Virus record (IMG/VR): IMGVR_UViG_2541047897_000009
DNA: 19,720 nucleotides
Reading direction: 5' to 3' (one strand)
DNA from: a virus
Lineage: Duplodnaviria > Heunggongvirae > Uroviricota > Caudoviricetes
The position numbers and the translations under genes are program-made. This document shows, one piece after another, positions 1 to 19,720 of the stretch (positions within the stretch are counted from its first letter, which is position 1; every line of letters begins with the position of its first letter). The notes under the pieces were generated by a model, which saw only the letters and a list, made by a program, of their open reading frames with translations, did not search any database and was not told the origin of the DNA.

Positions 1-1254
1 ATGCCAAAACTCACAGATATGCAGATCCGCGCATGGATAAAGGCGGGAGACAGATTTGATGGCAAGGCAGACGGCAACGGCCTTTATATTTGCTACCCCA
101 AAAACTACACAGTCCCGTTCTGGCGATTCCGCTATAAGCTCGCAGGAAAGCAGCGGGCTATGGTTATAGGCTCTTACTCCGAACTGTCACTATCAAAAGC
201 CAGAGAAACAGCAAAAGAGCTGTCAGCCAGAGTTGCTCTTGGCTATGACGTAGCAGCAGAGAAACAGGAACGAAAAGCTGAAGCACTGGCAAAAATGGAG
301 GCTGAGAAAAACGCCATACGCGTTTCAGATCTGGCCGCCGAATACTTCGAGCGCCAGATACTTCCGAGATGGAAACATCCCGATATCCTTCGCCGGAGAA
401 TTGATAAGGATATTAACCCCTGCATTGGGCATATGAAGGTAGAGGACGTTAAGCCACGCCACATTGACGACATGTTGAAAGGTATCGTTGACCGAGGAGC
501 ACCAACGATAGCAACAGATGTATTACGCTGGACACGCCGTATCTTTGACTATGGGATAAAACGCCACGCTCTGGAGATAAACCCTTGTTCAGCGTTTGAA
601 GTATCTGATGCTGGTGGTAAAGAGGTTTCCCGCGACCGTTGGCTAACTCGCGATGAGCTTATCAGGCTATTCGAGGCTATGCGCACCGCAAAAGGATTCA
701 GCCGCCAGAACGAACTGACATTTAAGCTATTGCTGGCACTATGCGTTCGTAAGATGGAGTTATGCGCCGCACGATGGGAAGAGTTTGATTTAGATGGTGC
801 GGTATGGCATTTGCCGGAAGAACGCAGCAAAAACGGAGACCCTATTGATATACCTCTACCTTCCCCAGCCGTTGAATGGTTGAGAGAGCTACACACCTTT
901 TCATGTAATAGCGCATGGGTGCTTCCAGCCAGGAAAATGCAAAACAGAATGATCCCACATATTCAGGAAAGCACTTTACCCGTAGCACTGGCTAAGGTTC
1001 GCGCCGAAATGCCGGATGTGCCTAATTTCACGATTCACGACTTCCGACGCACCGCACGTACTCATTTAGCAGCGTTGGGTGTTGATCCTGTCGTGGCGGA
1101 ACGATGCCTCAATCATCGCATTAAGGGCGTAGAGGGGATTTATAACCGCCATCAGTATTTTGATGAGCGTAAAGCAGCACTGGCACAGTGGGCTGATCTG
1201 CTGGTGGCACTGGAAAGCGGAAAAGACTACAACGTGACACCAATTAGAGCATGA
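1..1254 (+). CDS. int: Tyrosine site-specific integrase, P4 / CP4-57 type
   Basis: 417-aa ORF; N-terminal P4-integrase-like domain (FWRFRYKLAGKQR); C-terminal catalytic signature HDFRRTARTHL and GIYNRHQY (H-x-x-R ... Y). Confidence 0.93.
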   Translation: MPKLTDMQIRAWIKAGDRFDGKADGNGLYICYPKNYTVPFWRFRYKLAGKQRAMVIGSYSELSLSKARETAKELSARVALGYDVAAEKQERKAEALAKMEAEKNAIRVSDLAAEYFERQILPRWKHPDILRRRIDKDINPCIGHMKVEDVKPRHIDDMLKGIVDRGAPTIATDVLRWTRRIFDYGIKRHALEINPCSAFEVSDAGGKEVSRDRWLTRDELIRLFEAMRTAKGFSRQNELTFKLLLALCVRKMELCAARWEEFDLDGAVWHLPEERSKNGDPIDIPLPSPAVEWLRELHTFSCNSAWVLPARKMQNRMIPHIQESTLPVALAKVRAEMPDVPNFTIHDFRRTARTHLAALGVDPVVAERCLNHRIKGVEGIYNRHQYFDERKAALAQWADLLVALESGKDYNVTPIRA

Positions 1255-1272
1255 TGGGAGGAGAGATTCATA

Positions 1273-2223
1273 ATGAAATTACCTGCGCATAAATATTATT
1301 CTTTGGATAAAGCAGCCAAACTGGCCGGATGTGAAGTATCCGATTTAATACACTATGCAGCAATTGGGGTTTTAGAAATATGCACAAAGATTCCACCTAT
1401 TGAATTGTTTTACCATTACCCAAAAGATGAAAATGCCGAGCCAGAATTACTTAAAGTTGAAACAGATAGCTTTTTCGATATAGATGAGAAAGTGGCAAAT
1501 GAGAACTACCTTCTTGGACTGAGCGATAATATAGATGATCCTGAATCATATGGATTATCATCCCTTGATGACAAAAATGACGATAACCACCTGTATTTTA
1601 TTAGATTTTCATACAAATCAGAGCATTTTTCAGTTATAGAGCGATACAATGTCGGAAAGGATAAAAGAGAGATAGAAAGATGGTGCGGTCTATTAGCAAT
1701 TCCTCCTGCATTCATAGATAACGATGAGCGAGAGCTATCAGAATGGGATGATTGGGAGATTTCAGTATGCGAATTGACGCCGCCAAGATGTGACGATTTT
1801 TATAAATCGCCGGATTATGAAATCGGAACTTTTTATATTGACGGATGGTATGAAGTAAGCCGGAACAAAATGTATATAACTGATTATGAATTCAATCTCC
1901 TTATCAATGGAGGAAGATATATTTATGATAAACCCATGCACAAGCCTTCTGCAAACAAGTTATCCAATGATATAAACACGTTGAAAGTCAATAAACGTGC
2001 CGAACGACACGCTGTCAATAGGGAGAAACTATTAAAATCTGCAATTTATATACTTAGTAAGTATCCAGATGAATGCAGAGGAGAAAGGAAAGAAATAAGC
2101 CCGGAAAAGTGGCGTGACTGCCTTGTTCGGCATTTAGGCGAAGTTCCACCACTTATGATAACTAATGAAGATGTAATTCTTAAACATCTACGAGCTGCGG
2201 CAAATGGCAAAGTAGATAGTTAA
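1273..2223 (+). CDS. Hypothetical protein, 316 aa, AT-rich; N-terminal HTH-like motif (AAKLAGCEVSDLIHYAAIG), acidic middle, unknown C-terminal domain
   Basis: Long ORF 19 bp after int stop; markedly lower GC than flanking genes; same position as yfjH in CP4-57 (int-yfjH-alpA), homology unverified. Confidence 0.7.
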   Translation: MKLPAHKYYSLDKAAKLAGCEVSDLIHYAAIGVLEICTKIPPIELFYHYPKDENAEPELLKVETDSFFDIDEKVANENYLLGLSDNIDDPESYGLSSLDDKNDDNHLYFIRFSYKSEHFSVIERYNVGKDKREIERWCGLLAIPPAFIDNDERELSEWDDWEISVCELTPPRCDDFYKSPDYEIGTFYIDGWYEVSRNKMYITDYEFNLLINGGRYIYDKPMHKPSANKLSNDINTLKVNKRAERHAVNREKLLKSAIYILSKYPDECRGERKEISPEKWRDCLVRHLGEVPPLMITNEDVILKHLRAAANGKVDS

Positions 2224-2329
2224 CTTACTATAGAGGTACTGCAAAAATACAGTACCTTTTCATTGTATATCTATACAGTTAGTTTTCTCGTAACGAAGCA
2301 ACAACTATCGTTAAGAGGTTACGGGAAGC

Positions 2330-2533
2330 ATGAACACTGACACTATTCCTACAAAAGGCTATATCAGACGCTTCCGCCTGGCTGAATTGCTGGGCGTTAG
2401 TGTATCCACCATCGACCGTAAAGTAAGAAACGGTTCACTACCACGTCCGGTAAAGCTGGGAGAAAAAATAACTGCGTTTGATGCGGTTGAGATTCACAAC
2501 TGGCTGGCAGAACGCCGCGGGAAGGTGGCCTGA
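2330..2533 (+). CDS. alpA: AlpA-family HTH transcriptional regulator / excisionase-like
   Basis: 67 aa; motif RLAELLGVSVSTIDRKVRNGSLPRPVKLG typical of AlpA/Xis HTH proteins. Confidence 0.88.
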   Translation: MNTDTIPTKGYIRRFRLAELLGVSVSTIDRKVRNGSLPRPVKLGEKITAFDAVEIHNWLAERRGKVA

Positions 2534-2964
2534 TGGAAAAGAAAAACCGCCCATTACAGGCGGCTAATTCAGATATTCGCGTATCTGATGTTACGCCCCT
2601 TACAAAATCCCTTCAAGCACCAAAGCGCACACCGAAAAAGCATCGTGCCCGAGTCTATATGCTGCGTACTGGTATAGAGGGATGGACAGAAAATGACATT
2701 CTTCGCTACTGCCGTCTGTCTTCTGGTCGTAACTATGCAACAGAGTTAGAACGCCAGCTTGGAATCACTCTGGAGCGTATCGACGAAAAGAATCCTGATG
2801 GTATCGGAACACACCTCCGCTACCGTTTTTCCTGCCGTGGTGATGTTCTGAAAGTGATCACTCATGTTAACCATCTTGCGAACATAAATGATCACAACGG
2901 ACTTTCTCAGCAGGAAATTGCCGACATTCTGAAACTCTACCCGGACGCGTTTAACGCCGCCTAA
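2533..2964 (+). CDS. Hypothetical protein, 143 aa
   Basis: ATG overlaps alpA stop (TGATG), implying translational coupling; basic N-terminus. Confidence 0.65.
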   Translation: MEKKNRPLQAANSDIRVSDVTPLTKSLQAPKRTPKKHRARVYMLRTGIEGWTENDILRYCRLSSGRNYATELERQLGITLERIDEKNPDGIGTHLRYRFSCRGDVLKVITHVNHLANINDHNGLSQQEIADILKLYPDAFNAA

Positions 2965-2976
2965 CGGAGACTGAAA

Positions 2977-3810
2977 ATGAACATCGAAAAAAGCAGATTA
3001 ATTTCTGAGGCCGCCCCTCATCCGAACGCCTCTCTGGGCACAATTAACGGTAATGAATTTGCCGCAATTGTCCCGGTTATTCCTGGTCATATCGGTGGGC
3101 GTGAAACCAATATTGTTAGCGCAAAAGCGTTACACAAAGCGTTGGGCGTGGGAAAAGACTTCTCTACATGGATCACTGATCGCATCTCTGAGTATGACTT
3201 CACCATTGGGCGCGATTACTCAGTCCATAAAACAATTTCCCCAAATTTGGGGAAAAGCCCGAATGGCGCGGCTTACAGCAAGATTAAGCAGTCTGGCAGA
3301 CCCGGTAAAGACTATCTGTTAAGTGTCGGAATGGCGAAAGAACTGGCAATGATCGAACGCAATGATCAGGGTCGCGCTATCCGCCGTTATTTCATCCAGT
3401 GCGAGGAAGAATTACAGCGTAGCGTGCCTGAAATCGCCGCCCGCTATCGTCGCCAGCTAAAAGCCCGTATCAGTGCCGCAAACAACTTTAAGCCAATGTG
3501 CGATGCGCTGAATATGGCCCGTGCCGAGATGGGTAAAACGACGCAGCAACACCACTACACAAACGAGAGCAATATGATTTCTCGTATCGTTCTTGGTGGG
3601 CTAACTGCTAAGCAGTGGGCGCGGATAAATGGCTATTCTGGCGAACCTCGCGACCATATGAACGCAGAACAGCTTGAGCACCTCTCATATCTCGAAAGCA
3701 CCAATATCACGTTAATTGATATGGGCATGGAATATGAGCAGCGCAAAGGAGAACTCACCCGCCTGTCGCAACGCTGGCTCGCTAAGCGTCTGGAGGCGGT
3801 CCATGTTTAA
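2977..3810 (+). CDS. Phage antirepressor (AntA-like N-terminal domain + KilA-C/AntB-like C-terminal domain)
   Basis: SAKALHKALGVGKDFSTWITDRISEYDFTIGRDY matches the AntA pattern; KDYLLSVGMAKELAMIERNDQGRAIRRYFIQCEEEL matches the KilAC pattern; GGAGA RBS. Confidence 0.85.
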   Translation: MNIEKSRLISEAAPHPNASLGTINGNEFAAIVPVIPGHIGGRETNIVSAKALHKALGVGKDFSTWITDRISEYDFTIGRDYSVHKTISPNLGKSPNGAAYSKIKQSGRPGKDYLLSVGMAKELAMIERNDQGRAIRRYFIQCEEELQRSVPEIAARYRRQLKARISAANNFKPMCDALNMARAEMGKTTQQHHYTNESNMISRIVLGGLTAKQWARINGYSGEPRDHMNAEQLEHLSYLESTNITLIDMGMEYEQRKGELTRLSQRWLAKRLEAVHV

Positions 3811-3985
3811 GCCGACAGGAACACCACAACCTCAAAAACGCTACAAAGATGCCCACGGAGCACTCGTTACTGTCGAAAGCGTGTCTCACAACCGAGTGAC
3901 GTTTTATCGCGACGGGTATCAATCGCCATGCGTACAACCGCTGGCACGTTTCATGAAGGAGTTCGCGGAGGTTAACAAATGCTAA
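3803..3985 (+). CDS. Small phage protein, DUF4222-like (60 aa)
   Basis: Start ATG at 3803 overlaps antirepressor stop (ATGTTTAA); sequence MFKPTGTPQPQKRYKDAHGALVTVESVSHNRVTFYRDGYQSPCVQPLARFMKEF recalls the DUF4222 pattern. Confidence 0.6.
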   Translation: MFKPTGTPQPQKRYKDAHGALVTVESVSHNRVTFYRDGYQSPCVQPLARFMKEFAEVNKC

Positions 3986-4478
3986 CCGCCCAGAAGAAGA
4001 TATTTTCACTGGCCGATATGTCGCCAAAATCCAGCAATATGACAGCAAAATCAGGCATTAATACAGCAGATGCAAGCAAAGTTTATCATTTGCTGGTGGT
4101 AGGAGCGGATGCCTTAACTATGTCAGAAATTACGGTCGATGGTGTTAGCGTTGAGAAGGTCAGCGGCTGCGCCAGAGAATTTCTGGTCGTAGATGGCTTT
4201 CTCTGCTCGCGTAGTGGCTCCACAAAAACCTTCGTCCACACGCGCGACGTTAACGAAATGAGCGCGATGTATTGTGCATCTGGTGCTTCCAATAGTGAGT
4301 TTTCGGAGTCCATAAAAAAGAGCTTGCCGTTATGCGGCAACACGGTTTATGGTTATAAGGCACCTCATAAAACGGGTGCCGGGATTGGCGTCCTGGTAAA
4401 TCGAATGGCGACATATGACGCGCCGAGCGTCTTTTTTTATGTCGTAGGTCTGACTCACCCATTTTTTGGGCGTTGGTG

Positions 4479-4484
4479 TATAAT
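4479..4484 (+). promoter_or_regulatory. Consensus -10 hexamer TATAAT; candidate early promoter of the icd-to-primase operon (poor -35)
   Basis: TATAAT at 4479-4484 preceded by a T-tract; about 155 nt upstream of the icd-like start. Confidence 0.35.
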
Positions 4485-4490
4485 CCAGCG

Positions 4491-4640
4491 CCTTTGTCAA
4501 TCAATGGTGGCTCAGGCAGGGGCTTCTTCGGAAGCGCCGGTATCCATTCGAGCCGGTTACGCCAACCCTGTCTGGGCTACCACCAGCGAAATTGGCGTTT
4601 CCGGTGGTAGCGTTACATGCTATCGAATGGAGGCTGCCAC
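4491..4640 (+). ncRNA. Structured leader; possible P4 CI-like immunity RNA region with seqA/seqB-like repeats
   Basis: UUCG-tetraloop hairpin 4522-4535; 9-bp perfect stem GCTACCACC (4576-4584) / GGTGGTAGC (4603-4611); direct repeats ATGGTGGCT (4504-4512) and ATGGAGGCT (4627-4635), the latter overlapping the icd RBS. Confidence 0.3.
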
Positions 4641-4835
4641 ATGCTGGCTACTACCCCTACCCAAAAACCGCAATTTATCTGGATTATCGCCGCAGTTCGC
4701 CGCGATTGCCCGACAATTACCGCCAAAATTCATCATATTGCTGCCGAGTCTGAACGCGATGCTCGCCGTTCTCTGGTGCGCGATCACGTCTGCTTTTTTG
4801 CTGGTCGTATCCGCATGGAGGTGGCACATGATTAA
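4641..4835 (+). CDS. icd: Host cell division inhibitor Icd-like small protein (64 aa)
   Basis: GGAGG RBS 6 nt upstream; QKPQFIWIIAAVRRD ... ESERDARRSL ... FFAGRI resembles the Icd-like family of P4-type elements (from memory). Confidence 0.6.
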   Translation: MLATTPTQKPQFIWIIAAVRRDCPTITAKIHHIAAESERDARRSLVRDHVCFFAGRIRMEVAHD

Positions 4836-5046
4836 AACCTACGATGTGCATATGGATCCCCTCGAACGCACAAGCCAGATCATCACACTGACAGAAGTGA
4901 TTAACGACATTCTGGTGAGCAACTCTCCCTCACGAGACGAAAGACTGAAGGCGTTACTCGCGATATTGGATCTCGCCGTTCGTGACGTTCATTTCCTGCT
5001 GGAAGGTGGCGAAATGCCAGGAAAAACGGGGGCAACCAATGAATAA
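4828..5046 (+). CDS. Hypothetical small protein (72 aa)
   Basis: GGAGGTGG RBS; ATG overlaps icd stop (ATGATTAA); clean start. Confidence 0.55.
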   Translation: MIKTYDVHMDPLERTSQIITLTEVINDILVSNSPSRDERLKALLAILDLAVRDVHFLLEGGEMPGKTGATNE

Positions 5047-5233
5047 CTCAATTAATGCCCCTCGACTTACGTCCGCACTTCAATTAATCGAGCAAGCAGC
5101 GGCTGTCCTGGTTGCTGTCAGTCTTTCGGCTGAAGAAATGGACGCTGCTGATGTCGTGGATGCGATTAAAGCGTGCTCATCTTTGGTTAACGATGCCCGT
5201 GCAGAGCTGGTAATTCTTGGGGGTGAAAAATGA
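5039..5233 (+). CDS. Hypothetical small protein (64 aa)
   Basis: ATG at 5039 overlaps upstream stop (ATGAATAA); in-operon. Confidence 0.5.
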   Translation: MNNSINAPRLTSALQLIEQAAAVLVAVSLSAEEMDAADVVDAIKACSSLVNDARAELVILGGEK

Positions 5234-5493
5234 ATATCAACTTAATTTATCGTCATCCGTGTGAGCTGGAAATTGAATCATTGCTGAGTCGTGAAGAGCT
5301 ATATCCAGACACATTCACTCTTGCAGATCGCACGACTGAACGGCTTACCAGAGCGCGCACAGGTCTGGTTCATGTGATGAATGAGATTCTTCCATCGGTG
5401 GGAGGGGAACAGGCGACAGTAATCAATAGCTGGCTACAAAAAGTTACCTCCCTGATAGATATCAGTTTAATCGATGCGGAGAGTGCGAAATGA
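5230..5493 (+). CDS. Hypothetical small protein (87 aa)
   Basis: ATGA start/stop overlap with upstream gene; G-rich RBS. Confidence 0.6.
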   Translation: MNINLIYRHPCELEIESLLSREELYPDTFTLADRTTERLTRARTGLVHVMNEILPSVGGEQATVINSWLQKVTSLIDISLIDAESAK

Positions 5494-5711
5494 CCAACAT
5501 CCAGCTCATTGAAGCGCAATGTCGCATCGAACAGGTTCAGACTGTTTTAGGGTTCTGGCTTGAAGGGGCCAGCCCCAGCAACAGAGACAAGTTAATGATT
5601 GGCGCGGTTATGTCACTGCTCAATGGCGTACCAAAAGCTATTCAGGAAGCAGACGAATTGTTGGGCAAATATGAGTTACAGAATCATTCAGGCGAGGCGA
5701 AACATGAATAA
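5490..5711 (+). CDS. Hypothetical small protein (73 aa)
   Basis: ATGA overlap; GGAGAG RBS. Confidence 0.6.
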   Translation: MTNIQLIEAQCRIEQVQTVLGFWLEGASPSNRDKLMIGAVMSLLNGVPKAIQEADELLGKYELQNHSGEAKHE

Positions 5712-6306
5712 TTTCTTAACCTTCCATGCAGAAGCAACGCCTGACGGCGTAAACATCATGCACCGCAGCAACGATGGCATGACAGAACGCGTTGAGACCG
5801 TTTCATATATTGATGCCGTAAATCGTCTGGATGCCGGGGATTATGACGATAAACCAGATGAAGGTATGTCAATACATCTCGCTATTGCCGATGGCGGCAA
5901 CCAGGGATATTTCGATTACACATCACAGCATAACGTCATTATGTGGAGATGGCTGATCGCAACAGTATTCATGCTGGAAATGAGAGAGGAAAACGGCACT
6001 GTCAGCATCATTGATGATACTGGCAATCCTTCCGAAGTGGCTGTTTATTCCAACGGCATCGTCGCCATGCCGCTGTATCCAGTAGCAGAGCGCCTCGCTA
6101 TGGCAAACAACATTGAGGGCGCGATGATAGAACGTTTTGGCATCGAGTCTGGCACAGAACGCGCCATCATTTTCTACAGAGCCATGATGGATGTGGAACA
6201 AGGAGCACTGACTCCATTTGGTCGTGAAACGCTTGCTGAACTTCACAACAGCTTTATAGCTGAACTGAATGAAAACGGCATGCCAGCGGAACCAGTGACG
6301 CACTGA
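5704..6306 (+). CDS. Hypothetical protein (200 aa)
   Basis: Internal ATG at 5704 overlapping upstream stop (ATGAATAA) with GAGG RBS; preferred over the longer 5599 start. Confidence 0.6.
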   Translation: MNNFLTFHAEATPDGVNIMHRSNDGMTERVETVSYIDAVNRLDAGDYDDKPDEGMSIHLAIADGGNQGYFDYTSQHNVIMWRWLIATVFMLEMREENGTVSIIDDTGNPSEVAVYSNGIVAMPLYPVAERLAMANNIEGAMIERFGIESGTERAIIFYRAMMDVEQGALTPFGRETLAELHNSFIAELNENGMPAEPVTH

Positions 6307-6316
6307 GGATGGATCC

Positions 6317-6658
6317 ATGATTACTAAAAATTTCCGACTGAATGCGCTGGCAAATAAGTATGCGTCGGCACTGTATAACCACATTACCTCCACCAGCGGC
6401 GGGGACTATTTCATGGTTGATGCGGACGGCGAGGCCGTCCGTGTGGAAATCGTCAATGGAGTAAAAGGCGTTCGCAGCCTGATCGATAGCTACACACTGG
6501 CAGCCATGAAAGTGTTCTACCCGCAGTGGGAAACCGTGGGGATAGAGCTTCTTGATCGTTGCGTCACTAAGGACGGATTGACTGACGTCGGGCGTGAGAT
6601 ATGGCAAAGCATGGTTAATGACATGGGCGCAACTGTAGCGGGAGGTTCTCATGCGTGA
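6317..6658 (+). CDS. Hypothetical protein (113 aa)
   Basis: GAGGATGG RBS; in-operon. Confidence 0.6.
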   Translation: MITKNFRLNALANKYASALYNHITSTSGGDYFMVDADGEAVRVEIVNGVKGVRSLIDSYTLAAMKVFYPQWETVGIELLDRCVTKDGLTDVGREIWQSMVNDMGATVAGGSHA

Positions 6659-7022
6659 AAATGCAGAAATGGCGCTTAGCTCCGCAATCGGAGAGCAGGT
6701 GGCAAAGATTGCTGGCGCTGTGTGGATTCATAACCTTCATTCTACTGGTGAAGAGAAAATGGCAATTCAGACGCCAGAGGGACGCACCATTACTACATCT
6801 CTGAAGGCGTCAGATGTTTGTGATCTGATTTGCGCATTCATGTACCCAGCAATGAGGACTGTCCACGGCGATAAGTGGAAACTTGCGACAACCGCTGAAT
6901 TTGATATGTGGCTAAACAATGATGGCATGCTGACTGATTACGGAATAACCAAGTGGCAGATGCTGGTTAGCCATATCGCAAACGCTATAGACCACGTGGG
7001 GTACGGTGATGCGAAACATTGA
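6651..7022 (+). CDS. Hypothetical protein (123 aa)
   Basis: GGGAGG RBS; 8-nt overlap with upstream gene; overlaps primase start. Confidence 0.6.
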   Translation: MRENAEMALSSAIGEQVAKIAGAVWIHNLHSTGEEKMAIQTPEGRTITTSLKASDVCDLICAFMYPAMRTVHGDKWKLATTAEFDMWLNNDGMLTDYGITKWQMLVSHIANAIDHVGYGDAKH

Positions 7023-9765
7023 TCTTATCCGTCAGGTTATCAGTGCGTCTGAAAACAACTGGCCTCATGTGCTGGGCTGCCTGAACATAAATGTCCCTGA
7101 CTCTCCGCGCCGTCATGCTCCCTGCCCTGCATGTGGGGGCAAAGATCGATTCCGGTTCGATGACAACGGGCGCGGTAGCTTCATCTGTAATCAGTGCGGC
7201 GCTGGTGATGGACTGGATTTAATTAAACGCGTAAATAACTGCGACACAACAGAGGCGGCGCTTCTTGCCGCTGATGTTCTGGGTATTGATTACCGGACAA
7301 CGGAAACACCAGAAGCCACCAGCCAGAAACGGGAACAACTGGAAACCGAGCGCCAGCGACGCGAACAGGAGCGCCTGAAAAGGGCAGAGAAGGACGAACA
7401 ACAAAGACGGGATACGTTTTCCCGTCAGTTTGATGACATGCGCAGAAAGGCTGTAAACGGCAAATCTGATTATCTGGTTGCGAAAGGGGTAGGTGATTTT
7501 ACATTCCCCGTGTTGCCCGATGGATCTCTGTTGCTGGCGCTGGTGGATAAATCCGGCGCAGTAACAGCAGCACAGACTATTACCTCACATGGTGAAAAAA
7601 GACTCCTGACAGGTTCAGCAAAGCGAGGGGCATATCACGCCATAAACGCACCAGAAACAACACAGAGCATCTTAATCGCAGAAGGGCTGGCAACGGCATT
7701 ATCTGCCCATTTAATTCGTCCAGAGGCGCTGACAGTGGCGGCGATTGATGCCGGGAACCTGTTATATGTCGCCCAGGTACTGCGGGATAAATTTCCTTCA
7801 GCACAAATCATCATTGCTGCGGATAACGACCACAGCGAAGGAAGACAAAACACGGGGAGAATAGCAGCAGAAAAAGCAGCTTTATCTGTTTCTGGATGGG
7901 TGGCATTACCCCCGACAGATCACAAAGCAGACTGGAATGATTACCACCAAAAACACGGCATTAAATGCGCCACAGAAGCGTTCAATAAGTCAATGTACCA
8001 ACCACAGGGTAATGGCGTGAAACAGGAGCCACAGACCATTGAGGGAAGCGATTTTAAGGTTATGGATACCGACCCACTGAAACCAAGAATAGAAAGCCGC
8101 GAGGATGGTATTTATTGGGTATCTCCGAGAGCTGACAGCCAGAGTGGAGAAATCATCAATAACGAAAGCTGGTTATGTTCTCCGTTAAGCGTTATCGGTA
8201 CTGGCAGAGACGATAAAGACCAGTATCTCATTCTTCGCTGGCTGTCGTTTGGTTCTGAAACGCCGACAACCGCTGCCATTCCACTGGCTGATATTGGTGA
8301 ACGTGAAGGATGGCGCACACTTAAAGCTGGTGGGGTAAATGTCACGACCAAAAGCAGCCTCAGAGCAATACTGGCAGACTGGCTACAACGCAGTGGCTCT
8401 CGTGAATTGTGGCGTGTTGCTCATGCCACTGGCTGGCAATGCGGAGCGTACATCATGCCTGATGGGGAAATCATCGGAACACCTGAAAATCCTGTGCTGT
8501 TCAGCGGGAGAAGCTCAGCCGCAGCCGGATATACCGTCTCAGGGAGCGCGAAAAGCTGGCGTGATAACGTGGCGCGTCTGGCCTTTGGTAACTATTCAAT
8601 GATGACCGGGATCGGCGCAGCACTGGCAGCGCCATTGATTGGGCTGGTGGGCGCTGACGGGTTCGGCATTCATTTCTATGAGCAGTCGAGCGCAGGTAAG
8701 ACCACCACGGCAAACGTGGCGAGCAGCTTATACGGCAACCCTGATTTACTGCGGCTGACGTGGTACGGAACCGCGCTGGGGCTGGCAAATGAAGCTGCCG
8801 CCCACAATGACGGACTAATGCCGCTTGATGAAGTTGGTCAGGGCGCTGATCCTGTCAGTGTTTCACAGTCTGCCTATGCGTTATTTAACGGTGTAGGGAA
8901 ACTGCAAGGCGCTAAAGATGGTGGAAACCGGGATCTAAAACGCTGGCGTACAGTGGCAATCAGCACCGGAGAAATGGATTTAGAAACATTTATCGCTACT
9001 TCCGGGCGAAAAACCAAAGCCGGGCAACTGGTGCGACTGCTGAATATTCCGTTGAGTAAAGCAGTACGCTTTCACGATTACCAGAACGGAAAACAGCACG
9101 CAGACGCACTGAAAGACGCTTACCAGCATCACCACGGCGCGTCCGGGCGTGAGTGGATTAAATGGCTGGCAGACCACCAGCAACAGGCTATTAAAACTGT
9201 TCGTGATTGCGAAAGCAGATGGAGAAGCCTGATCCCATCCGATTATGGTGAGCAGGTTCACCGTGTAGCCGCGCGATTTGCCATTCTGGAGGCCGCATTG
9301 TTGTTAGGCGAGGTTGTAACAGGCTGGGATGCTCAGACATGCCGTGATGCGATACAGCACAGCTATAACGCATGGTTGCGCGAGTTCGGCACAGGTAACA
9401 AAGAGCATCAGCAGATTATTGAACAAACGGAGGCATTTCTTAATGCCTATGGGCTTAGCCGTTTTGCACCATTTCCATACAGCCCGGCAGATTTGCCCAT
9501 CAAAGATTTAGCCGGATACCGTCAGCGTGGAGAACATGACGAAAGTCCAATGATTTTCTACACATTCCCGGCCACATTTGAAAAGGAGATCGCATGTGGT
9601 TTCAACGCAAAACAGTTTGCTGAAGTGTTGAAAAAAGCCGGGATGCTAACCCCACCAAACAGCGGTCGTGGATACCAAAGAAAATCACCACGTATTCAGG
9701 GACGACAAATAAACGTTTATGTACTCAATTACCAGCCAGGAGATTACAACTCATCTGAAGAATGA
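7009..9765 (+). CDS. Bifunctional primase-helicase, P4 alpha type (zinc-ribbon primase + Toprim + C-terminal NTPase)
   Basis: CPACGG...CNQCG zinc ribbon; Toprim-like ILIAEGLATALS ... IIIAADNDH; Walker-A-like SSAGKTT; 919-aa ORF (GTG 7006 / ATG 7009). Confidence 0.9.
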   Translation: MRNIDLIRQVISASENNWPHVLGCLNINVPDSPRRHAPCPACGGKDRFRFDDNGRGSFICNQCGAGDGLDLIKRVNNCDTTEAALLAADVLGIDYRTTETPEATSQKREQLETERQRREQERLKRAEKDEQQRRDTFSRQFDDMRRKAVNGKSDYLVAKGVGDFTFPVLPDGSLLLALVDKSGAVTAAQTITSHGEKRLLTGSAKRGAYHAINAPETTQSILIAEGLATALSAHLIRPEALTVAAIDAGNLLYVAQVLRDKFPSAQIIIAADNDHSEGRQNTGRIAAEKAALSVSGWVALPPTDHKADWNDYHQKHGIKCATEAFNKSMYQPQGNGVKQEPQTIEGSDFKVMDTDPLKPRIESREDGIYWVSPRADSQSGEIINNESWLCSPLSVIGTGRDDKDQYLILRWLSFGSETPTTAAIPLADIGEREGWRTLKAGGVNVTTKSSLRAILADWLQRSGSRELWRVAHATGWQCGAYIMPDGEIIGTPENPVLFSGRSSAAAGYTVSGSAKSWRDNVARLAFGNYSMMTGIGAALAAPLIGLVGADGFGIHFYEQSSAGKTTTANVASSLYGNPDLLRLTWYGTALGLANEAAAHNDGLMPLDEVGQGADPVSVSQSAYALFNGVGKLQGAKDGGNRDLKRWRTVAISTGEMDLETFIATSGRKTKAGQLVRLLNIPLSKAVRFHDYQNGKQHADALKDAYQHHHGASGREWIKWLADHQQQAIKTVRDCESRWRSLIPSDYGEQVHRVAARFAILEAALLLGEVVTGWDAQTCRDAIQHSYNAWLREFGTGNKEHQQIIEQTEAFLNAYGLSRFAPFPYSPADLPIKDLAGYRQRGEHDESPMIFYTFPATFEKEIACGFNAKQFAEVLKKAGMLTPPNSGRGYQRKSPRIQGRQINVYVLNYQPGDYNSSEE

Positions 9766-9780
9766 GCTTCTTCATGTGCG

Positions 9781-9912
9781 TAGAAAAGGTGTTGGTTCAG
9801 TTGGTTCAGTTGGTTCAGTTGGTTCAATTTGTAAAGAGTATTGTTTTATAAGTATTTTATTCTTTTTATTGAACCAACACTGAACCAACAACACGGTATT
9901 TTGAACCAACAC
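9781..9912. repeat. Iteron block A (ori-like): 4 tandem GTTGGTTCA, AT-rich spacer, 3 inverted TGAACCAAC
   Basis: Direct copies at 9781, 9790, 9799, 9808; inverted copies at 9870, 9881, 9902; immediately downstream of the primase gene. Confidence 0.8.
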
Positions 9913-9960
9913 AATGTGACTGAATTGATGCGCACAACACCTGGCTGGCATCAGAGAGTG

Positions 9961-10035
9961 TTTTACGAGACTTTCGTAAAATCCTGTGTACAAGGGCGTG
10001 ACGTTTTTGAAAGTGAGCACTACGAAATTTTCGTA
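9961..10035. promoter_or_regulatory. Pair of palindromic operator-like sites sharing half-site TTTCGTA
   Basis: TTTTACGAGACTTTCGTAAAA (9961-9981) and perfect palindrome TACGAAATTTTCGTA (10021-10035), centres about 57 bp apart. Confidence 0.4.
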
Positions 10036-10230
10036 GTTCAAAAAACAGCCTCTGAGAAGTTGTTATGCCTGTTCAGCAAACCATCCGCATAGCTGATCGC
10101 GAATCAAATTACCAATGGAGCCAGAAGCAAGGGCAGAACTGAAAAGCGCCTGCCGTGAAGAGTAATGCGACACCATAAATATAGTTTTTAGAGTCCATAA
10201 AAAACCTGTCAAAACCTGACACACAGAACG

Positions 10231-10263
10231 ATGCCACCAGCTACTGAGCGGTGGCATTTTTTT
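10231..10263 (+). terminator. Rho-independent terminator
   Basis: 8-bp GC-rich stem ATGCCACC / GGTGGCAT with 11-nt loop, followed by 7 T residues. Confidence 0.65.
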
Positions 10264-10358
10264 GTGCTATTTGTTTCATATTTTGCAATTACTATGATGA
10301 ATATTGCGATTTGTGAAACTATAATAACTGTTGTTTTATACAGTTCTAAGGGGGCGTT

Positions 10359-10520
10359 ATGGCTATTTCAGTAAAGCCGGTATTGATAAGTGAGAAGCAA
10401 ATGGAAGCGATAAAGAAAATTCAGGAAGAGCAGCGTAAAAAATCAGGAATTGGAGTAGCGCCAACTCTGCATGAAATTGCACGAGGGTTAATAGATAAGG
10501 CGCTGGCAGGCTGTATGTGA
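10359..10520 (+). CDS. Small protein (53 aa), possible ribbon-helix-helix DNA-binding regulator
   Basis: Below the 60-aa ORF-track cutoff; strong RBS AAGGGGG 5 nt before ATG; predicted strand-helix-helix pattern. Confidence 0.5.
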   Translation: MAISVKPVLISEKQMEAIKKIQEEQRKKSGIGVAPTLHEIARGLIDKALAGCM

Positions 10521-10536
10521 AAATGGATGGCATCGC

Positions 10537-10998
10537 ATGGAACTAAAATTTATTGATAACCCTGTGCGATTACAGGCCTTTCTTAACGAGCCAGGCAATA
10601 CCGAAAATATTGTTGAGCCGGGGCACACGTACTACATCAAGCCTGATGCGGTATATCTCGGCATCTACGAAGGATTGGTGCTGGCTGGCGTTCATGAAGT
10701 GCGTAACTTCTGGCATAGCATTGTTGAATGCCATGCGGTGTACGCCCCCGGATTCCGTGGTGAATATGCACTGCAAGGGCATCGATTATTCTGCAAGTGG
10801 CTTCTCGAAAACTCACCATTCCTTAACAGCATTACCATGGTTCCTGACACCACGAAATACGGACGGGCAATTATCCGTTTGCTTGGCGCTACCCGTGTTG
10901 GTCACCTTGATGATGCTTATATCAGATGTGGTAAACCCGTCGGCGTAACGCTTTATCAGTTAACTCGGCAACAATATAAGGAATTCAGCGAATGTTAA
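10537..10998 (+). CDS. Hypothetical protein (153 aa); first gene of a coupled 4-gene operon, possibly a virion/ejection-protein assembly factor (P22 gp14-like by position only)
   Basis: Clean ORF; downstream gene start overlaps its stop (ATGTTAA). Confidence 0.65.
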   Translation: MELKFIDNPVRLQAFLNEPGNTENIVEPGHTYYIKPDAVYLGIYEGLVLAGVHEVRNFWHSIVECHAVYAPGFRGEYALQGHRLFCKWLLENSPFLNSITMVPDTTKYGRAIIRLLGATRVGHLDDAYIRCGKPVGVTLYQLTRQQYKEFSEC

Positions 10999-11669
10999 TT
11001 ACCCACATAGCTCATAAACATCTCAATCGTGCCGTATACGAAAAAGGCGGTGATGGTGGTGCCTCTAAAGCTCAGGCGAAGGCCCAGCAGCAGGCAATTG
11101 ATTTGCAGCGCGAGCAGTGGAATACGGTGATGAATAATCTCAAGCCGTATGCAGAAGTCGGATTGCCTGCTTTACAACAACTACAAGGACTGATGACTCT
11201 GGAAGGGCAGAATAAAGCCGCGAATGATTTCTTTGGTTCTGGTTTATATAAAACACAGGCAGATCAGGCCCGTTATCAGAACCTTGTCTCAGCAGAAGCT
11301 ACCGGGGGGCTTGGCTCAACAGCTACCAGTAACCAGTTATCTTCCATTGCGCCCATGCTTTATAACAATTGGCTTAGTGGGCAAATGCAAAATTATGGAA
11401 ACCTGCTAAATGTCGGGATGAATGCGGCATCAGGGCAGGCAACAGCAGGGCAAAACTACGCCAATAATACCGGGCAACTCTTGCAGGGGCTTGGCGCTAT
11501 TCGTGCAGGTCAGGCGCAGCAGCCATCCAGTCTTGCGCGTGGTATTGGTGGGGCGGCATCAGGCGCTTTAGCGGGTGCGCAACTTGGTTCCGTTGTTCCG
11601 GGTATAGGTAATGTCGCCGGGGCTATTGGTGGTGGGCTTATTGGTCTTGTTGGGGGGCTTGGATTCTAA
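10992..11669 (+). CDS. Putative virion internal / DNA-ejection protein (225 aa; P22 gp7-like by size, order and composition)
   Basis: AAGGAA RBS; Q/A-rich; glycine-zipper hydrophobic C-terminus (GIGNVAGAIGGGLIGLVGGLGF). Confidence 0.7.
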   Translation: MLITHIAHKHLNRAVYEKGGDGGASKAQAKAQQQAIDLQREQWNTVMNNLKPYAEVGLPALQQLQGLMTLEGQNKAANDFFGSGLYKTQADQARYQNLVSAEATGGLGSTATSNQLSSIAPMLYNNWLSGQMQNYGNLLNVGMNAASGQATAGQNYANNTGQLLQGLGAIRAGQAQQPSSLARGIGGAASGALAGAQLGSVVPGIGNVAGAIGGGLIGLVGGLGF

Positions 11670-13090
11670 TGGCGACATGGCAACTTGGCGGGCTGCCTAG
11701 CATGGCACCGCAAAATGATAATGCTCCTCGTTCTTCCGTTCCTCAGCCTGTGCAGTATCAGCAGCAGCCAAACGTAGGTTTAATGGCGCTACAGGGGCTA
11801 AGAGGCGTTGCTGAGATTAATCAGCAGGCACGTCAACAACAGCGTAAAGCAGAGTTTCAGAAAGCATATGCCGGGGCTTTTGAGTCTGGAGACAGAAACA
11901 AAATGCGCAGTCTTATTTCTGAGTATCCAGAAGAATTTGAAAGCGTTCAGAAAGGGATGGGCTTTATTGATGACGACCAGAGAAATTCTATTGGTCATCT
12001 TGCGACTAGTGCTCAAATCGCATCTTCGCTCGGAACTGGGGCATTTGGAAAATTCATAGCAGATAACGAAGATGAAATGCGTCGCTTGGGAATTTCTCCT
12101 GAGTCTGTTGCCGAAATGCATGTTAATGATCCACAGGGATTCCAGCGGCTTGCTGGTAGTATGGCACTGTTTTCTCTCGGTCATGAGAAGTATTTCGATA
12201 TCAAAGATCAAATGGAAGGTCGGGATATTGAGCGTGGCAAGTTGGCAGAAACAATCCGCAGCAATCAGGCTGGCGAAGCACTTCAGGCGAGAGGGCAGGA
12301 TATTAGCCGAGCAAATGCGTTAACGTCAGCATATGCACCAACAGCAGCAATGCAGAATTACAATCAGTACGCTCAAATGTTAAAGGAGGATCCAGAGGGG
12401 GCGGCGGCATTTGCGGCAGCGGCTGGAATTAATACAAACGCCAAAAAATTAATGAGTGTTAGAGAAAACGATGATGGCACTGTCACAAAATACTACACAG
12501 ACGGAAGTGAAGAGCAGGGAAAACTAAACCAGCCAATATCTGGAGATGGGTTTCGTCCAATAGCTTTGCCAACAGCCCAAAAGATCATGGAAAAGTCGCC
12601 AGAAGGGGCTAAAAAAGCTGCTGGATTTGCATACAGAGTTAGGGATGCTCTTGATTCAATGGATACACTGAAAGGCCAGCTTAGCCCACAGCGAGTGGCG
12701 ATCATTAATAATGCTTTGGGTAATGGGACGCTGGCTAACTTAACGCTCAGCCCAACAGAGCAGCAATACGTTGTTAATGCTAATGACGCAATAATGGCAA
12801 TACTCCGTCAGGAAACAGGGGCAGCTATCGTACCTGCTGAAATGTCAAAATATTATCAAATGTATTTCCCTCAGCCTGGCGACTCCACAAAAACCATTGA
12901 TACCAAGCGCCGGAAGATGGAAAACCAGTTCAATTCGCTGAAAGCTGCTTCTGGTCGAGCTTATGATGCTTTGCGGGTTATTTCAGCAGTTGACAGAGGG
13001 ACTTCTTCTTCGTCGCAGACATTGCCGCAATCTGAGCAGGTATCACAGCCAGCAGCCAGCAGTAACTTTTCTTCACTATGGGGTGATTAA
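11669..13090 (+). CDS. Putative DNA-ejection / internal virion protein (473 aa; P22 gp20-like by size and order)
   Basis: TAATG overlap with upstream gene; low-complexity Q/A/S-rich termini. Confidence 0.7.
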   Translation: MATWQLGGLPSMAPQNDNAPRSSVPQPVQYQQQPNVGLMALQGLRGVAEINQQARQQQRKAEFQKAYAGAFESGDRNKMRSLISEYPEEFESVQKGMGFIDDDQRNSIGHLATSAQIASSLGTGAFGKFIADNEDEMRRLGISPESVAEMHVNDPQGFQRLAGSMALFSLGHEKYFDIKDQMEGRDIERGKLAETIRSNQAGEALQARGQDISRANALTSAYAPTAAMQNYNQYAQMLKEDPEGAAAFAAAAGINTNAKKLMSVRENDDGTVTKYYTDGSEEQGKLNQPISGDGFRPIALPTAQKIMEKSPEGAKKAAGFAYRVRDALDSMDTLKGQLSPQRVAIINNALGNGTLANLTLSPTEQQYVVNANDAIMAILRQETGAAIVPAEMSKYYQMYFPQPGDSTKTIDTKRRKMENQFNSLKAASGRAYDALRVISAVDRGTSSSSQTLPQSEQVSQPAASSNFSSLWGD

Positions 13091-15195
13091 TGGCTAAAGC
13101 ATGGAAAGATGTTATCGCCTCTCCACAGTATCAGGCGTTAGCACCAGAACAAAAAGCGCAGGCTCAGGAGCAATACTTCAATGAAGTCGTTGCCCCGCAA
13201 GCCGGAGAAAGTGTAGCGCAGGCTAAGCAGGCTTTTTATGCTGCCTATCCACTACCATCAACGAATGAAATAGACCGATCCCAATCAGCAACTCAAAATA
13301 TTCAACATACATCATCTGATAATTCTCTTGCGTCAGGGTATGCAAAGTTAGCTACTCAGCAAAGAGAGGGGCTTGAGCGTTCAGCAGAACAGGGAGCCAG
13401 CCTTGGGGCTGCGATGCGCGATGCTATAACAGGCGAAAGCCGAATGACTCCAGAGATGGCGAGACTGCAAAATGTCGACCTTGCCCCAGAGTTAACCTCA
13501 CTCAGTATGGATGCTCTAAAAGCTCGATGGTCTCAACTTTTCGGCTCTGACGCATCTCAGGAAAAGATTCTTCAGAGCATGGGAGCGAAATTAAGGCAGG
13601 ATGAGAAGGGTAACACTATCGTTTCCCTGCCATCCGGTGATTATGCTCTGAACAAGCCGGGTTTATCGCCGCAAGACGTGGCATCGTTTCTGGCTAATGC
13701 GCTGGCGTTTACACCAGCGGGCAGGGCCGGAACGGTGCTGGGGGCCATAGGGAAATCAGCAGCTACAGATTTAGCACTACAGGGAGCCACCAGCCTTGCT
13801 GGTGGAGAAGATATTGATCCGTTACAAACGGTAATTTCTGCTGGCATTGGCGGCATTGGTAAGGGGCTGGAGAATACAGCGAGTGCGGTTTCGAGGGCTG
13901 TTCGTGGTGATATGGCACCGGAAGCGAAAGCCGCTGTTGATTTTGCATCGGAAAGAAACCTGCCGTTAATGACCAGTGACGTACTGAAAGATAAAAACAC
14001 TGTGCAGAGTCTGGCCCAGAAAACAGGCGAAAAAATCCCTTTTTTTGGAACGGGTACGAACAGGTTGAATCAACAACAGGCACGGGAAAATCTGGTCAGA
14101 ACATATAACGATGGTCTGGGAGGCATTTCAGATAAACAGCTTTATGAATCTGCGACTAAAGGGCAGCAAAAATTCATTGAGGCCGCAGGAAAGCGATATA
14201 ACCGCATAATTGACGCTATGGGGGATACCCCTGTCGATCTCTCAAACACGGTAAAAGCTATCGACAATCAGATTGCCGTGTTAAGCCGCCCGGGCAAATC
14301 TCAGGATAGAGCCGCGGTAAAAGTCTTGCAGCAATTTAAAGACGATATCACCAGCGGACCAAATGACCTGCGTCTGGCGAGAGAAAACAGAACTGACCTT
14401 CGAAAGCGGTTCATGAATTCAAACGAGACAGTTGATAAAGACACGCTCCAGAAAGCCAGCGATATTGTCTACAAGGCATATACGCTGGATATGAGAAGGG
14501 CAGTAGCCCAGAAACTGGGTTCAGAAGAAGCAGCCAATATGGCAAGGGTCGATCGCTCATGGTCTAAATTCAATGACATGATGGGAAGAACGCGCGTTCA
14601 GAAGGCAATAGCCAGCGGCAAGGCCACGCCTGAGGATGTAACAAAACTCGTTTTTAGCCAAAGCTCATCAGAACGTTCTCAGCTTTACAGGCTTCTGGAT
14701 GACAACGGCAGGCAGAACGCACGGGCAGCCATAATACAGAATGCTGTAGATAAGGCGACTGATTCGGCGGGGAATATCAGCGTTGAGAAGTTTATTAACA
14801 CGCTACACCGGAACAGAAAGCAATCCGCAACGTTCTTTAAGGGCGTGCACGGAAAGGAACTGGACGGCATTATTAAATACCTCAACGATACCAGACAGGC
14901 GGCAAAGGTTGACGGTCAGAAATTAAACAGCCAGAAACTTTATGGCCTGCTGGTTGGTGGAGGCGCTATAAATGCGGCAGTTCTGGCGGGGATGCTGAAA
15001 ACGGCTGCGTTTGTTGTTCCTGCTGCTGGTGCCGTAGGCGGAGCAGCGAAGGCATACGAAAGCCCTGTTATACGAAATGCCTTGTTACGTCTGGCAAATA
15101 CGCCAAAAGGTAGCACAGCATATGACAGAGCGATCAGTACGGTCACACAATCACTGACCACAGCAGCACAAGCATCGCAAAAGGAAGCTCAATAA
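13090..15195 (+). CDS. Putative DNA-ejection / internal virion protein (701 aa; P22 gp16-like by position)
   Basis: TAATG overlap with upstream gene; A/Q/G-rich; hydrophobic glycine-rich segment near C-terminus (GLLVGGGAINAAVLAGMLKTAAFVVPAAGAVGGAA). Confidence 0.7.
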   Translation: MAKAWKDVIASPQYQALAPEQKAQAQEQYFNEVVAPQAGESVAQAKQAFYAAYPLPSTNEIDRSQSATQNIQHTSSDNSLASGYAKLATQQREGLERSAEQGASLGAAMRDAITGESRMTPEMARLQNVDLAPELTSLSMDALKARWSQLFGSDASQEKILQSMGAKLRQDEKGNTIVSLPSGDYALNKPGLSPQDVASFLANALAFTPAGRAGTVLGAIGKSAATDLALQGATSLAGGEDIDPLQTVISAGIGGIGKGLENTASAVSRAVRGDMAPEAKAAVDFASERNLPLMTSDVLKDKNTVQSLAQKTGEKIPFFGTGTNRLNQQQARENLVRTYNDGLGGISDKQLYESATKGQQKFIEAAGKRYNRIIDAMGDTPVDLSNTVKAIDNQIAVLSRPGKSQDRAAVKVLQQFKDDITSGPNDLRLARENRTDLRKRFMNSNETVDKDTLQKASDIVYKAYTLDMRRAVAQKLGSEEAANMARVDRSWSKFNDMMGRTRVQKAIASGKATPEDVTKLVFSQSSSERSQLYRLLDDNGRQNARAAIIQNAVDKATDSAGNISVEKFINTLHRNRKQSATFFKGVHGKELDGIIKYLNDTRQAAKVDGQKLNSQKLYGLLVGGGAINAAVLAGMLKTAAFVVPAAGAVGGAAKAYESPVIRNALLRLANTPKGSTAYDRAISTVTQSLTTAAQASQKEAQ

Positions 15196-15257
15196 CAGAT
15201 GGCCATGGATGGTTGGTTATAATAGTAATTAGTATTTTTTTCAAATAGTTATGAACA

Positions 15258-15656
15258 TTAACACTTGCCTTTAACATTGCCGACAAATGAGCCTGTAAAT
15301 GAGCCTATATCAGATCGACTAATTGTTCGTGTATGGATCACTTTTCCGTCATTTGAGATTGCCCATGTGACAAGCGTCAGTTGACCATCTCGATAGCTTC
15401 TTCCCATCATGGCATTCGGAGACAGCGGGTAATAATCAATACCTCCACCTATACCATCTTTTGCCAAGATAAGATCCGCCTTCTCTTTACTTATTACCAA
15501 ATGAAAGGTATCTGGTATAGATGATAACTTATAGTTATACCCATCTGAACTTGAGGCTTCTTGTCCTTTCAGATCACCAATAATCCAGCATTCAGCGTTC
15601 GCTCCAAAAGAAGCAAATAATAAACCGGAGACAACCAATCGCTTCAATTGATTCAC
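15258..15656 (-). CDS. Small secreted (periplasmic) protein, about 132-aa precursor, unknown function
   Basis: Near-perfect RBS AAGGGAGGG 5 nt before a GTG start; N-terminal signal peptide (M)NQLKRLVVSGLLFASFGANA with cleavage after ANA; Cys at both ends of the mature protein; convergent with the ejection-like operon. Confidence 0.6.
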   Translation of the reverse strand: MNQLKRLVVSGLLFASFGANAECWIIGDLKGQEASSSDGYNYKLSSIPDTFHLVISKEKADLILAKDGIGGGIDYYPLSPNAMMGRSYRDGQLTLVTWAISNDGKVIHTRTISRSDIGSFTGSFVGNVKGKC

Positions 15657-15768
15657 ACCAACCCTCCCTTTAGCGTTGTTTAGAATGGCAATCATCATAT
15701 ATCCAAGACATGGCATTTGGTACATAGCTTGGGTCGGGATTTCAAATCCGCCCCCGTTGATGGGGTCG

Positions 15769-16136
15769 TTACAGTACGCGCATATCCGCTTTATGTGAAA
15801 CAGGAAGATTTTTCTGATATCACTGCCACAGCAAAACACCAATTTCGTGACCAGTACGCGCGCGAGGGGTATCAGTTGCAAAAAGTTTTGCAACTACGTC
15901 CGACCAGTACGCGCACGATGGAGGGGAGTACCATAAAACTGTTCTCTACATAAGTCAGAGTGGTGGTGATGTGTTGATTATCGGCGTATATGCGCACAGG
16001 ACGCGCTATGACGATGTTTTATGCGGGTACACCAATCACATGATAAATCGCGTTACATGACCTCTCATGTTGTGCTGGTGGTTATCACGACGTTCTGAAT
16101 CTGGCCTTTGCCTGGTATTTTGCGACAAGTACGCGC
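15769..16136 (+). promoter_or_regulatory. Array of four direct repeats (core CAGTACGCGC) with an embedded 18-bp palindrome
   Basis: TTACAGTACGCGC 15769-15781; GACCAGTACGCGC 15849-15861 and 15902-15914 (identical); GACAAGTACGCGC 16124-16136; palindrome TTGCAAAAAGTTTTGCAA 15876-15893 between copies 2 and 3. Confidence 0.45.
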
Positions 16137-16344
16137 GCGTAGCATCGAAATAATCGGATGGCGTATGCTGCTGGTAATATGAAGACCGATAGCATTAACC
16201 GAAAGGAGAAAGACTTCTCGATAACGGCAAGGGGGCTGAATTGCGAGGCGAGATTAAGCAACTGTCTTGAACGTAAAAATCATGGAGCAACATGATGGTA
16301 CGATTCATTCCATTCTTCGTTCTTTCTGAGCATTGCGTTCAGGC

Positions 16345-16680
16345 TTAGTCAAAATTAGTGTTGCGAGCGGACCTATTAGTAATTGTTGGTGCGATGCGCC
16401 TGTTATGGATTGTTATGGTTGTGGCAGGCCTGATTAATATCCAGTATGACCACCAGCTATGAGAGGCCACCTCAGTGGTTCGCAGTTGCAGGTTTGCACT
16501 CAGGTTCGCAGGGTTTTGGCTACTTTCACGTGCGAACCTGCAGAATTGCAAAGGACAACTAAGTCCTCTGGCCAACTCCCGGTTTATGAGCGACACAGTC
16601 CGCCTGGCGCGTCGTTTTCGTCGAGTGCGCCCATCAGCTTGTCCATGGACTATCCACCACTCGATATTAAAGCTAATCAT
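16345..16680 (-). CDS. Dubious ORF (111 aa) translationally coupled to alpA2; possibly a decayed gene or non-coding structured region
   Basis: ATGA overlap with alpA2 stop, but the protein is W/R-rich and unprotein-like; two + strand frames are also open across the same stretch. Confidence 0.2.
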   Translation of the reverse strand: MISFNIEWWIVHGQADGRTRRKRRARRTVSLINRELARGLSCPLQFCRFARESSQNPANLSANLQLRTTEVASHSWWSYWILIRPATTITIHNRRIAPTITNRSARNTNFD

Positions 16681-16862
16681 TGGTTGCCAGCCCGCGAATC
16701 AAGTTTGTTCTGGATCCAAGCTTCAACCTCCTCAAGCGACCATCTAGCTGATCTACCAATTTTAACTGGCTGTGGAAACGTGCCCGTCTTAACCCATGAG
16801 TAGATTGCCGTTTTCTTGAAGCCCGTTCTGAGCATGACTTCGCTTAATTTGATAAGGCGCAT
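16677..16862 (-). CDS. alpA: AlpA-family HTH regulator (second copy, diverged)
   Basis: 61 aa; LRTGFKKTAIYSWVKTGTFPQPVKIGRSARWSLEEVEAWI; GAGGAG RBS. Confidence 0.85.
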   Translation of the reverse strand: MRLIKLSEVMLRTGFKKTAIYSWVKTGTFPQPVKIGRSARWSLEEVEAWIQNKLDSRAGNQ

Positions 16863-17114
16863 AGAGGCTCCTCTGCTTTAGATTAAGCATAGTGACAATC
16901 TGGCTTCGGGCGGTATCCAAAAGCGAGGTATCCATGTTGGTATCCACCAAAACGCTGTTTACCAAAAAAGTTACCACCGGAACAGGACATTTTGAGCTGT
17001 AACTTAACACATAGCATATGGAGTTCACGCATAGACTTCACGCACAACGGCTCCGGCCAGTGAAGAATCACCCTGGCTGGCAATATAATGCCGATCACCA
17101 TCAGAGGGGAATCC

Positions 17115-17306
17115 ATGACACCACGAGAAATCGAGCTGCTGACCATTGCCAAGCTGGAGCATGACGGCCACCAGCTCAGCCCGGCAGAACTGTGGGAATT
17201 AAGGCGCCAGCTGGCAGAGGGCCCTGTAATAGCCAGGCGGTACCGCGAAATGATGACCAGCCCCGCATATCGCTGGAGCAAACCAGCGCCGCTCCGTGCG
17301 CGGTGA
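17115..17306 (+). CDS. Hypothetical small protein (63 aa), divergent from alpA2
   Basis: AGAGGGG RBS; internal ATG 17115 preferred over 17088; TATAAT at 17084-17089 upstream. Confidence 0.45.
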   Translation: MTPREIELLTIAKLEHDGHQLSPAELWELRRQLAEGPVIARRYREMMTSPAYRWSKPAPLRAR

Positions 17307-17378
17307 GCAGCACCTAACCAGCACTAGACAAGCCCTGTGCTGGTGGATGTCCCTCATAATTAGCGGTTTTTAAACGGC

Positions 17379-17503
17379 GTGTTGGTTCACGGCCTCTTTT
17401 TGTTGGTTCAAAAATGGGGTGTGTTGGTTCACTTTTTGCGAATAATCCTTTTAAAAACAATACTCTTTACAAATTAAACCAACTGAACCAACTGAACCAA
17501 CAC
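17379..17503. repeat. Iteron block B (crr-like): inverted copy of block A
   Basis: GTTGGTTCA at 17381, 17402, 17423; spacer AACAATACTCTTTACAAAT is the reverse complement of the block-A spacer; (T/A)GAACCAAC at 17475, 17484, 17493. Confidence 0.8.
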
Positions 17504-17537
17504 CTTTTTGCTTATCTATATAGTCTGAGAGGCAGAA

Positions 17538-17825
17538 ATGATAAGGGACAGGAAAGCTGAAGAGCTGGAGTCAAAAGGGCTATGCCGGAGAGCTGCCACA
17601 CGATGGGCAGAAGTCATGACGCTGGCAGATGGCGATAAAGAACGTGAACATGCAGCAAACAGACGCTCTGAATGTATCCGTAGGGCGGCACGCCCACCAG
17701 CAACTACAGACAGATTCGGAGATTTAAGACAGGCAGTTAAGCGAACTCATTCGGCTCTTGGTATGGATGAGGAAGCGAGAGGGTACTTCAGGCGTTATCG
17801 CGATAGAGATTGCCAGAGACAGTAA
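17538..17825 (+). CDS. PerC-family transcriptional regulator-like protein (95 aa)
   Basis: AEELESKGLCRRAATRWAEVM resembles the conserved PerC/Pch N-terminal motif (from memory); GAGAGG RBS. Confidence 0.65.
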   Translation: MIRDRKAEELESKGLCRRAATRWAEVMTLADGDKEREHAANRRSECIRRAARPPATTDRFGDLRQAVKRTHSALGMDEEARGYFRRYRDRDCQRQ

Positions 17826-18236
17826 TGCTCTCTCTGTTTTGGCAAATTACCCCTCACTTTGAAGGGATCGGAGCTATAAAAATGGTTTTAGGTACATTCC
17901 TCAAATTGAGGATTGTGGAAAAACCAATGGGTTAGGCTTTTCCCCCAATGGGGGTTTTCGAAAGAATCAATGGGTTAGGTCATCGTGCAAATTTGCACTC
18001 TGCCAGCCAACGCAATTTTTCGTTGGCGGAAATATCAGGTATTTACTGAACGAACGGTCTGCCCGTCTGTTCAGTTACCAGTTTCACATGGCTGTTTTAT
18101 GTGAGGCCGGAAGGTTTTTCGGACATCACTATTGGGTACAGCAATTTCGCGAGCAATACGCACGCGTAACAAATATGCCTAGCATCTTAGCTATGTGCTG
18201 ACAAATTGCGATACTTCCCATCCTGTATTGTGTTTG

Positions 18237-18698
18237 TCACCAGTGCCTTAGAGTTTCATAATTCATAACTGCTATGGCGATCTCCAGCTTAGTCGTTTCA
18301 AGTATTTCTTCACATAAGACCAGATCATGAATGATGTTTTTGAGTAGCTCCTTATCGATTGCTCCATCAGCCACCCAAACTGCGATGTTTTCCATTTCTC
18401 GCACAAAAAGTTGTACACAATGGCCAAAGCCATTTATCTCAAGAAAGTATGTTGAAAGGGCGATGCTTGATCTTTTATTTCCGTCACTAAAAGCATGGAA
18501 TTTATTGATTGCAAAGAACAAGTGACTTAGTTTGTCTACAAATCCTGGGTAATACCAGTCGTTTTGGATATGCTCAAGGGCACTCGCCAGTACCCCTTGG
18601 TCTCTGATTCCGTGTAAGCCGCCCGTTTTCTCAATGATCCAATCATGAACCCTAATGGCGTGTTCAATATCAAAATAATTGAATTGTATATCGTCCAT
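18237..18698 (-). CDS. Fic/Doc-family protein (death-on-curing-like toxin; 153 aa)
   Basis: Fic/Doc core motif HAFSDGNKRSS (H-x-F-x-D-G-N-K-R); GGGGG RBS 5 nt upstream; 8 bp downstream of partner gene on the same strand. Confidence 0.85.
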   Translation of the reverse strand: MDDIQFNYFDIEHAIRVHDWIIEKTGGLHGIRDQGVLASALEHIQNDWYYPGFVDKLSHLFFAINKFHAFSDGNKRSSIALSTYFLEINGFGHCVQLFVREMENIAVWVADGAIDKELLKNIIHDLVLCEEILETTKLEIAIAVMNYETLRHW

Positions 18699-18706
18699 TT
18701 ATACCC

Positions 18707-19720
18707 CTATCGGTCTTTTAGTCTTTTGAACACTTCTAGGGTTTCTGGGTCGTTCAGGCGCTCTTCAAGTGATTTACTTTTCTCACCCAAGAAACGTTCA
18801 AAGTCCCCTTCAGGTACAGCTCTTACGTAAGCTTCAAGTTTTTCATGCAGCGCATCTCTGAAACAGAGATCCCTACTTGCCATTTTGGTTCTGGCATCTA
18901 GCATCATAGGCTTAAACAATGGATGAGATTCAAATTGTTTAAAAATAGCTTCTGCTTCCTGTTGTGTCAGTTTTCTGCCTAAACGAGAGAATTCTTGTTT
19001 TAATTCATGTGCAATACCTGATTCGAAACCTGCAATAAGAGTTAGAGCTTCGGAGTACATTGTGTCCCGGATTTTCTCTTTTTGAGCAAGATTCAATACC
19101 TTGCGGTACTCGGCCGCGTCTTCGTGGAAAATACTTTGATACACAAGGTTGGTAAACCTTGCATACTTCCAATTATTCCCTTCGACGCATTCATCTAAGG
19201 CATCAGTGAATTGCTTGCGATAGCTTTCTTCTTGAAAAGAAGCCAATAGGTAATTCTCATCACGTTGGTTGATGTACTTGGTATGTCCACCAGCCCTTTC
19301 GGCTAAAGTATCAATGACAATATCAAGCAGGCGCGTACGTATAATCTTGGCTTGCTCACTTTCGACCAGTAGCATGGCGAAGTTCAGGACAGCTCGGTAA
19401 TTAAACACTCCAATAGTAGGAGCCTTGTTACCCTCATTGATGAAGGAGACATGCTCTAACCCTTTGAATTCTTTTAGCTCTCTCCCTTTTATAAGTCGAT
19501 AACCATTGCTCTTGAGTTCATTGCTATGATTGGCGATATACCGTTCCACAGTGGCATCGCTTATACCAAAAATTTCCATAAGTTGACTTTTTGTAAAAAG
19601 TCGTTCTCCATTGAACTCAACTCCACCAAGAGCAAGATGTTTTTCAGCTTGTCGGAGTGCATAGGAGTTGTTCAGAATATTTTGTCTGTCATGAGCGGAG
19701 GTTGTTAAATCTTTAGCCAT
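18707..19720 (-). CDS. RhuM/DinD-like protein (337 aa), upstream partner of the Doc-like gene; start coincides with the window edge
   Basis: AT-rich ORF; overall pattern resembles RhuM-family proteins that commonly pair with Fic/Doc genes (from memory, unverified); stop TAG 8 nt before Doc ATG. Confidence 0.6.
   Translation of the reverse strand: MAKDLTTSAHDRQNILNNSYALRQAEKHLALGGVEFNGERLFTKSQLMEIFGISDATVERYIANHSNELKSNGYRLIKGRELKEFKGLEHVSFINEGNKAPTIGVFNYRAVLNFAMLLVESEQAKIIRTRLLDIVIDTLAERAGGHTKYINQRDENYLLASFQEESYRKQFTDALDECVEGNNWKYARFTNLVYQSIFHEDAAEYRKVLNLAQKEKIRDTMYSEALTLIAGFESGIAHELKQEFSRLGRKLTQQEAEAIFKQFESHPLFKPMMLDARTKMASRDLCFRDALHEKLEAYVRAVPEGDFERFLGEKSKSLEERLNDPETLEVFKRLKDR

Follow-up and report, generated by a model that had tools for sequence, protein, structure and literature searches.

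An undescribed modular protein family next to the integrase of phage satellites, swapped like a cassette and possibly linked to helper specificity

The gene examined here, which we call X, encodes a 316-residue protein and is very probably carried, as its integrase-contiguous gene, by a phage-inducible chromosomal island (PICI) of the EcCIMP1 family in the yicC–dinD interval of Escherichia coli. The satellite type that carries X is already known; the X family itself is undescribed, as no account of it was found in the literature, Pfam or NCBIfam. Family members lie directly after the integrase gene at every locus examined and are exchanged between satellites that are otherwise identical. From this context, a regulatory or integration-module role is slightly favoured over defence, and our tentative reading is that X may act as a specificity or sensor factor of the satellite integration/induction switch, as a positional analogue of the iolg/icg genes of Vibrio PICMIs.

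The window, by which we mean the whole 19,720-nucleotide stretch of DNA that was analysed, is identical to the yicC–dinD interval of the E. coli strain P4 chromosome (NZ_CP072688), in the annotation of which int is a tyrosine recombinase adjoining yicC. Relatives of this integrase (87–99% amino acid identity) occur in E. coli, Salmonella, Intestinirhabdus, Pectobacterium and Tatumella, and are adjacent to yicC every time. The element is about 20 kb in length, has co-oriented int, alpA and primase genes (Table 1), is free of phage lysis and tail genes and contains EcCIMP1-like DNA. Identity to EcCIMP1 at the DNA level is 97.9% over window positions 2523–11829 and 97.1% over 15731–17618, and several RefSeq protein accessions are identical between the two elements. 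This homology starts at position 2523, exactly at the alpA end; the int–X–alpA integration module therefore differs between them. On the basis of sequence, we assign the element to the EcCIMP1 family of PICIs at yicC–dinD, with a different integration module.

EcCIMP1 is a PICI for which induction and transduction by the P22-like phage Kapi1 were shown experimentally (PMC11773190). It has a tRNA-Thr integrase and, at the position of X, only a 427-bp gap that holds the roughly 67-aa EcCIMP1_002 of the authors of that study. A family profile search detected no X-family open reading frame (ORF) in EcCIMP1 or in the K-12 CP4-57 locus. Because EcCIMP1 is induced, excised and transduced without a family member, X is not generally required for a backbone of this kind. 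The element in the window also has P4-type immunity RNAs (CI/seqA and a C4/isrK pair), the presence of which lessens the need for a protein regulator. A recognizable candidate defence pair, PDC-M59A and the Fic/Doc protein PDC-M59B, is located at the right end, opposite X.

Table 1. Positions of gene X, its neighbours and the predicted modules of its product in the window
Feature	Positions	Strand	Remarks
int, P4-type tyrosine integrase, 417 aa	1..1254	+	yicC-dinD-specific; first gene of the putative int-X unit
GGGAGGAG, Shine-Dalgarno-like	1256..1263	+	in the 18-nt int-X spacer, 9 nt 5' of the X ATG; read from sequence
X, 316-aa gene of unnamed family	1273..2223	+	intact ATG-initiated ORF, 316 codons; integrase-contiguous, phage satellite
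X, winged helix-turn-helix, MerR/Xis/AlpA-type	1273..1407	+	residues 1-45 (model: about 8-45)
X, acidic hypervariable beta-rich middle	1408..1977	+	residues 46-235, net charge -22, pI 4.4
X, conserved basic helical C-terminal module	1978..2220	+	residues 236-316, pI 9.5 (model: helical 239-312)
TTTTCATT preceded by terminator-like hairpin	2232..2264	+	10-bp stem, core GGTACTG/CAGTACC, starts 8 nt past the X stop
alpA, 67 aa, activator/excisionase-type regulator	2330..2533	+	right-hand limit of the slot
TOPRIM-DUF927 primase	7006-9765		satellite primase of the element

X is a real gene, and its ORF is unbroken in all 41 complete E. coli genomes that carry the allele. A sequence-only reading of this DNA had described X as poorer in GC than its neighbours, and the values bear this out: 0.368 (36.8%; GC3 0.297) for X compared with 0.494 (49.4%) for int upstream and 0.500 (50.0%) for alpA downstream. 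No sigma-70-like promoter was found on the plus strand from int to X, which suggests that the two genes are co-transcribed. The 18-nt spacer with its Shine–Dalgarno-like sequence, together with the hairpin that follows X, similarly points to int and X forming one transcription unit that is insulated from alpA, the product of which has a described role in satellites (PMC6092414, PMC11773190). The hairpin was not reported by a consensus terminator scan and was later supported by RNA folding (−13.6 kcal/mol, z −3.6) and by paired substitutions in its stem at two other family loci (GGCACAG/CTGTGCC in L011 and GGTACAG/CTGTGCC in L004). We also considered a hairpin 5′ of alpA that could sequester the Shine–Dalgarno sequence (CGTAAC-N23-GTTACG) and rejected it as not significant (z −1.46).

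The family gene is directly 3′ of a P4-type integrase gene, and in the same orientation, at all 33 of the loci examined (17/17 from IMG/VR, 4/4 from GTDB and the rest from E. coli, Salmonella, Kluyvera, Enterobacter and metagenome data). The family loci cover no fewer than four integrase clades and att sites (yicC, der, mipA and a prophage late gene), and the satellite backbones comprise PICIs, a capsid-forming PICI with capsid and protease genes (L004) and a helper-embedded PICI (L017). alpA comes directly next wherever the locus extends past the gene, except in the helper-embedded L017 and L018, and a satellite primase gene is found farther along in most of the loci that reach that far. A tblastn search of 50,697 phage records returned no family homologue; of the 72,556 plasmid records searched, one gave a hit, but this record is chromosome-sized (4.9 Mb) and mislabelled, and true plasmids gave none. 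So far, the family has been seen only in satellites, beside the integrase gene, and only in enteric bacteria.

The contents of this slot are variable, as the sequence-only reading had proposed. Near-identical elements at the yicC site hold the 316-aa allele, family members of 321 and 281 aa, or two proteins (293 and 216 aa) that are not significantly similar to the family; the 216-aa ORF (in L010) overlaps int by 4 nt. The description of the slot as a place for accessory genes is therefore correct as to variability, but the occupant is not arbitrary, given that one large family follows the integrase throughout the loci and across integrase clades. Whereas int is present in 337 of 5426 complete E. 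coli genomes, the X allele of the window is present in only 41. Comparison of the window with L003 locates the exchange: int DNA is 99.4% identical up to nucleotide 1241, where homology stops, and it restarts at nucleotide 1998 at 74%. In three strains X is near-identical (dS 0.01–0.03), yet dS for int is 0.47–1.3. Conversely, strains P4 (L001) and KC-Dl-1 (L012) encode identical AlpA, AntA, DUF4222 and Ash proteins and carry the 316-aa and the 281-aa allele, respectively. X alleles thus swap independently of int and alpA, and the variable module does not co-evolve with them; X behaves as a cassette that is exchanged among satellites matching in other respects.

X is under purifying selection. 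The ratio dN/dS is 0.18–0.20 between the window allele and its sub-alleles and 0.09–0.12 for the C-terminal module; a ratio of 0.46–0.55 among the closest copies comes from only a handful of changes. We considered positive selection on X and rejected it, as dN/dS is 0.2 between sub-alleles and the higher ratio reflects so few substitutions. These values indicate that the diversity of alleles is better explained by replacement of cassettes than by arms races of point mutations.

The AlphaFold2 model of X (pLDDT 76.8) contains a winged helix at the N terminus, in agreement with the helix-turn-helix-like segment proposed from the sequence; it accounts for only 15% of the 316-aa protein. The charge of this domain is −0.3 (family mean −1.7), and its recognition helix has D/H/Y/A (D/E/H) at the positions of R/K/N in AlpA (residues 20–35 of X, CEVSDLIHYAAIGVLE; alpA counterpart, VSVSTIDRKVRNGSLP), so that the basic residues with which AlpA-type helices contact DNA appear to be missing. 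The acidic strings that had been quoted from the middle of the protein are present and belong to a region for which acidity is a family-wide trait (mean charge −12 over 145 divergent members). The ordered core of the middle region is predicted to be residues 109–211, beta-rich with a pLDDT of about 90, and residues 86–105 and 218–238 to be disordered, the second of these being the linker to the C-terminal module. A truncated model of residues 101–316 is poorer (pLDDT 61 versus 77 for the full-length protein), a hint that the N terminus may pack on the middle domain. The C-terminal module has the motif AERHAxNREKLxKSAIYILSKYPDECRGERKEISPEKWRDC...ITNEDVILKHLRAAxNGK; a candidate zinc site within it (H246/C268/C283/H287) was dismissed for lack of conservation at C283. 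No transmembrane segment was found in X, and no enzymatic, pore-forming or nucleotide-signalling domain was recognizable. X is most likely a soluble, non-enzymatic-looking, two-module protein, with sensing or regulation rather than catalysis as its task.

Searches of Pfam, NCBIfam, PHROG and PADLOC gave no usable family match for X. There was no Pfam hit at E ≤ 1, and the Phage_AlpA, HTH_17 and MerR HMMs were unmatched. PADLOC-DB v2.0.0 has no defence model for X, and the HMM check for a defence family that had been proposed gave only mad1, a match at the level of the winged helix-turn-helix (E 0.04); the 321-aa allele matched PDC-S31 only (E 0.002). Profile searches of the PDB with the full-length protein and with the C-terminal domain yielded only spurious or His-tag matches, and scanning 24 C-terminal domains and 10 distant members against Pfam yielded nothing. 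The sequence-only reading could assign the C terminus to no family, and its profile indeed has no PDB or Pfam match, yet it is the most conserved part of X.

A word-index search recovered 68 homologues, all of them ‘hypothetical proteins’ of Enterobacterales without Pfam domains, and a second such search from an alignment of distant members recovered only 12 proteins. An exhaustive HMM search was more productive, with 650 cluster representatives at E ≤ 1e-3, 197 of them at E ≤ 1e-10, and nearly all 270–350 aa in length. Named family members are from Klebsiella, Salmonella, Providencia, Pantoea, Enterobacter and Pseudaeromonas; all of the named members sampled belong to Enterobacterales or Aeromonadales, with no Vibrio among them. 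In alleles of the L011 type, the last 75 residues are 75–84% identical to those of X and the remainder is too diverged for BLASTP, and a second group of alleles is about 55–60% identical over residues 194–314. The modules are recombined in other members: the N-terminal and middle module is joined to a different C terminus in P0081 and P0092, and P0184 has two C-terminal modules in one protein. DNA encoding the C-terminal module is present, as two alleles, in 119 of 5426 complete E. coli genomes (roughly 2%).

X is probably transcribed with int, with the transcript ending at its own terminator before alpA. If X is a specificity or sensor factor, the variable acidic module may offer a surface for binding a phage protein that is itself probably basic or DNA-binding. 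The conserved C-terminal module may then pass the output to a target that does not change from element to element, such as a host factor or conserved DNA. The two modules jointly would tune the switch between integration and excision or induction. The parallels that we invoke are iolg, for excision of Vibrio PICMIs, and the variable Stl alleles that set the helper specificity of SaPIs. Gram-negative PICIs are activated by AlpA, with no protein repression known, and how helper phages switch on alpA is an open question (PMC6092414); this question, together with the iolg/icg precedent, is the reason that we favour the specificity or sensor reading. In its favour are the invariable position after int (33/33), the short spacer and the hairpin, the modularity, the cassette exchange, the purifying selection and the family-wide acidity. 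Counting against it are the function of EcCIMP1 without X, the presence of dissimilar 293-aa and 216-aa proteins in the slot, which makes the slot look like an accessory hot spot, the lack of co-evolution of X with int and alpA, and the P4-type immunity RNAs. We consider it rather unlikely that the X family is, more broadly, the so far missing component by which many Gram-negative PICIs sense their helper phages. In such a scheme, the acidic module would capture a specific helper protein and the C-terminal module would then license excision or alpA induction. X would thus match SaPI Stl in function while being assembled from unrelated parts, and allele swaps would re-target the satellite to new helpers.

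Several of these observations could also be read in terms of defence, one of the roles that had been proposed for X from the sequence. X might be carried as cargo in a recombination hot spot and act on its own in defence against phages or interference with them, with the acidic module sensing a phage protein and the C-terminal module acting as an effector that blocks a conserved host or phage function; alternatively, the C-terminal module could be a basic toxin that the acidic module restrains, in the manner of fused toxin–antitoxin sensors such as CapRel. We regard this as a serious alternative, though one somewhat less probable than the sensor reading. The low GC content of X and its GC3, the replacement of slot contents in near-identical elements, partly by proteins without detectable similarity, and an exchange that is uncoupled from int and alpA all fit such cargo. 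So does the pairing of a conserved with a hypervariable module, which is typical of immune sensors, and across clades the C-terminal module is more strongly conserved than Int or AlpA, suggesting a host-conserved target. EcCIMP1-type elements confer superinfection immunity through one gene that has not been pinpointed (PMC11773190), and the EcCIMP1 life cycle runs without X. However, PADLOC, Pfam and PHROG give no defence match, X has none of the enzymatic, pore-forming, nucleotide-signalling or transmembrane parts that were looked for, and the other end of the element already has a recognizable candidate defence pair. Moreover, the family was never found outside the int–alpA slot, whether in phages, true plasmids or other island positions, which is unusual for a free-standing defence gene. 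An anti-defence role in establishment is distinctly unlikely: X would be an acidic, DNA-mimic-like protein, made with the integrase on entry into the cell, that neutralizes restriction or DNA-binding defences and whose alleles diversify through an arms race against those host systems. A net charge of −22 over 190 residues, with acidity conserved in the 145 divergent members, the hypervariability and cassette exchange, and probable co-transcription with int, the sole gene needed immediately on entry, are what this idea would predict. Strong acidity is a property that X has in common with the DNA mimics Ocr and ArdA, but neither its sequence nor its fold resembles theirs or any other solved or viral structure; the acidic part is modelled as a beta-rich globule with disordered loops rather than an elongated, DNA-like shape, and the conserved basic C-terminal module is left without a role.

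The winged-helix fold at the N terminus and a location beside int like that of stl in SaPIs raise the possibility of a DNA-binding transcription factor, which could be a master repressor of alpA similar to Stl or could regulate int, with operators near alpA or att; the basic, helix-loop-helix-like C-terminal module, which is conserved along with the downstream X–alpA intergenic DNA, would be compatible with this. We consider such a factor very unlikely, as the recognition helix has D/E/H in place of the R/K/N of AlpA, the N terminus of X varies while the region upstream of alpA is conserved, and X is co-oriented with alpA with a terminator-like hairpin between them rather than divergent around operators. 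In addition, the C4/isrK RNA pair could plausibly account for quiescence, and alpA of EcCIMP1 is phage-inducible without X. Finally, an AT-rich ORF with no family assignment might be a decaying or non-functional reading frame in junk DNA. The conservation data effectively refute this: the frame is intact in 41 E. coli copies with dN/dS of about 0.2, AlphaFold2 predicts confident domains, and there are hundreds of full-length homologues of similar length.

Gram-negative, capsid-forming and helper-embedded PICIs are widespread and drive gene transfer, and the genes wedged between int and alpA are diverse, with one of them essential for excision in PICMIs. A large unannotated family of this slot (about 650 clusters) is now defined, with a clear two-module architecture, and the natural allele swaps on isogenic backbones constitute a ready-made experimental system. 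If X is a sensor or regulator, it would explain helper specificity; if it acts in defence or anti-defence, it would add a family that is missing from current catalogues. Under either reading, the family merits a name and a Pfam entry. With its function inferred from context, X is a well-defined and tractable lead on the specificity between satellites and their helpers.

Among known systems, YfjH of the K-12 CP4-57 element, with which comparison had been suggested, is superficially similar: it has 318 aa, is AT-rich, lies between a P4-type int and alpA and has no known function. However, it is on the opposite strand, the best BLASTP E value is 0.34 and the family profile is negative in the K-12 locus, so the suggested comparison fails. 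AlpA, Xis and MerR proteins have the winged-helix fold in common with X, but the recognition helix of X is acidic or neutral and their HMMs do not match it. The slot resembles the defence hot spots of satellites and prophages (P2/P4 hot spots and PICI accessory regions) in its conserved flanks, its exchangeable low-GC content and the replacement by unrelated genes in near-identical elements; it differs in that most of its occupants are members of a single superfamily sharing a conserved C-terminal module, that none of the occupants matches a known defence model and that the family is not found elsewhere. SaPI Stl and Rpr of Gram-positive PICIs are, like X, int-adjacent, co-oriented, variable and modular proteins with a helix-turn-helix at one end and a variable part for binding partners, and allelic variation of Stl decides which phage protein is sensed. 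Stl is nevertheless divergent from str/xis and binds operators between them, whereas X is co-oriented with alpA behind a terminator-like hairpin, its winged helix-turn-helix appears to lack basic residues and there is no sequence or structural match.

The closest parallel in position is with the iolg/icg genes of Vibrio PICMIs, which overlap or are contiguous with int, lie 5′ of alpA, are needed for excision and comprise 13 unrelated families without assigned function (PMC10803314, Barcia-Cruz et al. 2024). PICMIs are about 6 kb in length, integrate at fis in Vibrionaceae and have a minimal gene set, whereas X belongs to a 20-kb E. coli PICI at yicC–dinD; the excision requirement was shown for iolg of PICMI115 only, and EcCIMP1, a close backbone relative of the element studied here, works without X. 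The likeness is one of position: the order of int, slot gene and alpA and their orientation are the same, within a satellite defined by int, alpA and primase. It extends to contiguity with int, extreme diversity, occasional absence and the lack of a known domain, and the alternative 216-aa occupant overlaps int by 4 nt, as iolg does.

The satellite carries a P22-type DNA-ejection gene cluster, in which the DUF2824 gene occupies what we take to be the gp14 position of the P22 gene order and the gp16 position would fall to the 701-aa ORF, for which Pfam returned no match. Identity to EcCIMP1, the related PICI used as a DNA reference, stops at window position 11829, within the gp20-like gene; the ejection proteins therefore constitute a second swapped module. 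Between this cluster and PerC (17538-17825) is a stretch with few genes; EcCIMP1 is 97% identical over 15731-17618, and neither Pfam nor PADLOC returned a match for the 211-aa ORF of this stretch. A complete candidate defence pair identified by PADLOC occupies the element's right end, and EcCIMP1 is without it.

Features of the satellite and of related yicC-site elements
Feature	Locus	Coordinates	Strand	Remarks
Inverted repeat CGTAAC-N23-GTTACG	window	2289-2323	+	spans the alpA Shine–Dalgarno region
143-aa ORF	window	2533-2964	+	start overlaps alpA stop (ATGA)
isrK RNA	window	4360-4437	+	Rfam, 67 bits, above gathering score
C4 antisense RNA	window	4500-4587	+	Rfam, 79.5 bits, above gathering score
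Ejection cluster (DUF2824, P22_gp7, gp20-like Inj_translocase, 701-aa ORF)	window	10537-15195	+	Pfam, except 701-aa ORF
211-aa ORF	window	within 15258-17537	-	in a gene-poor stretch with a RefSeq-annotated short HTH gene
PDC-M59A, 337 aa	window	within 18237-19720	-	PADLOC E 3e-103
PDC-M59B, 153 aa, Fic/Doc family	window	within 18237-19720	-	PADLOC E 3e-30; follows PDC-M59A
216-aa ORF	L010	2766-3416		alternative slot occupant
293-aa protein	L013	2854-3735		alternative slot occupant

Both RNA matches are enclosed by a 355-aa 'ash family' ORF (window 3979-5046). With the two RNAs so placed, the satellite has the P4-type CI/seqA immunity RNA arrangement, implying that its early operon is under RNA-based control. 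Around alpA, the inverted repeat upstream of the gene is kept across three different alleles of the 316-aa gene, and its predicted fold is no better than those of shuffled sequences (z = -1.46). The ORF that follows alpA has no match in Pfam or PADLOC; it is kept in this position in both yicC-site and mipA-site elements, and a close relative is annotated in some RefSeq genomes as a 'PM1773 family protein'.

At the ends of the element, we found a 12-nt direct repeat, GGTGTACATAAT, the two copies of which are approximately 20.0 kb apart in the E. coli strain P4 locus (L001 18600-18728 and 38667) and represent a candidate att core. Several TGTACA-containing repeats upstream of int (L001 18600-18728) look like integrase arm sites.

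Loci L017 and L018 (5441-7963) encode a homologue that is 44% identical to the 316-aa protein, downstream of an integrase inserted immediately after prophage late genes of the terminase/portal/Mu_F-like type; the next gene is Bro-N, not alpA. This layout is the helper-embedded PICI configuration. Other E. coli yicC-site elements have different occupants between int and alpA, for which Pfam and PADLOC returned no match. The L013 protein resembles the 316-aa protein weakly and at the N terminus only (hhalign E = 0.009). The L010 ORF overlaps int by 4 nt, a geometry like that of iolg, the integrase-overlapping gene of Vibrio PICMI satellites.

Follow-up and report, generated by a model that had tools for sequence, protein, structure and literature searches.

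EcCIMP1 is a functional phage-inducible chromosomal island (PICI) of E. coli MP1 (Pick, Stadel, Raivio, ISME J 2025; PMC11773190). [quoted passage not shown] Mobilisation by Kapi1 requires the EcCIMP1 alpA gene, the promoter of which is switched on upon induction of the helper and not by mitomycin C alone (PMC11773190). Deletion of the whole of EcCIMP1 left both the Kapi1 titres and a Kapi1 CI-lux reporter unchanged, and a Kapi1-like prophage was present in only 2 of the 21 strains that carry EcCIMP1 (PMC11773190). The published map of EcCIMP1 shows an 'antirepressor', and conservation among the relatives of this island is highest for the antirepressor, Ash and primase genes (PMC11773190). In a 2026 survey, 'AntA/AntB, BRO and Rha antirepressors' are given as recurrent accessory genes of Enterobacter PICIs.

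We analysed a stretch of 19,720 nucleotides (the window; IMG/VR record IMGVR_UViG_2541047897_000009), which represents an island between yicC and dinD of E. coli. The genes of the island are, in order, the integrase, orf316, alpA, orf143, antA, the DUF4222 gene, an 'ash family' ORF, six small ORFs and the primase; 3' of the Toprim/DUF927 primase, the window contains genes similar to those for P22 gp14, gp7 and gp20, and then PerC and a Doc toxin. The island thus has the arrangement by which Gram-negative PICIs are recognised, namely int-alpA-...-primase at a chromosomal att site, without phage structural or lysis modules. As for a P4-like satellite in the sense of SatelliteFinder, the psu, delta and sid families are absent among the window ORFs that were scanned, and the P4-type markers in the window are alpA, Ash, an alpha-like primase and the integrase only.

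Comparison of the window with EcCIMP1 shows 97.9% DNA identity over positions 2523-11829, a span that takes in orf143 through the primase as well as the first part of the ejection-gene cluster. The DUF4222 protein has the same accession in the two elements (that is, the proteins are identical), and the AntA proteins differ at about 7 of 277 residues (~97% identical). A sister element is known as a 19.2-kb circularly permuted contig. At a coverage threshold of at least 80%, the antA-DUF4222 pair was found in 617 of 5426 complete E. coli genomes, or about one in nine. Because the same module is present in a published PICI, the antA-DUF4222 module is already known, as an annotation, from the EcCIMP1 family. 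The original prediction for this locus, made from the sequence alone, had placed an antirepressor in a satellite-type backbone with a P22-like helper and without an epsilon-like route to helper derepression. The near-identity to EcCIMP1, which is mobilised by Kapi1, and the identical DUF4222 protein support all three of these elements of the prediction; the P22 gp14/gp7/gp20-like genes in the window likewise fit such a helper, and neither the 'Derepression' family (PF25738) nor a BLASTP search with P4 epsilon gave a match among the window ORFs.

The features of the operon, all on the + strand, are the following.

2238-2278, + strand: two palindromes 5' of alpA, candidate operators (reading of the sequence and pattern search)
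2330-2533, + strand: alpA, P4 vis-type HTH regulator/excisionase and first gene of the operon (Pfam Phage_AlpA, E 2e-8)
2533-2964, + strand: orf143, basic protein; its ATG overlaps the stop of alpA by one base (TGATG)
2977-3810, + strand: antA-family gene, 277 aa, with an AntA domain and a conserved helical C-terminal domain
3803-3810, + strand: 8-nt overlap ATGTTTAA of the DUF4222 start and the antA stop, with GGAGG at 3791-3795
3803-3985, + strand: DUF4222 gene, 60 aa; Tudor/SH3/KOW-like beta-barrel followed by a helix
3979-5046, + strand: ORF3, 355 codons, annotated as 'ash family', with a start codon that overlaps the stop of DUF4222 (ATGCTAA)
4324-4353, + strand: candidate PLE-type promoter, TTGCCG-18-TATGGT, read by eye
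4360-4437, + strand: isrK / P4 seqA-type leader RNA (Rfam, 67 bits)
4500-4587, + strand: C4/CI-type antisense immunity RNA (Rfam, 79.5 bits)
4617-4835, + strand: Icd/Kil-like ORF, 72 aa (Icd-like annotation in relatives)
5039-7022, + strand: six small ORFs, overlapping or abutting, through which the chain runs on to the primase; none is epsilon-like
7006-9765, + strand: primase, end of the operon (Zn-ribbon, Toprim, DUF927)

Both antA and the DUF4222 gene are real genes under purifying selection, as follows from the low dN/dS of antA (0.10-0.15 against the Citrobacter and Klebsiella orthologues) and from a pN of the DUF4222 gene (0.18) far below its saturated pS (~0.8) in comparison with the orthologues from the same genera. 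The third gene of this segment, orf143, accompanies antA in E. coli, Citrobacter and Klebsiella and has a dN/dS of 0.16-0.22; profile searches with its product gave no family match.

The ATG of the DUF4222 gene lies inside the last codons of antA, with the GGAGG 8 nt upstream, and the ATGNNTAA/GTGNNTAA overlap of the two genes is kept in the Citrobacter and Klebsiella relatives. Overlaps of 1, 8, 7, 8, 4, 4 and 8 nt occur along the gene chain from alpA to the primase, and every junction 3' of DUF4222 down to the primase is overlapped or abutting. Given that the next ORF overlaps DUF4222 in its turn and that the whole alpA-to-primase operon is chained alike, the antA-DUF4222 overlap looks like one link of an operon-wide ribosome relay rather than a specific pairing of the two proteins. 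Of the translational coupling that had been proposed for this pair, the overlap and the GGAGG are indeed present, and such coupling is not peculiar to the pair.

The gene order in more distant relatives bears on the same question. One relative, whose AntA is 56% identical, has AntA next after alpA; here the Ash ORF overlaps AntA by 8 nt, and neither DUF4222 nor orf143 is present. In another, with 42% identity, Bro-N stands between alpA and AntA. Across relatives with 42-74% identity, AntA stands directly after alpA, Bro-N or orf143. DUF4222 genes without AntA, overlapping the start of the primase gene, were found in a capsid-encoding island and in an island of CFT073. In view of islands that have AntA without DUF4222 and of others that have DUF4222 without AntA, AntA belongs to the core of the alpA operon in this island group, and DUF4222 is facultative.

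The position of the pair just upstream of an immunity leader was predicted correctly, with isrK and the C4 RNA both located downstream of it. IsrK is a structural homologue of the P4 seqA leader (IsrK paper). In the window, isrK includes an intrinsic terminator (stem at 4417-4431 and a T-run) and a C4 target, TCGAATGG, at 4401-4408; a second complement of the C4 loop is located at 4623-4631, downstream of the C4 RNA, which is the seqA/seqC arrangement. No complement of the C4 loop was detected in 2977-3985, the segment of antA and DUF4222. Antisense control of these two genes by C4 was accordingly rejected, the loop-complementary sites being only those at 4401 and 4623. The 8-mer match at 3201 involves the C4 stem instead of the loop and was taken as chance. 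The candidate PLE-type promoter, which a strict promoter scan missed, would start a transcript at ~4360, the first base of the isrK model.

Both isrK and C4 lie inside ORF3, and the Pfam Phage_ASH match of this ORF (aa 124-232) coincides with the RNA genes. Over four lineages, the ORF3 frame contains 0 stops, and the two alternative frames contain 3-26 (15-26 for the window and Citrobacter). The reading frame from the DUF4222 stop through this region is open in the window, EcCIMP1, the sister contig, Klebsiella and Citrobacter; the Citrobacter region shows no alignment at the DNA level and no match to isrK or C4. In EcCIMP1, the ash ORF is a pseudogene according to PGAP, yet it is open for 355 codons. 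The corresponding segment of P4 has an ORF of 199 codons that extends across the CI RNA and the first ATG of which overlaps the vis (ORF88) stop; at its N-terminus, MMMPALQKLPFSGL, this ORF agrees with the island ORFs, and the motif M-x-T-x-Q-K-x-F-P-x-A-G-L is common to the ORFs of P4, the window, Klebsiella and Citrobacter. We take this 199-codon ORF to be eta, and, judged by sequence, ORF3 is its counterpart. Translation of eta from PLL transcripts was reportedly found by Forti et al. 1999 to make P4 transcripts insensitive to immunity termination. The Icd/Kil-like ORF is out of the ORF3 frame in the window and in the same frame in Klebsiella and P4; given that ORF3 of the window no longer keeps to the ancestral eta/kil frame, what it encodes may have no meaning, with only its translation mattering. 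As regards nomenclature, Pfam Phage_ASH corresponds to the P4 cI/eta ORF and P4 epsilon belongs to the separate family PF25738; one survey takes PF10554 as the epsilon marker and thereby conflates the Phage_ASH ORF with epsilon.

The reading that we prefer, and to which we give an even chance of being correct, is that antA and DUF4222 belong to the alpA operon (P4 vis/PLL-type) of a PICI of the EcCIMP1 family. Under this interpretation, orf143, antA and DUF4222 would have been inserted between alpA and the eta-like ORF, and start/stop overlaps would have been retained at each junction. Once the alpA promoter is active, ribosomes would be handed from gene to gene into ORF3, which would be translated across the isrK terminator and the C4/CI immunity RNA. 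Because of this translation across isrK and C4, transcripts from the upstream promoter would escape immunity-dependent termination and reach the primase, and the transcripts of the internal constitutive promoter would be stopped. AntA, a basic, DdrC-like protein predicted to consist of a winged-helix-like AntA domain and a helical bundle, would most likely serve the induced satellite as a DNA-binding early regulator or as an architectural factor and would be produced once the helper is sensed; a role as the trigger of helper induction appears less likely. DUF4222 would be a facultative, small Tudor-like protein of PICI operons, related to RgdR. The steps that we infer here are co-transcription from the alpA promoter, the ribosome relay and the binding of DNA by AntA.

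A scan of the + strand from alpA to DUF4222 detected no sigma-70-like site; since antA appears to have no promoter of its own, expression of antA and DUF4222 should depend on the alpA promoter. The region 5' of the window alpA contains the palindrome GGTACTG-N8-CAGTACC at 2238-2257 and a near-LexA-box, TTGTATATCTATACAG, at 2263-2278. These palindromes are not conserved in the relatives; they are putative operators of the promoter that would drive antA and DUF4222. A canonical LexA box was sought here and rejected, because the CTG-N8-CAG palindrome has the wrong spacing and the second site has one mismatch (TTGT...ACAG). Neither the alpA gene of the window nor its promoter is homologous to that of EcCIMP1, and helper-dependent expression would therefore extend to the window by analogy only.

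The 277-aa protein matches the full AntA profile (PF08346) at aa 47-129 with an E value of 1.3e-21 and a score of 77.4 bits, compared to a gathering cut-off of 27, and the AntA HMM also matches 38 of 38 two-domain relatives. The protein is basic (pI 9.4), and the PHROGs families assigned to it are labelled 'anti-repressor Ant'. It had been described as a full AntA/KilAC antirepressor; the AntA part of this description holds, but the KilAC part does not, given that KilAC/ANT (PF03374) gave no match on aa 129-277 at E values up to 10 and is absent from all 38 family members examined. The C-terminal ~145 aa form a conserved domain, absent from both Pfam and NCBIfam, with the motifs HYxNE and LxxLExxN...RK kept in relatives down to ~30% identity. 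The closest phage homologue of AntA, 64% identical, is encoded by Edwardsiella phage EPP-1 within the lysis cassette, between the endolysin and Rz genes and adjoining an apparent moron, a location that is functionally uninformative.

These comparisons bear on an alternative in which AntA is a true antirepressor of the CI/C2-type repressor of a P22-like or lambdoid helper, inducing the helper or locking in its induction, with DUF4222 as a co-factor; AntA would then be the functional equivalent of P4 epsilon, although an unrelated protein. The element has no epsilon homologue, its relative EcCIMP1 has a P22-like temperate helper, C4-type RNA cassettes control antirepressors in P1 and Gifsy-1, and the near-LexA-box 5' of alpA may permit SOS-driven expression, all of which is consistent with this alternative. 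A further point for it comes from the putative antirepressor Ant of Phi24B, a protein with the C-terminal region of P22 Ant (82% identity across the final 104 residues) and with a reported likely role in assisting prophage induction (PMC3064807). Among the validated antirepressors, P22 Ant consists of P22_AR_N (PF10547) and P22_AR_C (PF10548), P1 Ant1 has KilAC as its only domain match, and Gifsy-1 AnrP is an ORF6N protein. AntA contains neither KilAC nor either of the P22_AR domains, and its similarity to these proteins is not significant (BLASTP E 0.36 and family HMM E 0.63 for P22 Ant, BLASTP E 0.03 and family HMM E 0.29 for P1 Ant1, and BLASTP E 5.3 for Gifsy-1 AnrP). The same holds for N15 genes 41-46, which we take to be the region of the N15 antirepressor genes, although they are not annotated so in the record. 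Against all antirepressors tested, the AntA family HMM gave E values of 0.2 or higher, and at the level of sequence, the AntA family is without a detectable link to them.

The genetic context also argues against an antirepressor function. In P1 and Gifsy-1, the antirepressor gene lies 3' of the RNA cassette and is controlled by the RNA, whereas antA lies 5' of the C4 cassette in the window and is not its target. In EcCIMP1, the alpA promoter needs prior induction of the helper, deletion of the island had no effect on Kapi1 titres or on the CI-lux reporter, and Kapi1-like prophages are as rare among the carrier strains as noted above. Streptococcus phage TP-J34 encodes a putative 'Ant' that is 33% identical to AntA, yet the reported repressor inhibitor of this phage is Rir. 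The helper derepression that had been predicted, through an antirepressor of the lambdoid/P22 type, is left unsupported by these results, and we consider it possible but rather unlikely that AntA acts in this way.

A search of the AntA family profile against solved structures, by sequence, gave no match. In the structural comparison, DdrC of Deinococcus radiodurans (PDB 7qvb, 7udi, 8u0g) is the only significant neighbour of AntA among solved structures; the global TM score is low because the orientation of the domains differs. A DdrC-like fold neither proves DNA binding nor rules out that AntA acts as an antirepressor through protein-protein contacts. The two-domain architecture shared with DdrC would also suit an accessory protein for replication, circularisation or packaging, acting on the DNA of the satellite by DdrC-like end-binding or DNA bridging, with DUF4222 as a primase-associated factor. 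The direct translational coupling of DUF4222 to the primase gene in other islands, and the finding that no packaging-redirection gene was recognised in this island family, are in line with such a role. However, the resemblance to DdrC is at the level of the fold only (13-17% identity), and AntA is encoded at the regulatory end of the operon, adjoining alpA, which makes an accessory of this kind improbable in our judgement.

The C-terminal domain of AntA (aa 165-266) matches the PADLOC candidate PDC-S22 (E 4e-11), and EcCIMP1 adds superinfection immunity against Kapi1 (PMC11773190). Both observations would be compatible with AntA, with or without DUF4222, being an interference or defence factor that contributes to the superinfection immunity of Kapi1 lysogens or acts against non-helper phages. 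PDC candidates, however, are guilt-by-association predictions, and core satellite genes can be swept into them because satellites are themselves defence hotspots. Moreover, AntA is a conserved core gene of a regulatory operon, not variable cargo, and the P22-like ejection-protein genes are at least equally good candidates for the immunity phenotype. A role of AntA in interference or defence therefore seems very unlikely to us, and a DNA-binding early regulator of the induced satellite is the role that we favour.

The 60-aa protein is a genuine DUF4222, as had been anticipated from its likeness to this family, because the whole profile is matched (PF13973, positions 2-53 of 53; E 6e-25, 87 bits compared to a cut-off of 27); the corresponding PHROGs families are of unknown function. 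The motif NRVTFYRDG is invariant across 21 DUF4222 relatives, and the fold resembles the Tudor/KOW modules (RNA-polymerase-binding) of CarD, UvrD and Spt5. The DUF4222 core is 39% identical to CFT073 C1493 over 44 aa (E 5e-13), and C1493 is named as the RgdR orthologue in the paper on RgdR (PMC3378721). RgdR (ECs1581, OI-51/CP-933C) is a pleiotropic modulator of transcription with weak, non-specific DNA binding, and RgdR and C1493 are the only characterised DUF4222 proteins (PMC3378721). P4 ORF151 was considered as a remote relative of DUF4222; with two short collinear matches (E 0.064) and no Pfam match, this relationship is not claimed.

A combination of functions can also be envisaged, in which AntA inactivates P22-like or lambdoid repressors and DUF4222 aids the passage of the alpA transcript through the C4 terminator, such that the two proteins would constitute a 'wake helper/bypass own immunity' module. 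We regard this combination as doubtful and distinctly unlikely. If AntA did inactivate such repressors, EcCIMP1-type PICIs would induce their helpers on arrival or under SOS, and AntA would be a convergent replacement of P4 epsilon.

What AntA does is of interest beyond this island, given that similar genes (AntA, Bro or Rha) have been reported in further PICIs of enterobacteria. A function in derepressing the helper would place PICIs beside P4 as elements that practise mutual induction; should AntA instead prove to be an early regulator that binds DNA, the label 'antirepressor', carried by thousands of annotations, would be misleading. The ribosome-relay reading offers a testable account of how transcripts from an upstream promoter could escape P4-type RNA immunity in PICIs. 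As for RgdR, which regulates EHEC virulence genes, its CFT073 orthologue is encoded in the replication operon of such an island. In our view, the most useful new points are the P4-style eta relay that appears to hold the module and the AntA family that is unlinked to the antirepressors tested; further new points are the DdrC-like fold of AntA and the recognition of DUF4222/RgdR-type proteins as components of island replication operons.

What AntA has in common with P22 Ant, P1 Ant1/Ant2 and Gifsy-1 AnrP is the annotation word 'antirepressor' and, in the case of P1 and Gifsy-1, a C4/isrK-type RNA cassette nearby. The biology of DdrC (DNA-damage response and nucleoid compaction) is unrelated to that of AntA. 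The gene for C1493 is, like the DUF4222 gene of the window, part of an int-alpA-primase island operon, but it overlaps the start of the primase gene and not an AntA gene. RgdR has 99 aa, a basic tail at its C-terminus and, at residues 20-22, an RGD motif that affects its activity, and the 60-aa protein of the window is without the last two; it has KRYKD where C1493 has RGDIYRD, and the C-terminal 32 aa are missing.

EcCIMP1 shares with the window the PerC gene and the cargo of P22-like ejection genes. It differs in its integrase, its alpA gene and alpA promoter, its integration site (tRNA-Thr adjoining proA, compared to yicC-dinD for the window) and its distal cargo, which in the window includes the Doc toxin. 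The left operon of P4 (PLL-vis-eta/cI-kil-epsilon-orf151-cnr-alpha) resembles that of the window in the vis/alpA regulator (34% identity between the window AlpA and P4 Vis), the alpha-type primase (33% identity to P4 alpha over the N-terminal 360 aa), the overlaps throughout, the long ORF across a C4/CI-type RNA with seqA-like and seqC-like targets, and the Icd/Kil-like ORF. P4 has no orf143, AntA or DUF4222 between vis and eta, whereas the window has no epsilon, and sid, delta and psu were not seen among its scanned ORFs; the helper type is P2 for P4 and P22-like for the window.

The 19,226-bp record NZ_LT599831.1, named 'phage_14408_2', is a separately assembled contig that represents a circularly permuted sister island; its PerC-to-integrase junction is internal, as would be expected if the contig derives from an excised, circular or packaged form.

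The original prediction that the island carries ejection-like cargo agrees with a run of homologues of P22 proteins, which is listed here with the candidate control sites and the distal end.

Cargo, candidate control sites and distal end of the island (window positions)
2238-2278, 5' of alpA: perfect 7-bp inverted repeat GGTACTG-N8-CAGTACC (8-bp spacing), and a LexA-like palindrome with one mismatch
10320-10343, directly 3' of TATAAT: perfect LexA-box core, CTGTTGTTTTATACAG
10537-15195: homologues of P22 gp14 (DUF2824), gp7 and gp20 (Inj_translocase) in a row, then a 701-aa protein
18237-19720, minus strand: Fic/Doc toxin gene, then the gene of a 337-aa HTH protein, continuing past the window end (distal end of the island)

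The 701-aa protein has no Pfam match. Downstream of the LexA-box core at 10320-10343 lie a 53-aa ORF (10359-10520) and the gp14/gp7/gp20-like cluster; given this position, the ejection-protein cargo may be under SOS control. Both palindromes at 2238-2278 are missing from the regions upstream of alpA in the relatives, EcCIMP1 included.

The C-terminal domain of AntA (residues 165-266, window 3469-3774) matches the putative PADLOC defence candidate PDC-S22 (E = 4 × 10−11). Two features of other islands are listed next.

Features in the comparison loci (locus positions)
E. coli CFT073 (L023), 10176-19001: int-alpA-Icd-primase-SSB-PerC-capsid island with C1493
Citrobacter freundii (L003), 9431-9613, strand opposite to the module: DUF3950 gene

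In CFT073, the 99-aa DUF4222 protein C1493, an orthologue of the characterised regulator RgdR, is encoded by a gene that overlaps the start of the primase gene, and the same island retains a short antA-like remnant (record positions 1388080-1388156). The N-terminal half of P4 ORF151 (L019, 7440-7895) shares two short collinear matches with DUF4222 (PQPxxxY... and PLxRFLxEF); this candidate relative was rejected, the similarity being non-significant (E = 0.064 among 6 sequences) and ORF151 having no Pfam match.

In Citrobacter freundii (L003, 9000-9995), a long open ORF comes after the same alpA-orf143-antA-DUF4222 module, and neither isrK nor C4 is matched 3' of the module within this region. 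The region with DUF3950, also present in L010, may be another immunity cassette occupying the same slot. In three relatives, an int-alpA RNA (Rfam RF02996) lies in the gap separating the integrase from the following gene (approximately 2687-2753 in L012 and L013, 2673-2739 in L009), and the window contains no match to it.

In four diverged lineages, isrK and C4 are spanned by an open 'ash family' ORF (window 3979-5046), inside which, in a different frame, the window carries an Icd/Kil-like ORF (4617-4835). The Pfam Phage_ASH match coincides exactly with the isrK/C4 RNA-encoding stretch. One survey took Phage_ASH as an epsilon marker; in P4, however, its counterpart is the cI/eta ORF, not epsilon.

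Follow-up and report, generated by a model that had tools for sequence, protein, structure and literature searches.

The question raised by this locus is whether the DNA in front of a short Icd-like gene encodes an RNA immunity switch like that of P4 and, if it does, where the promoter and the targets of that switch lie. The locus is part of a stretch of 19,720 nucleotides that was analyzed at its full length, and that we call ‘the window’. We conclude, with a probability of roughly 0.85, that it is a P4/P1-type RNA immunity module, composed of an IsrK/SeqA-like leader RNA and a C4/CI antisense RNA. The original prediction had placed a P4-like RNA immunity leader before the Icd-like gene, and the idea was sound: the antisense RNA matches the Rfam C4 family, the gene matches NF033153, and over 4501–4662 the DNA is 71% identical to that of P4. 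The promoter and the upstream target, as we describe later, have to be placed elsewhere. Work of the 1990s on P1/P7 and P4 established the mechanism of such switches, and its link to IsrK followed in 2013–2016. The antisense-RNA switch at this locus is already known; the window is a textbook case, clean and well preserved, and it leaves current understanding unchanged.

The host element is a prophage-like island of E. coli, integrated beside a tRNA-Thr gene (thrW). P4-like satellite genes are present, namely an integrase (1–1254), Phage_AlpA (2330–2533) and a primase/helicase (7006–9765; Zn-ribbon, Toprim_3 and DUF927), and an AntA-family gene (2977–3810) lies upstream of the module. As a whole, the island departs from canonical P4. 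Gene order differs, a P22-type ejection block (gp14/gp7/gp20/gp16) comes after the primase, and sid, psu and delta, along with epsilon, had no matches among the window ORFs in Pfam or PHROGs, of a window that may be a partial element. With gene content and order of this kind, the output of the switch could differ from that of P4. RefSeq labels the region ‘ash family protein’ or pseudogene and annotates neither RNA, so genome annotation conceals the switch. The features of the module described below are all on the + strand.

The antisense RNA occupies positions 4500–4587 and matches Rfam RF01695 from position 1 to 87 of 87, at 79.5 bits against a gathering threshold of 45 (E = 1.9e-14). Its minimum free energy fold (−47.2 kcal/mol) is the Rfam structure, and its helices covary; the structure goes well past anything that chance would give. 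In an alignment of 36 loci, the closing stem (4505–4521/4566–4582) is 99.7% paired, with five pairs changed on both sides. Hairpin 1 (4522–4535) is the UUCG-tetraloop hairpin that had been predicted, with stem arms 4522–4526 and 4531–4535 around the loop 4527–4530; it is 100% paired, and 4/5 of its pairs covary. Hairpin 2 (4536–4557) has an invariant stem, and carries in its loop the recognition segment a′ (CCATTCGA, 4544–4551). The other recognition segment, b′ (ACGCCAA, 4559–4565), lies in the junction. The features of an RNase P substrate are visible: an acceptor-like stem is followed by CC(A/C) in 35 of the 36 loci, and by CCA (4583–4585) in the window. RNase P processes P4 CI and P1/P7 C4 (PMC5499578), and the mature RNA here would be about 80 nt long, from about 4505/4506 to 4584/4585. 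A second, alternative hairpin (4576–4611) uses the 3′ arm of the closing stem, and so excludes that stem. In it, GCTACCACC (4576–4584) pairs with GGTGGTAGC (4603–4611), the perfect 9-bp stem of the original prediction, and target box b2 is in the loop. This stem is conserved and covarying: it is 95.4% paired in the 36 loci, with three pairs changed on both sides (e.g. alignment columns 219/250, with UA in 15, CG in 13 and UG in 7). P4 has GCTATCGCC/GGCGATAGC at the same place.

Upstream of the C4 RNA is the leader RNA (4360–4437), which matches Rfam RF01394 with 67.1 bits against a gathering threshold of 50 (E = 1.1e-12); like the C4 match, it exceeds its threshold over the full length of the model. 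Its helices are 100% maintained, with covariation, in the 36-locus alignment. Hairpin 1 (4360–4379) has 5/7 pairs covarying, hairpin 2 (4380–4395) presents target box b1 (TTGGCGT, 4385–4391) in its loop, and target box a1 (ATCGAATGG, 4400–4408) is single-stranded. An intrinsic terminator follows, found by a terminator scan, with a stem at 4417–4431 and a U-run to about 4438. In front of the RNA is a putative promoter of the PLE/PisrK type (4324–4353), with a −35 of TTGCCG (4324–4329), a spacing of 18 and a −10 of TATGGT (4348–4353), from which transcription is predicted to start at about 4360. It lies beyond the interval that the original prediction covered. Its position 5′ of the IsrK-like element is kept in 69 distinct homologous loci, including the PLE of P4, where the counterpart is TTGCCT-N18-TATAGT. 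It agrees with consensus at 8/12 positions and falls below the threshold of a generic promoter scan, which called no sigma-70-like site anywhere in 4200–4900. We therefore call the promoter from the conservation of its position and the alignment with the P4 PLE, and it is presumably active.

The targets of the antisense RNA come in two pairs, one on either side of it. Box b2 (TTGGCGT, 4592–4598) is complementary to b′; box a2, the equivalent of seqC (4622–4633), contains ATCGAATGG at 4622–4630, and its pairing with a′ reaches 4631. The true repeats of the locus are therefore ATCGAATGG at 4400–4408 and 4622–4630, and TTGGCGT at 4385–4391 and 4592–4598. In the 36-locus alignment all four complementarities are maintained with covariation: b2:b′ is 98.8% paired with 6/7 pairs changed on both sides, a2:a′ 99.4% with 6/9, b1:b′ 100% with 5/6 and a1:a′ 100% with 6/8. 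Slid positions, in comparison, are 27–47% paired, and none of 500 shuffles reaches the observed values. Duplex energies stand out against shuffles as well (z = −3.6 and −4.7), the latter being that of the a2 duplex, at −36.3 kcal/mol. In all loci b1 and a1 are near-exact copies of b2 and a2 (8.4/9 and 7.8/8 identical positions). We also gathered 105 non-redundant contexts by a scaffold pattern that left the loops unspecified. In 92–99% of these, a′ and b′ have complements of 7 nt or more both upstream and downstream, at fixed offsets, against 3–4% with mismatched partners; b2 is at offset +23 in 98% (3% with mismatched partners) and a2 at +54 in 94% (4% in the control). The pattern (GGG-N15-GCCGGT...) required N15 and misses the window, which has N14 and was entered by hand, so the specificity class of the window itself is under-sampled. 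The repertoire has 38 combinations, which arise by reassortment of 21 a-loops with 13 b-segments. One locus, L013, is nearly identical to the window, yet has a1, a′ and a2 exchanged jointly (its a′ is CCUUCAGA).

These boxes bear on the repeats that had been proposed. ATCAATGGTGGCT (4500–4512) and ATCGAATGGAGGCT (4622–4635) are both present, and the latter does overlap the icd Shine–Dalgarno sequence, GGAGG at 4629–4633. The two are not related repeats: their similarity, 11.5 in the window, has a mean of 7.0 and a maximum of 9.5 in 35 homologues. Nor is 4500–4512 a seqA-like target. It belongs to the 5′ arm of the C4 closing stem and is invariant, whereas 4622–4635 varies with immunity specificity. 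The IsrK/SeqA-like RNA at 4360–4437, the targets b1/a1 and the second recognition pair b′/b1/b2 did not figure in the original prediction, and one copy of each real repeat falls outside its interval. The second pair, b′/b1/b2, is known from P1. A further fold, the minimum free energy structure of 4586–4660, in which GGUGGUAGC and an anti-SD-like UUCC oppose a2 and the Shine–Dalgarno sequence, was set aside; it is 68.6% paired in the homologues, no better than shuffles, and what remains of it, a CUCC:GGAG contact, is invariant and uninformative.

The gene under this control is an Icd/P4 Kil-like ORF of 64 amino acids (4641–4835; ATG at 4641), which matches NCBIfam NF033153 (phage_ICD_like) with 71.7 bits against a cut-off of 25 (E = 3.7e-20). 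RefSeq names it ‘host cell division inhibitor Icd-like protein’, and its P4 homologue is at 1642–1839 of our P4 locus (L001). Its start is C-rich and G-poor (C/G = 1.9 in 4640–4719) and is a candidate Rho entry site; the composition is compatible with such a role, and proves nothing. Through the whole module runs a long read-through ORF of 355 amino acids (3979–5046), the likely counterpart of P4 eta, which takes in the promoter, the two RNA genes and the Icd-like gene; in E. coli 042 it is annotated as an ‘ash family protein’. Pfam Phage_ASH matches its residues 124–232, encoded by 4348–4674 (E = 3e-30), and phrog_6928 is divided between its frame and the Icd-like ORF, which is out of frame with it. 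Across the RNA region, 94% of 102 loci keep the corresponding frame open, against 0% and 6% for the other two.

From what is known of P4, P1 and Gifsy-1, we infer how the module might work: how the RNA is processed, how translation is blocked, how Rho terminates transcription, and in which direction IsrK acts. Constitutive transcription from 4324–4353 would begin at about 4360, and most transcripts would stop at the intrinsic terminator (4417–4437), yielding an IsrK/SeqA-like RNA of about 77 nt. Those that read through would bear the spacer hairpin and the C4/CI RNA, which RNase P, if it acts as in P4 and P1, would cut out at its 5′ end (about 4505/4506), with trimming after the 3′ CCA. Mature C4 would expose a′, from the hairpin 2 loop, and b′, from the junction, for pairing with a2 and b2 on the mRNA of its own operon. 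Pairing at a2 would mask the Shine–Dalgarno sequence, and we propose that the Icd/Kil-like ORF therefore goes untranslated. The untranslated, C-rich RNA would then be expected to undergo Rho termination, as in the timm mechanism of P4. The details of timm, kil and eta in P4 are reportedly to be found in Forti et al. 1999 and Briani et al. 2000. Termination here would silence the small ORFs downstream and, with them, the primase/helicase gene. With the replication operon silenced, the element would therefore be quiescent, and immune to elements of like specificity. The b1/a1 boxes of the IsrK-like RNA would provide a second binding site for C4, one that P4 requires for establishing its immunity.

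Where the operon is transcribed from is the point at which the original prediction and our reading part. It had taken a TATAAT at 4479–4484, with a weak −35, for the operon promoter. Both elements exist; the −10 is a perfect hexamer (6/6), and its best −35 partner matches at 2/6 positions at 16–18 bp spacing. If this were the operon promoter, transcripts would start at about 4491 and would still include the whole C4 precursor as well as b2 and a2, and 4500–4512 and 4622–4635 would act as seqA/seqC-type targets. We consider that quite improbable. The scan called no site at the TATAAT, and the hexamer lies in the 8-nt loop (TGTATAAT) of a spacer hairpin (4469–4492; arms 4469–4476/4485–4492) whose eight pairs have all been changed on both sides, with 90% of cells paired in the 36 loci. 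It is absent from 72 of 76 distinct spacers, the same hexamer occurring at that position in three others, L013, L094 and L098, of which L094 and L098 are divergent and count in its favor. Elsewhere C4-type RNA is made from further upstream: in P4 and Gifsy-1 it is processed from transcripts that start 5′ of the IsrK/SeqA element, and the C4-like STnc1160 of Gifsy-1 needs the isrK promoter and is lost when that promoter is deleted (PMC4825925). The covarying loop, the rarity of the hexamer and this upstream origin together make the TATAAT an unlikely operon promoter, and against the proposed targets stand the place of 4500–4512 in the closing stem, its unconserved likeness to 4622–4635, and the position of the real upstream targets at 4385–4408. 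The same hexamer could instead be a weak constitutive promoter added to the module in one lineage, making C4 independently of read-through at the IsrK terminator. The occurrence of consensus TATAAT in three distinct spacers of one sub-clade fits this, as does the geometry, which leaves a 5′ leader of about 14 nt for RNase P. There is, on the other hand, neither a −35 nor an extended −10 TG; common ancestry may account for all three occurrences; and TATAAT can arise without promoter selection, because loops at that position are generally T/A-rich; we think the addition unlikely. The idea that the TATAAT is the counterpart of an internal P1 promoter was dropped, none being verified between a1/b1 and c4 of P1 in the literature consulted, and the P1-like phage RCS47 having no −10 there.

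Two other readings concern what the module is for. That the region is merely protein-coding, with incidental RNA matches, is extremely improbable. The Phage_ASH match, the frame kept open and the CDS in E. coli 042 do point to a protein, but compensatory stem changes and the covariation of loops and targets at five sites are constraints at the level of RNA, and because of them a protein cannot suffice. P4 genetics, moreover, identified an RNA as the immunity factor (PMC4825925; PMC5499578 ref 49), and an eta-like ORF read from upstream transcripts may coexist with the RNA genes rather than replace them. A more serious possibility, though one we still doubt, is the activator logic of Gifsy-1, by which the mRNA would be closed in cis, and the IsrK-like RNA would be a trans-acting decoy that captures C4, or the C4 part of the mRNA, and opens the RBS of the Icd-like gene, the module then serving mainly to time induction and not to maintain immunity. 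The near-exact duplication of b2/a2 by b1/a1 in all loci speaks for it. So does Gifsy-1 itself, where IsrK and STnc1160 are complementary and the short IsrK RNA works in trans, targeting its own read-through mRNA, relieving repression and activating translation of orf45-anrP (PMC4825925). Against it, seqA mutations in P4 reduce, rather than increase, the establishment of immunity, according to Sabbattini 1995 as relayed in PMC4825925 and PMC3632133, and covariation does not support the cis-closed fold predicted for the window. Co-target and decoy roles, besides, are not mutually exclusive. Combining these threads gives a speculative picture, improbable as a whole: the IsrK-like RNA, whose b1/a1 boxes co-vary with b2/a2 in every locus, might be a stoichiometric target mimic, immunity would be set by how many transcripts terminate as decoys relative to those that read through and produce C4, the −10 in the loop of this clade would uncouple C4 from that ratio and lock the immune state, and a two-key code would define a large set of cross-immunity groups across satellites, P1-like plasmid-phages and lambdoid phages.

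Under the reading that we prefer, a P4/P1-type immunity module, the homologues provide unusually complete natural compensatory evidence for a trans RNA–RNA interaction, at five sites and in 38 specificity combinations. Immunity specificity can be read from two short boxes, and it should therefore be predictable, genome by genome, which satellites, P1-like plasmids and lambdoid prophages are co-immune.

Among known systems, P4 (PLE – seqA – cI/CI RNA with seqB – seqC – kil/eta – alpha) has the same plan, with the same order of elements from the putative promoter through the primase operon; it aligns to the window over 4501–4662. Both have a Kil/Icd-like first ORF of 64–65 amino acids with a target over its RBS, an alternative stem of 9 bp, and a long ORF through the RNA genes. 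The specificity boxes differ (a′ is CCAUUCGA and b′ ACGCCAA in the window; a′ is CCUGUGAA and b′ UUCUCAC in P4), terminator and C4 are 62 nt apart in the window and about 107 nt apart in P4, and the Icd/Kil-like ORF and eta are in frame in P4 and out of frame in the window. The immI region of P1/P7 (a1 b1 – c4 – a2 b2 – icd – ant) shares a′/b′ recognition and the duplicated targets around c4; in both, a2 lies over the RBS of the first gene, which is Icd-like. RCS47 has both Rfam families in the same order, followed by icd and ant. In P1/P7 an antirepressor follows icd; in the window, as in P4, the replication operon follows the Icd-like gene, the AntA gene being upstream and no Ant match being found in the ORFs of 4828–7022. 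Gifsy-1 (isrK – STnc1160 – orf45 – anrP) has a leaky IsrK terminator, a C4-like RNA from read-through, and control of a short ORF at its RBS (PMC4825925). SfV (orf37) matches window 4358–4652 at about 78% identity, with both Rfam families in the same order. These lambdoid versions control an antirepressor or antiterminator cascade, and their IsrK is reported to activate in trans, whereas the module in the window precedes replication genes of the P4 type.

The immunity system encoded here is an already known one: stock Rfam models detect it, and the literature describes it for P4-like prophages. When the whole window was searched, two matches exceeded the curated Rfam thresholds. These are the C4 antisense RNA (RF01695) at 4500–4587, matched over the full length of the model (79.5 bits against a gathering threshold of 45; E = 1.9e-14), and isrK (RF01394) at 4360–4437 (67.1 bits against 50; E = 1.1e-12). 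By every feature that can be tested, the module belongs to the C4/CI and IsrK/SeqA families. The original prediction of a P4-like leader at 4450–4640, ahead of an icd-like gene, is borne out by both families and by that gene, but the equivalent of P4 seqA lies outside the interval. In the Rfam structure, C4 has a 17-bp closing stem (4505–4521/4566–4582), a first hairpin with a UUCG loop (GCUUC-UUCG-GAAGC, 4522–4535, evident in the sequence too), a second with a 12-nt loop (4536–4557), and an 8-nt junction. The loop of hairpin 2 holds one recognition segment, a' (CCATTCGA, 4544–4551), and the junction the other, b' (ACGCCAA, 4559–4565). Each has two exact complements, and none other nearby. Those upstream lie in the IsrK-like RNA, which ends in a hairpin and U-run with which the terminator scan agrees: b1 (TTGGCGT, 4385–4391) in the loop of its hairpin 2, and a1 (TCGAATGG, 4401–4408) in the single-stranded linker ahead of the terminator. 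Those downstream are 3' of C4: b2 (TTGGCGT, 4592–4598) and a2 (TCGAATGG, 4623–4630), which extends into the Shine–Dalgarno (SD) sequence.

These pairings are conserved while the sequences that form them change. IMG/VR was scanned with a C4 scaffold pattern in which both recognition segments were left unspecified, giving at least 120 loci; the matches listed, minus duplicates and plus P4, the lambdoid phage SfV and the window, make up 105 contexts. In these contexts, at least 21 different a-loops and 13 different b-segments are joined in at least 38 combinations. Exact complements of at least 7 nt accompany a' upstream in 92% and downstream in 94%, and b' in 99% and 98%, at fixed offsets: b1 16 nt 5' of a1, b2 at +23, and a2, with GGA(G) after it, at +54. 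When loops were compared instead with the flanks of loci of other specificity, 3–4% found a complement (maximum 8.6% in 50 permutations). Among the same matches, recognition segments reassort, with variants common to P4-like, P1-like and lambdoid contexts, and the spacer between IsrK terminator and C4 varies from ~25 to ~110 nt. In an essentially ungapped alignment of 36 loci with the same spacing as the window, the proportion of cells paired is 100% for b1:b' (both sides changed in 5 of 6 pairs), 100% for a1:a' (6 of 8), 99.4% for a':a2 (6 of 9) and 98.8% for b':b2 (6 of 7). Partners slid by 1–3 columns pair in 27–47%, and none of 500 shuffles matched the observed pairing. Duplexes of the a'–b' segment with the two target regions are predicted at −34.2 and −36.3 kcal/mol (z = −3.6 and −4.7 against dinucleotide shuffles). 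One IMG/VR contig that is almost the same as the window throughout the module (L013, 7123–7412 on the minus strand, matching window 4360–4649) reads TCTGAAGG, CCTTCAGA and TCTGAAGG at a1, a' and a2, and has the same b1, b' and b2. It is a natural three-site, single-key swap of immunity specificity.

All the motifs first pointed out in the leader—TATAAT, the UUCG hairpin, a 9-bp complement, ATCAATGGTGGCT and ATCGAATGGAGGCT—are present, but not all play the parts assigned to them. ATCGAATGGAGGCT (4622–4635) does overlap the SD (GGAGG, 4629–4633) of the ORF starting at ATG 4641. ATCAATGGTGGCT (4500–4512), taken for a related target repeat, in fact forms the 5' side of the stem that closes C4. Only in the window does this sequence resemble the a2/SD box: there the two align with a score of 11.5, while the other 35 loci average 7.0 and never exceed 9.5. 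The genuine repeats are kept across homologous loci, with 8.4 of 9 (a1/a2) and 7.8 of 8 (b1/b2) positions identical.

TATAAT (4479–4484) had been proposed as the operon promoter, with a −35 rightly called weak: the best at any 16–18 bp spacing has 2 of 6 matches, and a generic promoter scan reported no sigma-70-like site in 4200–4900. The motif falls in the loop (8 nt) of a hairpin in the spacer (arms 4469–4476/4485–4492) in which all eight pairs have changed on both sides, with 90% of cells paired in the 36 loci. Among 76 distinct spacers in the matches listed, a consensus −10 occurs at this position only in that of the window and L013 and in two others (L094 and L098). Directly 5' of the IsrK-like element lies a putative promoter (TTGCCG 4324–4329, N18, TATGGT 4348–4353) that aligns with P4 PLE (TTGCCT-N18-TATAGT), and whose position is kept in all classes of homologous loci among the matches listed. 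Its predicted start, ~4360, is the first base of the Rfam isrK match. In Gifsy-1, deletion of the isrK promoter abolishes the C4-like RNA STnc1160 (PMC4825925). Because of this dependence, the conserved upstream promoter, the hairpin-loop location and the weak conservation, TATAAT is at most an accessory, lineage-specific promoter, and we doubt even that. Within the upstream promoter, the −35 together with the spacer makes up an inverted repeat (TTGCCG-TTATG-CGGCAA, hairpin 4324–4340) preceded by an A-run (AAAAAA, 4314–4319); the terminator scan reads this on the minus strand as an intrinsic terminator. The repeat could stop antisense transcription from the immunity region, or be an operator.

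The 9-bp stem (GCTACCACC/GGTGGTAGC, 4576–4584/4603–4611), a perfect complement, is real and conserved: 95% is paired in the 36 loci, one position switches between U-A, C-G and U-G, and P4 shows GCTATCGCC/GGCGATAGC in the corresponding position. Since it borrows the 3' side of the stem that closes C4, it can form only in place of the mature C4 fold, in read-through RNA not yet processed, and presents b2 in its loop. It resembles structures A and B proposed for Gifsy-1 isrK-orf45 RNA (PMC4825925). A window-specific cis fold hiding a2 and the SD found no covariation support in the alignment. Just 3' of b2, (C/U)UCC (4599–4602) complements GGAG of the SD (4629–4632) and is kept in 94–100% of the 36 loci; being invariant, it may or may not act as a cis anti-SD as far as covariation can tell.

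By analogy with P4, P1 and Gifsy-1, transcripts from the promoter at 4324–4353 would mostly stop at 4437. Read-through RNA would be cut by RNase P at ~4505/4506 and trimmed after CCA (4583–4585). Hairpin-type substrates of RNase P include P4 CI and P1/P7 C4 (PMC5499578), and CC(A/C) lies directly 3' of the C4 stem in 35 of 36 loci. The ~80-nt C4 would then pair, via a'/b', with b2/a2 and block the ribosome-binding site of the Icd/Kil-like gene; Rho would terminate within the untranslated ORF, as in the timm mechanism reportedly described for P4 (Forti 1999; Briani 2000), and the replication operon would be kept off. The b1/a1 boxes would provide a second C4 binding site, whose counterpart in P4 is needed to establish immunity. 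Alternatively, the short IsrK-like RNA might open the mRNA in trans, as has been shown for its Gifsy-1 equivalent; the two roles are compatible, and sequence cannot separate them. A reading that makes IsrK a stoichiometric decoy and adds an internal C4 promoter specific to the clade seems to us improbable.

The first gene predicted to be controlled is Icd-like (4641–4835, plus strand; NCBIfam NF033153, E = 3.7e-20), its first 80 nt C-rich and G-poor (C/G = 1.9), as would suit Rho entry. Downstream is a primase with Zn-ribbon, Toprim and DUF927 domains (phrog_1139, E = 2e-178). A 355-aa ORF (3979–5046, plus strand) crosses the promoter, both RNAs and the Icd-like gene. Among the matches listed, 94% of 102 homologous loci keep the corresponding frame open, and 0% and 6% do so for the other two; this suggests a genuine read-through ORF comparable to eta of P4. 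In P4 the ATG of the Icd-like gene shares the frame of this long ORF; in the window and 11 other loci it does not. The long ORF itself starts at ATG 3979, which overlaps the stop codon of an upstream DUF4222 gene, just as P4 eta begins where ORF88 ends. In E. coli 042 this ORF is annotated as an 'ash family protein', and Pfam Phage_ASH coincides exactly with the RNA region (4348–4674).

Many E. coli strains, 042 included, carry chromosomal islands with 100% identity to window 4300–4900; in strain M10 the island adjoins proA and tRNA-Thr. As a whole it is only partly P4-like: integrase, AlpA and primase are present, the gene order differs, and sid, psu and delta were not found in it. An AntA/AntB-family antirepressor gene (2977–3810) and the DUF4222 gene (3803–3985) precede the immunity module and point the same way. 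Between integrase and AntA gene, plus-strand ORFs of 316 aa (1273–2223) and 143 aa (2533–2964), without Pfam or PHROGs matches, may be island cargo. After the primase comes a P22-type block (10537–15195, plus strand) of DUF2824/head morphogenesis (gp14-like), P22_gp7, Inj_translocase (gp20-like) and a 701-aa DNA transfer/transglycosylase protein (gp16-like); in other respects the island looks like a satellite. It could be one equipped with ejection proteins of its own, or the block could mark the join to a prophage remnant. At the far end, on the minus strand, a Fic/DOC-family protein (18237–18698; Pfam E = 3.5e-13) adjoins a 337-aa ORF (18707–19720) with a weak transcriptional-regulator PHROG match.

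Satellite phage P4, lambdoid SfV and P1-like RCS47 also carry the C4 and IsrK families, ordered and oriented as here. In P4 they precede a kil-like ORF, with PLE directly before the IsrK-like element, and the DNA is 71% identical to window 4501–4662; lambdoid phages align over 4358–4652; and in RCS47, icd and ant follow. The window's boxes match a1 b1–c4(a' b')–a2 b2–icd, the layout reportedly described for P1 (Citron & Schuster 1990). They equally match the seqA/seqB/seqC layout of P4 (summarised in PMC4825925). With P1 immI the window shares the a and b boxes and the icd-like gene, but without the downstream antirepressor; its module would work like that of P4, the output of which is a replication operon.

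Follow-up and report, generated by a model that had tools for sequence, protein, structure and literature searches.

Gene layout and coding status

The window, as we call the whole 19,720-nt stretch of viral DNA that was analysed, carries eight consecutive ORFs on its plus strand, which we term W1 (4641–4835, 64 amino acids (aa)), W2 (4828–5046, 72 aa), W3 (5039–5233, 64 aa), W4 (5230–5493, 87 aa), W5 (5490–5711, 73 aa), W6 (5704–6306, 200 aa), W7 (6317–6658, 113 aa) and W8 (6651–7022, 123 aa). A sequence-only reading had placed eight consecutive ORFs in 4641–7022, and the sequence confirms them. They are followed, also on the plus strand, by the primase gene, which extends from the ATG at 7009 to position 9765. 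As read from the sequence, neighbouring genes overlap by ATGATTAA at W1/W2, by ATGAATAA at W2/W3 and again at W5/W6, by ATGA at W3/W4 and W4/W5, and by ATGCGTGA (8 nt) at W7/W8. These six overlaps had been listed before; the list left out a 10-nt spacer containing GAGGA between W6 and W7 and a 14-nt overlap between W8 and the primase gene.

A purine-rich, Shine-Dalgarno-like run is located 5–9 nt 5′ of every start in the W1–W8 set, and no terminator-like or promoter-like consensus was found on the plus strand inside 4641–7022. The layout is common to 19 diverged islands, in which Icd is followed by three to nine small-gene cassettes, W6, W7, an optional W8 and the primase. Overlaps of 4 or 8 nt (−4 or −8) occupy 76 of the 106 icd-to-primase junctions of these islands, an excess that indicates coupling beyond chance.

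Because the close E. coli variants of W1–W5, W7 and W8 (92–96% identity) contain too few substitutions for a codon-position test, selection was examined with cross-genus loci. All eight ORFs are under purifying selection: compared with diverged homologues they have a pN far lower than pS, and their dN/dS is 0.08–0.38 in the comparisons in which dS is unsaturated; W3 and W8 are each represented by one diverged homologue only. The eight ORFs are genuine, translationally coupled genes.

An EcCIMP1-type island

Positions 2523–11829 of the window are 97.9% identical in nucleotide sequence, over 9.3 kb, to EcCIMP1, the island of E. coli MP1, and the proteins W1–W8 and the primase are 97.7–100% identical to their EcCIMP1 counterparts. 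The window is a phage-inducible chromosomal island (PICI) of E. coli that belongs to the EcCIMP1 type. Both islands display the order alpA, a gene for a 143-aa protein, antA, DUF4222, leader, icd, small genes, primase and P22-type ejection-protein genes; they differ in their right-hand cargo and in the integrase and attachment site, which is yicC–dinD for the near-identical copy in strain 042 and tRNA-Thr at proA for MP1. EcCIMP1 was described by Pick, Stadel and Raivio (ISME J 2025, PMC11773190). According to the accessible part of that paper, helper-dependent excision, replication and transfer are known for the MP1 copy with the P22-like phage Kapi1, which induces and transduces the island in an alpA-dependent manner, and the small ORFs are termed hypothetical proteins; we found no discussion of the C4/isrK leader or of the small ORFs in this part, and the word icd is absent from its main text.

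The genes follow the one-directional PICI order of int, alpA, Bro/antirepressor zone, primase-helicase and late/cargo zone. Upstream of the leader, on the plus strand, Pfam matches and the RefSeq annotation of E. coli 042 place an alpA-like helix-turn-helix gene (2330–2533), a gene for a 143-aa protein with no assigned function (2533–2964), an AntA/AntB antirepressor gene (2977–3810) and a DUF4222 gene (3803–3985); the intervening junctions are −1, +12 and −8. On the right, the scan for capsid, terminase and lysis genes covered four genes at 10537–15195 (a DUF2824 protein, P22 gp7, an injectosome translocase and a 701-aa protein without a match), and the other right-end ORFs are described by the 042 annotation.

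The last gene of the operon, the primase-helicase gene (7009–9765), encodes Zn-ribbon, Toprim and DUF927 domains (Pfam, PHROG), and the N-terminal part of its product shares 34% identity with P4 alpha across 359 aa. Directly downstream, in an AT-rich spacer where GC falls to 0.40 (9791–9912), four tandem GTTGGTTCA repeats (9791–9835) are followed by three inverted copies (9869–9912). Judging by these iterons, the region is a probable replication origin.

At least 80% of the segment 4400–7100, which extends from the C4 RNA through the primase start, is present in 253 of 5,426 complete E. coli genomes (about 5%), and related operons occur Enterobacterales-wide. W2, W3, W4, W5 and W8 gave no tblastn match in 50,697 phage records.

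Leader RNAs and the Icd-like first gene

The leader encodes two RNAs on the plus strand, both of which score above the Rfam gathering thresholds in the window, in 10 relatives and in P4. The first (4360–4437; RF01394, 67.1 bits) is an isrK or P4 seqA-like leader RNA, and the second (4500–4587; RF01695, 79.5 bits) is a C4 antisense immunity RNA of the P4 CI type. C4 carries a loop element b′ (TCCATTCGA, 4543–4551) and a single-stranded element a′ (ACGCCAA, 4559–4565), each of which is complementary to one target on either side of it: a′ to a1 (4385–4391) within isrK and to a2 (4592–4598), and b′ to b1 (4401–4408) within isrK and to b2 (4623–4631). The downstream complementarity is perfect over 7 nt (a2) and 9 nt (b2), and b2 overlaps the icd Shine-Dalgarno sequence GGAGG (4629–4633). 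Across 12 elements (11 islands and P4), C4 displays eight distinct b′ and six distinct a′ sequences, and the a2, b2 and a1 targets change in step with them in all 12; the upstream match of b′ reaches at least 7 nt in 8 of the 12. The co-varying loops correspond to at least eight immunity specificities and could be used to type islands. The C4 and isrK profiles of Rfam also match several Gram-negative PICIs, according to the accessible portion of Mageeney et al. (NAR Genom Bioinform 2023, PMC10111431).

A promoter-like element on the plus strand (4324–4353; −35 TTGCCG at 4324–4329, −10 TATGGT at 4348–4353) precedes isrK, and its GCTTGC and TATGGT/TATAGT boxes are conserved in the alignment of the 12 elements, P4 included. 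From its position we infer that it may start isrK transcription as the equivalent of PLE. The 3′ hairpin and U run of isrK (4417–4437) resemble an intrinsic terminator upstream of C4, a feature that counts against the model proposed below.

W1 is an Icd/Kil-type division inhibitor and the first translated gene. It matches the Icd-like family NF033153 of NCBIfam (E = 3.7e-20; 71.7 bits, where the cut-off is 25), and it is 43% identical to the Icd-like terminal segment of the P4 'cI' ORF. Its Shine-Dalgarno–ATG arrangement is conserved, and its dN/dS is 0.08–0.35. W1 also contains a C-rich, G-poor stretch (4648–4725), the C/G ratio of which (2.42) is the highest in 4300–7100, making it a candidate Rho-loading site.

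A long frame across the leader

The leader is crossed by one open frame only, an eta-like frame of 355 codons on the plus strand (3979–5046) that traverses isrK, C4 and icd and is annotated as 'ash family protein'; the sequence-only reading overlooked it. The frame is out of frame with W1 and includes W2, in frame, as its C-terminal part. Its ATG at 3979 is overlapped by the stop of DUF4222, and all annotated relatives show the corresponding overlap between the start of the frame and the stop of the gene before it. A leader-spanning frame of 217–385 codons exists in 12 of 12 elements including P4, the other leader frames holding 17–202 codons, with a maximum of 120 among the 11 islands. The 5′ part of the long frame has a pN/pS of about 0.5, and its Pfam Phage_ASH match (aa 124–232) falls on the RNA region. 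The possibility that translation of the RNA genes makes the 355-aa 'ash' ORF nothing but an annotation artefact was considered and dropped, given that the frame is open in all 12 elements and has a precedent in P4 eta. The P4 eta/kil mechanism is summarised in the accessible portion of PMC10111431, which cites Forti et al. 1999 and regards the eta/kil logic as generally characteristic of the 'Bro zone' between integration and replication genes. In the same portion we found neither the small genes that separate icd from the primase, nor the covariation of C4 loops and targets, nor a long frame that ends in the second gene.

That the 355-aa protein is the true product, with icd and W2 not made separately and some of the ORFs not being genes, would agree with the conservation of the frame as open and with RefSeq for strain 042, in which it is the only ORF annotated over the stretch from the leader to W2. 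We consider this highly improbable. W1 has in its own frame the Icd family match, the low dN/dS and the conserved Shine-Dalgarno–ATG described above. In MP1 and other strains it is the 64-aa Icd that RefSeq annotates. W2 is preceded by a GGAGG of its own, and its diverged homologues follow icd directly; the ASH match coincides with the RNA genes. Public annotation conceals either icd or W2 behind the 'ash family protein' call.

Comparison with P4 and P1

The P4 left operon consists of PLE/PLL, seqA, the CI RNA, seqC, eta/kil, epsilon, orf151, cnr and alpha. The sequence-only reading had likened the eight small genes to this early operon, and the parallel is real and rests on homology. Both systems have (i) isrK/seqA-like and C4/CI RNAs with a two-element pairing scheme, (ii) C4/CI targets flanking the RNA, with the distal target at the ribosome-binding site of the first gene, (iii) a leader-crossing long frame coupled to the alpA/vis gene upstream, (iv) a Kil/Icd-like first gene (43% identity), (v) 8-nt overlaps, which in P4 join icd, epsilon and orf151, and (vi) a terminal primase with a homologous N-terminal domain. 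The part of the parallel that does not stand concerns the other small genes, as epsilon, orf151 and cnr have no homologue among the window ORFs by tblastn or blastp.

The two also differ. The helicase part of the window primase is DUF927; seven unrelated small genes stand where P4 has three; and the helper is P22-like for EcCIMP1 and P2 for P4. The window long frame ends in the second gene, whereas that of P4 ends in kil. It is not nested with icd in 5 of the 12 elements, the window among them, and is nested in 7 of the 12, including P4; the 'nested kil' arrangement of P4 is thus not exactly reproduced in the window, which counts against the proposed model. Furthermore, the capsid-redirection/late genes sid, delta and psu, by which SatelliteFinder-type definitions recognise a P4-like satellite, gave no tblastn match in the window. 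The island is not a P4-like satellite.

The immI region of P1 and P7, reportedly described by Citron and Schuster in 1990 and by Riedel et al. in 1993, is said to comprise the c4 antisense RNA, icd and ant1/2. The window shares with it a C4-family RNA with a′/b′ elements, a1/b1 and a2/b2 targets with the last on the icd ribosome-binding site, and icd as the gate for downstream genes. Unlike in P1, the antirepressor AntA lies upstream of the leader (2977–3810) and not after icd, and W2–W8 gave no Ant, KilAC or BRO match in Pfam, PHROG or NCBIfam; Ant-like genes (family J) are found inside the operon in three relatives (L017, L036 and L058).

The small proteins W2–W8

All seven proteins encoded after icd are acidic (pI 4.2–5.6). 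The sequence-only reading had recognised none of them, and Pfam, NCBIfam, PHROGs and PADLOC likewise assign no function to W2–W8, nor do the W4, W5, W6 and W7 family profiles match PDB sequences.

W2–W5 are swappable cassettes from a pool, and the operons are mosaic. W2 (family H; Shine-Dalgarno GGAGG at 4816–4820) has homologues of 39–48% identity directly after icd in three loci (L016, L022 and L024; dN/dS 0.18–0.38). W3 is a rare cassette with a single diverged homologue (L020, 62% identity, dN/dS 0.20), and its close relatives show six synonymous and two non-synonymous changes. W4 (family F) has homologues of 55–62% identity in 8 species-level loci, with pN about 0.28 against pS 0.59–0.94. 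W5 (family D), which is found in 14 loci and matches phrog_20558 (E = 2.4e-8), carries a conserved L-x2-W-L motif. The idea that W2–W5 are all paralogous helical hairpins was rejected: BLASTP gave no matches between them, and hhalign supports only a relation of the W5 family with O, L and G (D–O 4e-6, L–O 2e-4, G–L 2e-4), the scores of W2, W3 and W4 being no better than the reversed-sequence control (best control E = 0.007).

W6 and W7 are a conserved pair that is also found in prophage early regions. W6 is very acidic (net charge −21), and W7, the model of which has no match in PDB or BFVD, is the most conserved of the small-gene set. W8 is a rare paralogue of W7 (family N versus family B, hhalign E = 9.6e-7, 93 columns, probability 91%) with a single diverged homologue (L036, 53% identity). 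The C-terminal half of W6 and W7/W8 have a common LTxxGRE motif and the same order of secondary structure elements; in hhalign this half scores against the W7/W8 domain no better than the control (E = 0.011–0.019).

Of 56 loci, 36 have W6–W8 immediately 5′ of the primase gene, as the copy-number regulator Cnr (orf106) lies just 5′ of alpha in P4, raising the question of whether they are replication accessory proteins or copy-number regulators of the primase. Some profile matches lean this way: DUF5375, the Cnr family, is matched weakly by 4 of 10 distant W6-family members tested (E 0.0013–0.09), three close homologues bear precomputed DUF5375 tags, and the W6 family aligns with P4 orf106 in hhalign (E = 0.025, 51 columns). 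However, the scores of the distant relatives (13–19 bits) are far under the gathering score of DUF5375 (PF17345, 30 bits), and neither W6 itself nor 50 aligned homologues match. Moreover, Xenorhabdus, Yersinia, Kosakonia and phiP27-type prophages contain W6 and W7 next to Ant/KilAC/Rha-type genes and xis-int and without an adjacent primase; W7 remains 88–96% identical though the downstream primase switches between DUF927 and P4-family types; and W7/W8 (absent from L003 and L007) and W6 (absent from L005) are dispensable, because islands without them keep the same primase. Taken together, such a role is rather unlikely.

Another proposal of the sequence-only reading was that the small proteins may include an epsilon-like derepressor, which would inactivate the repressor of a helper prophage. 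In P4 it is epsilon that follows icd, and small, acidic, variable proteins are what one would expect of factors tracking a helper target. However, none of them is similar to epsilon, the island already encodes a dedicated antirepressor, AntA/AntB, and does so outside the gated segment, and, in the accessible part of PMC11773190, EcCIMP1 changed neither Kapi1 titres after induction nor the expression of a Kapi1 CI-lux reporter, which argues against such a derepressor. We regard it as quite improbable; in a more general sense, the small proteins may act in anti-defence or in helper manipulation.

For the functions of the seven proteins we can only infer. W2–W8 are small acidic proteins that resemble neither DNA-binding proteins nor enzymes. 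Their charge, their size, the lack of an enzyme or DNA-binding signature and the cassette behaviour suggest that their most probable role is to bind helper or host proteins and modulate them.

A proposed model of operon control

Combining these findings, we consider it likely that the eight ORFs form the distal part of the immunity-gated, replication-proximal early operon of an EcCIMP1-type PICI, the regulatory logic of which is well supported. In the quiescent island, the conserved promoter within the eta-like frame would drive transcription of the isrK/seqA-like RNA, C4 and icd. The C4 RNA would pair via its two exposed elements with the targets on either side. Because one of these targets covers the icd ribosome-binding site, icd would stay untranslated, whereupon Rho may terminate transcription at the C-rich start of icd and leave the downstream genes silent. 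Both the promoter at 4324–4353 and the Rho step are carried over from P4. Upon induction of the upstream alpA operon by a helper phage, ribosomes coupled from DUF4222 would translate the 3979–5046 frame across both RNAs, and this translation would cover the transcript and render it insensitive to immunity. Termination of the eta-like frame at the W2 stop, which overlaps the W3 start, would deliver ribosomes to the chain of −4/−8 overlaps and on to the primase, which would then fire the downstream iteron origin.

The operon could also be mainly a phage-triggered toxic or superinfection-exclusion module, in which a phage factor upsets the RNA immunity or the alpA control, and Icd and its partners stop the cell. 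In ECOR61, transposon insertions in an Icd-like gene and the two next small overlapping genes suppressed the death triggered by phage orf24, and a similar effect was seen for a P4 prophage with P22 Abc1 (Silas et al., bioRxiv 10.1101/2023.04.06.535777). Furthermore, EcCIMP1 confers superinfection immunity against Kapi1 without a recognised defence system, according to the accessible part of PMC11773190, and PADLOC finds no defence system in the operon, its matches being at chance level (E 0.003 or worse). The ECOR61 locus, however, is no more than a possible member of the window's family; any kil/icd operon is expected to be toxic once derepressed, and toxicity does not have to be its selected function; and a primase with an adjacent iteron origin at the operon end is the architecture of satellite replication control. 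We therefore regard this reading as unlikely relative to the immunity-gated early operon.

A bolder extension, to which we give equally tentative weight, is that W2–W5 together with W6, W7 and W8 are a satellite inhibitor set directed against helper-phage or host factors, and that the operon combines a sensor-effector defence module with a replication switch. If so, one or more inhibitors released by the RNA gate would explain both why superinfection immunity against Kapi1 depends on EcCIMP1 and why a phage accessory gene triggers Icd-linked death in ECOR61.

The immunity-gated early operon provides a concrete regulatory model for how this PICI family is kept silent and switched on, a matter that the accessible part of the published EcCIMP1 work does not address. 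The analysis also sorts the genes of unknown function three ways, into the conserved pair W6–W7, the paralogue W8 and a pool of swappable mini-protein cassettes. W2–W8 are the first genes to consider as candidates, both for the EcCIMP1 phenotypes that lack an explanation and for new factors in the interaction of phage, satellite and host.

Eight small genes between the immunity leader and the primase

The eight small ORFs, W1 to W8, occupy the + strand between the immunity leader and the primase-helicase gene (7009–9765, +; Zn-ribbon, Toprim and DUF927 domain matches). The sequence-only reading that reported them is confirmed, and they lie at the positions it gave: W1 spans 4641–4835, W2 4828–5046, W3 5039–5233, W4 5230–5493, W5 5490–5711, W6 5704–6306, W7 6317–6658 and W8 6651–7022. 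The junction of W1 and W2 reads ATGATTAA, those of W2/W3 and W5/W6 both read ATGAATAA, W3/W4 and W4/W5 both overlap in ATGA, W7 and W8 meet in ATGCGTGA, and W8 overlaps the primase gene by 14 nt; W6 and W7 are separated by a 10-nt spacer with GAGGA. A Shine-Dalgarno-like run lies 5′ of every start from W1 to W8, and a scan of the + strand of 4641–7022 for terminator-like or sigma-70-like consensus found none inside.

Among close E. coli variants, W6 displays 84 third-position changes versus 32 at first and 28 at second positions, and W1–W5, W7 and W8 carry too few substitutions for a coding decision. Because these variants had changed too little, each ORF was compared with diverged positional homologues from 56 loci of different species, retrieved via the W7 family. 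The homologues were picked at the protein level, which biases the comparison towards pN < pS; pN was well below pS for all eight ORFs. The dN/dS values were 0.08–0.35 for W1, 0.18–0.38 for W2, 0.20 for W3, 0.09–0.33 for W6 and 0.11–0.31 for W7, while for W4, W5 and W8 pS was saturated in most comparisons (pN 0.27–0.51); the evidence for W3 and W8 comes from one diverged homologue apiece.

A putative RNA gate on icd

W1 is Icd-like, matching NF033153 at E = 3.7e-20, and shares 43% identity with Kil, which forms the terminal segment of the P4 ‘cI’ ORF. Rfam models place an isrK-like RNA (4360–4437, +) and a C4 antisense RNA (4500–4587, +) upstream of it, and the same pair is found in ten related islands and in P4, where it corresponds to seqA and CI (PMC10111431). 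Promoter-like boxes (TTGCCG, 4324–4329, and TATGGT, 4348–4353) directly 5′ of isrK are conserved in all 12 elements compared, namely 11 islands and P4. The isrK 3′ end (4417–4437) consists of a hairpin followed by seven U (GACGCGCCGAGCGTC TTTTTTT), is kept in 12 of 12 elements, P4 included, and looks like an intrinsic terminator upstream of C4. A perfect TATAAT at 4479–4484 is present only in some relatives.

For both exposed elements of C4, complementary targets flank the RNA on both sides. Element b′ (TCCATTCGA, 4543–4551) matches an upstream target in isrK (4401–4408) and a downstream target at 4623–4631 that overlaps the icd GGAGG (4629–4633); element a′ (ACGCCAA, 4559–4565) matches 4385–4391 in isrK and 4592–4598 downstream. 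Across the 11 islands and P4 there are eight b′ and six a′ variants, yet the two downstream targets, and upstream that of a′, change along with them and remain perfectly complementary in every element. The b′ upstream match is at least 7 nt in 8 of the 12, and the distal b target reaches into the icd SD-ATG in all of them. This is the pairing scheme of P1 c4 and P4 CI, and it sets the W1 start at ATG 4641. The 78-nt stretch with the highest C/G ratio in the region (2.42) is at the 5′ end of icd, from which we infer, by analogy with P4 timm, a possible Rho-loading site.

A long open frame across the leader

RefSeq annotation of the icd/W2 stretch (4641–5046) is inconsistent between strains 042 and MP1. 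In 042, PGAP calls a 355-aa ‘ash family protein’ (3979–5046) that contains W2 in frame and hides W1, which it crosses in another frame, whereas in MP1 it calls a 64-aa Icd, labels ‘ash’ a pseudogene and leaves W2 uncalled. Since the Pfam Phage_ASH match (PF10554, amino acids 124–232 of 3979–5046) covers 4348–4675, exactly the isrK–C4 stretch, the ‘Ash family’ signal largely reflects conserved RNA genes or an eta-like read-through frame rather than a folded domain.

The view that the 355-aa ORF is a mere artefact was dropped, as the open frame is conserved in all 12 elements. One frame of 217–385 codons is open across both RNAs in each of them, and the remaining two frames across the leader reach 17–202 codons, with a maximum of 120 in the 11 islands. 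The long frame stops together with icd in seven elements, P4 included, and together with the gene after icd in five, the window included. In all annotated cases its first codon overlaps the end of the preceding gene, and its 5′ third has a pN/pS of about 0.5. This is the eta/kil arrangement of P4, where eta is translated from a late promoter lying upstream and immunity-specific termination is thereby prevented (Forti et al. 1999, cited through PMC10111431). In P4 kil is nested at the end of the long frame; the window is a modest variant in which W2, the second gene, is nested there instead. Because the long-frame stop (5044–5046) overlaps the W3 start (5039), ribosomes on the eta-like route would enter the coupled chain directly.

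The island and its class

The region has a 99.9% identical copy in E. coli 042, which sits there between yicC and dinD, and at least 80% of 4400–7100 is found in 253 of 5,426 complete E. coli genomes. EcCIMP1, the island of strain MP1, is 97.9% identical to 2523–11829, and its counterparts of all eight W proteins are 97.7–100% identical. The available text of PMC11773190 describes EcCIMP1 as a phage-inducible chromosomal island whose excision, circularisation and transduction were shown experimentally and which is mobilised, under alpA control, only with the P22-like helper Kapi1; its main text does not contain the word ‘icd’, and the portion available leaves the RNA leader and small ORFs without discussion.

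A search of the window with P4 proteins found four partners only: integrase, Vis/AlpA, the ‘cI’ ORF/Icd and the N-terminal 359 aa of alpha. The P4 parallel drawn in the sequence-only reading is partly supported: it holds for the regulatory backbone, and an epsilon-like gene is not supported. As epsilon, orf151, cnr, sid, delta and psu were all missing from the window, the island is no P4-like satellite, although it shares the P4 regulatory backbone. It carries a P22-type ejection-protein module (10537–15195) with a 153-aa DUF2824 protein, a 225-aa P22 gp7-like protein and a 473-aa gp20-like injectosome translocase; a Pfam search with the 701-aa protein in the gp16 position was blank, and the fourth module gene of EcCIMP1 encodes instead a 906-aa lytic-transglycosylase-domain protein. 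A satellite carrying its own ejection proteins would be unusual.

Directly after the primase stop, an AT-rich spacer (9791–9912) contains four tandem GTTGGTTCA repeats with 9 bp spacing and three inverted copies, and is a probable replication origin. Elsewhere in the island, a 143-aa protein without a family match (2533–2964, between alpA and antA) is kept in 24 of the 56 loci at 50–99% identity, a wider spread than that of most of W1–W8. On the − strand, the right-end cargo (17538–17825 and 18237–19720) includes genes annotated for a PerC-family regulator and for a Doc-type toxin, the latter preceded by a partner gene. The Rfam int-alpA RNA lies between int and alpA in five of ten related islands scanned (L004, L005, L012, L014 and L022) and is missing from the window.

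Conserved order and cassette turnover

In 19 islands three to nine small genes separate Icd from W6, W7 begins about 9 nt after W6, and an optional W8 and the primase come next; overlaps of −4 or −8 account for 76 of 106 junctions. Among the 56 species-level loci, all of which were retrieved by the W7 family, W7 occurs in 56, W6 in 42, the primase in 36, W1 in 17, W5 in 14, W4 in eight, W2 in four, and W3 and W8 in two each. Elsewhere, unrelated genes of 59 and 102 aa, or a tyrosine recombinase gene, occupy the place of W2 and W3. Genes for interaction or counter-defence typically show turnover of this kind. Homologues of W4 and of a neighbouring cassette carry spurious names, such as ‘nicotinic acetylcholine receptor subunit beta’ and ‘ubiquinol-cytochrome C reductase’.

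Since islands with the same primase occur without W7 and W8 (L003, L007) or without W6 (L005), these three genes are dispensable for the replicon. W6 and/or W7 are also found in prophage early-left regions (Xenorhabdus, Yersinia, Kosakonia, phi467, phiP27), where they neighbour Ant/KilAC/Rha-type genes, xis-int lies downstream of them and the vicinity lacks a primase. In six loci (L018, L026, L039, L042, L050 and L010, the last being phi467) W7, often with W6, adjoins Ant/KilAC/ORF6N/Rha-type antirepressor genes, and in phi467 and L026 the antirepressor gene lies between W6 and W7. Enterobacterial-type islands are present in assemblies labelled Pseudomonas lundensis, Chryseobacterium sp. (L023, integrase 90% identical to that of the window) and a Paenochrobactrum MAG (the other two loci being L021 and L036), and ‘Elizabethkingia phage EKP1’ (OM284015) has W6 and W7 homologues, with 68% nucleotide identity between its W7 gene and that of E. 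coli. These cases point to contamination, mis-binning or wrong labels.

Properties and possible roles of W2–W8

All seven proteins are acidic (pI 4.2–5.6), W6 having a net charge of −21. Searches of Pfam, NCBIfam and PADLOC matched none of them, in PHROGs only W5, W6 and W7 could be placed, each in a family of unknown function, and tblastn with W2–W5 and W8 against 50,697 phage records gave no match. At a 50% identity level, a set of 1.84 billion proteins holds only 145 representatives of the W6 family, and every homologue with a source name is from Enterobacterales and labelled ‘hypothetical protein’. W8 is a paralogue of W7 (hhalign E = 9.6e-7, 93 columns), and the fold of W7 is predicted with confidence, its model having no match in the PDB or BFVD. 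W5 (family D) is one of a larger set of mini-proteins, each some 65 aa long, that comprises families D, O, L and G (hhalign links E = 4e-6 to 2e-4; best reversed control E = 7e-3) and recurs several times per operon in relatives. There is only a hint that the C-terminal half of W6 may be related to W7/W8, and only a hint that W6 may be related to P4 Cnr (DUF5375).

We infer that W2–W8 are probably small acidic protein-binding factors that target the helper or the host. The earlier suggestion that one of them is an epsilon-like helper derepressor is unlikely, given the lack of an epsilon match, the separate AntA gene already in the island, and the unchanged Kapi1 induction titres and CI expression reported for EcCIMP1 in PMC11773190. 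The operon proteins may have a defence or exclusion role: the same paper reports that EcCIMP1 adds superinfection immunity without any known defence system, and in ECOR61, at a locus that may be related to the W1–W8 operon, phage-gene-triggered cell death requires an Icd-like gene together with a primase and two small genes downstream of icd (bioRxiv 10.1101/2023.04.06.535777).

A model for the operon switch

At the level of the operon, homology, covariation and conserved architecture make the following mechanism well supported. The RNA gate on icd translation would be the first part of the switch. Upon induction of the alpA operon by the helper, the eta-like frame would be translated and the gate bypassed, the overlaps would pass ribosomes from gene to gene down the chain, and the primase would act on the iteron origin. 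The operon offers a well-defined set of candidate genes, and its proposed regulation can be tested in a satellite that is common in E. coli.

Follow-up and report, generated by a model that had tools for sequence, protein, structure and literature searches.

Two mirror-image iteron units in a PICI-type satellite island of E. coli: a probable split replication origin

Widespread satellites of the PICI type mediate gene transfer and interfere with phages, and the usual view of their replicons is a simple module of pri-rep and one ori. The window analyzed here, a stretch of 19,720 nucleotides, carries two inverted iteron blocks, A and B, with a long gene segment between them. This arrangement raises the question, familiar from ori and crr of P4, of why a small replicon should have two iteron sites. 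On balance, we favor the reading that one PICI-type satellite has a replication origin of two mirrored units, the blocks, which have been split apart and would be bound by the satellite's own Rep.

Anatomy of the repeat blocks and their island

Blocks A and B are inverted copies of each other, and in each a 43-nt AT-rich spacer separates tandem GTTGGTTCA iterons from inverted dispersed ones (Table 1). The iteron has 14 exact sites, far above chance; at a tolerance of up to one mismatch, the window had 19 matches compared with 4.5 ± 2.2 in dinucleotide-preserving shuffles, none of which (0/200) reached 19. Exact sites in block A begin at 9791, 9800, 9809, and 9818 on the plus strand and at 9870, 9881, and 9902 on the minus strand, the first iteron lying 25 nt past the Pri-Rep stop codon. 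Those in block B begin at 17381, 17402, and 17423 (plus) and at 17484 and 17493 (minus), accompanied at 17475 (minus) by GTTGGTTTA, a degenerate tandem iteron with one mismatch. A repeat search recovered the same relationship as a 48-nt inverted repeat of 98% complementarity (9800-9847 / 17454-17501), with the dispersed iterons as weaker arms. The initial annotation, which had proposed two inverted iteron blocks at 9781-9912 and 17379-17503, was thus borne out as to the blocks, but homology runs from 9784 to 9912 and from 17379 to 17508. It had also described B as an inverted copy of A with the same spacer in reverse complement. The mirror layout holds, but the iteron counts are 4 + 3 in A and 3 + 3 in B, and the dispersed iterons are spaced 11/21 bp in A and 21/21 bp in B. 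Similarly, the spacers have 21 nt in common, ATTTGTAAAGAGTATTGTTTT, and the remainder has diverged yet is AT-rich (86% AT in A and 77% in B, against 53% for the window). Single-strand folding gave strong hairpins in the blocks (z = -7.6 for A); these follow from the convergent iterons, and folding adds nothing beyond them. We also considered the blocks as promoters or operators, for which a conserved TATATAG-like flank was the only sequence support; sigma-70 promoter scans around both blocks returned no site.

Table 1. Positions of the replication gene, the repeat blocks, and the genes between and beside them
Feature	Position	Strand	Remarks
Pri-Rep, 918 aa	7009..9765	+	Zn-ribbon primase, Toprim, DUF927 helicase, and C-terminal domain; Pfam PF08273, PF13362, PF06048
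Pri-Rep C-terminal ~78 residues (aa 841-918)	9529..9762	+	putative iteron-recognition region
Pri-Rep key residues 891-896	9679-9696	+	
Block A, candidate origin unit 1	9784..9912	.	tandem iterons 9791-9826, AT-rich spacer 9827-9869, inverted dispersed iterons 9870-9910
CTGGCTGG motif	9941..9948	+	end of unit-A module here; between both origin units in relatives
Intervening segment, ~7.4-7.5 kb	9953..17378	.	two convergent gene sets; Pfam and PHROG matches, RefSeq annotation
Small ORF	10359-10520	+	
DUF2824	10537-10998	+	
P22 gp7-like	10992-11669	+	
gp20-like	11669-13090	+	
gp16-like	13090-15195	+	
Hypothetical	15258-15698	-	
Truncated AlpA-like gene, second	16677-16835	-	0.5 kb from B, reading away from B
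Block B, candidate origin unit 2, mirror of A	17379..17508	.	dispersed iterons 17381-17431, AT-rich spacer 17432-17474, tandem inverted iterons 17475-17501
Unit B outer flank ACCTTTTTGCTTATCTATATAG	17502..17525	+	conserved; then next plus-strand gene
perC-family gene directly outside unit B	17538..17825	+	Pfam PF06069, E = 5.7e-31

The window proved to be a single ~20-kb PICI-type satellite island of E. coli, inserted between yicC and dinD. Empty yicC-dinD sites are present in other genomes, and the insertion was confirmed with a synthetic empty-site query that was covered to 74%, the island ends being approximate. As in PICIs generally, we found int, alpA, unidirectional genes, and an att-flanked island in the range of ~10-20 kb: there is one integrase, alpA, one pri-rep, and one att pair, an imperfect repeat GTGTACATArrGGTGTACATAAT at both island ends, around the whole 20 kb. 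The genes between the blocks are phage DNA-injection genes of the P22 DNA-ejection type; their RefSeq annotation was taken from the strain P4 locus, which is 99.8% identical.

A segment flanked by a 48-nt inverted repeat of such complementarity might be an invertible switch, or the repeats might be the ends of a transposon-like cassette, a reading that we find hardly credible. When complete E. coli genomes were queried with a synthetic inversion junction, there was no match covering ≥80%; 506 records matched one junction half only, including ~48 with the same inner flank. The cargo had the same orientation in 12/12 split loci examined, no recombinase or transposase lay in or adjoining the segment, and the repeats themselves are iteron arrays common to the whole family.

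Origin units in relatives of the island

Among 57 species-representative relatives, the two units were adjacent in 31, with both lying within ~300 bp directly after the primase gene; they were split by 1.1-9 kb in 10, and in 16 only A was found, unit B being missing from the DNA available. As the downstream sequence of 11 of these 16 extended for the full 10 kb with no B there, unit B is not universally required. IMG/VR contigs gave a similar picture: ~26 carried adjacent double arrays, four split-pair loci had arrays 7.3-10.3 kb apart and always in +...- orientation, and four more contigs had both arrays, in separate loci. In this large enterobacterial family, then, the origin appears to be a mirror-duplicated double unit.

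Removal of 9953-17378 in silico restored collinearity with the contiguous origins of relatives: when 9766-9952 was joined to 17379-17535, identity was 79% (L025), 80% (L037), 75% (L051), and 75% (L047). By this comparison, unit B is orthologous to the second unit of the contiguous origins. A pair of elements from Lonsdalea britannica (L014/L047) captures the two states side by side, with an inter-unit length of 5.86 kb in one and 118 bp in the other, and breakpoints exactly at the end of A and within the tandem iterons of B. In a neighbor-joining tree of the primases, the adjacent state occupied deep branches and the split state appeared in at least 5 separate clades. These patterns suggest that two origin units can be pulled kilobases apart and that they apparently came apart in several independent events. 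In this E. coli lineage, and separately in several other genera, accessory genes amounting to 1-10 kb were probably brought in between the units by recombination at their iteron arrays.

We also weighed whether block B might be the origin of a second satellite, independent or degenerate, inserted alongside in inverted orientation, an outcome that the initial annotation had named as one that would overturn its own reading. A truncated second AlpA-like gene does lie 0.5 kb from B, reading away from it, and E. coli genomes often contain several islands of this PICI-type family. Near B, however, we found neither an additional integrase or primase nor another att site, and the ORFs to its right encode PerC, a Doc toxin, and an HTH regulator. 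Since the island contains a single integrase, a single primase, and a single att pair that encloses the whole 20 kb, and since B adjoins A in most relatives (31/57) and is collinear with their origins once the insert is removed, we regard a second satellite as very improbable. For annotation, this means that an isolated iteron block should not be labeled a separate element just because it is distant from a primase.

The enclosed DNA had been described as cargo bracketed by the blocks. It is indeed absent or different in relatives, but homologous genes of the segment sit downstream of both units in adjacent-type relatives, so the enclosed genes do not form a cassette defined by the blocks. Literature searches yielded no relevant account of satellites with genes for ejection or tape-measure proteins. 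One could imagine that the split is itself functional, with mirrored units bracketing a helper-type DNA-delivery module (ejection here, tape-measure or baseplate in relatives) for dosage and module swapping. Forks would then run rightward from A and leftward from B, co-directional with the two convergent gene sets; the segment would be over-replicated first, even before excision, giving a replication-driven dosage boost; and the iteron arrays would offer crossover points for exchanging the module to match new helpers. We attach little credence to this scheme.

The replication protein and its iterons

The initial annotation had drawn a parallel with P4 and its alpha protein. Likeness to alpha is confined to the N-terminal primase domain: Pri-Rep residues 7-361 share 33% identity with P4 alpha (E = 2e-41), with no alignment beyond residue ~361, and residues 402-813 match SaPIbov1 Rep (PDB 8tch_A, E = 1.4e-11). 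An alpha-type protein would combine a primase with a P4-type helicase and the P4 origin-binding domain, a combination that Pri-Rep does not have. In Gram-negative PICIs and SaPIs, a C-terminal winged-helix domain of Rep binds the iterons (PMC6092414, PMC9371898). AlphaFold2 models of the C-terminus of this Rep had a mean pLDDT of 37.5 from the single sequence and 56.5 with a 45-sequence alignment, and neither Foldseek against the PDB (best relevant match E = 0.5) nor a profile search against PDB sequences gave anything significant. Given the low pLDDT and the lack of a significant structural match, we can only infer a winged helix here.

Across the family, iteron type co-varies with the sequence of the last ~80 residues of Pri-Rep. 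All five positions (5/5) that separate the primases of TGTTGTCTC iterons from those of GTTGGTTCA iterons fall at aa 891-896, and the 6/6 positions that distinguish the ACGGGTTAY group lie within aa 841-903. Pri-Rep origin specificity thus appears to map to a handful of C-terminal residues. There are seven further iteron sequences in the family, and every time the same variant occurs in both units. A sister island in ETEC H10407 is consistent with the same linkage. It has the same backbone and retains the N-terminal primase domain, but the stretch corresponding to 8016-9956 of the window (helicase, C-terminal domain, and unit A) has been replaced as one. In its place is a DUF5906 helicase that has ACCTRTACCA iterons of its own; these form two clusters separated by 1 kb, where two small ORFs lie. 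This joint swap and the C-terminal co-variation support the earlier proposal that both blocks have one specificity tied to the primase-helicase, as far as can be judged from sequence. In our reading, the domain at the extreme C-terminus of Pri-Rep would recognize the GTTGGTTCA iterons, and the protein would melt the AT-rich spacer and then load its own helicase.

Homology between the window and the H10407 island resumes at 9957, and beside perC the latter carries a non-cognate unit B whose GTTGGTTCA array is almost intact although the Rep of that island has another specificity. So B can remain in an island that lacks a cognate Rep, at least temporarily. An orphan B is also found in L143, a degraded O111 island lacking a primase; there, B, perC, and an AlpA-like gene are opposite to the int orientation, which is part of a larger IS-associated rearrangement and no A-B inversion.

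These orphans bring up the possibility that unit B is a non-functional leftover, the arrays being places of recombination and the second copy a slowly decaying module boundary. Homology breakpoints at block edges (9957; 17379/17401 in hundreds of E. coli records; L014/L047) agree with this, as do the 16/57 relatives with A only and the slightly lower conservation of B. We nevertheless think it rather improbable. B-type architecture, 21/21 spacing included, is kept in nine or more genera, and A keeps its own 11/21 spacing there (12 elements). Iteron columns in B are far better conserved than inter-iteron columns (93% versus 74%; 12 elements), as they are in A (99% versus 63%; 11 elements), and iteron changes occurred jointly in both units in seven lineages, which would be unexpected for a dead copy. 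The conserved iteron columns and the unit-specific spacing across genera indicate that both units are old and under constraint.

Known systems and the role of unit B

In PICIs and SaPIs, the ori lies 3' of the rep gene and has opposed iteron sets around an AT-rich region (PMC6092414, PMC9371898), and Rep-dependent and ori-dependent replication has been shown for EcCICFT073 (PMC6092414). The present island resembles EcCICFT073, SaPIbov1, SaPI1, and SaPI5 in having int, alpA, rightward transcription, and pri-rep followed by ori, in its SaPIbov1-Rep-homologous helicase core, and in an iteron specificity that maps to the Rep C-terminus. Both units have an AT-rich region between two iteron sets that face opposite ways; unit A lies directly 3' of pri-rep and unit B is 7.6 kb away. 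It differs from them in that the unit is mirror-duplicated, with the copies 7.5 kb apart and genes between. The PICI/SaPI literature that we searched does not describe a second or distal origin unit, and a full-text search with the iteron string returned unrelated papers only.

The likeness to P4 is looser. Both are small satellite replicons with one primase-helicase and two same-iteron sites kilobases apart, one of them directly 3' of the fused primase-helicase gene; the N-terminal primase domains are homologous, and a crr unit likewise comprises tandem iterons, an AT-rich spacer, and inverted iterons. In the P4 record, however, crr consists of two direct 120-bp repeats directly 3' of alpha, whereas the units here are inverted, and ori has a different layout and lies 4.7 kb from crr, upstream of the alpha operon. 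Replication of P4 needs the two sites in cis. The P4 iteron is of the TGTTCACC type, the helicase and DNA-binding parts of alpha are unlike the DUF927 / SaPIbov1-Rep-like helicase of Pri-Rep, and the island lacks sid, psu, and delta. The assignment of A to ori and B to crr is not supported, as A and B together correspond to the double unit normally found 3' of the primase, and the analogy holds for function only. Even so, a split double origin is a tractable relative of the P4 puzzle. Iteron plasmids such as P1 (incA) and R6K (multiple origins) have several iteron clusters per initiator, the distal ones modulating or providing initiation; they differ in their initiator family, and here we have an integrated satellite with full mirror units that include the AT-rich spacer.

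Iteron plasmids also use extra iteron sets for control, and unit B could correspondingly be a Rep-titrating or Rep-responsive control element rather than an initiation site. Rep at B might pair with Rep at A (handcuffing) and limit copy number, or B might act as an operator or activator for perC outside it and the minus-strand gene just inside. Many relatives do without B, which always lies between divergent genes: the plus-strand gene begins 30-60 bp past the conserved ACCTTTTTGCTTATATATAG flank, and a ~147-aa minus-strand gene adjoins the inner side in six relatives. Many adjacent-type relatives likewise have perC after the double origin, and the flank beyond the tandem iterons is kept in relatives whose iterons and downstream genes differ. 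Against such a role, the gene outside B varies between elements; no sigma-70-like promoter was detected in or beside B; and B keeps the whole origin layout, with convergent iterons and a 43-nt AT-rich spacer bearing the conserved AAAACAA...CTTTACAAAT motif. We therefore hold a control element to be unlikely, if worth serious consideration.

Returning to the split double origin, we propose that unit A would be the primase-proximal origin and that unit B probably has an auxiliary role as an initiation or cis-acting site: it may fire as a second initiation site or serve as a Rep-binding partner that loops to A, much as P4 crr does with ori. Unit B is also the weaker of the two by several measures, including iteron-column conservation (93% versus 99%), spacer AT content (77% versus 86%), and its one degenerate tandem iteron.

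A phage-inducible chromosomal island with two mirror-image iteron units

The window is 99.8% identical to an island in the chromosome of E. coli strain P4, located between yicC and dinD; the copy in E. coli 042 shows 96.8% identity, and at least 80% of the window is present in 37 complete genomes. A 23-nt imperfect direct repeat, GTGTACATArrGGTGTACATAAT, is found at both ends of the ~20 kb island, and genomes in which yicC adjoins dinD provide the empty site. The gene organisation is that of Gram-negative phage-inducible chromosomal islands (PICIs), some of which encode PerC (PMC6092414). The published PICI origin is an AT-rich region between two iteron sets just 3' of pri-rep (PMC6092414). 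Because block A likewise lies 3' of the primase gene, its first iteron 25 nt past the stop codon, and has iteron sets around an AT-rich spacer, block A alone is an ordinary PICI origin.

The initial annotation had placed two inverted blocks of GTTGGTTCA iterons on the island, and both the repeat coordinates and an inverted-repeat search of the window bore out their positions. Allowing up to one mismatch, the window holds 19 GTTGGTTCA matches compared to 4.5 +/- 2.2 in shuffled sequences, and none of 200 shuffles reached 19. The top inverted-repeat pair of the window, 48 nt with 98% complementarity, joins one block to the other. The two spacers have 21 nt in common and are otherwise diverged yet AT-rich (86% AT in A and 77% in B; window 53%). 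The edges of homology are sharp, at 9784/9912 and 17379/17508: the repeated part is the iteron unit only and no larger segment.

Positions and strands of features in the window
Feature	Position	Strand	Remarks
Left part			integrase, alpA, antA, ash/icd-like region, small ORFs, in order
isrK RNA	4360-4437	+	Rfam, 67 bits
C4 antisense RNA	4500-4587	+	Rfam, 79.5 bits
Primase-helicase (Pri-Rep)	7009-9765		918 aa; Zn-ribbon/Toprim/DUF927; then block A
Block A, four tandem GTTGGTTCA	9791-9826	+	sequence matches
Block A spacer			43 nt, between tandem and inverted sets
Block A, three inverted GTTGGTTCA	9870, 9881, 9902	-	sequence matches
Top inverted-repeat pair	9800-9847 / 17454-17501
Terminator-like hairpin with T-run	10240-10255	+	between block A and ejection operon
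After block A		+	small ORF, DUF2824, P22 gp7-, gp20-, gp16-like ejection proteins
P22-type ejection genes	10537-15195		DUF2824 is gp14-like
ATTTYGYGACMAGTACGCGCGCG, four copies	15842-15864, 15902-15921, 16117-16143, 18144-18166		non-coding, either side of block B
Before block B		-	hypothetical gene, truncated alpA-like gene (16677-16835)
Block B, three forward GTTGGTTCA	17381, 17402, 17423	+	sequence matches
Block B spacer			43 nt, between forward and tandem sets
Block B, three tandem inverted GTTGGTTCA	17475-17501	-	first with one mismatch
After block B			perC, then Doc toxin with HTH partner
Two tandem 40-nt units	17897-17979		just 3' of perC
HTH protein and Doc/Fic toxin	18237-19720	-	HTH protein of 337 aa

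The Rfam hits to isrK and to C4 antisense RNA fall within one 'ash family protein' ORF just 3' of antA, and together look like an RNA immunity module of the P1 immI / P4 CI type in a PICI-like island. The 19.7 kb contain 19 copies of the Chi sequence GCTGGTGG, where shuffles gave 0.63 on average and 4 at most; at ~1/kb it is found on both strands (plus strand e.g. 610, 1200, 4092, 7539, 8326, 8643, 13798, 16074 and 17339; ten on the minus strand). This excess may protect from RecBCD a satellite whose DNA is replicated in linear or concatemeric form.

Adjacent and split states of the probable double origin

We retrieved 77 loci that code for primase relatives, each species being represented by one genome, and 57 of these were analysable. 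The two units are adjacent, ~300-470 bp after the primase, in 31 of the 57; the second unit lies 1.1-9 kb downstream in 10 (in Lonsdalea, Chimaeribacter, Rosenbergiella, Pantoea, Serratia, Leclercia, Cedecea and Erwinia); and 16 have only unit A in the DNA available, 11 of them with the full 10 kb downstream. DNA enclosed between the units, noted at the outset as a cargo segment to be sought in related genomes, is absent or different in relatives. The adjacent layout begins with tandem iterons, an AT spacer, dispersed iterons and ~35 bp with a CTGGCTGG motif, and continues with dispersed iterons, a spacer, tandem iterons of opposite sense and then ACCTTTTTGCTTATATATAG. IMG/VR contigs carried adjacent double arrays in ~26 cases and split pairs at four loci, with 7.3-10.3 kb between arrays; four more contigs had both arrays, each in a separate locus. 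In all of these IMG/VR cases the outer tandem arrays ran plus, then minus.

When window segments 9766-9952 and 17379-17535 were joined in silico, the product aligned end to end with four contiguous origins (L025, L037, L051 and L047) at 75-80% identity. Two elements of Lonsdalea britannica are distinguished only by the interval from the end of A to the tandem iterons of B, which measures 5.86 kb in one element and 118 bp in its counterpart. When the primases were placed on a neighbour-joining tree, the deep branches had the adjacent state; split elements formed at least five separate clades, all of them with neighbours of the adjacent type. Together, the survey, the joined alignment, the Lonsdalea pair and the tree indicate that the pair in the window is a split double origin. 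It is a PICI origin in the form of a mirror-duplicated double unit, whose two halves are 7.5 kb apart in the window. The copy number of origin parts was seen to vary (L035, L063, L083, L101, L122, L129): Yersinia pekkanenii (L035) has three double origins in a stretch of 6 kb together with an HNH endonuclease, and tandem iterons number seven in L063 and six or more in arrays of several IMG/VR contigs.

The blocks had initially been likened to ori and crr of satellite P4, and this comparison held in that a satellite with one primase-helicase has two iteron sites. The assignment to ori and crr was not supported. According to the P4 record, crr is a pair of direct 120-bp repeats directly 3' of alpha; both have tandem iterons, an AT-rich spacer and inverted iterons, and ori is 4.7 kb from crr. 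Unlike the crr repeats, the units of the window are inverted copies of each other, and, unlike ori plus crr, the A and B pair as a whole corresponds to crr by position. Homology to P4 alpha is confined to the primase domain (33% identity to Pri-Rep residues 7-361). In its workings the element resembles a PICI replicon with a P4-like arrangement of two sites, and it does not belong to the P4 system; the initial observation was confirmed and its interpretation was right in part.

Inverted blocks could also act as the ends of an inversion switch, or block B could be the ori of an independent neighbouring element. The first is unlikely because a synthetic inversion junction had no match at 80% coverage or more in complete E. 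coli genomes, the cargo has a constant orientation in all split loci, and no recombinase lies nearby. Against the second, which is likewise unlikely, the island has a single integrase, a single primase and one att pair.

Iteron specificity and the role of unit B

Iterons vary by lineage (TGTTGTCTC, ACGGGTTAY, GTCGGTTCA, CTTATCCCA, GTGGGTTAT and GGTCGGGTA), and in every case the variant is identical in both units of an element. We aligned 41 full-length primases and scanned for positions fixed in GTTGGTTCA elements and fixed differently in a variant group. For the TGTTGTCTC group, all five discriminating positions were residues 891-896 (RKSPRI in this Pri-Rep; RKSP.I -> GRV-.E); for the ACGGGTTAY group, all six lay inside residues 841-903 of 918. 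Homology to SaPIbov1 Rep (8tch_A, E = 1.4e-11) covers residues 402-813. A winged-helix fold of the last ~100 residues gained no support from structure models, which had low confidence, or from Foldseek, which returned no significant match. The island of ETEC H10407 (L002) agrees with the window over the N-terminal primase domain, up to 8015, and again from 9957 onwards, whereas 8016-9956 is replaced; the new piece codes for a helicase and C-terminus of the DUF5906 type, followed by its own ACCTRTACCA iterons. In this part of L002 (7535-11217) the chimeric Pri-Rep has 85% identity to the window in its N-terminal primase domain, and the ACCTRTACCA clusters (9913-10016 and 11023-11119) are 1 kb apart with two small ORFs between them. 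The helicase/C-terminal part and unit A were swapped together, so specificity travels with both. By these alignments, ETEC H10407 is a natural swap of iteron specificity.

Several observations favour a functional unit B. Thirteen B units and 12 A units from at least nine genera share one architecture. Iteron columns are 93% conserved in unit B compared to 74% for the columns between them (99% and 63% in unit A), and the spacer motif AAAACAA...CTTTACAAAT is retained in both. Spacing of the dispersed iterons is kept unit by unit (11/21 in A, 21/21 in B), so A and B are old, constrained paralogues and not recent copies. A strict requirement for unit B is opposed by its somewhat lower conservation and AT content compared to unit A, by 16 relatives with no second unit in the DNA available, by a near-intact GTTGGTTCA unit B beside perC in H10407 that is non-cognate to the Rep of that island, and by the part of B still present in a degraded O111 island without a primase. 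These last two orphan copies also favour one of the main alternatives, that unit B is a relic; the architecture, iteron columns and own spacing conserved over at least nine genera argue against it. The other main alternative is a control site, acting by handcuffing or as an operator, and here a promoter scan detected no sigma-70-like promoter in either block, which speaks against the operator role. The best reading of the sequence comparisons is that unit B would serve as an auxiliary origin or a cis-acting candidate Rep site.

Enclosed genes and module boundaries

We read the genes at the equivalent place in seven relatives (L014, L020, L022, L027, L036, L056 and L061). The blocks of the window enclose a full set of P22-type ejection proteins; other split loci enclose tape-measure (TMP_3), SLT or gpV-like baseplate-spike proteins. 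It seems that satellites of this family supply DNA-delivery proteins of their own, matched to the helper; we found no description of this in the searchable literature. The terminator-like hairpin ahead of the ejection operon is conserved in sister islands L002 and L003, suggesting that the pri-rep transcript ends there and that the ejection genes are separately controlled.

The idea that the blocks form the ends of a cassette was not upheld: where the units are adjacent, relatives have perC, the small ORF and genes of this sort beyond the second unit, on the downstream side. In L014, L020 and L027, perC follows A and not B. Homology breakpoints between islands fall at block edges (9957, 17379/17401 and the L014/L047 pair), and on this pattern modules evidently cross over at the iteron arrays.

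The surroundings of block B differ between islands. A conserved minus-strand gene of ~147 aa adjoins its inner side in most split relatives (L003, 16435-16878; also L002, L020, L022, L027, L061 and L062), often with GTAAGACA repeats ahead of it; the window is without this gene and has the truncated AlpA-like gene in its place. The GACAAGTACGCGCGCG motif, as contained in ATTTYGYGACMAGTACGCGCGCG, adjoins block B on the left in the Serratia fonticola element (L062), and may be a binding site for another regulator. The degraded sister island of E. coli O111 RM9322 (L143, 7194-11215) has no primase, carries an IS1203 insertion and has acquired a methyltransferase and an HNH endonuclease; its perC, part of block B and AlpA-like gene are opposite in orientation to int, which belongs to a more extensive rearrangement of the island. 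At the right end of the window, each 40-nt unit beyond perC has its own small hairpin (TTCCTCAAATTGAGGA / TTCCCCCAATGGGGG). The Doc/Fic-family toxin gene is preceded by the HTH-containing protein and not by a typical small Phd antitoxin. Sister islands lack this module; in L003, for example, perC directly precedes dinD as the final gene.

Follow-up and report, generated by a model that had tools for sequence, protein, structure and literature searches.

Gene relics and an intrinsic terminator in the probable non-coding tail of a replication operon in an EcCIMP1-like island of Escherichia coli

The window analysed here, a stretch of 19,720 nucleotides filed as an IMG/VR virus record (IMGVR_UViG_2541047897_000009), encodes, in order, a tyrosine integrase, a Phage_AlpA regulator, an AntA anti-repressor, an 'ash' region that holds the Rfam RNAs isrK and C4, and a Toprim/DUF927 primase-helicase with an iteron origin next to it. 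A cargo operon follows, made up of a 53-aa ORF and then homologues of P22 gp14 (DUF2824), gp7, gp20 and gp16, and a PerC protein and a Doc-type toxin are encoded farther along the island, past the cargo genes. The window is ~20 kb in size and is without capsid or terminase genes; by this gene content, it is an EcCIMP1-like phage-inducible chromosomal island (PICI) of E. coli. Over a 601-bp query (9760-10360), the island is 100% identical to a chromosomal island of E. coli strain P4, in which the copy sits between yicC and dinD, and at least 80% of window 9913-10358 is present in 455 of the 5426 complete E. coli genomes, with parts present in 524. The interval of interest, 9913-10263, is almost unchanged across hundreds of E. 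coli copies, a near-invariance that says little either way, as the whole island is equally similar.

EcCIMP1 itself, found in E. coli MP1, has been demonstrated experimentally to be induced and, very rarely, transferred by the P22-like phage Kapi1, its Lederbergvirus helper; AlpA is the master regulator of the island, and the paper calls transfer by Kapi1 'extremely low' and describes the mode of packaging as unknown (PMC11773190). The two islands agree in the order int, AlpA, AntA, ash region, Toprim/DUF927 primase, 53-aa ORF, DUF2824, DNA-transfer proteins and PerC. They encode the same 53-aa protein without a single difference, and the EcCIMP1 intergenic region matches window 9760-10365 at 99% identity. 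They differ in the site of integration (tRNA-Thr near proA in MP1, yicC-dinD for the window island), in the number of iterons, and by one base change in a terS-like motif that is discussed below. Helper induction and transfer, demonstrated for this 99%-identical relative, can be extended to the window copy by likeness only. The intergenic region between the primase gene and the 53-aa ORF, with which the present analysis is concerned, is not described in the EcCIMP1 paper (PMC11773190).

In this intergenic region (Table 1), an earlier note made from the letters alone had singled out two operator-like palindromes and a strong terminator in an interval with no convincing ORF. The lack of a gene is borne out by RefSeq, which, for the identical locus in E. 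coli strain P4, leaves the stretch from the primase stop to the 53-aa ORF without annotation, and by the open frames themselves, which are short, have no ribosome-binding sites, and in sister copies are interrupted by indels; the longest is broken by an indel of 1 nt. Separately, a small ORF on the minus strand that starts at 10201 (MDSKNYIYGVALLFTAGAFQFCPCFWLHW) has its ATG replaced by TTG in EcCIMP1 and lies in a region that is ~70% divergent in the island S1-KEN.

Table 1. Features in and around the interval between the primase-helicase gene and the cargo operon.
Feature	Position	Strand	Description
Toprim/DUF927 primase-helicase gene	7006-9765	+	Last gene of the operon that runs from the AlpA gene
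Replication origin (context)	9789-9912		Four direct GTTGGTTCA iterons at 9791-9826, degenerate fifth to 9835
Replication origin, rest	to 9912		AT-rich spacer, then three inverted TGAACCAAC copies at 9869-9912
Palindrome 1	9961-9981	+	TTTTACGAGACTTTCGTAAAA = TTTTACGA-GACTT-TCGTAAAA; core TACGAGACTTTCGTA at 9964-9978
Anti-repressor relic, N-terminal domain (phrog_1726)	9997-10109	+	Profile positions ~49-89 of a ~240-aa protein
Palindrome 2	10021-10035	+	TACGAAATTTTCGTA = codons TAC GAA ATT TTC GTA (Y-E-I-F-V) of the relic
Decayed 3' end of accessory ORF	10107-10178	+	Reads YQWSQKQGQN*KAPAVKSNATP*
terS-like 22-mer	10183-10204	+	AGTTTTTAGAGTCCATAAAAAA; identical to a nucleotide-constrained element in CUS-3-type small-terminase genes
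Small hairpin	10207-10221	+	TGTCA-AAACC-TGACA, within direct repeat AAAACCTGTC/AAAACCTGAC
Intrinsic (Rho-independent) terminator	10231-10263	+	8-bp G+C-rich stem, 3-bp extension, ACTG loop, 7-T run
Inverted repeat and TATAAT (outside the interval)	10273-10325	+	GTTTCATATTTTGCAAT / ATTGCGATTTGTGAAAC, TATAAT directly after

Both palindromes are where the earlier note placed them, and both contain the half-site TTTCGTA that it had described as shared. With up to two mismatches allowed, TACGAAATTTTCGTA is found at exactly 2 sites in the 19.7-kb window, as compared with 0.02 expected from 200 shuffles, and the pair is thus more than chance; in their dyad symmetry and repeated half-site, the palindromes look as operators do. 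Natural variants weaken the dyad of palindrome 1, by a C to T change in 99-3165 and a T to C change in ETEC1749.

Palindrome 2 lies within the remains of a phage gene. A sensitive blastn search against phage genomes matched 10007-10108 inside intact genes with an E value of 7e-13, these genes being ~230-240 aa long and from Klebsiella and Shewanella phages, and tblastn returned two consecutive segments in different frames, RDVFESEHYEIFVVQKTASEK (9997-10059) followed by VVMPVQQTIRIADRES (10059-10109). The family in question is phrog_1726, to which PHROGs gives the name 'anti-repressor'. When a profile HMM made from 53 distinct members of this family was searched against the 1147 six-frame peptides of the window, the two pieces of the relic were the two best of the 1147, and in profile coordinates (49-69 and 73-89) the pieces adjoin, as they do in the DNA, yet their frames differ. 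Three codons have been deleted, the frame shifts near 10056-10065, and a stop lies at 10090-10092; homology breaks off after ~40 codons, the start is missing, and of the C-terminal two thirds there is no remnant. The same anti-repressor gene is found in the immI region (arc/mnt/ant, beside the tailspike) of an E. coli P22-like prophage. For the phrog_1726 genes of the ET826 prophage immI region and of Klebsiella phages phiKp_30 and ZX1, codons ~45-88 are homologous to 9997-10109, but the genes are intact there, whereas the window holds a frameshifted, truncated and unannotated counterpart, over which RefSeq places no CDS in the identical P4 locus. On the strength of these alignments, we identify 9997-10109 as a frameshifted, truncated relic of a phage anti-repressor gene. 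An extension of the homology leftward to a start codon (9913-9996) was supported by neither tblastn nor the profile HMM, and the upstream sequence of 99-3165-type islands, considered as a possible N-terminus of the family, bore no likeness to it.

Palindrome 2 recurs, nucleotide for nucleotide, in intact genes of Klebsiella phages and of the P22-like prophage of E. coli, the Shewanella phage gene departing from it at the centre base alone, and the string GAGCACTACGAAATTTTCGTAGTT is likewise nucleotide-identical in the intact genes. By this comparison, palindrome 2 is coding sequence of the decayed anti-repressor gene, inherited as such, and it is derived from a YEIFV-type allele. Palindrome 1 can also be read as codons, TTT TAC GAG ACT TTC GTA AAA TCC (FYETFVKS), which may be set beside those of another allele group (L073-type), TTT TAC AAG ATT TTT GTA AAA CCC (FYKIFVKP, of the FYKIFVKPS allele type); a hand count gives 25-26 of 33 nt shared, and on this 33-nt comparison palindrome 1 is probably a second relic copy of the motif, from a YK(I/T)FV-type allele. 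To the right of the anti-repressor relic is the decayed end of an accessory ORF, the intact 152-aa version of which, in the S1-KEN-07-A island, reads YPWNQEQRENRKAHAMKSNATP*; the window copy has an in-frame stop.

The intact relatives account for the operator-like look of the relic, as the codons of the family always spell a palindrome. In phrog_1726 genes, the Y-x-x-x-V codons are found in three co-varying palindromic versions, TACGAAA/TTTCGTA, TACAAAA/TTTTGTA and TACAC/GTGTA, with GAA/TTC or AAA/TTT changing together; TAC, GTA and the GAG that precedes them are invariant in 53 of 53 sequences, with neighbouring synonymous sites varying freely, and a hypervariable loop segment begins at the palindrome. 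In the intact phage genes, the palindrome looks to be under nucleotide-level selection, and a DNA-level role in the phages themselves is an open possibility. Given this apparent selection and a similarity between the two window palindromes that is beyond chance, the latter may possibly retain a residual DNA-level role, for example as a decoy or a recombination site.

Sister islands indicate whether the palindromes are needed. S1-KEN, which has the same origin and cargo, diverges from the window after 9968, that is, inside palindrome 1, and is without palindrome 2; an intact 152-aa ORF replaces 9969 to ~10100. FLI21 has another primase, other iterons and other cargo, and has only 10202-10358 in common with the window, a segment that holds the terminator, the inverted repeat, the TATAAT, a ribosome-binding site and the small ORF, the palindromes being absent. 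Islands of the 99-3165 type carry a third replicon and origin, with GGTACAGGT iterons and a different upstream gene, and are common with the window from ~9955 rightwards, their divergence beginning just left of palindrome 1, which thus lies at a mosaic junction. In strain J6, an IS3 element stands in place of everything past ~10126, and iteron copy number differs from one sister island to another. The interval 9913-10263 is, in other words, a patchwork of pieces that recombine independently. The S1-KEN, FLI21 and 99-3165-type variants argue that the palindromes travel with neither the origin nor the cargo promoter, and because islands without one or both of them keep the terminator and the inverted-repeat/TATAAT region, and S1-KEN also the cargo operon, these comparisons show the palindromes to be dispensable.

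The terminator is as strong as the earlier note had judged it to be. Its stem, formed by ATGCCACC (10231-10238) and GGTGGCAT (10250-10257) with the inner 3-bp extension, folds at -25.1 kcal/mol (z = -6.8 versus shuffles), and seven T follow at 10257-10263 on the + strand; the minus-strand hairpin has no T-run after it. Among E. coli copies, the main stem and T-run are invariant and changes are confined to the loop or inner stem, and in FLI21 both arms carry changes, yet the structure folds at -13.8 kcal/mol. In Leclercia (two species) and Pantoea, relatives of the 53-aa ORF each have an unrelated hairpin and T-run at the same position. The strongest evidence for selection on termination at this site is this conservation of position, which also makes a boundary or read-through role plausible. 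Of the proposal that the terminator is a regulated read-through point between the replication module and the cargo, the location stands, as the terminator does lie at that border, and the regulation is plausible only. Similar arrangements are familiar from phage and satellite modules, in which a G+C-rich hairpin and U-run end a co-oriented block and a separately controlled promoter follows. In the predicted fold, an A-rich run upstream pairs with the U-run and could modulate terminator efficiency. The small hairpin at 10207-10221 is kept in FLI21 as TTGTCA/TTGACA.

Just beyond the terminator, the inverted repeat and TATAAT are conserved from E. coli to Leclercia, Pectobacterium and Pantoea; the consensus in relatives is ATTTCATxTTTTGCAAT ... 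ATCATTGCxTTTxTGAAAC, abutting TATAAT, with terminators just upstream. This region is likely to be the operator and -10 box of the 53-aa-ORF/cargo operon, and its conservation implies a control region specific to the cargo operon. A consensus scan of 9600-10600 found no sigma-70-like site, and the cargo promoter therefore probably needs a factor that binds the inverted repeat. Modelled by AlphaFold from its sequence alone (pLDDT 77.6), the 53-aa protein has an unstructured N-terminus followed by two helices, which is compatible with a ribbon-helix-helix fold; a Foldseek search of the PDB with this model returned no significant match.

We consider it likely that the interval is the non-coding tail of the PICI replication operon, composed of the remains of decayed genes and with a functional intrinsic terminator at its end, and that the palindromes are relics rather than operators, namely relics of one short palindromic motif (Y-E/K-x-F-V) carried inside phrog_1726 coding sequence. 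Transcription from the long + strand operon that runs from the AlpA gene to the primase would then stop at 10231-10263; the stop at 10263 would insulate the cargo operon from the upstream operon, and the cargo operon would be driven from its own promoter region at 10273-10325, termination and promoter both being inferred from sequence.

An alternative is that a dimeric DNA-binding protein still binds the palindromes, as live operators or as decoys; one candidate would be the protein, whichever it is, that recognises this palindrome within the anti-repressor genes of helper phages. The dyad symmetry and the shared half-site beyond chance speak for such sites, as do the co-varying codons and invariant wobble bases through which intact genes keep the palindrome, and the anti-repressor gene is present in helper-type P22-like prophages. 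We nevertheless judge live sites unlikely. There is no promoter near either palindrome, the closest conserved -10 box being ~285 bp downstream with an inverted repeat of its own; the operator reading of the earlier note is further undercut by the coding nature of palindrome 2 and by S1-KEN and FLI21, which keep the promoter region and first ORF, yet have the palindromes replaced or absent. Additionally, population variants weaken palindrome 1, the spacing of 57 bp centre to centre puts the sites on opposite helix faces, and the flanks are decayed as expected for a pseudogene. Binding by the RHH-like protein, also raised earlier, finds no support here, as the inverted repeat conserved with its gene lies downstream, at 10273-10319; the half-site likeness between that repeat and the palindromes (TTTCATA versus TTTCGTA) covers 7 nt, is AT-rich and has the opposite arrangement, and we ascribe it to chance. 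Might the palindromes instead be a component of the origin, adding initiator sites or forming an unwinding element? They are 50-120 bp from the iterons, but they are unrelated to the iteron sequence, and the same segment lies behind a different origin in 99-3165-type islands and is absent beside the identical origin in S1-KEN; a segment that travels with different replicons makes an origin element so improbable that we regard it as ruled out.

Other alternatives concern transcription rather than the palindromes. A small RNA ending at the terminator could take the form of a ~70-nt transcript from near 10192, behind a TATAGT hexamer (10180-10185), or of a processed 3'-end fragment of the operon transcript, and the strong terminator with its U-tail, the hexamer and an A-rich single-stranded stretch that lie upstream of it, and the occurrence of segment 10173-10263 in several island types are all in keeping with this idea. 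However, TATAGT has no acceptable -35 and is lost in a Leclercia relative, the promoter scan is empty, an Rfam scan of the interval gave no match at the gathering score or even at E<=10, and the interval is a mosaic in which no unit-wise conservation backs such a gene. The small-RNA gene suggested earlier is hence very unlikely. Regulated read-through, in which RNA polymerase modified by an antiterminator (the island AlpA-family protein or helper Q) would bypass the terminator and couple cargo expression to induction of the replication operon, is a different matter, as it extends the relic-and-terminator explanation and does not contradict it. Two co-oriented operons are separated directly by a strong terminator, the island has a gene for a Phage_AlpA protein, of the kind that is master regulator in EcCIMP1 (PMC11773190), helper Kapi1 encodes Q, and AlpA of Pseudomonas aeruginosa is a processive antiterminator with which RNA polymerase bypasses an intrinsic terminator (PMC7969949, PMC9371919). 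The island resembles the P. aeruginosa AlpA and lambdoid Q systems in having a Phage_AlpA-family protein and a terminator between promoter-proximal and distal genes, but its terminator is ~8 kb from the alpA region, not just downstream of a promoter, and the comparison serves as a working analogy only. With the precedent coming from P. aeruginosa AlpA and not from an E. coli PICI AlpA, with no AlpA-binding element or Q-utilisation site identified, and with the cargo operon's own conserved inverted repeat and TATAAT suggesting separate control, we see regulated read-through as possible but doubtful.

Within the same operon tail, the terS-like 22-mer, which lies 26 nt before the terminator stem, is not derived from the genes behind the other relics of the interval. 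Because AGTTTTT(N)GAGTCCATAAAAAA recurred in relatives, IMG/VR was scanned for TTTTNGAGTCCATAAAAA; the scan gave at least 120 exact matches, as compared with roughly ten by chance on a rough estimate, and most of the matches listed were inside CUS-3-type small-terminase genes, at the codons for F-L/F-E-S-I-K-K-G. For an unbiased sample, the terS family was gathered by another motif (IFWLKNRQ), and 81 distinct genes were found to carry the corresponding peptide. In these, Glu is GAG in 63 of 63 (background 44%), Ser is TCC, the rarest Ser codon, in 68 of 68 (background 9%), Ile/Leu/Val is NTA in 77 of 81, and Lys is AAA in 66 of 79. In the sampled phage contigs (~1 Mb), the motif core occupies one position in 53 contigs, in terS only, and the one extra core match in that ~1 Mb falls within terS as well, with its offset shifted. 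Such constrained codon choice and single position argue for a DNA- or RNA-level element embedded in terS. Satellites hold the motif in non-coding copies: there are two in the Leclercia island and three in tandem in one IMG/VR locus (L200), and the window has a second copy at 4301-4318, 42-59 nt upstream of isrK (chance expectation 0.10), a motif-then-isrK arrangement that recurs in six other contigs. Another locus, L008, resembles a recombinant joined exactly at the motif. A promoter UP element and a -1 frameshift site (A AAA AAG) were considered and set aside, as neither fits both the coding and the non-coding contexts, and a terS gene relic was rejected on the grounds that identity is limited to the 22-mer and the flanks are unrelated.

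What, then, might the 22-mer do? Pac sites of P22-type phages lie within terS (gene 3 in P22), which makes a mimic of such a site the most attractive reading, and SaPIs are satellites with copies of helper pac sites. PLE, too, carries a copy of the pac site of its helper ICP1 (PMC11417361). We tentatively suggest, while holding it more likely to be wrong than right, that the 22-mer is a satellite packaging signal that mimics the pac site of a helper TerS, a copy of a previously undescribed core, GAGTCCNTAAAA, which would occupy a fixed position of CUS-3-type terS in phages of Proteobacteria and Firmicutes. As would be expected of pac, and in likeness to the P22, PLE and SaPI sites, the element is single-copy in the sampled phage contigs and nucleotide-constrained, at a unique site inside helper-type terS, and satellites hold identical non-coding copies, sometimes in tandem; unlike those sites, it has a second window copy, upstream of isrK, for which a pac role gives no account. 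Kapi1, the one helper known from experiment, has a TerS of the Sf6 type that lacks the motif, and is thus not a cognate one. The EcCIMP1 motif has a T to A change at a base that is T in 81 of the 81 sampled terS genes, and CUS-3-type terS is found in 395-481 of 5426 E. coli genomes (~7-9%); together with the very low transfer by Kapi1, these observations are consistent with a packaging role. Among the genomes listed, two are common to the lists for the island and for a CUS-3-type terS prophage, a co-occurrence that is not significant, and a literature search for the motif string found nothing relevant.

The finding itself is mostly ordinary, consisting of gene relics and a terminator in a known kind of satellite. 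It illustrates that a decayed gene can mimic an operator pair, and, as first written, it points to no new regulator. It also brings out the modular layout of EcCIMP1-like islands, in which origin, variable junk/accessory slot, terminator, conserved inverted-repeat promoter and cargo succeed one another, a layout that helps in annotating the ~500 E. coli genomes that carry the element. Two by-products of the analysis may matter more than the finding itself. One is the codon-independent palindrome inside phage anti-repressor genes, and the other is the nucleotide-constrained element of a widespread terS family that recurs in satellites. If the reading of this element as a pac mimic is true, then satellites would carry single or tandem non-coding copies for packaging by helpers with CUS-3-type TerS, and the low transduction of EcCIMP1 by Kapi1 would be explained by the T to A change in the motif and the Sf6-type TerS. 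The 22-mer represents a directly testable packaging candidate for PICIs whose packaging mechanism is unexplained (PMC11773190).

Among viral contigs, the motif TTTTNGAGTCCATAAAAA, which lies at two places in the window (see the table), has at least 120 exact matches (IMG/VR loci L099-L218), and among the matches listed most fall in CUS-3-type small-terminase genes. Within those genes, the codons of the motif are invariant despite the degeneracy that their amino acids allow (TCC in 68/68, GAG in 63/63); in satellites, the same motif is present as non-coding copies, either single or in tandem. We consider it possible that TTTTNGAGTCCATAAAAA is the core of a pac site. As to the surroundings of the non-coding copies, a hairpin usually stands 3' of the motif's A-run; read on the opposite strand, as in the window at 4324-4340 on the minus strand and in several IMG/VR loci, this gives a hairpin and T-run resembling a terminator, followed by ATGGACTC.

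An open reading frame that encodes a hydrophobic peptide also begins at the motif copy at 10183-10204, its ATG lying inside the reverse complement of the motif; in EcCIMP1, the related island of E. coli MP1, a TTG replaces this ATG, and the frame is probably due to chance. In another compared locus, L008 (NZ_CM177019.1, 3950-4070), a counterpart of window 4240-4318, the stretch upstream of isrK, is fused to a counterpart of window 10204-10245, with the junction exactly at the motif; it looks as if the two motif copies have recombined and the intervening DNA has been deleted.

Features of the window and their coordinates
Feature	Window position	Strand	Remark
Motif TTTTNGAGTCCATAAAAA	10183-10204; 4301-4318
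29-codon hydrophobic ORF MDSKNYIYGVALLFTAGAFQFCPCFWLHW	10113-10201	minus
phrog_1726 palindrome sites	9964-9978; 10021-10035
Inverted repeat GTTTCATATTTTGCAAT / ATTGCGATTTGTGAAAC	10273-10325		abuts TATAAT; upstream of 53-aa ORF
isrK (Rfam)	4360-4437
C4 antisense RNA (Rfam)	4500-4587
P22-type ejection module	10537-15195		gp14/DUF2824, gp7, gp20, gp16-like with transglycosylase part

The two palindromes of the window have counterparts within the coding sequence of phrog_1726 anti-repressor genes, where the palindrome marks the point at which a hypervariable loop begins and takes three co-varying versions (loci L002-L004, L006, L015-L094); TAC, GTA and GAG are fixed in 53/53 sequences, with the adjacent wobble sites variable. 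The origin iterons (window 9791-9912; loci L005 and L336) differ in number among near-identical islands, with four versus three direct copies of GTTGGTTCA, and EcCIMP1 carries an additional 10-bp inverted unit at its origin.

Both isrK and C4 are located inside a 355-aa ORF that RefSeq names 'ash family protein' (window 3979-5046), a coding annotation that is probably wrong. The region resembles a P1-type immI (c4-icd-ant) immunity module; immediately downstream of its equivalent in EcCIMP1 lies an Icd-like gene.

The inverted repeat GTTTCATATTTTGCAAT / ATTGCGATTTGTGAAAC is kept in E. coli, Leclercia, Pectobacterium and Pantoea, and together with its TATAAT it is likely the operator/promoter of the cargo operon; a good -35 was not found for this putative promoter. 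The cargo itself comprises homologues of the complete P22 ejection-protein module, carried by a satellite with neither capsid nor terminase genes. Sister islands bear different cargo (peptidase M41, Abi). In E. coli J6 (L009, NZ_CP195973.1, 4215-5478), an inserted IS3-family element follows the equivalent of window 10126, and an Abi-family gene takes the place of the cargo.

Follow-up and report, generated by a model that had tools for sequence, protein, structure and literature searches.

The window considered here (the whole stretch of 19,720 nt) belongs to an E. coli island of ~20 kb inserted between yicC and dinD, whose att sites, 24-nt direct repeats, are located outside the window (L001 9562 and 29569; spacing 20,007 bp). 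The island contains an integrase, AlpA, AntA, a C4-type RNA, a Toprim/DUF927 primase with iterons and, at the right end, a Doc/HTH pair that PADLOC reports as the candidate defence pair PDC-M59A/B. Its main features are as follows:

1..2533, plus strand: integrase (1-1254), hypothetical gene and AlpA regulator (2330-2533)
4127..4233, minus strand: copy of the pac region of P22-type small-terminase gene 3 (core 28-mer at 4206-4233)
7006..9765, plus strand: primase/helicase (Zn-ribbon, Toprim, DUF927)
9784..9915, strand not given: iteron block A, ori-like, directly 3' of the primase
10228..10266, plus strand: intrinsic terminator (GC-rich stem, then a T run) that splits the primase/ori unit from the ejection operon
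10284..10358, plus strand: conserved leader (alignment of seven islands from four genera)
10359..10520, plus strand: small island-specific leader gene (53 aa)
10537..10998, plus strand: gp14 homolog, DUF2824 type, 153 aa (Pfam PF11039, 1.3e-60, 204 bits; phrog_651)
10992..11669, plus strand: gp7 homolog, ejection protein, 225 aa (Pfam P22_gp7, 1.9e-72, 244 bits; phrog_598)
11669..13090, plus strand: gp20 homolog, periplasmic conduit protein, 473 aa (Pfam Inj_translocase, 5.7e-58, 197 bits; phrog_917)
13090..15195, plus strand: gp16 homolog, inner-membrane ejection protein, 701 aa (phrog_770, 7e-154, full length)
11830..15730: cassette unlike that of EcCIMP1 (most of gp20, all of gp16 and a convergent envelope-protein gene)
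15258..15698, minus strand: convergent gene for a 146-aa protein with a signal peptide, in the position of sieA in P22 (phrog_2651)
17379..17508, strand not given: iteron block B, an inverted copy of block A

The first-pass annotation had guessed from sizes and composition that the genes downstream of the small gene correspond to gp14-gp7-gp20-gp16 of P22, and Pfam, PHROGs and blastp now establish that the four are full-length homologs of these P22-like proteins, forming a complete and intact set in one operon. All four were matched over their full length in PHROGs (for phrog_917, residues 1-473 of a 509-position profile), and the likeness in size and order is real (151/229/471/609 aa in P22 versus 153/225/473/701 aa). 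The layout is also as first described, with the 53-aa gene followed by four abutting genes, all on the plus strand within 10359-15195 and joined by start/stop overlaps at GCGAATGTTAA (ATGTTAA), TCTAATGGCG and GATTAATGGC (TAATG twice). The gp14 homolog is 98% identical to its EcCIMP1 counterpart, 80% to Kapi1 gp14 and 23% to P22 gp14, whereas the gp20 homolog is a mosaic (82% identity to SA186 versus 48% to EcCIMP1, N-terminal part only). The gp7 homolog retains the central AEATGGLGSTAT motif, and the proposed glycine zipper is found at its C-terminus, as is common in phage gp7 proteins. The gp16 homolog shows 33% identity to Sf6 gp13 over 700 aa (blastp, E 1e-93) and 30% to P22 gp16, its best match among isolated phages being 66% (phages N7 and HZ41). 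Set against the P22-like phage module, the window's sequences are divergent, identity being 54-57% for gp7, 34-46% for gp20 (N-terminal part only) and 30-33% for gp16. Families, gene order, sizes and abutting or overlapping junctions are those of the P22/Sf6/Kapi1 module, as is a convergent envelope/exclusion gene after gene 16 (sieA in P22); unlike the phage module, the island copy is not part of a virion operon with tail-needle gene 26 on one side and the tailspike gene on the other, and instead follows the primase/ori, an island-specific leader and the small gene.

The element is an EcCIMP1-like phage-inducible chromosomal island (PICI), a satellite of P22-like (Lederbergvirus) phages. EcCIMP1 was described in E. 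coli MP1 with vB_EcoP_Kapi1 as helper; it excises and circularises only when Kapi1 is present, requires alpA and int, and is transduced by Kapi1 (~4.8e3 particles/ml) (Pick, Stadel & Raivio, ISME J 2025, PMC11773190). Both elements are ~20 kb, and the window is 97.9% identical to EcCIMP1 over a 9.3-kb backbone (2523-11829) and 97.1% identical over 15731-17618, so the earlier suggestion of a satellite-like element held. The small leader protein is identical (WP_001018524.1), gp14 and gp7 are 98% and 99.6% identical, and both elements have two iteron blocks, an alpA_1-type HTH, PerC and a pac-like fragment. In contrast, the integrase and att differ (yicC-dinD in the window versus tRNA-Thr, proA-yagU, in EcCIMP1), as do the integrase end (1-2522) and the right end with the Doc/HTH pair (17619-19720). 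No ORF of the window matched capsid, portal, terminase, tail or lysis families in Pfam or PHROGs, in line with the absence of structural and packaging genes noted at first; phage structural genes were likewise stated to be absent from EcCIMP1 (PMC11773190). The label "P4-type replicon" is apt for the bipartite iterons and the C4/CI-type RNA, but not for the Toprim/DUF927 primase, and sid, psu and delta are missing. Because this element family is already in print, the find is also less unusual than had been claimed.

The two iteron blocks said to flank the ejection operon are both real. Block A consists of four copies of GTTGGTTCA, an AT-rich spacer and three copies of TGAACCAAC, and the inverted arms (48 nt) are 98% complementary. 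Block B was kept in six islands with a full Toprim/DUF927 primase retrieved for comparison, and two E1535-type islands (DUF5906 primase) have block B but not block A. Since the experimentally determined limits of EcCIMP1 enclose block B, which related islands also have, an origin of this block from a different element is contradicted.

The pac-region copy is 86.9% identical to P22 nt 4-110, including the annotated pac site, and matches 117 phage records, with small-terminase gene 3 annotated under nearly all matches listed. Its core is kept in all related islands, and islands of other genera have two to five pac-like 28-mers, some of which match the published P22 pseudo-pac pattern exactly. 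Only two of the 21 EcCIMP1 strains have a co-resident P22-type prophage, and in strains FP4 and 042 only the pac fragment of the island was found; most island-bearing genomes thus seem to have no such prophage. The genes were labelled "DNA transfer/DUF2824" in the EcCIMP1 paper, in which a packaging role was guessed and the word "ejection" never used (PMC11773190). That proposal (Pick et al., EcCIMP1_017-019) has the proteins divert the helper's packaging or head assembly to island DNA. The PHROGs label of the gp14 homolog ("head morphogenesis") and the place of the genes downstream of the primase, the usual site of packaging or capsid-redirection genes in other PICIs, agree with it. However, for three of the four proteins, the family members that have been studied are ejected conduit proteins rather than terminase or capsid-size factors, and a route for packaging already exists in the cis-acting pac-like site, which makes this role very improbable.

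Expression of the operon appears to be set apart from that of the primase unit. The terminator is kept in E. coli, Citrobacter and Pectobacterium islands, and the leader, which is absent from the phage database, has a perfect -10 (TATAAT, 10320-10325), an upstream TTTGCAAT box, an inverted repeat AACTGT/ACAGTT (10326-10345) and the ribosome-binding site AAGGGGG, the small gene being preceded by TAAGGGGGCGTTATG. Because a sigma-70 scan finds no -35 and hence no full promoter there, we infer that the leader is activator-dependent. The small gene stands before every cargo variant, including non-ejection cargo, and has dN/dS of 0.02-0.08 across genera. Its product has no Pfam match, a probability of 1% in profile comparison with Arc/Mnt and no Foldseek match for its AlphaFold model (pLDDT 78), whose extended N-terminus and two helices are compatible with a predicted ribbon-helix-helix fold.

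The order primase, small gene, (14), (7), 20 and 16 recurs in islands of Citrobacter, Klebsiella and Pectobacterium and, within E. coli, at three att sites, and of 5426 complete E. coli genomes, 258 contain the junction between the small gene and gp14 and 181 the whole operon of the window. ORFs were intact in every island examined, and all four ejection genes have dN/dS of 0.04-0.12 (dS 0.4-2.4) across genera, with 0.15 for gp16 against SA186, indicating that the module is under strong purifying selection across genera. Judging from the sequences compared, island gp7 is monophyletic and forms its own clade, the island copies sharing 77-99.6% identity with one another and no more than 67% with those of phages. 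Comparative genomics therefore extends the cargo to int/primase islands of other genera, with both order and selection conserved. These data bear on an inert remnant, a P22-like prophage fragment captured by recombination and without present function, which the first-pass annotation had kept as the alternative. The segment is clearly of P22-like phage origin and patches are still exchanged with phages (a 200-nt stretch at the gp20/gp16 junction is 96% identical to Sf6), but the dN/dS values of 0.04-0.12 and the island-specific gp7 clade, and therefore the module as a whole, are not those of a decaying remnant. Synteny across four genera and a conserved island-specific leader absent from phages also contradict it, and the operon is not a contiguous piece of an ordinary P22-like prophage, as sequenced phages each cover at most 11% at the DNA level. 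We regard this explanation as extremely improbable.

Minimal variants (SA186, E1535, Z0117) keep gp20 and gp16 only. The segment 11830-15730 is the only internal one that differs from EcCIMP1, and nothing within it is alignable: the window has 473-aa and 701-aa proteins and a 146-aa secreted protein, whereas EcCIMP1 has 439 aa, a 906-aa gp16 with a lytic-transglycosylase domain and a 232-aa lipoprotein on the opposite strand. Such comparisons indicate that the gp20-gp16 pair and the following envelope-protein gene swap as one cassette among islands. The window's own gene in this slot is not a SieA homolog (phrog_2651 is labelled as of unknown function), that of SA186 is one (29% identity, E 3e-7, RYPGEA motif, four TM segments), and E1535 and 042 have ~130-aa four-TM proteins; minus-strand variants have their first ~15 codons in common. 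SieA of P22 is both required and enough for exclusion, its escape mutations map to gp16 and gp20, and sieA has been found only in P22-like prophages (Leavitt et al., mBio 2024, PMC10883804). Unlike in that survey, the SA186 homolog sits in a PICI; the two proteins exchanged between islands, gp20 and gp16, are also the ones on which SieA acts in the P22 system.

These observations might also point to a superinfection-exclusion system within a satellite cargo hotspot, in which ejection homologs and the envelope protein block incoming P22-like phages at DNA entry in the resident cell, for example by serving, in the periplasm or inner membrane, as decoys or dominant-negative subunits of the conduit. 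The cargo slot behind the primase is variable (SSB/ProQ or an M41-like peptidase elsewhere), the PDC-M59A/B pair is in the same island, a SieA homolog or other envelope proteins adjoin gp16, and EcCIMP1, in which no known defence system was found, raises the immunity of Kapi1 lysogens to Kapi1 (PMC11773190). This superinfection-immunity phenotype fits a defence role at least as well as the particle-loading role proposed below. Nevertheless, none of the four homologs matched a PADLOC model, an envelope or SieA-like gene would suffice alone, the upstream terminator and missing -35 suggest an operon silent until activated, and the kept gp14 (an assembly factor, not injected) with a full matched set better suits virion assembly. 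A defence function is thus rather unlikely.

Foreign gp7/gp20/gp16 sets assemble and work in P22 virions if gp20 and gp16 are from the same source, gp7 being interchangeable (Leavitt et al. 2024, PMC10883804). Considering that mismatched gp16/gp20 assemble into P22 virions to give non-functional particles (PMC10883804) and that identity to the helper Kapi1 is low (26-34% for gp20, ~24% for gp16), island proteins might instead co-assemble with those of the helper and poison its progeny, reducing helper spread, which can be likened to helper interference by other satellites. However, EcCIMP1 does not alter the Kapi1 titres that induced lysogens yield (PMC11773190), poisoning would affect the satellite's own particles just as much, and a complete matched pair is supplied rather than a single mismatched subunit; we find such poisoning quite improbable.

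The best explanation, to which we give about an even chance, is that helper particles are loaded with a matched gp20/gp16 set from the satellite, which might thereby evade Sie-type exclusion. During growth of a P22-like helper, AlpA or another activator would switch on the -35-less promoter, and island ejection proteins would be produced beside those of the helper and incorporated into helper procapsids. Helper terminase would package island concatemers from the pac-like site, one headful holding about two 20-kb copies, and the DNA would be delivered via a conduit built in part or in whole from island gp20/gp16. What the satellite probably gains is a gp20/gp16 specificity unlike that of the helper, which may allow entry to cells with SieA-type inner-membrane exclusion, such as helper lysogens; this proposed benefit would account for the joint exchange of gp20-gp16 and the neighbouring exclusion-type gene between otherwise near-identical islands. 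Ejection proteins enter procapsids before DNA and therefore could not be targeted to satellite-filled heads. Several observations weigh against such loading: any benefit or cost would be shared with helper progeny, transfer of EcCIMP1 by Kapi1 is very low, the slot gene of the window is not SieA, few island-bearing genomes seem to have a co-resident P22-type prophage, and the island type can do without the module, an M41-like peptidase replacing the ejection genes behind the same leader in some related islands.

Satellites encoding some virion components include cf-PICIs and P4 (Sid/Psu). As far as the available parts of their descriptions go, these bring their own structural or assembly proteins (capsid, portal, terminase, capsid-size or decoration proteins) and take the rest from the helper, whereas the island would supply injected internal proteins; our literature searches found no satellite described as carrying the latter. 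The window is thus an EcCIMP1-family satellite, of a kind that rides in P22-like particles, with its own intact copies of the genes for the DNA-injection proteins of those phages.

The operon at window positions 10359-15195 (plus strand) encodes a complete set of P22-type ejection proteins, as the first-pass annotation had guessed from gene order and from a resemblance in protein size that is borne out. Its five co-directional ORFs lie where they had been placed:

Ejection operon, with lengths in this island and in P22 and amino acid identity to P22 / Sf6
10359-10520, plus strand: small leader gene, 53 aa
10537-10998, plus strand: gp14 homolog, 153 aa (P22, 151 aa), 23%
10992-11669, plus strand: gp7 homolog, 225 aa (P22, 229 aa), 54-56%
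11669-13090, plus strand: gp20 homolog, 473 aa (P22, 471 aa), 38-46% in the N-terminal part only
13090-15195, plus strand: gp16 homolog, 701 aa (P22, 609 aa), 30-33%

The junctions ATGTTAA, TAATG and TAATG are present in the sequence, and the strong RBS noticed ahead of the small gene is AAGGGGG. Homology was established by Pfam for three of the proteins and by full-length PHROGs matches for all four. The 153-aa protein is of the DUF2824 (gp14) type (204 bits, Pfam), is 80% identical to gp14 of the P22-like phage Kapi1 and occupies the same position, directly upstream of gene 7. The gp7 homolog matches PF25688 with 244.3 bits (cutoff 28), residues 16-223 covering profile positions 19-229 of 230, while the gp20 homolog carries an N-terminal Inj_translocase domain (PF16928, 196.6 bits, cutoff 29.7) and aligns over residues 1-473 with the 509-position profile of phrog_917 (E 1.5e-111). 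For the gp16 homolog, the local Pfam copy returned no credible match (the sole result was a chance Huntingtin hit); PF26808 (Phage_P22_gp16) is annotated on the gp16 proteins of related islands, residues 19-700 align with positions 3-667 of 668 of phrog_770, "DNA transfer protein" (E 7e-154), and identity to Sf6 gp13 is 33% over 729 columns (E 2e-93). The closest gp16 proteins from isolated phages are 66% identical (phages N7 and HZ41). NCBIfam profiles, a PDB sequence search and PADLOC models gave nothing for any of the five operon proteins.

Capsid, portal, terminase and tail genes are absent from the window, as had been claimed, and lysis genes are absent too (Pfam and PHROGs scans of the window ORFs). 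An ordinary P22-like prophage was rejected because the window lacks morphogenesis genes. The protein families and the position of gp14 before gp7 are those of the P22-like module, but the genomic setting differs. In true P22-like prophages the order is portal...gp26-14-7-20-16-tailspike, which places the module between the tail-needle gene 26 and the tailspike gene, whereas here the module follows a primase, an origin and the small gene and precedes an envelope gene, an HTH gene and PerC. Sequenced phages cover at most 11% of the operon DNA, which speaks against the possibility, raised at the outset, that it is a contiguous piece of an ordinary P22-like prophage. Short patches are 90-96% identical to Kapi1, Louie and Sf6, which shows ongoing exchange between the operon and real phages.

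The surrounding element is an island of ~20 kb between yicC and dinD, 99.8% identical overall to E. coli strain P4 (100% over the operon), in which putative att sites, 24-nt direct repeats, lie 20,007 bp apart. The antA/ash/pac region (2977-5046) is just 97-99% identical to strain P4, and the window probably comes from a close relative of that strain or is recombinant in this region. Other features of the island are as follows.

Features of the island outside the ejection operon
1-1254: integrase, at one end of the island
2330-2533: AlpA, downstream of int (Phage_AlpA, 34.3 bits, cutoff 21)
In the antA/ash/pac region (2977-5046): AntA antirepressor
4360-4437, plus strand: isrK RNA (Rfam, 67.1 bits), inside a 355-aa "Ash family" ORF
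4500-4587, plus strand: C4 antisense RNA of C4/CI type (Rfam, 79.5 bits), inside the same ORF
7006-9765: primase, Zn-ribbon/Toprim/DUF927
9784-9915: iteron block A, GTTGGTTCA x4, AT-rich spacer, TGAACCAAC x3
Downstream of the ejection operon: alpA_1-type HTH gene and PerC
17379-17508: iteron block B, an inverted copy, with 48-nt arms 98% complementary
18237-18698 and 18707-19720, minus strand: Doc/Fic toxin and 337-aa HTH protein, at the right end

Both iteron blocks were thus found as first described. Islands with a DUF5906 primase (E1535-type) keep block B near PerC and lack block A beside the primase, so the pair is not just the origin of one primase type present in duplicate. The isrK and C4 region resembles a P4/P1-style RNA immunity region, and the "Ash family" ORF may be over-called. 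The Doc/HTH pair corresponds to the PADLOC candidate defence pair PDC-M59B (3e-30) and PDC-M59A (3e-103) and is missing from EcCIMP1, the published phage-inducible chromosomal island (PICI) of E. coli MP1. At 16255-16351, ~95 nt are 94-96% identical to DNA adjoining IS110-family transposase genes in many E. coli genomes, matches that are labelled "putative zinc ribbon protein". After PerC, a 40-nt tandem pair with internal palindromes (17897-17979) shows weak similarity (73-80%) to Kapi1 13227-13289, within the anti-repressor gene.

An end integrase with att repeats, AlpA downstream of int and a primase with an adjacent iteron origin are PICI features; on a strict reading, the criterion of no phage structural or lysis genes excludes the island, because P22-like phages carry gp7, gp20 and gp16 in their virions. 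Its description as a P4-type replicon holds in part: a C4/CI-type RNA lies upstream of the primase, but the primase is of the Toprim/DUF927 kind and sid, psu and delta are missing, with no Pfam, PHROG or NCBIfam matches in the larger window ORFs, to which the scan was confined. A P4-like satellite in the strict sense was rejected on the absence of these three genes. Sister islands do have a "P4 family" primase.

The backbone matches that of EcCIMP1 over 9.3 kb (97.9% identity) and a further 1.9 kb (97.1%), and the window element belongs to this published family. Helper-dependent excision, replication and transfer have been demonstrated for EcCIMP1, whose backbone is 97-98% identical to the window. 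The earlier reading of a satellite carrying its own ejection proteins is supported as to both gene identity and satellite nature. Excision and circularisation of EcCIMP1 take place only in the presence of the Lederbergvirus Kapi1; the island requires alpA and int, is transduced by Kapi1 at a low level (~4.8e3 particles/ml), and in lysogens adds immunity to Kapi1 (Pick, Stadel & Raivio, ISME J 2025, PMC11773190). The same authors proposed a packaging role for the genes considered here, stated that phage structural genes are absent and did not use the term "ejection" (PMC11773190). Hence neither the element family nor its carriage of these genes is new to the literature; what is new is their identification as a complete gp14-7-20-16 set.

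Related islands occur at the same att site and at others, with different cargo behind the small gene:

Variants among related islands
E. coli 042, MS 85-1, MP1: four genes, 14-7-20-16
SA186, Z0117: gp20 and gp16 only
E1535, FDAARGOS_1077: another gp20/gp16 allele pair, 75% and 41% identical to that of Kapi1, and a different primase
64.1: the same small leader gene, then a ~220-aa M41-like metallopeptidase (HEAGH motif; locus 9157-10001), ejection genes absent

The post-primase cargo of island 50EVAW (locus 24023-24661) comprises an SSB and an M41-family peptidase, with no ejection genes; searches there for leader motifs (iteron 9-mers) and the small leader gene found neither. The M41-like peptidases of 64.1 and 50EVAW indicate that the post-primase slot accepts alternative cargo.

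Using the island gp7 as query, we reached relatives in other genera and fetched genomic contexts for part of them. At 70% identity or above, every context fetched was the same kind of island, with the shared layout int – AlpA – Bro/AntA – Ash – DUF927 primase – (SSB, ProQ) – small gene – (gp14) – gp7 – gp20 – gp16, in the Citrobacter freundii complex, Klebsiella and Pectobacterium polonicum and at a third E. coli site near xseA; relatives at 61-69% identity were located in complete P22-like prophages. Island gp7 proteins form one clade (77-99.6% identical among islands, never above 67% to a phage copy). Comparisons across genera give dN/dS values of 0.04-0.12 for gp14, gp7, gp20 and gp16 at dS 0.4-2.4, and the comparison of the window with SA186 gives 0.15 for gp16 and 0.31 for gp20. 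The comparison of int/primase-linked islands that had been proposed thus reveals an ejection module conserved in a satellite lineage across genera. Judged by these comparisons the module is not a remnant, and we regard an inert leftover as extremely improbable. Among complete E. coli genomes, 329 have the ori/leader/small-gene region, 258 the junction of the small gene with gp14 and 181 the whole operon, and ~5-6% carry such islands. A gp16 scan of species-representative genomes gave one close relative (Escherichia sp. MOD1-EC7003), the other matches being ordinary P22-like prophages at 30-39% identity.

The ejection operon forms a separate transcription unit, lying behind an intrinsic terminator (10228-10266) and a leader kept across four genera. 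In this leader a perfect TATAAT at 10320-10325 lacks a -35 partner and is accompanied by an upstream TTTGCAAT box and the inverted repeat AACTGT/ACAGTT; we infer that the promoter is activator-dependent. Neither the leader/small-gene region nor the 2.3 kb downstream of gp16 had a relevant match in a phage database, and both are island-specific. The 53-aa protein, a putative ribbon-helix-helix protein in the first-pass annotation, has no Pfam match and an hhalign probability of 1% against Arc/Mnt. Its AlphaFold single-sequence model (pLDDT 78) is extended over residues 1-11 with helices at 12-29 and 37-52, and Foldseek found no match to it.

The window departs from EcCIMP1 at its integrase end (1-2522), at its right end (17619-19720) and in just one internal segment, a cassette at 11830-15730, which holds most of gp20, all of gp16 and a convergent gene after gp16, in the position of sieA in P22. 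This slot is a swap site for unrelated envelope proteins:

Variants of the slot after gp16
Window, 15258-15698, minus strand: 146-aa protein with signal peptide, lacking a TM bundle and not similar to SieA (four TM, RYPxEA)
SA186: SieA homolog, 29% identity, E 3e-7, NRYPGEA motif, four TM segments, also phrog_7745
E1535 and 042: ~130-aa four-TM proteins
EcCIMP1: lipoprotein, its gene on the operon strand

The minus-strand variants (window, SA186, E1535, 042) have their first ~15 codons in common (MMIAILNxAKGRVGV), which the EcCIMP1 lipoprotein gene lacks. SieA, previously reported only from P22-like prophages, blocks DNA entry, and escape mutations fall in gp16 and gp20 (Leavitt et al., mBio 2024, PMC10883804). 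P22 virions assemble and work with foreign ejection-protein sets; gp7 is interchangeable, but gp16 and gp20 need a common source phage (PMC10883804). The minimal island module, gp20 plus gp16, is exactly this obligate matched pair. The ejection module might instead act in the resident cell, in exclusion or defence, and immunity is the sole phenotype measured for EcCIMP1, a point against a role in particles; we nevertheless consider such a resident-cell role unlikely.

A resemblance to P22 outside the ejection operon concerns packaging. The minus strand of the window at 4127-4233 shares 86.9% identity with P22 nt 4-110, a stretch made up of the annotated pac site and the 85 nt of small-terminase gene 3 that follow it. 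The core 28-mer is at 4206-4233, and the copy sits within the annotated "ash" ORF, on the opposite strand. The fragment matches 117 P22-like phage records, with a small-terminase gene under nearly all of the 40 matches listed, and is present in every EcCIMP1-type island, EcCIMP1 included. The Citrobacter, Klebsiella, Pectobacterium and xseA-type islands lack the long fragment and have 2-5 direct copies of the 28-mer downstream of gp16 (GAAGrTTTwT-N6-7-TCACTACGCGAG), with unrelated flanks. The best copy has 3/28 mismatches to P22 pac (chance expectation 0.0 per 19.7 kb). Several copies in islands of other genera fit the published P22 pseudo-pac pattern at every position, the copy in the window departs from it at 2/17 positions and the EcCIMP1 copy at 1. 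In the window, TTTCGTGACCAGTACGCGCGCG occurs in 3-4 copies between gp16 and PerC (15842-15868, 15902-15921, 16117-16143 and about 18144), which may be degenerate relatives of these 28-mers. No pac-like 28-mer was found in Kapi1, from which we infer that this phage is not the optimal helper and that the cognate helpers are phages whose gene 3 is of the P22 type. Phages with this type of gene include JEP4, Louie, IME10 and APC_JM3.2. Among complete E. coli genomes, 258 of 5426 contain a P22-type gene 3, and strain 4750 has both it and an island. That the ejection module itself serves packaging, as proposed for EcCIMP1, seems to us highly improbable.

We give an even chance to the following course of events, pieced together from genome comparison. 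Helper growth would switch on the ejection operon, the island's ejection proteins would be incorporated into helper procapsids, island concatemers would be packaged from the pac mimic, and the resulting particles would deliver their DNA by way of a conduit that includes the matched gp20/gp16 of the island, the probable gain being escape from exclusion. Against this account stand two further points, namely that ejection proteins cannot be sorted into satellite-filled heads and that the module is missing from sister islands. Alternatively, island ejection proteins might poison helper virions, which is quite improbable given that EcCIMP1 leaves Kapi1 titres unaltered (PMC11773190). The broader proposal, that a lineage of satellites found across Enterobacterales re-arms the particles of its P22-like helpers with its own matched gp20/gp16 (plus gp7 and gp14), swaps this pair together with an adjacent exclusion gene, and uses a P22-type pac mimic, is one that we advance only tentatively.

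Known satellites supply their own capsid-size factors, capsids or terminase adaptors, and no satellite-encoded injected proteins were found in the literature searched. If the re-arming proposal is true, the satellite would be active in a SieA-type arms race of entry and exclusion, entering cells that exclude its helper and shielding its own host. On the same proposal, Kapi1 should serve poorly as a helper and the cognate phages should be those with a P22-type gene 3. The present work adds the explicit identification of the ejection module and its deep conservation in a satellite lineage, together with the gp20-gp16-exclusion cassette and the pac mimic. For the EcCIMP1 system, this puts a named function on the genes labelled "DNA transfer", marks one gene slot as a candidate source of the unexplained immunity, and supplies a pac-site mimic that may predict which phages mobilise it efficiently. 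If island proteins do ride in helper particles, satellites would alter what a phage particle can enter, with consequences for host range, for superinfection exclusion and for how islands with virulence regulators (PerC) and defence genes spread.

Follow-up and report, generated by a model that had tools for sequence, protein, structure and literature searches.

The hex gene of phage 434 owes its name, 'heterologous exclusion', to the exclusion of P22, the activity by which this named member of its family was defined. A lambda imm434 lysogen excludes P22, a hex-minus lysogen does not, and overexpression of the full-length protein is lethal to cells (PMC3564112). The protein is annotated as 'repressor protection protein'. 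In the papers found by a literature search, the step at which Hex excludes P22 is not described, and none reports that Hex is exported or treats the family as a defence. Phage P22 carries sieA, orf59a and mnt together, and its SieA protein blocks DNA injection by P22-like phages via the gp16/gp20 conduit (PMC10883804). EcCIMP1, a PICI of E. coli MP1 described by Pick, Stadel and Raivio in 2025, is a satellite whose helper is a P22-like phage; it adds superinfection immunity against this helper and has no recognised defence system (PMC11773190).

The present analysis concerns one ORF on the minus strand (positions 15656 to 15258) of a 19,720-nucleotide stretch of DNA, here called the window, which is recorded as viral. 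The ORF is compared below with the systems just described.

Gene model and family assignment

The ORF, as mechanically delimited, reaches upstream to a TTG at 15893 (211 aa). This extension had been recognised in a first-pass annotation, which placed the real start at GTG 15656, five nucleotides after a ribosome binding site, and the coordinates agree with that placement. Read directly from the minus strand, the Shine-Dalgarno sequence AAGGGAGGG occupies 15670-15662 and is followed by TTGGT and by the GTG start codon at 15656-15654, so that 6 nt separate the GGAGG core (15667-15663) from the start codon; the frame closes, also by direct reading, at a TAA stop codon at 15260-15258, giving a product of 132 aa. 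A minus-strand scan for GGAGG followed 4-9 nt later by a start codon that opens an ORF of 60 aa or more gave this position alone. The Emek orthologue has an initiation region, AAGGAGG-TTGGT-GTG, of matching architecture.

About 125 of 5,426 complete genomes contain the ORF, and four start sites are in use among its annotations. The GTG 15656 start is used for RefSeq protein WP_001426179.1 (132 aa) in one RefSeq genome, NZ_CP191548.1; other RefSeq records start at ATG 15698/15695, which would yield an identical mature protein. In four further E. coli alleles every change within the ORF is synonymous and the protein unaltered, while the upstream 244 nt carry 3-9 changes, a sign of selection; the sole natural indel found among E. 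coli alleles is at 15751, upstream of both the ATG codons and the GTG. The GTG start is supported by the Emek initiation architecture, by the position of the family cysteine (residue 20-21 in most of the 205 full-length members) and by the one 132-aa RefSeq annotation, and the ORF is confirmed as a real gene, most probably starting at GTG 15656.

The first 21 codons (VNQLKRLVVSGLLFASFGANA, 15656-15594) are predicted, from hydrophobicity and the -3/-1 rule, to encode a signal peptide. K5 and R6 lie in the n-region, the h-region spans L7-F17 with a Kyte-Doolittle 11-residue mean of 2.29, alanine is found at -3 and -1, and glutamate at +1, the mature start reading ECW after ANA. By rules alone this is the pattern of a Sec/signal peptidase I substrate (positive n-region, h-region of 7-15 residues, small residues at -3/-1, no proline at +1). 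The following codons (15593-15261) would encode a mature protein of 111 aa and 12.0 kDa, with a GRAVY of -0.22 and no hydrophobic segment (19-residue Kyte-Doolittle maximum 0.57), in which C23 (15590-15588) is mature residue +2 and C132 (15263-15261) is the last residue. The earlier suggestion of a signal peptide cleaved after ANA, a mature protein of about 110 aa and terminal cysteines is thus borne out, and these traits are conserved in the family. A bacterial lipoprotein was considered and rejected: a lipobox is absent, and the cysteine is at +2, after a glutamate (E/D/N/S/Q in most of the family).

The only PHROG match of the protein is to PHROG 2651 (E 1.3e-22, residues 17-132). By tblastn, full-length similarity at about 30-33% identity was detected to 434 Hex, Sf6 gp38 and Emek orf129 (E 3e-13 to 5e-15), and matches to family members as a whole range from E 5e-15 to 6e-13 at a coverage of 95-98%; for 434 Hex and Sf6 gp38, identity is about 31% in protein alignment and 29.6% in tblastn, with E-values of 4e-13 (434) and 9e-14 (Sf6). 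A profile search returned 200 clusters at 50% identity, of which the best 150, those listed, are for the most part about 130 aa long with a single domain, and it scored P0001, a 145-aa form of the window protein (98% identical), at E 1.1e-32. In an alignment of 41 sequences, C23 and W98 (the latter in a WxI motif) are invariant, and conservation reaches 90% or more at G126, V128 and C132. Pfam, NCBIfam and PADLOC searches gave nothing usable for the window protein or for 41 relatives; in PADLOC-DB 2.0 the window protein matches no defence family, and the 41 members gave chance-level hits only.

To judge from these comparisons the ORF is a member of the Hex / Sf6 gp38 family (PHROG 2651), distantly related to 434 Hex. 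The family was known already, though little understood, and the window protein is an addition to it; no Pfam family covers PHROG 2651. The proteins of 434, Sf6 and the window are alike in their signal peptide, the xCW mature start, the tryptophan of WxI(T/S) and the C-terminal FVGxVxGxC, and all three genes are carried by temperate mobile elements.

The export signature extends to the rest of the family. Lysine or arginine is found in the n-region of 183 of 191 members, in which position -1 is A/G/S in 91% and position -3 is small or aliphatic in 93%; a C-W/Y/F motif is present in 194 of 205 full-length relatives, and a C-terminal cysteine in 188 of the 205. The whole family possesses a cleavable signal peptide and a conserved cysteine pair, which are typical of exported proteins. 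The N-terminus of a 434 Hex fragment, E43, aligns with the predicted +1 residue, directly after ANS, and because it sits at the homologous site it supports, indirectly, the predicted cleavage. We infer that the window protein is indeed exported and that its disulfide is formed.

Satellite context and cargo cassette

By its sequence, the element in the window is not a phage but a satellite (PICI) of the EcCIMP1 kind, with ejection-protein genes of the P22 type. It is of the same type as EcCIMP1 and has the same gene order: integrase, AntA, Ash, TOPRIM/DUF927 primase, DUF2824 and ejection genes, a variable slot, AlpA and PerC. The P22-type operon (plus strand, 10537-15195) is made up of gp14/DUF2824 (10537-10998), gp7 (10992-11669), gp20 (11669-13090) and a gp16-like gene (13090-15195), and gave Pfam matches to P22_gp7 (1.9e-72), Inj_translocase (5.7e-58) and DUF2824 (1.3e-60), as well as to a PHROG DNA transfer protein (7e-154). 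The gp16-like gene ends 62 nt from the minus-strand ORF, in accordance with the convergent arrangement noted earlier. Upstream of the ORF, on the same strand, an AlpA-family regulator/excisionase gene (16862-16677) encodes WP_049066248.1, a protein also found in EcCIMP1. The satellite has C4/isrK RNAs and an antirepressor; an Rfam scan of the window gave matches at 4360-4587 only, none of them near the ORF. A megablast search of 15000-16400 against phage genomes gave no match.

The integration site of EcCIMP1, a tRNA-Thr gene near proA rather than the neighbourhood of dinD, sets it apart, as does its gp16-like protein, which is 908 aa long and has a lytic transglycosylase domain. Inhibition of such an activity in the neighbouring ejection protein was considered as a role for the ORF product and set aside, the window gp16-like protein having no Pfam hit and lacking, by eye, the EcCIMP1 motif.

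Comparison with satellites carrying other genes at the slot defined an exchangeable cargo cassette on the minus strand (15650-15202). Homology is perfect through GTGAAT (15656-15651), is lost from 15650 and returns near CCATCCATGGC (15212-15202). The cargo is of low GC content (GC 0.406, GC3 0.33, against 0.478-0.486 and 0.50 in the flanks). Two other cargos were found at this slot in E. coli. One is a 117-aa protein whose sequence predicts several passes through the membrane, the other a 232-aa protein bearing a lipoprotein signal (LLAGC). The three cargos are unrelated to one another, and all are predicted envelope proteins. In EcCIMP1 the slot holds, on the other strand, the 232-aa lipoprotein instead of the window gene; the satellite in which immunity was measured thus has a different cargo, which counts against the explanation preferred below.

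Judged by these boundaries, the gene is a coding cassette that was acquired horizontally and is exchanged right at the start codon. Its base composition is that of a moron, but it is probably not a self-contained one: the satellite backbone supplies promoter region, ribosome binding site and start codon, and the coding cassette alone is exchanged. The Shine-Dalgarno sequence itself precedes another cargo in other E. coli. Between alpA and the cargo lies a conserved, unannotated backbone spacer (minus strand, 16676-15657), whose ORFs have no PHROG or Pfam match. It includes copies of GCGCGTACTG at 15772-15781, 15852-15861 and 15905-15914, with one-mismatch copies at 15997-16006 and 16127-16136; 7 matches were counted against 0.76 expected, 5 of them within the spacer. 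A palindrome of 10+10 nt is found at 15874-15895 (hairpin z-score -3.2). Sharing of the spacer was measured for 15900-15657: these last 244 nt before the GTG are common to about 535 E. coli genomes, with either of two cargos, and the corresponding EcCIMP1 sequence diverges about 100 nt before the ribosome binding site. Regulation of the cargo presumably resides in this spacer. A terminator and promoter scan, with folding of the 62-nt convergent gap, revealed no terminator and weak promoter-like sites only.

Beside different cargos, the gp16-like proteins still share 93% identity, and their differences are not concentrated in any one part. For this reason a pairing between cargo and ejection protein is unsupported, and nothing in these proteins points to them as the target.

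Genomic position of the family and predicted fold of the window protein

The first-pass annotation had likened the position of the gene to that of exclusion or moron genes in P22-like phages, and homologues are indeed located between gene 16 and mnt in genuine P22-like prophages. There the order is mnt, Rap1a-like gene, Hex-like gene, convergent with gene 16; in P22 this interval is filled by sieA, orf59a and mnt. The closest relatives beyond E. coli, of the Emek orf129 type (129 aa, 33% identity), share this placement, converging on the gene 16 homologue. In that complete phage the gene is the last of the mnt operon, after the Rap1a-like gene, whereas the window gene follows the spacer of about 1 kb downstream of alpA. 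In a further subfamily, of 134-135 aa, the gene directly follows a 210-aa 434-type cI repressor gene in 6 of 6 sampled members, overlapping the cI stop codon in five and starting 5 nt after it in the sixth. The window has no S24 repressor, so its gene is not downstream of a 434-type cI; since the Emek-type subfamily also lacks this linkage, cI linkage defines a subfamily and not the family.

These positions bear on the published mechanism of Hex. A cytoplasmic form or fragment would bind LexA-like repressors and block their RecA-stimulated self-cleavage; in the window, the effect would be to stabilise a resident prophage of the P22-like helper. Lysogens lacking hex release 30-fold more phage spontaneously, hex has no effect in a recA-minus host, and the signal-less fragment E43-N103 inhibits repressor cleavage in vitro, for 434 as well as for P22, and complements a hex mutant in part (PMC3564112). 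The strict tie of the Hex subfamily to 434-type cI genes agrees with such a role. The recA-minus result may, however, be uninformative, because induction is abolished in that host anyway. The active fragment corresponds to the N-terminal half of the predicted barrel, was purified with guanidine and begins at the predicted signal peptidase site; the words 'signal', 'periplasm' and 'membrane' do not occur in the text of PMC3564112, where export was never considered. The cleavable signal peptide and the cysteine pair are family-wide, the Emek-type genes are distant from the repressor gene, and the window has its RNAs and antirepressor in place of an S24 repressor. The cytoplasmic anti-RecA mechanism sits uneasily with a family of exported proteins, and as an account of the window gene it is very improbable.

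The position of the gene on a helper-dependent PICI, beside genes for virion components, might also suggest a tool acting on the helper cycle, by which a periplasmic change of lysis timing or virion release, through endolysin or spanin, would favour transfer of the satellite. Its predicted site of action, the periplasm, is also where lysis is completed. PICIs commonly manipulate their helpers, but EcCIMP1 left helper titres unchanged after induction (PMC11773190). Most family members, moreover, are in ordinary prophages and are co-transcribed with cI or mnt, which implies expression while no lysis is under way, and unrelated envelope proteins occupy the same slot. We consider an effect on the helper cycle quite improbable.

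AlphaFold predicts (pLDDT 88.7) a small barrel of nine beta-strands, calycin-like, with residues 3-18 as a detached helix of low confidence. Foldseek, which scores sequence and shape together, returned only soluble, calycin-like barrels. They are binding barrels (FABP/CRABP, lipocalins, the C-terminal domain of NHBA) and the PknI sensor domain, with 7-20% identity and no common motifs, so that the model resembles them in fold class alone. Among 41 members, two touch the Pfam model Lipocalin_4 faintly (E 0.003). A profile search of all PDB sequences for relatives gave chance hits only (E at least 0.57).

The model also bears on an integral outer-membrane beta-barrel of the Lom/Ail/PagP kind, which would alter the cell surface. 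A 'PagP' annotation in phage Huey underlies a tblastn match to a homologue. Against this, the mature protein has just 111 aa and three of the predicted strands, of 5 residues each, are too short to span a membrane; family members end in a cysteine followed by 0-13 variable polar residues, with no aromatic beta-signal; and the barrels returned by Foldseek are soluble. This candidate was rejected, its probability being very slight indeed.

A soluble binding barrel in the periplasm could instead benefit the host, by binding or neutralising something that enters the periplasm, such as a peptidoglycan-hydrolase effector, lysozyme, bacteriocin domain or small hydrophobic compound; improved host fitness would then be the reason why the satellite is kept. 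The binding-barrel matches and the faint Lipocalin_4 similarity are in line with this, as is the co-operonic neighbour in P22-like prophages, which has a signal peptide and belongs to the Rap1a family (PF18602, 9.7e-15) of type VI immunity proteins. The Aeromonas homologues are located in non-phage islands, adjoining resolvase or integrase genes. By contrast, all sampled loci outside Aeromonas are within a phage or satellite, at the exclusion-gene slot; the named member of the family has a phage-exclusion phenotype, and no sequence or profile link to known inhibitor or immunity families was found. A host-benefit role is accordingly unlikely, though less so than the alternatives above.

Proposed function and comparison with known systems

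Periplasmic exclusion of P22-like phages is the most likely function that we can assign to the gene. In the preferred explanation, to which we give about an even chance, the product is a Sec-exported periplasmic barrel of the Hex family, a swappable satellite cargo that excludes superinfecting P22-like phages at the envelope. Translation would start from GTG 15656, the 21-residue signal peptide would be cut after A-N-A, and the 111-aa mature protein would fold in the periplasm as a small, soluble beta-barrel in which a C23-C132 disulfide probably ties the first strand to the last. The cassette would be placed behind a regulatory region, ribosome binding site and start codon supplied by the backbone, in a slot adjoining the ejection-protein genes of an EcCIMP1-like satellite dependent on P22-like helpers. 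The protein may act at a periplasmic step of DNA delivery, for example on assembly or function of the gp7/gp20/gp16 conduit. We infer expression in the resident satellite, the anti-phage role and its target from the comparisons given above.

A broader version of the periplasmic explanation can be put forward tentatively, as somewhat doubtful. The whole Hex family, 434 hex included, would consist of periplasmic, disulfide-stapled barrels that stop DNA delivery by P22-like phages, with specificity residing in the N-terminal half, proposed to be fast-evolving; the effect on RecA and repressor would be a side effect of an unfolded half-barrel fragment, and the satellites would maintain, beside their own ejection-protein genes and under backbone signals, a readily exchanged slot for envelope exclusion factors (periplasmic barrel, membrane protein or lipoprotein) that would account for their superinfection immunity.

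EcCIMP1-like satellites are common in E. coli, and one variable slot of theirs, occupied by any of three unrelated envelope proteins, is the obvious place to seek superinfection-immunity genes. An unannotated E. coli ORF is here linked to hex, a gene named decades ago, and the signal peptide and cysteine pair argue for Hex acting outside the cytoplasm, which would overturn the sole published mechanism. If the periplasmic explanation is true, a block of P22-like DNA delivery from the periplasm would be a soluble counterpart to SieA, and the protein would offer a new probe of the assembly of the gp7/gp20/gp16 conduit.

Small phage-encoded proteins with a signal peptide that block the entry of superinfecting DNA in the periplasm are represented by T4 Sp (spackle) and P1 Sim; no sequence relationship of the window protein to either was detected, and the targets differ. 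SieA of P22, encoded in the equivalent gene 16-mnt interval and expressed by the prophage, is proposed, by analogy, as the functional model. SieA crosses the inner membrane with three segments, lacks a signal peptide and is unrelated to the window protein; the latter was rejected as a homologue of any of the three SieA types, having a mature part with no hydrophobic segment and a PHROG match to 2651 only, and just the genomic slot is common to the two. In comparison with 434 Hex, the window protein appears to represent a divergent third subfamily (132 aa), so far found in E. coli only, and its gene is on a satellite, beside ejection-protein genes, rather than after cI in the PRM operon.

Translation start and coding sequence of the gene

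The minus-strand ORF at 15258-15656, which encodes 132 aa from a GTG start to a TAA stop (15260-15258), is a real gene. It is convergent with the gp16-like gene of the plus strand, which ends at 15195, 62 nt separating the two. Mechanical ORF calling extends the frame far upstream, to a TTG at 15893 (211 aa), as already remarked in the first-pass annotation, where the GTG, placed 5 nt after a near-perfect ribosome-binding site, was proposed as the start. The minus-strand sequence around this codon, ...gctAAAGGGAGGGTTGGTGTGAATCAA..., agrees with the proposal: AAGGGAGGG, at 15670-15662 (-), is followed, five bases on, by the GTG at 15656-15654. GGAGG occurs at 23 sites in the window, and on the minus strand the site of this ORF alone has a start codon 4-9 nt downstream, opening an ORF of at least 60 aa.

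Translation from the GTG gives an identical protein in four other E. coli genomes, whose alleles differ within the ORF at nucleotides 15423 and 15507, both changes being synonymous; the 244 nt located 5' of the ORF carry 3-9 changes and an indel in the same genomes. RefSeq reports four different start sites for the gene, giving 132, 145, 146 and 174 aa (window 15258-15698; E. coli alleles L023-L026), and the alleles annotated in these four ways yield one and the same protein when read from the GTG. A 207-aa version is also present in a collection of 5.8 billion proteins.

Family membership, export signature and predicted fold

A search of this collection returned near-identical E. coli entries only. 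Tblastn comparison against phage genomes revealed full-length matches of 30-33% identity in 16 records, among them phage 434 and lambda imm434 ("repressor protection protein"), Sf6 (gene 38), HK446, HK633, Sf101, Huey, Chlobot, Emek and ST-35. All of these matches belong to PHROG 2651, labelled "unknown function", and no relatives were found in Pfam, NCBIfam, PADLOC or the PDB sequences. Searching 1.84 billion representatives with a profile yielded 200 clusters; of the best 150, most are proteins of about 130 aa made up of a single domain, and the sources named include Escherichia, Salmonella, Citrobacter, Enterobacter, Klebsiella, Yersinia and Aeromonas. Positions C23, W24, G31, W98, G126, V128 and C132 are invariant or nearly so, and the protein is a member of the Hex family, named after Hex ("heterologous exclusion") of phage 434. 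In Huey, the gene underlying the match (PQ850609.1, 25928-26332) is annotated as 'PagP', a lipid A acylation protein; the label was probably assigned automatically to an exported barrel, possibly by its fold.

The protein carries an export signature and a conserved cysteine pair. By rule-based analysis, K5 and R6 precede a hydrophobic segment (L7-F17) and the sequence G-A-N-A|E, where cleavage would leave 111 residues (12.0 kDa, pI 7.0, GRAVY -0.22) in which no hydrophobic segment was found. The predicted signal peptide with cleavage after ANA, the mature protein of about 110 aa and the terminal cysteines noted in the first pass were all recovered, C23 being mature residue 2 and C132 the final residue. 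The signature is kept across relatives. Of the 205 full-length members compared, 194 contain a C-(W/Y/F) motif, mostly at residue 20-21, 190 a strongly hydrophobic stretch ahead of that cysteine, and 188 a cysteine among the last residues. Assuming cleavage one residue ahead of the cysteine, position -1 is A, G or S in 91% of 191 members and a small or aliphatic residue occupies position -3 in 93%, with K or R in the n-region of 183. On these sequence features, export is very probable. A lipoprotein was ruled out, the residue preceding the cysteine being E, D, N, S or Q in most members.

The protein folds as a small barrel. In the AlphaFold2 model (pLDDT 88.7, from a 41-sequence alignment) residues 3-18, the signal peptide, form a detached low-confidence helix, followed by nine strands, of which the first (22-35) and the last (118-131) are the longest. 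Since these two would pair antiparallel in an up-and-down barrel, C23 would come to lie beside C132, and a disulfide closing the barrel is therefore likely. Foldseek comparison with the PDB retrieved FABP/CRABP proteins, lipocalins and NHBA, every E-value being above 0.005, and comparison with BFVD gave no informative match. The protein is unlikely to be an integral outer-membrane barrel: three strands are just 5 residues long, the terminal aromatic signal is lacking and the tails past the last cysteine are variable and polar.

Genomic contexts of relatives and the published mechanism of Hex

The relatives occupy lysogen-expressed exclusion slots: two of their contexts, after cI and next to mnt, are operons of lysogeny-maintenance repressors and so are expressed in the lysogen. 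All six sampled members of the 134-135-aa Hex subfamily lie directly 3' of a 210-aa, 434-type S24 repressor; in five (434/Sf6, P0070, P0040, P0049 and P0045) the gene's start and the cI stop codon overlap, and in P0021 the gene begins 5 nt past cI. Sequence change in Hex outpaces that in the neighbouring 434-type cI (50-72% against 68-89% identity; phage 434, L001, and Hex/cI loci L008, L017, L019, L021 and L022). The change falls mainly in the N-terminal half of mature Hex, the C-terminal half being almost fixed; this pattern of substitutions would be consistent with diversifying pressure on a specificity surface.

In P22-like prophages, a 129-aa subfamily is found in the tightly packed order mnt, Rap1a-like, Hex-like, convergent on the gene 16 homologue. 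The Rap1a-like protein encoded immediately upstream of the Hex-like gene (PF18602, 9.7e-15; prophages L011-L013, 5650-5985) has its own signal peptide, so that expression of the Mnt repressor is accompanied by that of two exported proteins; Rap1a is a type VI immunity fold. Aeromonas members are found in islands adjoining resolvase or integrase genes. The likeness to the exclusion or moron position of P22-like phages, suggested in the first pass, is borne out by the mnt arrangement, and P22 itself carries sieA, orf59a and mnt together (PMC10883804).

In phage 434, Hex is the product of an ORF of 158 aa that lies downstream of cI, overlaps it and is co-transcribed with it from PRM; Salmonella lysogenic for lambda imm434 excludes P22, hex-minus lysogens do not, hence the name (PMC3564112). 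Spontaneous phage release is 30-fold higher from hex-minus lysogens, an effect absent in a recA-minus host, and full-length Hex, when overexpressed, kills the cells (PMC3564112). A 6-kDa fragment, "sHex" (E43 to N103), purified with guanidine, inhibits the RecA-stimulated cleavage of both the 434 and the P22 repressor (PMC3564112). The mechanism proposed on these grounds, cytoplasmic protection of the repressor from RecA-stimulated cleavage, draws support from the partial complementation obtained with cytoplasmic sHex, for which no alternative account was found. It is nevertheless considered of low probability, a cytoplasmic target being hard to reconcile with the family-wide export signal and cysteine pair. 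The recA-minus result is regarded as uninformative, because induction is abolished in such a host anyway. Signal peptides, periplasm and membranes are not mentioned anywhere in that study, and export was not considered (PMC3564112). In the translated 434 sequence (L001:2438-2914), E43 is the first residue past A-N-S, the predicted signal-peptidase site, and N103 falls mid-barrel; the computed masses of fragment and full ORF, 6.8 and 17.5 kDa, agree with the published ones.

The host satellite and its exchangeable cargo slot

The chromosome of E. coli strain P4 matches the window at 100% identity and has the element next to dinD. It is an EcCIMP1-like phage satellite (PICI), not a P22-like prophage: capsid, portal, terminase, tail and lysis genes were not found in the window, which encodes an integrase (1-1254), an AntA antirepressor (2977-3810), an Ash-family protein (3979-5046), a TOPRIM/DUF927 primase (7006-9765), P22-type gp14/DUF2824, gp7, gp20 and gp16-like proteins (10537-15195), AlpA (16677-16862) and PerC (17538-17825). 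Inside or next to the Ash-family gene, Rfam detects isrK (67 bits, 4360-4437, +) and C4 antisense RNA (79.5 bits, 4500-4587, +), which form a P1/P4-type RNA immunity module (4360-4587). At the dinD-proximal end, a Doc/Fic-family toxin gene (153 aa) lies directly downstream of a 337-aa HTH-containing partner (18237-19720, -); the pair is low in GC (0.41) and may be further accessory or defence cargo.

The ORF is swappable cargo on this satellite. The upstream region is common to about 535 of 5,426 complete E. coli genomes, 125 of which contain the ORF. Genomes without it match perfectly across the ribosome-binding site and on to the end of GTGAAT (15651); the homology is lost from 15650, exactly past the second codon, and restarts near CCATCCATGGC (15212-15202). 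In the two such genomes examined, the slot holds a 117-aa protein, WP_000560496.1 (L014:3206-3595), predicted from sequence to be a multi-pass membrane protein; the ribosome-binding site and GTGAAT are thus common to both cargos. In EcCIMP1 the opposite strand encodes a protein of 232 aa that bears a lipoprotein signal (MIKNLLLILSLSLLAGC...; L016:11749-12447). Across E. coli, three unrelated cargos occupy the slot that separates the gp16-like gene from the alpA spacer (window 15202-15656), none of them with a Pfam match; WP_000560496.1 has no PHROG match either. GC is 0.406 in the ORF (GC3 0.33), against 0.478-0.486 in the spacer and ejection genes (GC3 0.50 in gp20 plus gp16). The homology break at the start and the deviating GC indicate that the cargo is foreign and that its translation-start signals are owned by the backbone, to which its transcription signals presumably also belong. 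Within the conserved backbone spacer lie five GCGCGTACTG-like direct repeats, of which three are exact and two have one mismatch, at 15772-16136 (-), 116-480 nt upstream of the GTG (7 matches to the motif in the whole window against 0.76 expected), and a perfect 10+10 palindrome, AGTTGCAAAA/TTTTGCAACT, at 15874-15895 (hairpin z-score -3.2); repeats and palindrome are possibly regulator-binding sites. A promoter and terminator scan gave nothing convincing.

We infer that the protein would exclude superinfecting P22-like phages, acting from the periplasmic side, because the 434 Hex phenotype acts against P22, the slot is equivalent to that of sieA, all three alternative cargos are envelope proteins and EcCIMP1 confers an unexplained immunity. 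Three observations count against this reading: cargo type does not covary with the neighbouring gp16-like protein, the EcCIMP1 phenotype goes with a different cargo, and the sole published mechanism for the family is cytoplasmic (PMC3564112). The chances of an anti-phage role are accordingly judged to be even.

EcCIMP1 is a PICI mobilised by the P22-like phage Kapi1, against which it adds superinfection immunity, no known defence system having been found in it, and its ejection-type genes were labelled merely 'DNA transfer' or possible packaging genes (PMC11773190). The satellite described here resembles EcCIMP1 in gene architecture and encodes an AlpA protein of the same accession, but differs from it in the cargo occupying the slot. 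This cargo adds a divergent new member to a family that is known but little understood, and extends that family to a new type of host element.

Follow-up and report, generated by a model that had tools for sequence, protein, structure and literature searches.

The window, that is, the whole 19,720-nt stretch of DNA analysed here, contains genes of a satellite-like island that is integrated in the E. coli chromosome between yicC and dinD, with a 24-bp imperfect direct repeat at both island ends. Its genes include an integrase (1-1254) and, in the replication module, a Toprim/DUF927 primase (7006-9765). Several other open reading frames (ORFs) of the island could not be assigned to any family. 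Inside attR, at the distal end of the island, two genes lie on the minus strand. The upstream gene, here called A, codes for a 337-amino acid protein (19720..18707, WP_001582533.1), and the downstream gene, doc, for a 153-amino acid Fic-fold protein (18698..18237, WP_001582532.1). The window ends at the ATG start codon of A, which takes up its final three bases, and the start given by RefSeq is identical. Only 8 bp separate the two ORFs (18699-18706, minus strand; coding-strand sequence GGGTATAA), and they form the two-gene operon that the original prediction had described for this site.

In blastn alignments of this locus (L001) with the sibling islands L153 and L155, the shared sequence ends at L001 position 20767 and resumes at 22513. 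In window coordinates, which equal L001 coordinates minus 2601, the homology to these pair-less siblings stops at 18166, and the left end of the cassette is the 3' flank of doc (18167..18236). The A-Doc cassette is a 1,745-bp insertion/deletion that ends 15 bp before attR, after which chromosomal dinD follows. Of 5,426 complete E. coli genomes, 21 contain it. The sibling islands examined lack it, and two of these four carry Abi-family cargo. This distribution agrees with the predicted accessory location at the end of an island: the cassette is accessory cargo beside attR. All 21 E. coli copies adjoin perC, and none adjoins restriction-modification (R-M) genes. The GC content of positions 18167-19720 is 0.409 as compared to 0.479 for the remaining window, so that the two genes are indeed AT-rich, as had been noted, but only mildly. 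A further suggestion, that more partner genes may lie beyond the window edge, was refuted. Extension along NZ_CP072688.1, where the cassette spans 70136-71880, added only 191 bp of cassette, followed by attR and dinD, and no conserved third gene accompanies the pair, downstream of doc or elsewhere, either here or in 80 other loci.

The assignment of the 153-residue protein is straightforward. It matches Pfam Fic (50.6 bits, cut-off 24, E = 3.5e-13) and TIGR01550 DOC_P1 (44 bits, cut-off 38.65, E = 2.1e-11), the Doc-like toxin family of PHROG (2e-17) and, by sequence, the solved structure of P1 Doc (1.3e-5). Its name at NCBI is type II toxin-antitoxin death-on-curing toxin. The predicted HxFxDGNKR motif is intact: the catalytic loop, as read from the translation, is HAFSDGNKR (residues 68-76; 18471-18497, minus strand), and the motif is kept in 87 of 88 orthologues, the odd one being HMLQDGNKR. 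The loop fits the kinase-type pattern HxFx(D/N)(A/G)NKR, in which a lysine replaces the second glycine of Fic. Doc is thereby of the kinase-motif type, and it is presumably the toxin and effector of the pair. The Fic fold is shared with SoFic, a validated defence protein that acts as a single-gene effector for abortive infection (PMC12249575). Doc differs from it by its kinase-type NKR loop in place of the AMPylase NGR and by its partner, and the SoFic model is absent from the PADLOC matches of Doc at E ≤ 1, which comprise PDC-M59B, PDC-S23, PDC-S04 and PDC-S05 only.

Protein A is less easily placed. A sequence search returned over 6,500 homologues, about 337 residues long and from many phyla, with E values down to 1e-216, but a Pfam search of A gave no family above threshold. 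Weak ORF6N matches occur in 12 of 31 family members, and HTH_17 signals are seen among them as well. Residues 31-120 (19361..19630, minus strand) are predicted to form a winged helix-turn-helix, ORF6N/KilA-N-like DNA-binding domain. An alignment-based AF2 model (pLDDT 85.7; single-sequence input gave a pLDDT of 42 and was discarded) contains a winged-helix N-terminus followed by an all-helical body. Among the matches listed in a fold comparison of this model, the closest solved fold is that of DdrC, a nucleoid-associated, DNA-damage-induced DNA-binding protein (PMC9303277). The sequence of A is very highly conserved, uniformly along the protein and with many invariant polar residues, and identities range from 50 to 74% across Enterobacteria, Bacteroidota, Campylobacterota, Desulfobacterota, Acidobacteriota and Planctomycetota.

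Two other leads on A were discarded. The HEPN motif is Rx4-6H, and an HEPN-like reading of R288-x3-H292 was dropped because the spacing is wrong and no entry described as HEPN stands among the fold matches listed. A PDB sequence match of the C-terminus to 9ycf_G ('cb13') was set aside as a generic designed-helix match, since this entry carries an ENLYFQS TEV-site tag and the names of the other matches of this search mark them as designed proteins.

Ahead of doc, the stop codon of A is overlapped by an AGGGG Shine-Dalgarno-like run. This run is a reasonable ribosome binding site, as had been proposed, but it is not consensus. Together with the short gap it suggests that A and doc are translationally coupled. 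At other loci the gap is mostly between -4 and +12 nt (88 loci with both genes intact). The linkage of the two genes is tight. In 78 of 80 species-level loci doc lies directly downstream of A on the same strand, and the other two loci end at a contig edge. All doc-anchored metagenome loci with upstream room contain A, and a Fic gene follows even those relatives of A that share only 34-37% identity. The correlation between the pairwise identities of A and those of Doc is r = 0.82, which is consistent with co-evolution. Given the thousands of A homologues and the joint conservation of the pair, both are genuine genes rather than ORFs that arose by chance.

Decay of the pair is asymmetric. Among the 78 judgeable species-level loci doc is intact in 75 and frameshifted in 3. 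A frameshifted doc next to an intact A was seen in four loci (L021, L043, L074 and L150), although such a frameshift may reflect a sequencing error where the locus comes from a metagenome assembly. The reverse, an intact doc beside an A that is broken or missing, was not found in any locus, and in a single locus neither gene is intact. Likewise, A-like genes without a partner occur in some distant loci, but an intact doc was never seen alone. A is also the more conserved partner, with a mean pairwise identity of 55.5% as compared to 52.2% for Doc. For an antitoxin this is an unusual order, a hint that A may have a further or different role.

The neighbourhood of the pair, identified by way of Pfam and PADLOC, is rich in defence genes. 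R-M components are found nearby in 26 of 49 well-flanked loci, and in 19 of the 49 the pair sits between the methylase or specificity gene and the restriction gene. The other 23 contain no R-M genes within about 6 kb, and neither does the present window. Further defence neighbours at other loci are DRT UG5, PsyrA, mad1 and an OLD-type ATPase, and one homologue of A (P0129) is fused to a C5 DNA methylase. On viral contigs the family is rare (13 loci). Both proteins match PADLOC models, A over its full length to PDC-M59A (E = 2.9e-103) and Doc to PDC-M59B (E = 3e-30). By these matches, the pair is already catalogued as the PADLOC candidate PDC-M59. PDC systems are unvalidated candidates (10.1101/2024.01.29.577857; 10.1101/2025.01.08.631726) that were derived by guilt-by-embedding (Payne et al. 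2024 preprint, 10.1101/2024.01.29.577857), and the R-M embedding that defined them is reproduced in our loci. In the entries of Table S8 of the same preprint that concern it, PDC-M59 is a three-family cassette including FAM_00939, and a two-family sub-cassette is marked 'Reject'. These entries use preprint family identifiers, and the assignment of A and Doc to PDC-M59 relies on the PADLOC model matches instead. In contrast to the three families of the preprint, the cassette described here consists of two genes. A literature search for PDC-M59 by name found no paper that mentions it, and a search combining Doc with anti-phage terms uncovered no experiments on the A-Doc pair.

Since the pair recurs across many phyla, often inside R-M operons, it is most likely a toxin-antitoxin phage-defence module. 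Specifically, we favour, with a probability of roughly one half, an autonomous toxin-antitoxin-type cassette that protects against phages by abortive infection. A would be the presumed antitoxin and possibly also a sensor. Doc genes embedded in R-M loci have been proposed to provide a multilevel defence (PMC3710099). Points against this reading are the 'Reject' mark in Table S8, the higher conservation of A as compared to Doc, the absence of detectable similarity between A and Phd, the lack of a clear sigma-70 promoter upstream of A, and the roughly half of loci, this one included, that have no R-M genes nearby.

Known Doc systems suggest how such a cassette might work. In textbooks, Doc toxins appear as plasmid-addiction factors that are paired with small Phd antitoxins. 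In the type II toxin-antitoxin system Phd-Doc of phage P1, Doc phosphorylates EF-Tu, and the C-terminal helix of Phd blocks the Doc active site. Both systems share the Doc fold with its HxFxD(A/G)NKR loop, and both have the presumed antitoxin gene in first position with tight coupling to doc. However, the P1 partner measures 73 residues as compared to 337 here. As the original prediction recognized, A is not of the Phd type: it lacks a Phd/YefM domain (PF02604; no match) and consists of a winged helix and a helical body instead. Furthermore, A is more conserved than its toxin, and, unlike Phd-Doc with its home on plasmid prophages, the pair is found on chromosomes and in R-M loci. By analogy to P1 Doc, the target of free Doc would be EF-Tu or a different conserved translation factor, whose phosphorylation would halt protein synthesis. 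A, co-translated with Doc, would keep the toxin inactive.

The part of A that may neutralize Doc is the conserved C-terminal tail (residues 321-337; 18710..18760, minus strand), which ends in ...FKRLKDR. An RLK[DEN][RK] motif lies at most one residue from the C-terminus in all 119 distinct sequences, and AF2 confidence is low in this segment (pLDDT 45-58) despite the high conservation. In a weak covariation signal from about 54 effective sequences, 14 of the top 100 A-Doc pairs involve the tail, and the highest inter-protein pair joins N323 of A to W20 of Doc. Phd has a similar ending, ...NKELVNR, a likeness confined to this short motif: A and Phd share no detectable sequence similarity, and the C-terminus of A gave no PDB match to Phd. 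The tail is thus a lead, a candidate Doc-neutralizing element that might act in the style of the Phd helix. The modular antitoxins PanA(Phd-C)-Doc provide a precedent for this concept, in that a large folded domain with an accessory or sensor function is combined with a short end, the Phd-C element, that neutralizes Doc (Ernits et al. 2023, PMC10440598). A differs from PanA in lacking a Panacea/DUF4065 domain, and for its tail the same role is only presumed.

We speculate that the strongly conserved winged-helix domain of A, rather than acting only as an autorepressor, serves to sense infection, either as foreign or damaged DNA or as a phage protein, and such a signal could be coupled to the release of Doc. 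A more specific version of this idea, which we put forward tentatively and consider rather less probable than the defence function as such, is that A is a pan-bacterial nucleic-acid sensor that releases the Doc kinase upon binding foreign or broken DNA, such as phage genome ends or restriction products. DNA sensing would explain the position of the pair behind hsdS in R-M operons from many phyla, its independence of a private operator, and the better conservation of A as compared to Doc. If true, A-Doc would act as an immune switch of the toxin-antitoxin type that DNA triggers directly and that is based on a new protein family.

The defence reading has to be weighed against plain type II addiction, in which A would be nothing more than an antitoxin that represses its own operon, Doc would act as a post-segregational killer, and the pair would stabilize the island or the R-M operon with no role against phages. 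The NCBI name of Doc, the antitoxin-first gene order with its tight coupling, the asymmetric decay and the helix-turn-helix N-terminus of A are all compatible with this function, and a place at the edge of a mobile island would suit a stabilizer. Addiction modules thrive on plasmids, however, and among 72,556 plasmid records only one contains a full-length A. The size of A, 337 uniformly conserved residues that surpass the toxin in conservation, and the strong embedding in R-M and defence loci also speak against this reading.

The limited space upstream of A points in the same direction. In 24 of 72 species-level loci a same-strand ORF lies within 60 nt of the A start, and in many loci coding sequence runs right up to A. 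Comparison across loci uncovered no conserved operator upstream of A, and only close enterobacterial loci share sequence there. At the present locus we found no clear sigma-70 promoter upstream of A, neither promoter nor terminator scans exceeded what shuffled sequence would give, and an Rfam scan of 17300-19720 gave no match. With about a third of loci lacking private promoter or operator space, the winged helix of A is unlikely to be a mere autorepressor, and we regard addiction alone as an unlikely explanation. If the pair were nevertheless an addiction module only, one would still have to explain why plasmids almost lack it and why A is so extremely conserved.

The embedding in R-M operons brings to mind PrrC, the anticodon nuclease of the EcoprrI type I R-M locus, which is a translation-targeting suicide effector. 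By analogy, A could dock on or monitor an R-M complex, and a phage anti-restriction protein that disables this complex would trigger the release of Doc. In the 19 loci where the pair has hsdM/hsdS, Mod or an Eco57I-like methylase on one side and the restriction subunit on the other, A-Doc occupies the slot of prrC between hsdS and hsdR. The fusion of P0129 to a methylase and the multilevel R-M and DOC defence proposed in PMC3710099 are also in line with such a back-up function, and A-Doc, like PrrC, is proposed to be a suicide effector that targets translation. However, the effector chemistry differs, and the pair also stands alone, as it does in this window, in the 23 loci devoid of R-M genes and in the 21 E. 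coli copies next to perC. Where R-M partners are present they belong to unrelated types (I, III and IIG-like), which makes a specific protein contact between A and the R-M machinery unlikely. A dedicated R-M back-up is therefore improbable.

We see a similarly small chance that the pair is regulatory, with Doc phosphorylating or NMPylating A or another DNA-binding protein, for example in order to time the expression of neighbour genes after horizontal transfer. The very high conservation of A with its many invariant polar residues, the resemblance of its DNA-binding fold to that of nucleoid-associated DdrC and the co-evolution of both proteins would fit this function. Yet the Doc loop is of the EF-Tu-kinase type, and the asymmetric decay fits Doc toxicity. 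In some distant loci A-like genes occur alone, but intact doc was never seen alone. Moreover, the neighbour genes vary between loci, which leaves no common regulatory target for A-Doc.

A defence function remains the preferred reading. Here a kinase-type Doc is tied to a partner of 337 residues whose family has no Pfam entry and which resides preferentially inside R-M operons and in the cargo slots of mobile islands. As a defence module, A-Doc would be among the most widespread of those still awaiting experiment. It would connect R-M systems with a translational arrest that works through protein phosphorylation, and the E. coli cassette would offer a compact, readily cloned 1.75-kb example for how a large antitoxin senses infection.

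Finally, the original prediction had described A as RhuM-like, which is very doubtful: a Fic gene adjoins rhuM at one locus (L095), RhuM-DOC fusions have been noted and RhuM-Fic/DOC pairs of R-M loci resemble A-Doc in the size, the N-terminal DNA-binding module, the R-M position and the Fic/Doc association of the partner protein (PMC3710099), but A belongs to another family. Neither A nor any of 31 family members matches Virulence_RhuM (PF13310) at E ≤ 1, whereas a control RhuM scores 9.2e-95 against this profile. An hhalign comparison of the A alignment with a single bona fide RhuM gave a probability of 8%, and one with a RhuM alignment, which is shallow (at least 77% identity) and therefore of limited reach for very remote homology, gave 14.9%. 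The latter match covers 80 columns in the winged-helix region (residues 33-129 of A and 146-231 of RhuM) and leaves the C-terminal ~200 residues unaligned. The N-termini also differ, since RhuM has a Bro-N domain, which is not matched by A, and the signals in A are ORF6N-like. The suggested comparison with DinD ended similarly. E. coli DinD aligned to A with an hhalign probability of 0.1% and contains only the Bro-N domain, and its gene is the chromosomal flank of the integration site.

The two genes lie on the minus strand at the end of the window. The gene of A (19720..18707, 337 aa) is followed after a spacer of 8 bp by the Doc gene (18698..18237, 153 aa), and an AGGGG run shares bases with the A stop codon. 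This arrangement suggests that translation of the two proteins is coupled. For the 153-aa protein, both Pfam Fic and the "death-on-curing family toxin" model TIGR01550 score above their curated thresholds; the protein can be aligned by sequence with the solved P1 Doc and carries HAFSDGNKR at residues 68–76. This HxFxDGNKR loop is retained in 87 of 88 Doc orthologues. The GC content of the pair region is 0.41, compared with 0.48 in the remaining window. The original prediction of an AT-rich two-gene operon that encodes a Doc-like protein with an intact motif is therefore correct.

Linkage of A and Doc is obligate and co-evolving. Doc is located immediately 3′ of A on the same strand in 78 out of 80 loci from different GTDB species; in the remaining two the contig stops right after A. 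Across all loci with both genes intact, the gap is mostly between −4 and +12 nt. A Doc-anchored search recovered A upstream in each of the 57 metagenome loci with room for it, and full-length relatives of A with 34–37% identity still have a Fic gene downstream. Pairwise identities among the A proteins track those among their Doc partners (correlation r = 0.82). Two distant members of the A family (35–39% identity; loci L158 197-1150 and L160 4001-5050) occur without Doc or Fic downstream and may be orphans or differently partnered. The pair also decays asymmetrically. Doc is frameshifted next to an intact A in four loci and both genes are broken in one, and among the loci examined by A- and Doc-anchored searches none contains an intact Doc without an intact A. 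Since A is about 2.2-fold longer than Doc, neutral decay should disrupt A more often. We estimate a probability of about 0.01 that Doc would be the disrupted gene in all four loci with a single disruption, with assembly errors as a possible contribution. Such a pattern would be expected of a toxin–antidote pair.

Across the loci, HsdM and HsdS predominate among the upstream neighbors, and the downstream neighbors are HsdR, type III Mod/Res, or an SNF2 helicase together with an Eco57I-like methylase. Among 49 loci flanked by 4 kb or more on both sides, 26 contain restriction–modification (R-M) components near the pair. In 19 of these 49 loci the pair is sandwiched between a methylase or specificity gene upstream and a restriction gene downstream, all on the same strand. 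Other immediate neighbors are DRT UG5, PsyrA, mad1, and an OLD-type ATPase. One homologue of A (P0129, 639 aa) joins a C5 cytosine DNA methylase domain (4–193) to a full A-family region (300–638); whether the fusion is real or stems from a merged gene call, the protein links A to R-M. We found a single full-length A in 72,556 plasmid records, and the family is rare on viral contigs (13 loci). In view of the Doc family, the conserved loop, the linkage, the coupling, the asymmetric decay, and these defense-type neighborhoods, a toxin–antitoxin-type abortive-infection cassette is the best-supported reading of the pair. A PrrC-like back-up that depends on the R-M system was considered as an alternative explanation.

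PADLOC already lists the A–Doc pair among its unvalidated candidates: models PDC-M59A/B match both proteins. These models stem from the work of Payne et al., a "guilt-by-embedding" screen whose output is candidates, not validated systems (10.1101/2024.01.29.577857). Table S8 of that study lists PDC-M59 as a three-family cassette with a two-family sub-cassette marked "Reject", which may or may not correspond to A and Doc. DOC genes within R-M loci were noted in 2013 and read as multilevel defense (PMC3710099). Two-gene modules with a Doc toxin are known, as is toxin–antitoxin-based defense embedded in R-M loci. New with respect to characterized systems is the partner family A, with its extreme conservation and breadth; also new is a clean, portable E. 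coli instance of the pair on a satellite-like island.

Protein A belongs to no Pfam or NCBIfam family and matches HTH_17 only below threshold. The A family comprises more than 6,500 matches of almost fixed length. Identities are 70–74% among E. coli, Vibrio, Shewanella, and Thiothrix, and still 50–57% in Campylobacterota, Desulfobacterota, Bacteroidota, Ignavibacteriota, Acidobacteriota, Spirochaetota, and Planctomycetota. A confident alignment-based AF2 model (pLDDT 85.7, pTM 0.77) consists of two N-terminal helices with an invariant RQNxLNN motif, a winged helix-turn-helix (residues ~31–120), a long connector helix, a helical body, and a C-terminal tail of low confidence.

P1 Doc phosphorylates EF-Tu. 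By analogy, the Doc of the island may phosphorylate the same target and block translation, and A would neutralize this toxin. The neutralizing element may be the C-terminal tail of A. This tail is weakly modeled in isolation, yet it is as conserved as the remainder of the protein, and all 119 distinct sequences contain an RLK[DEN][RK] motif at most one residue from the C-terminus. At an Neff of about 54, the top inter-protein covariation pair is A N323 with Doc W20, and the tail participates in 14 of the top 100 pairs. The end of the tail, DFERFL...KRLKDR, is reminiscent of the C-terminus with which Phd binds Doc (EFASLF...KELVNR), without statistical sequence similarity; the idea of a modular Phd-C element has been put forward before (PMC10440598). 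A regulatory kinase–substrate relationship between Doc and A was considered as well, as was a plain addiction module. Two facts point to a role of A beyond that of a Phd-type antitoxin: it is more conserved than Doc (mean pairwise identity 55.5% versus 52.2%), and in about a third of the loci it starts at most 60 nt from the upstream gene, which leaves it no private operator. An extension of this argument is the speculation that A might sense DNA or a phage factor; that A is a DNA-triggered sensor-antitoxin seems rather unlikely.

The proposal that A is RhuM-like, and thus that a RhuM protein is paired with Doc, must be abandoned: none of 31 A-family members matched Virulence_RhuM at E ≤ 1, and profile–profile comparison of A with RhuM returned probabilities of 8% (single sequence) and 15% (alignment), with a match limited to 80 winged-helix columns that left the C-terminal ~200 residues unaligned. 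A genuine RhuM that adjoins a Fic gene (Bro-N and RhuM domains, 9.2e-95) served as control and as source of the RhuM alignment. The two proteins resemble each other in lifestyle, namely in size, DNA-binding N-terminus, R-M embedding, and Fic/Doc association, but they are not one family. DinD is an unrelated Bro-N protein and was also rejected as a relative of A. The control RhuM (Bro-N and PF13310) comes from a Bacteroides finegoldii plasmid (L095 2871-5356), where the gene immediately upstream of it encodes a 375-aa Fic family protein. With a large "ATP-binding protein" accompanied by a PP2C phosphatase gene and a HipA pair as neighbors, this locus looks like a defense or toxin–antitoxin cluster that illustrates the real RhuM–Fic association.

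In the chromosome of E. coli strain P4 (NZ_CP072688.1, locus L001), a region with 99.9% identity to the window coincides exactly with an island integrated between yicC and dinD. The gene order is integrase, AlpA-like HTH, AntA/B, ash, Zn-ribbon/Toprim/DUF927 primase, P22-type ejection proteins, PerC, Doc, and A. A 24-bp imperfect direct repeat, CGTGTACATA[GA][AG]GGTGTACATAAT, marks both island ends (L001 2521-2544 and 22528-22551), 58 bp before the integrase gene and 207–230 bp past the window end; more GTACA-containing repeats occur close to attL. Since the second copy lies beyond the window end, the A–Doc pair is the final cargo before attR. It is followed by the chromosomal gene dinD, which leaves no further partner gene outside the window.

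Four sibling islands, found via the perC region, all lack the pair. In three of them, at the yicC–dinD site, perC leads directly to attR and dinD. The fourth (L156, E. coli 97-3250) has the same perC end, but its neighbors are paoD and a truncated LysR gene rather than dinD; the island family thus integrates at more than one site. Alignment to a sibling delimits the cassette as a clean 1,745-bp insertion/deletion (L001 20768-22512, or 18167 to 191 bp past the window end), in place of which the sibling has 69 bp. Among 5,426 complete E. coli genomes, only 21 have the pair, which occurs in two allelic forms; every copy is chromosomal and comprises both genes. These observations bear out the predicted accessory-region position.

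Cargo upstream of perC varies among the siblings: two encode an "Abi family protein" and another an ImmA/IrrE peptidase with a hypothetical protein (L153 3407-4369, L156 3380-4357, and L155 3504-4367, corresponding to window ~15900–17400). This variation suggests a second, defense-type slot. The window ORFs in that slot (15258-15893, 16345-16680, and 16883-17281, all minus) have no Pfam or PADLOC match. Homologues of P22 ejection proteins are encoded at 10537-15195 (+), including DUF2824, gp7 (PF25688, 2e-72), and gp20 (Inj_translocase, 6e-58), with a 701-aa protein in the gp16 position. The rest of the island comprises the integrase (1-1254), regulators, and a P4-alpha-like primase with Zn-ribbon, Toprim, and DUF927 (7006-9765). 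RefSeq features of the window include no capsid, terminase, or tail annotation, and the island looks like a satellite that brings its own ejection proteins. Finally, the exact 12-mer CAATGGGTTAGG occurs twice downstream of perC (17925-17936 and 17968-17979, +), 43 bp apart and with 0.1 expected by chance, in the part shared with the siblings outside the A–Doc cassette.
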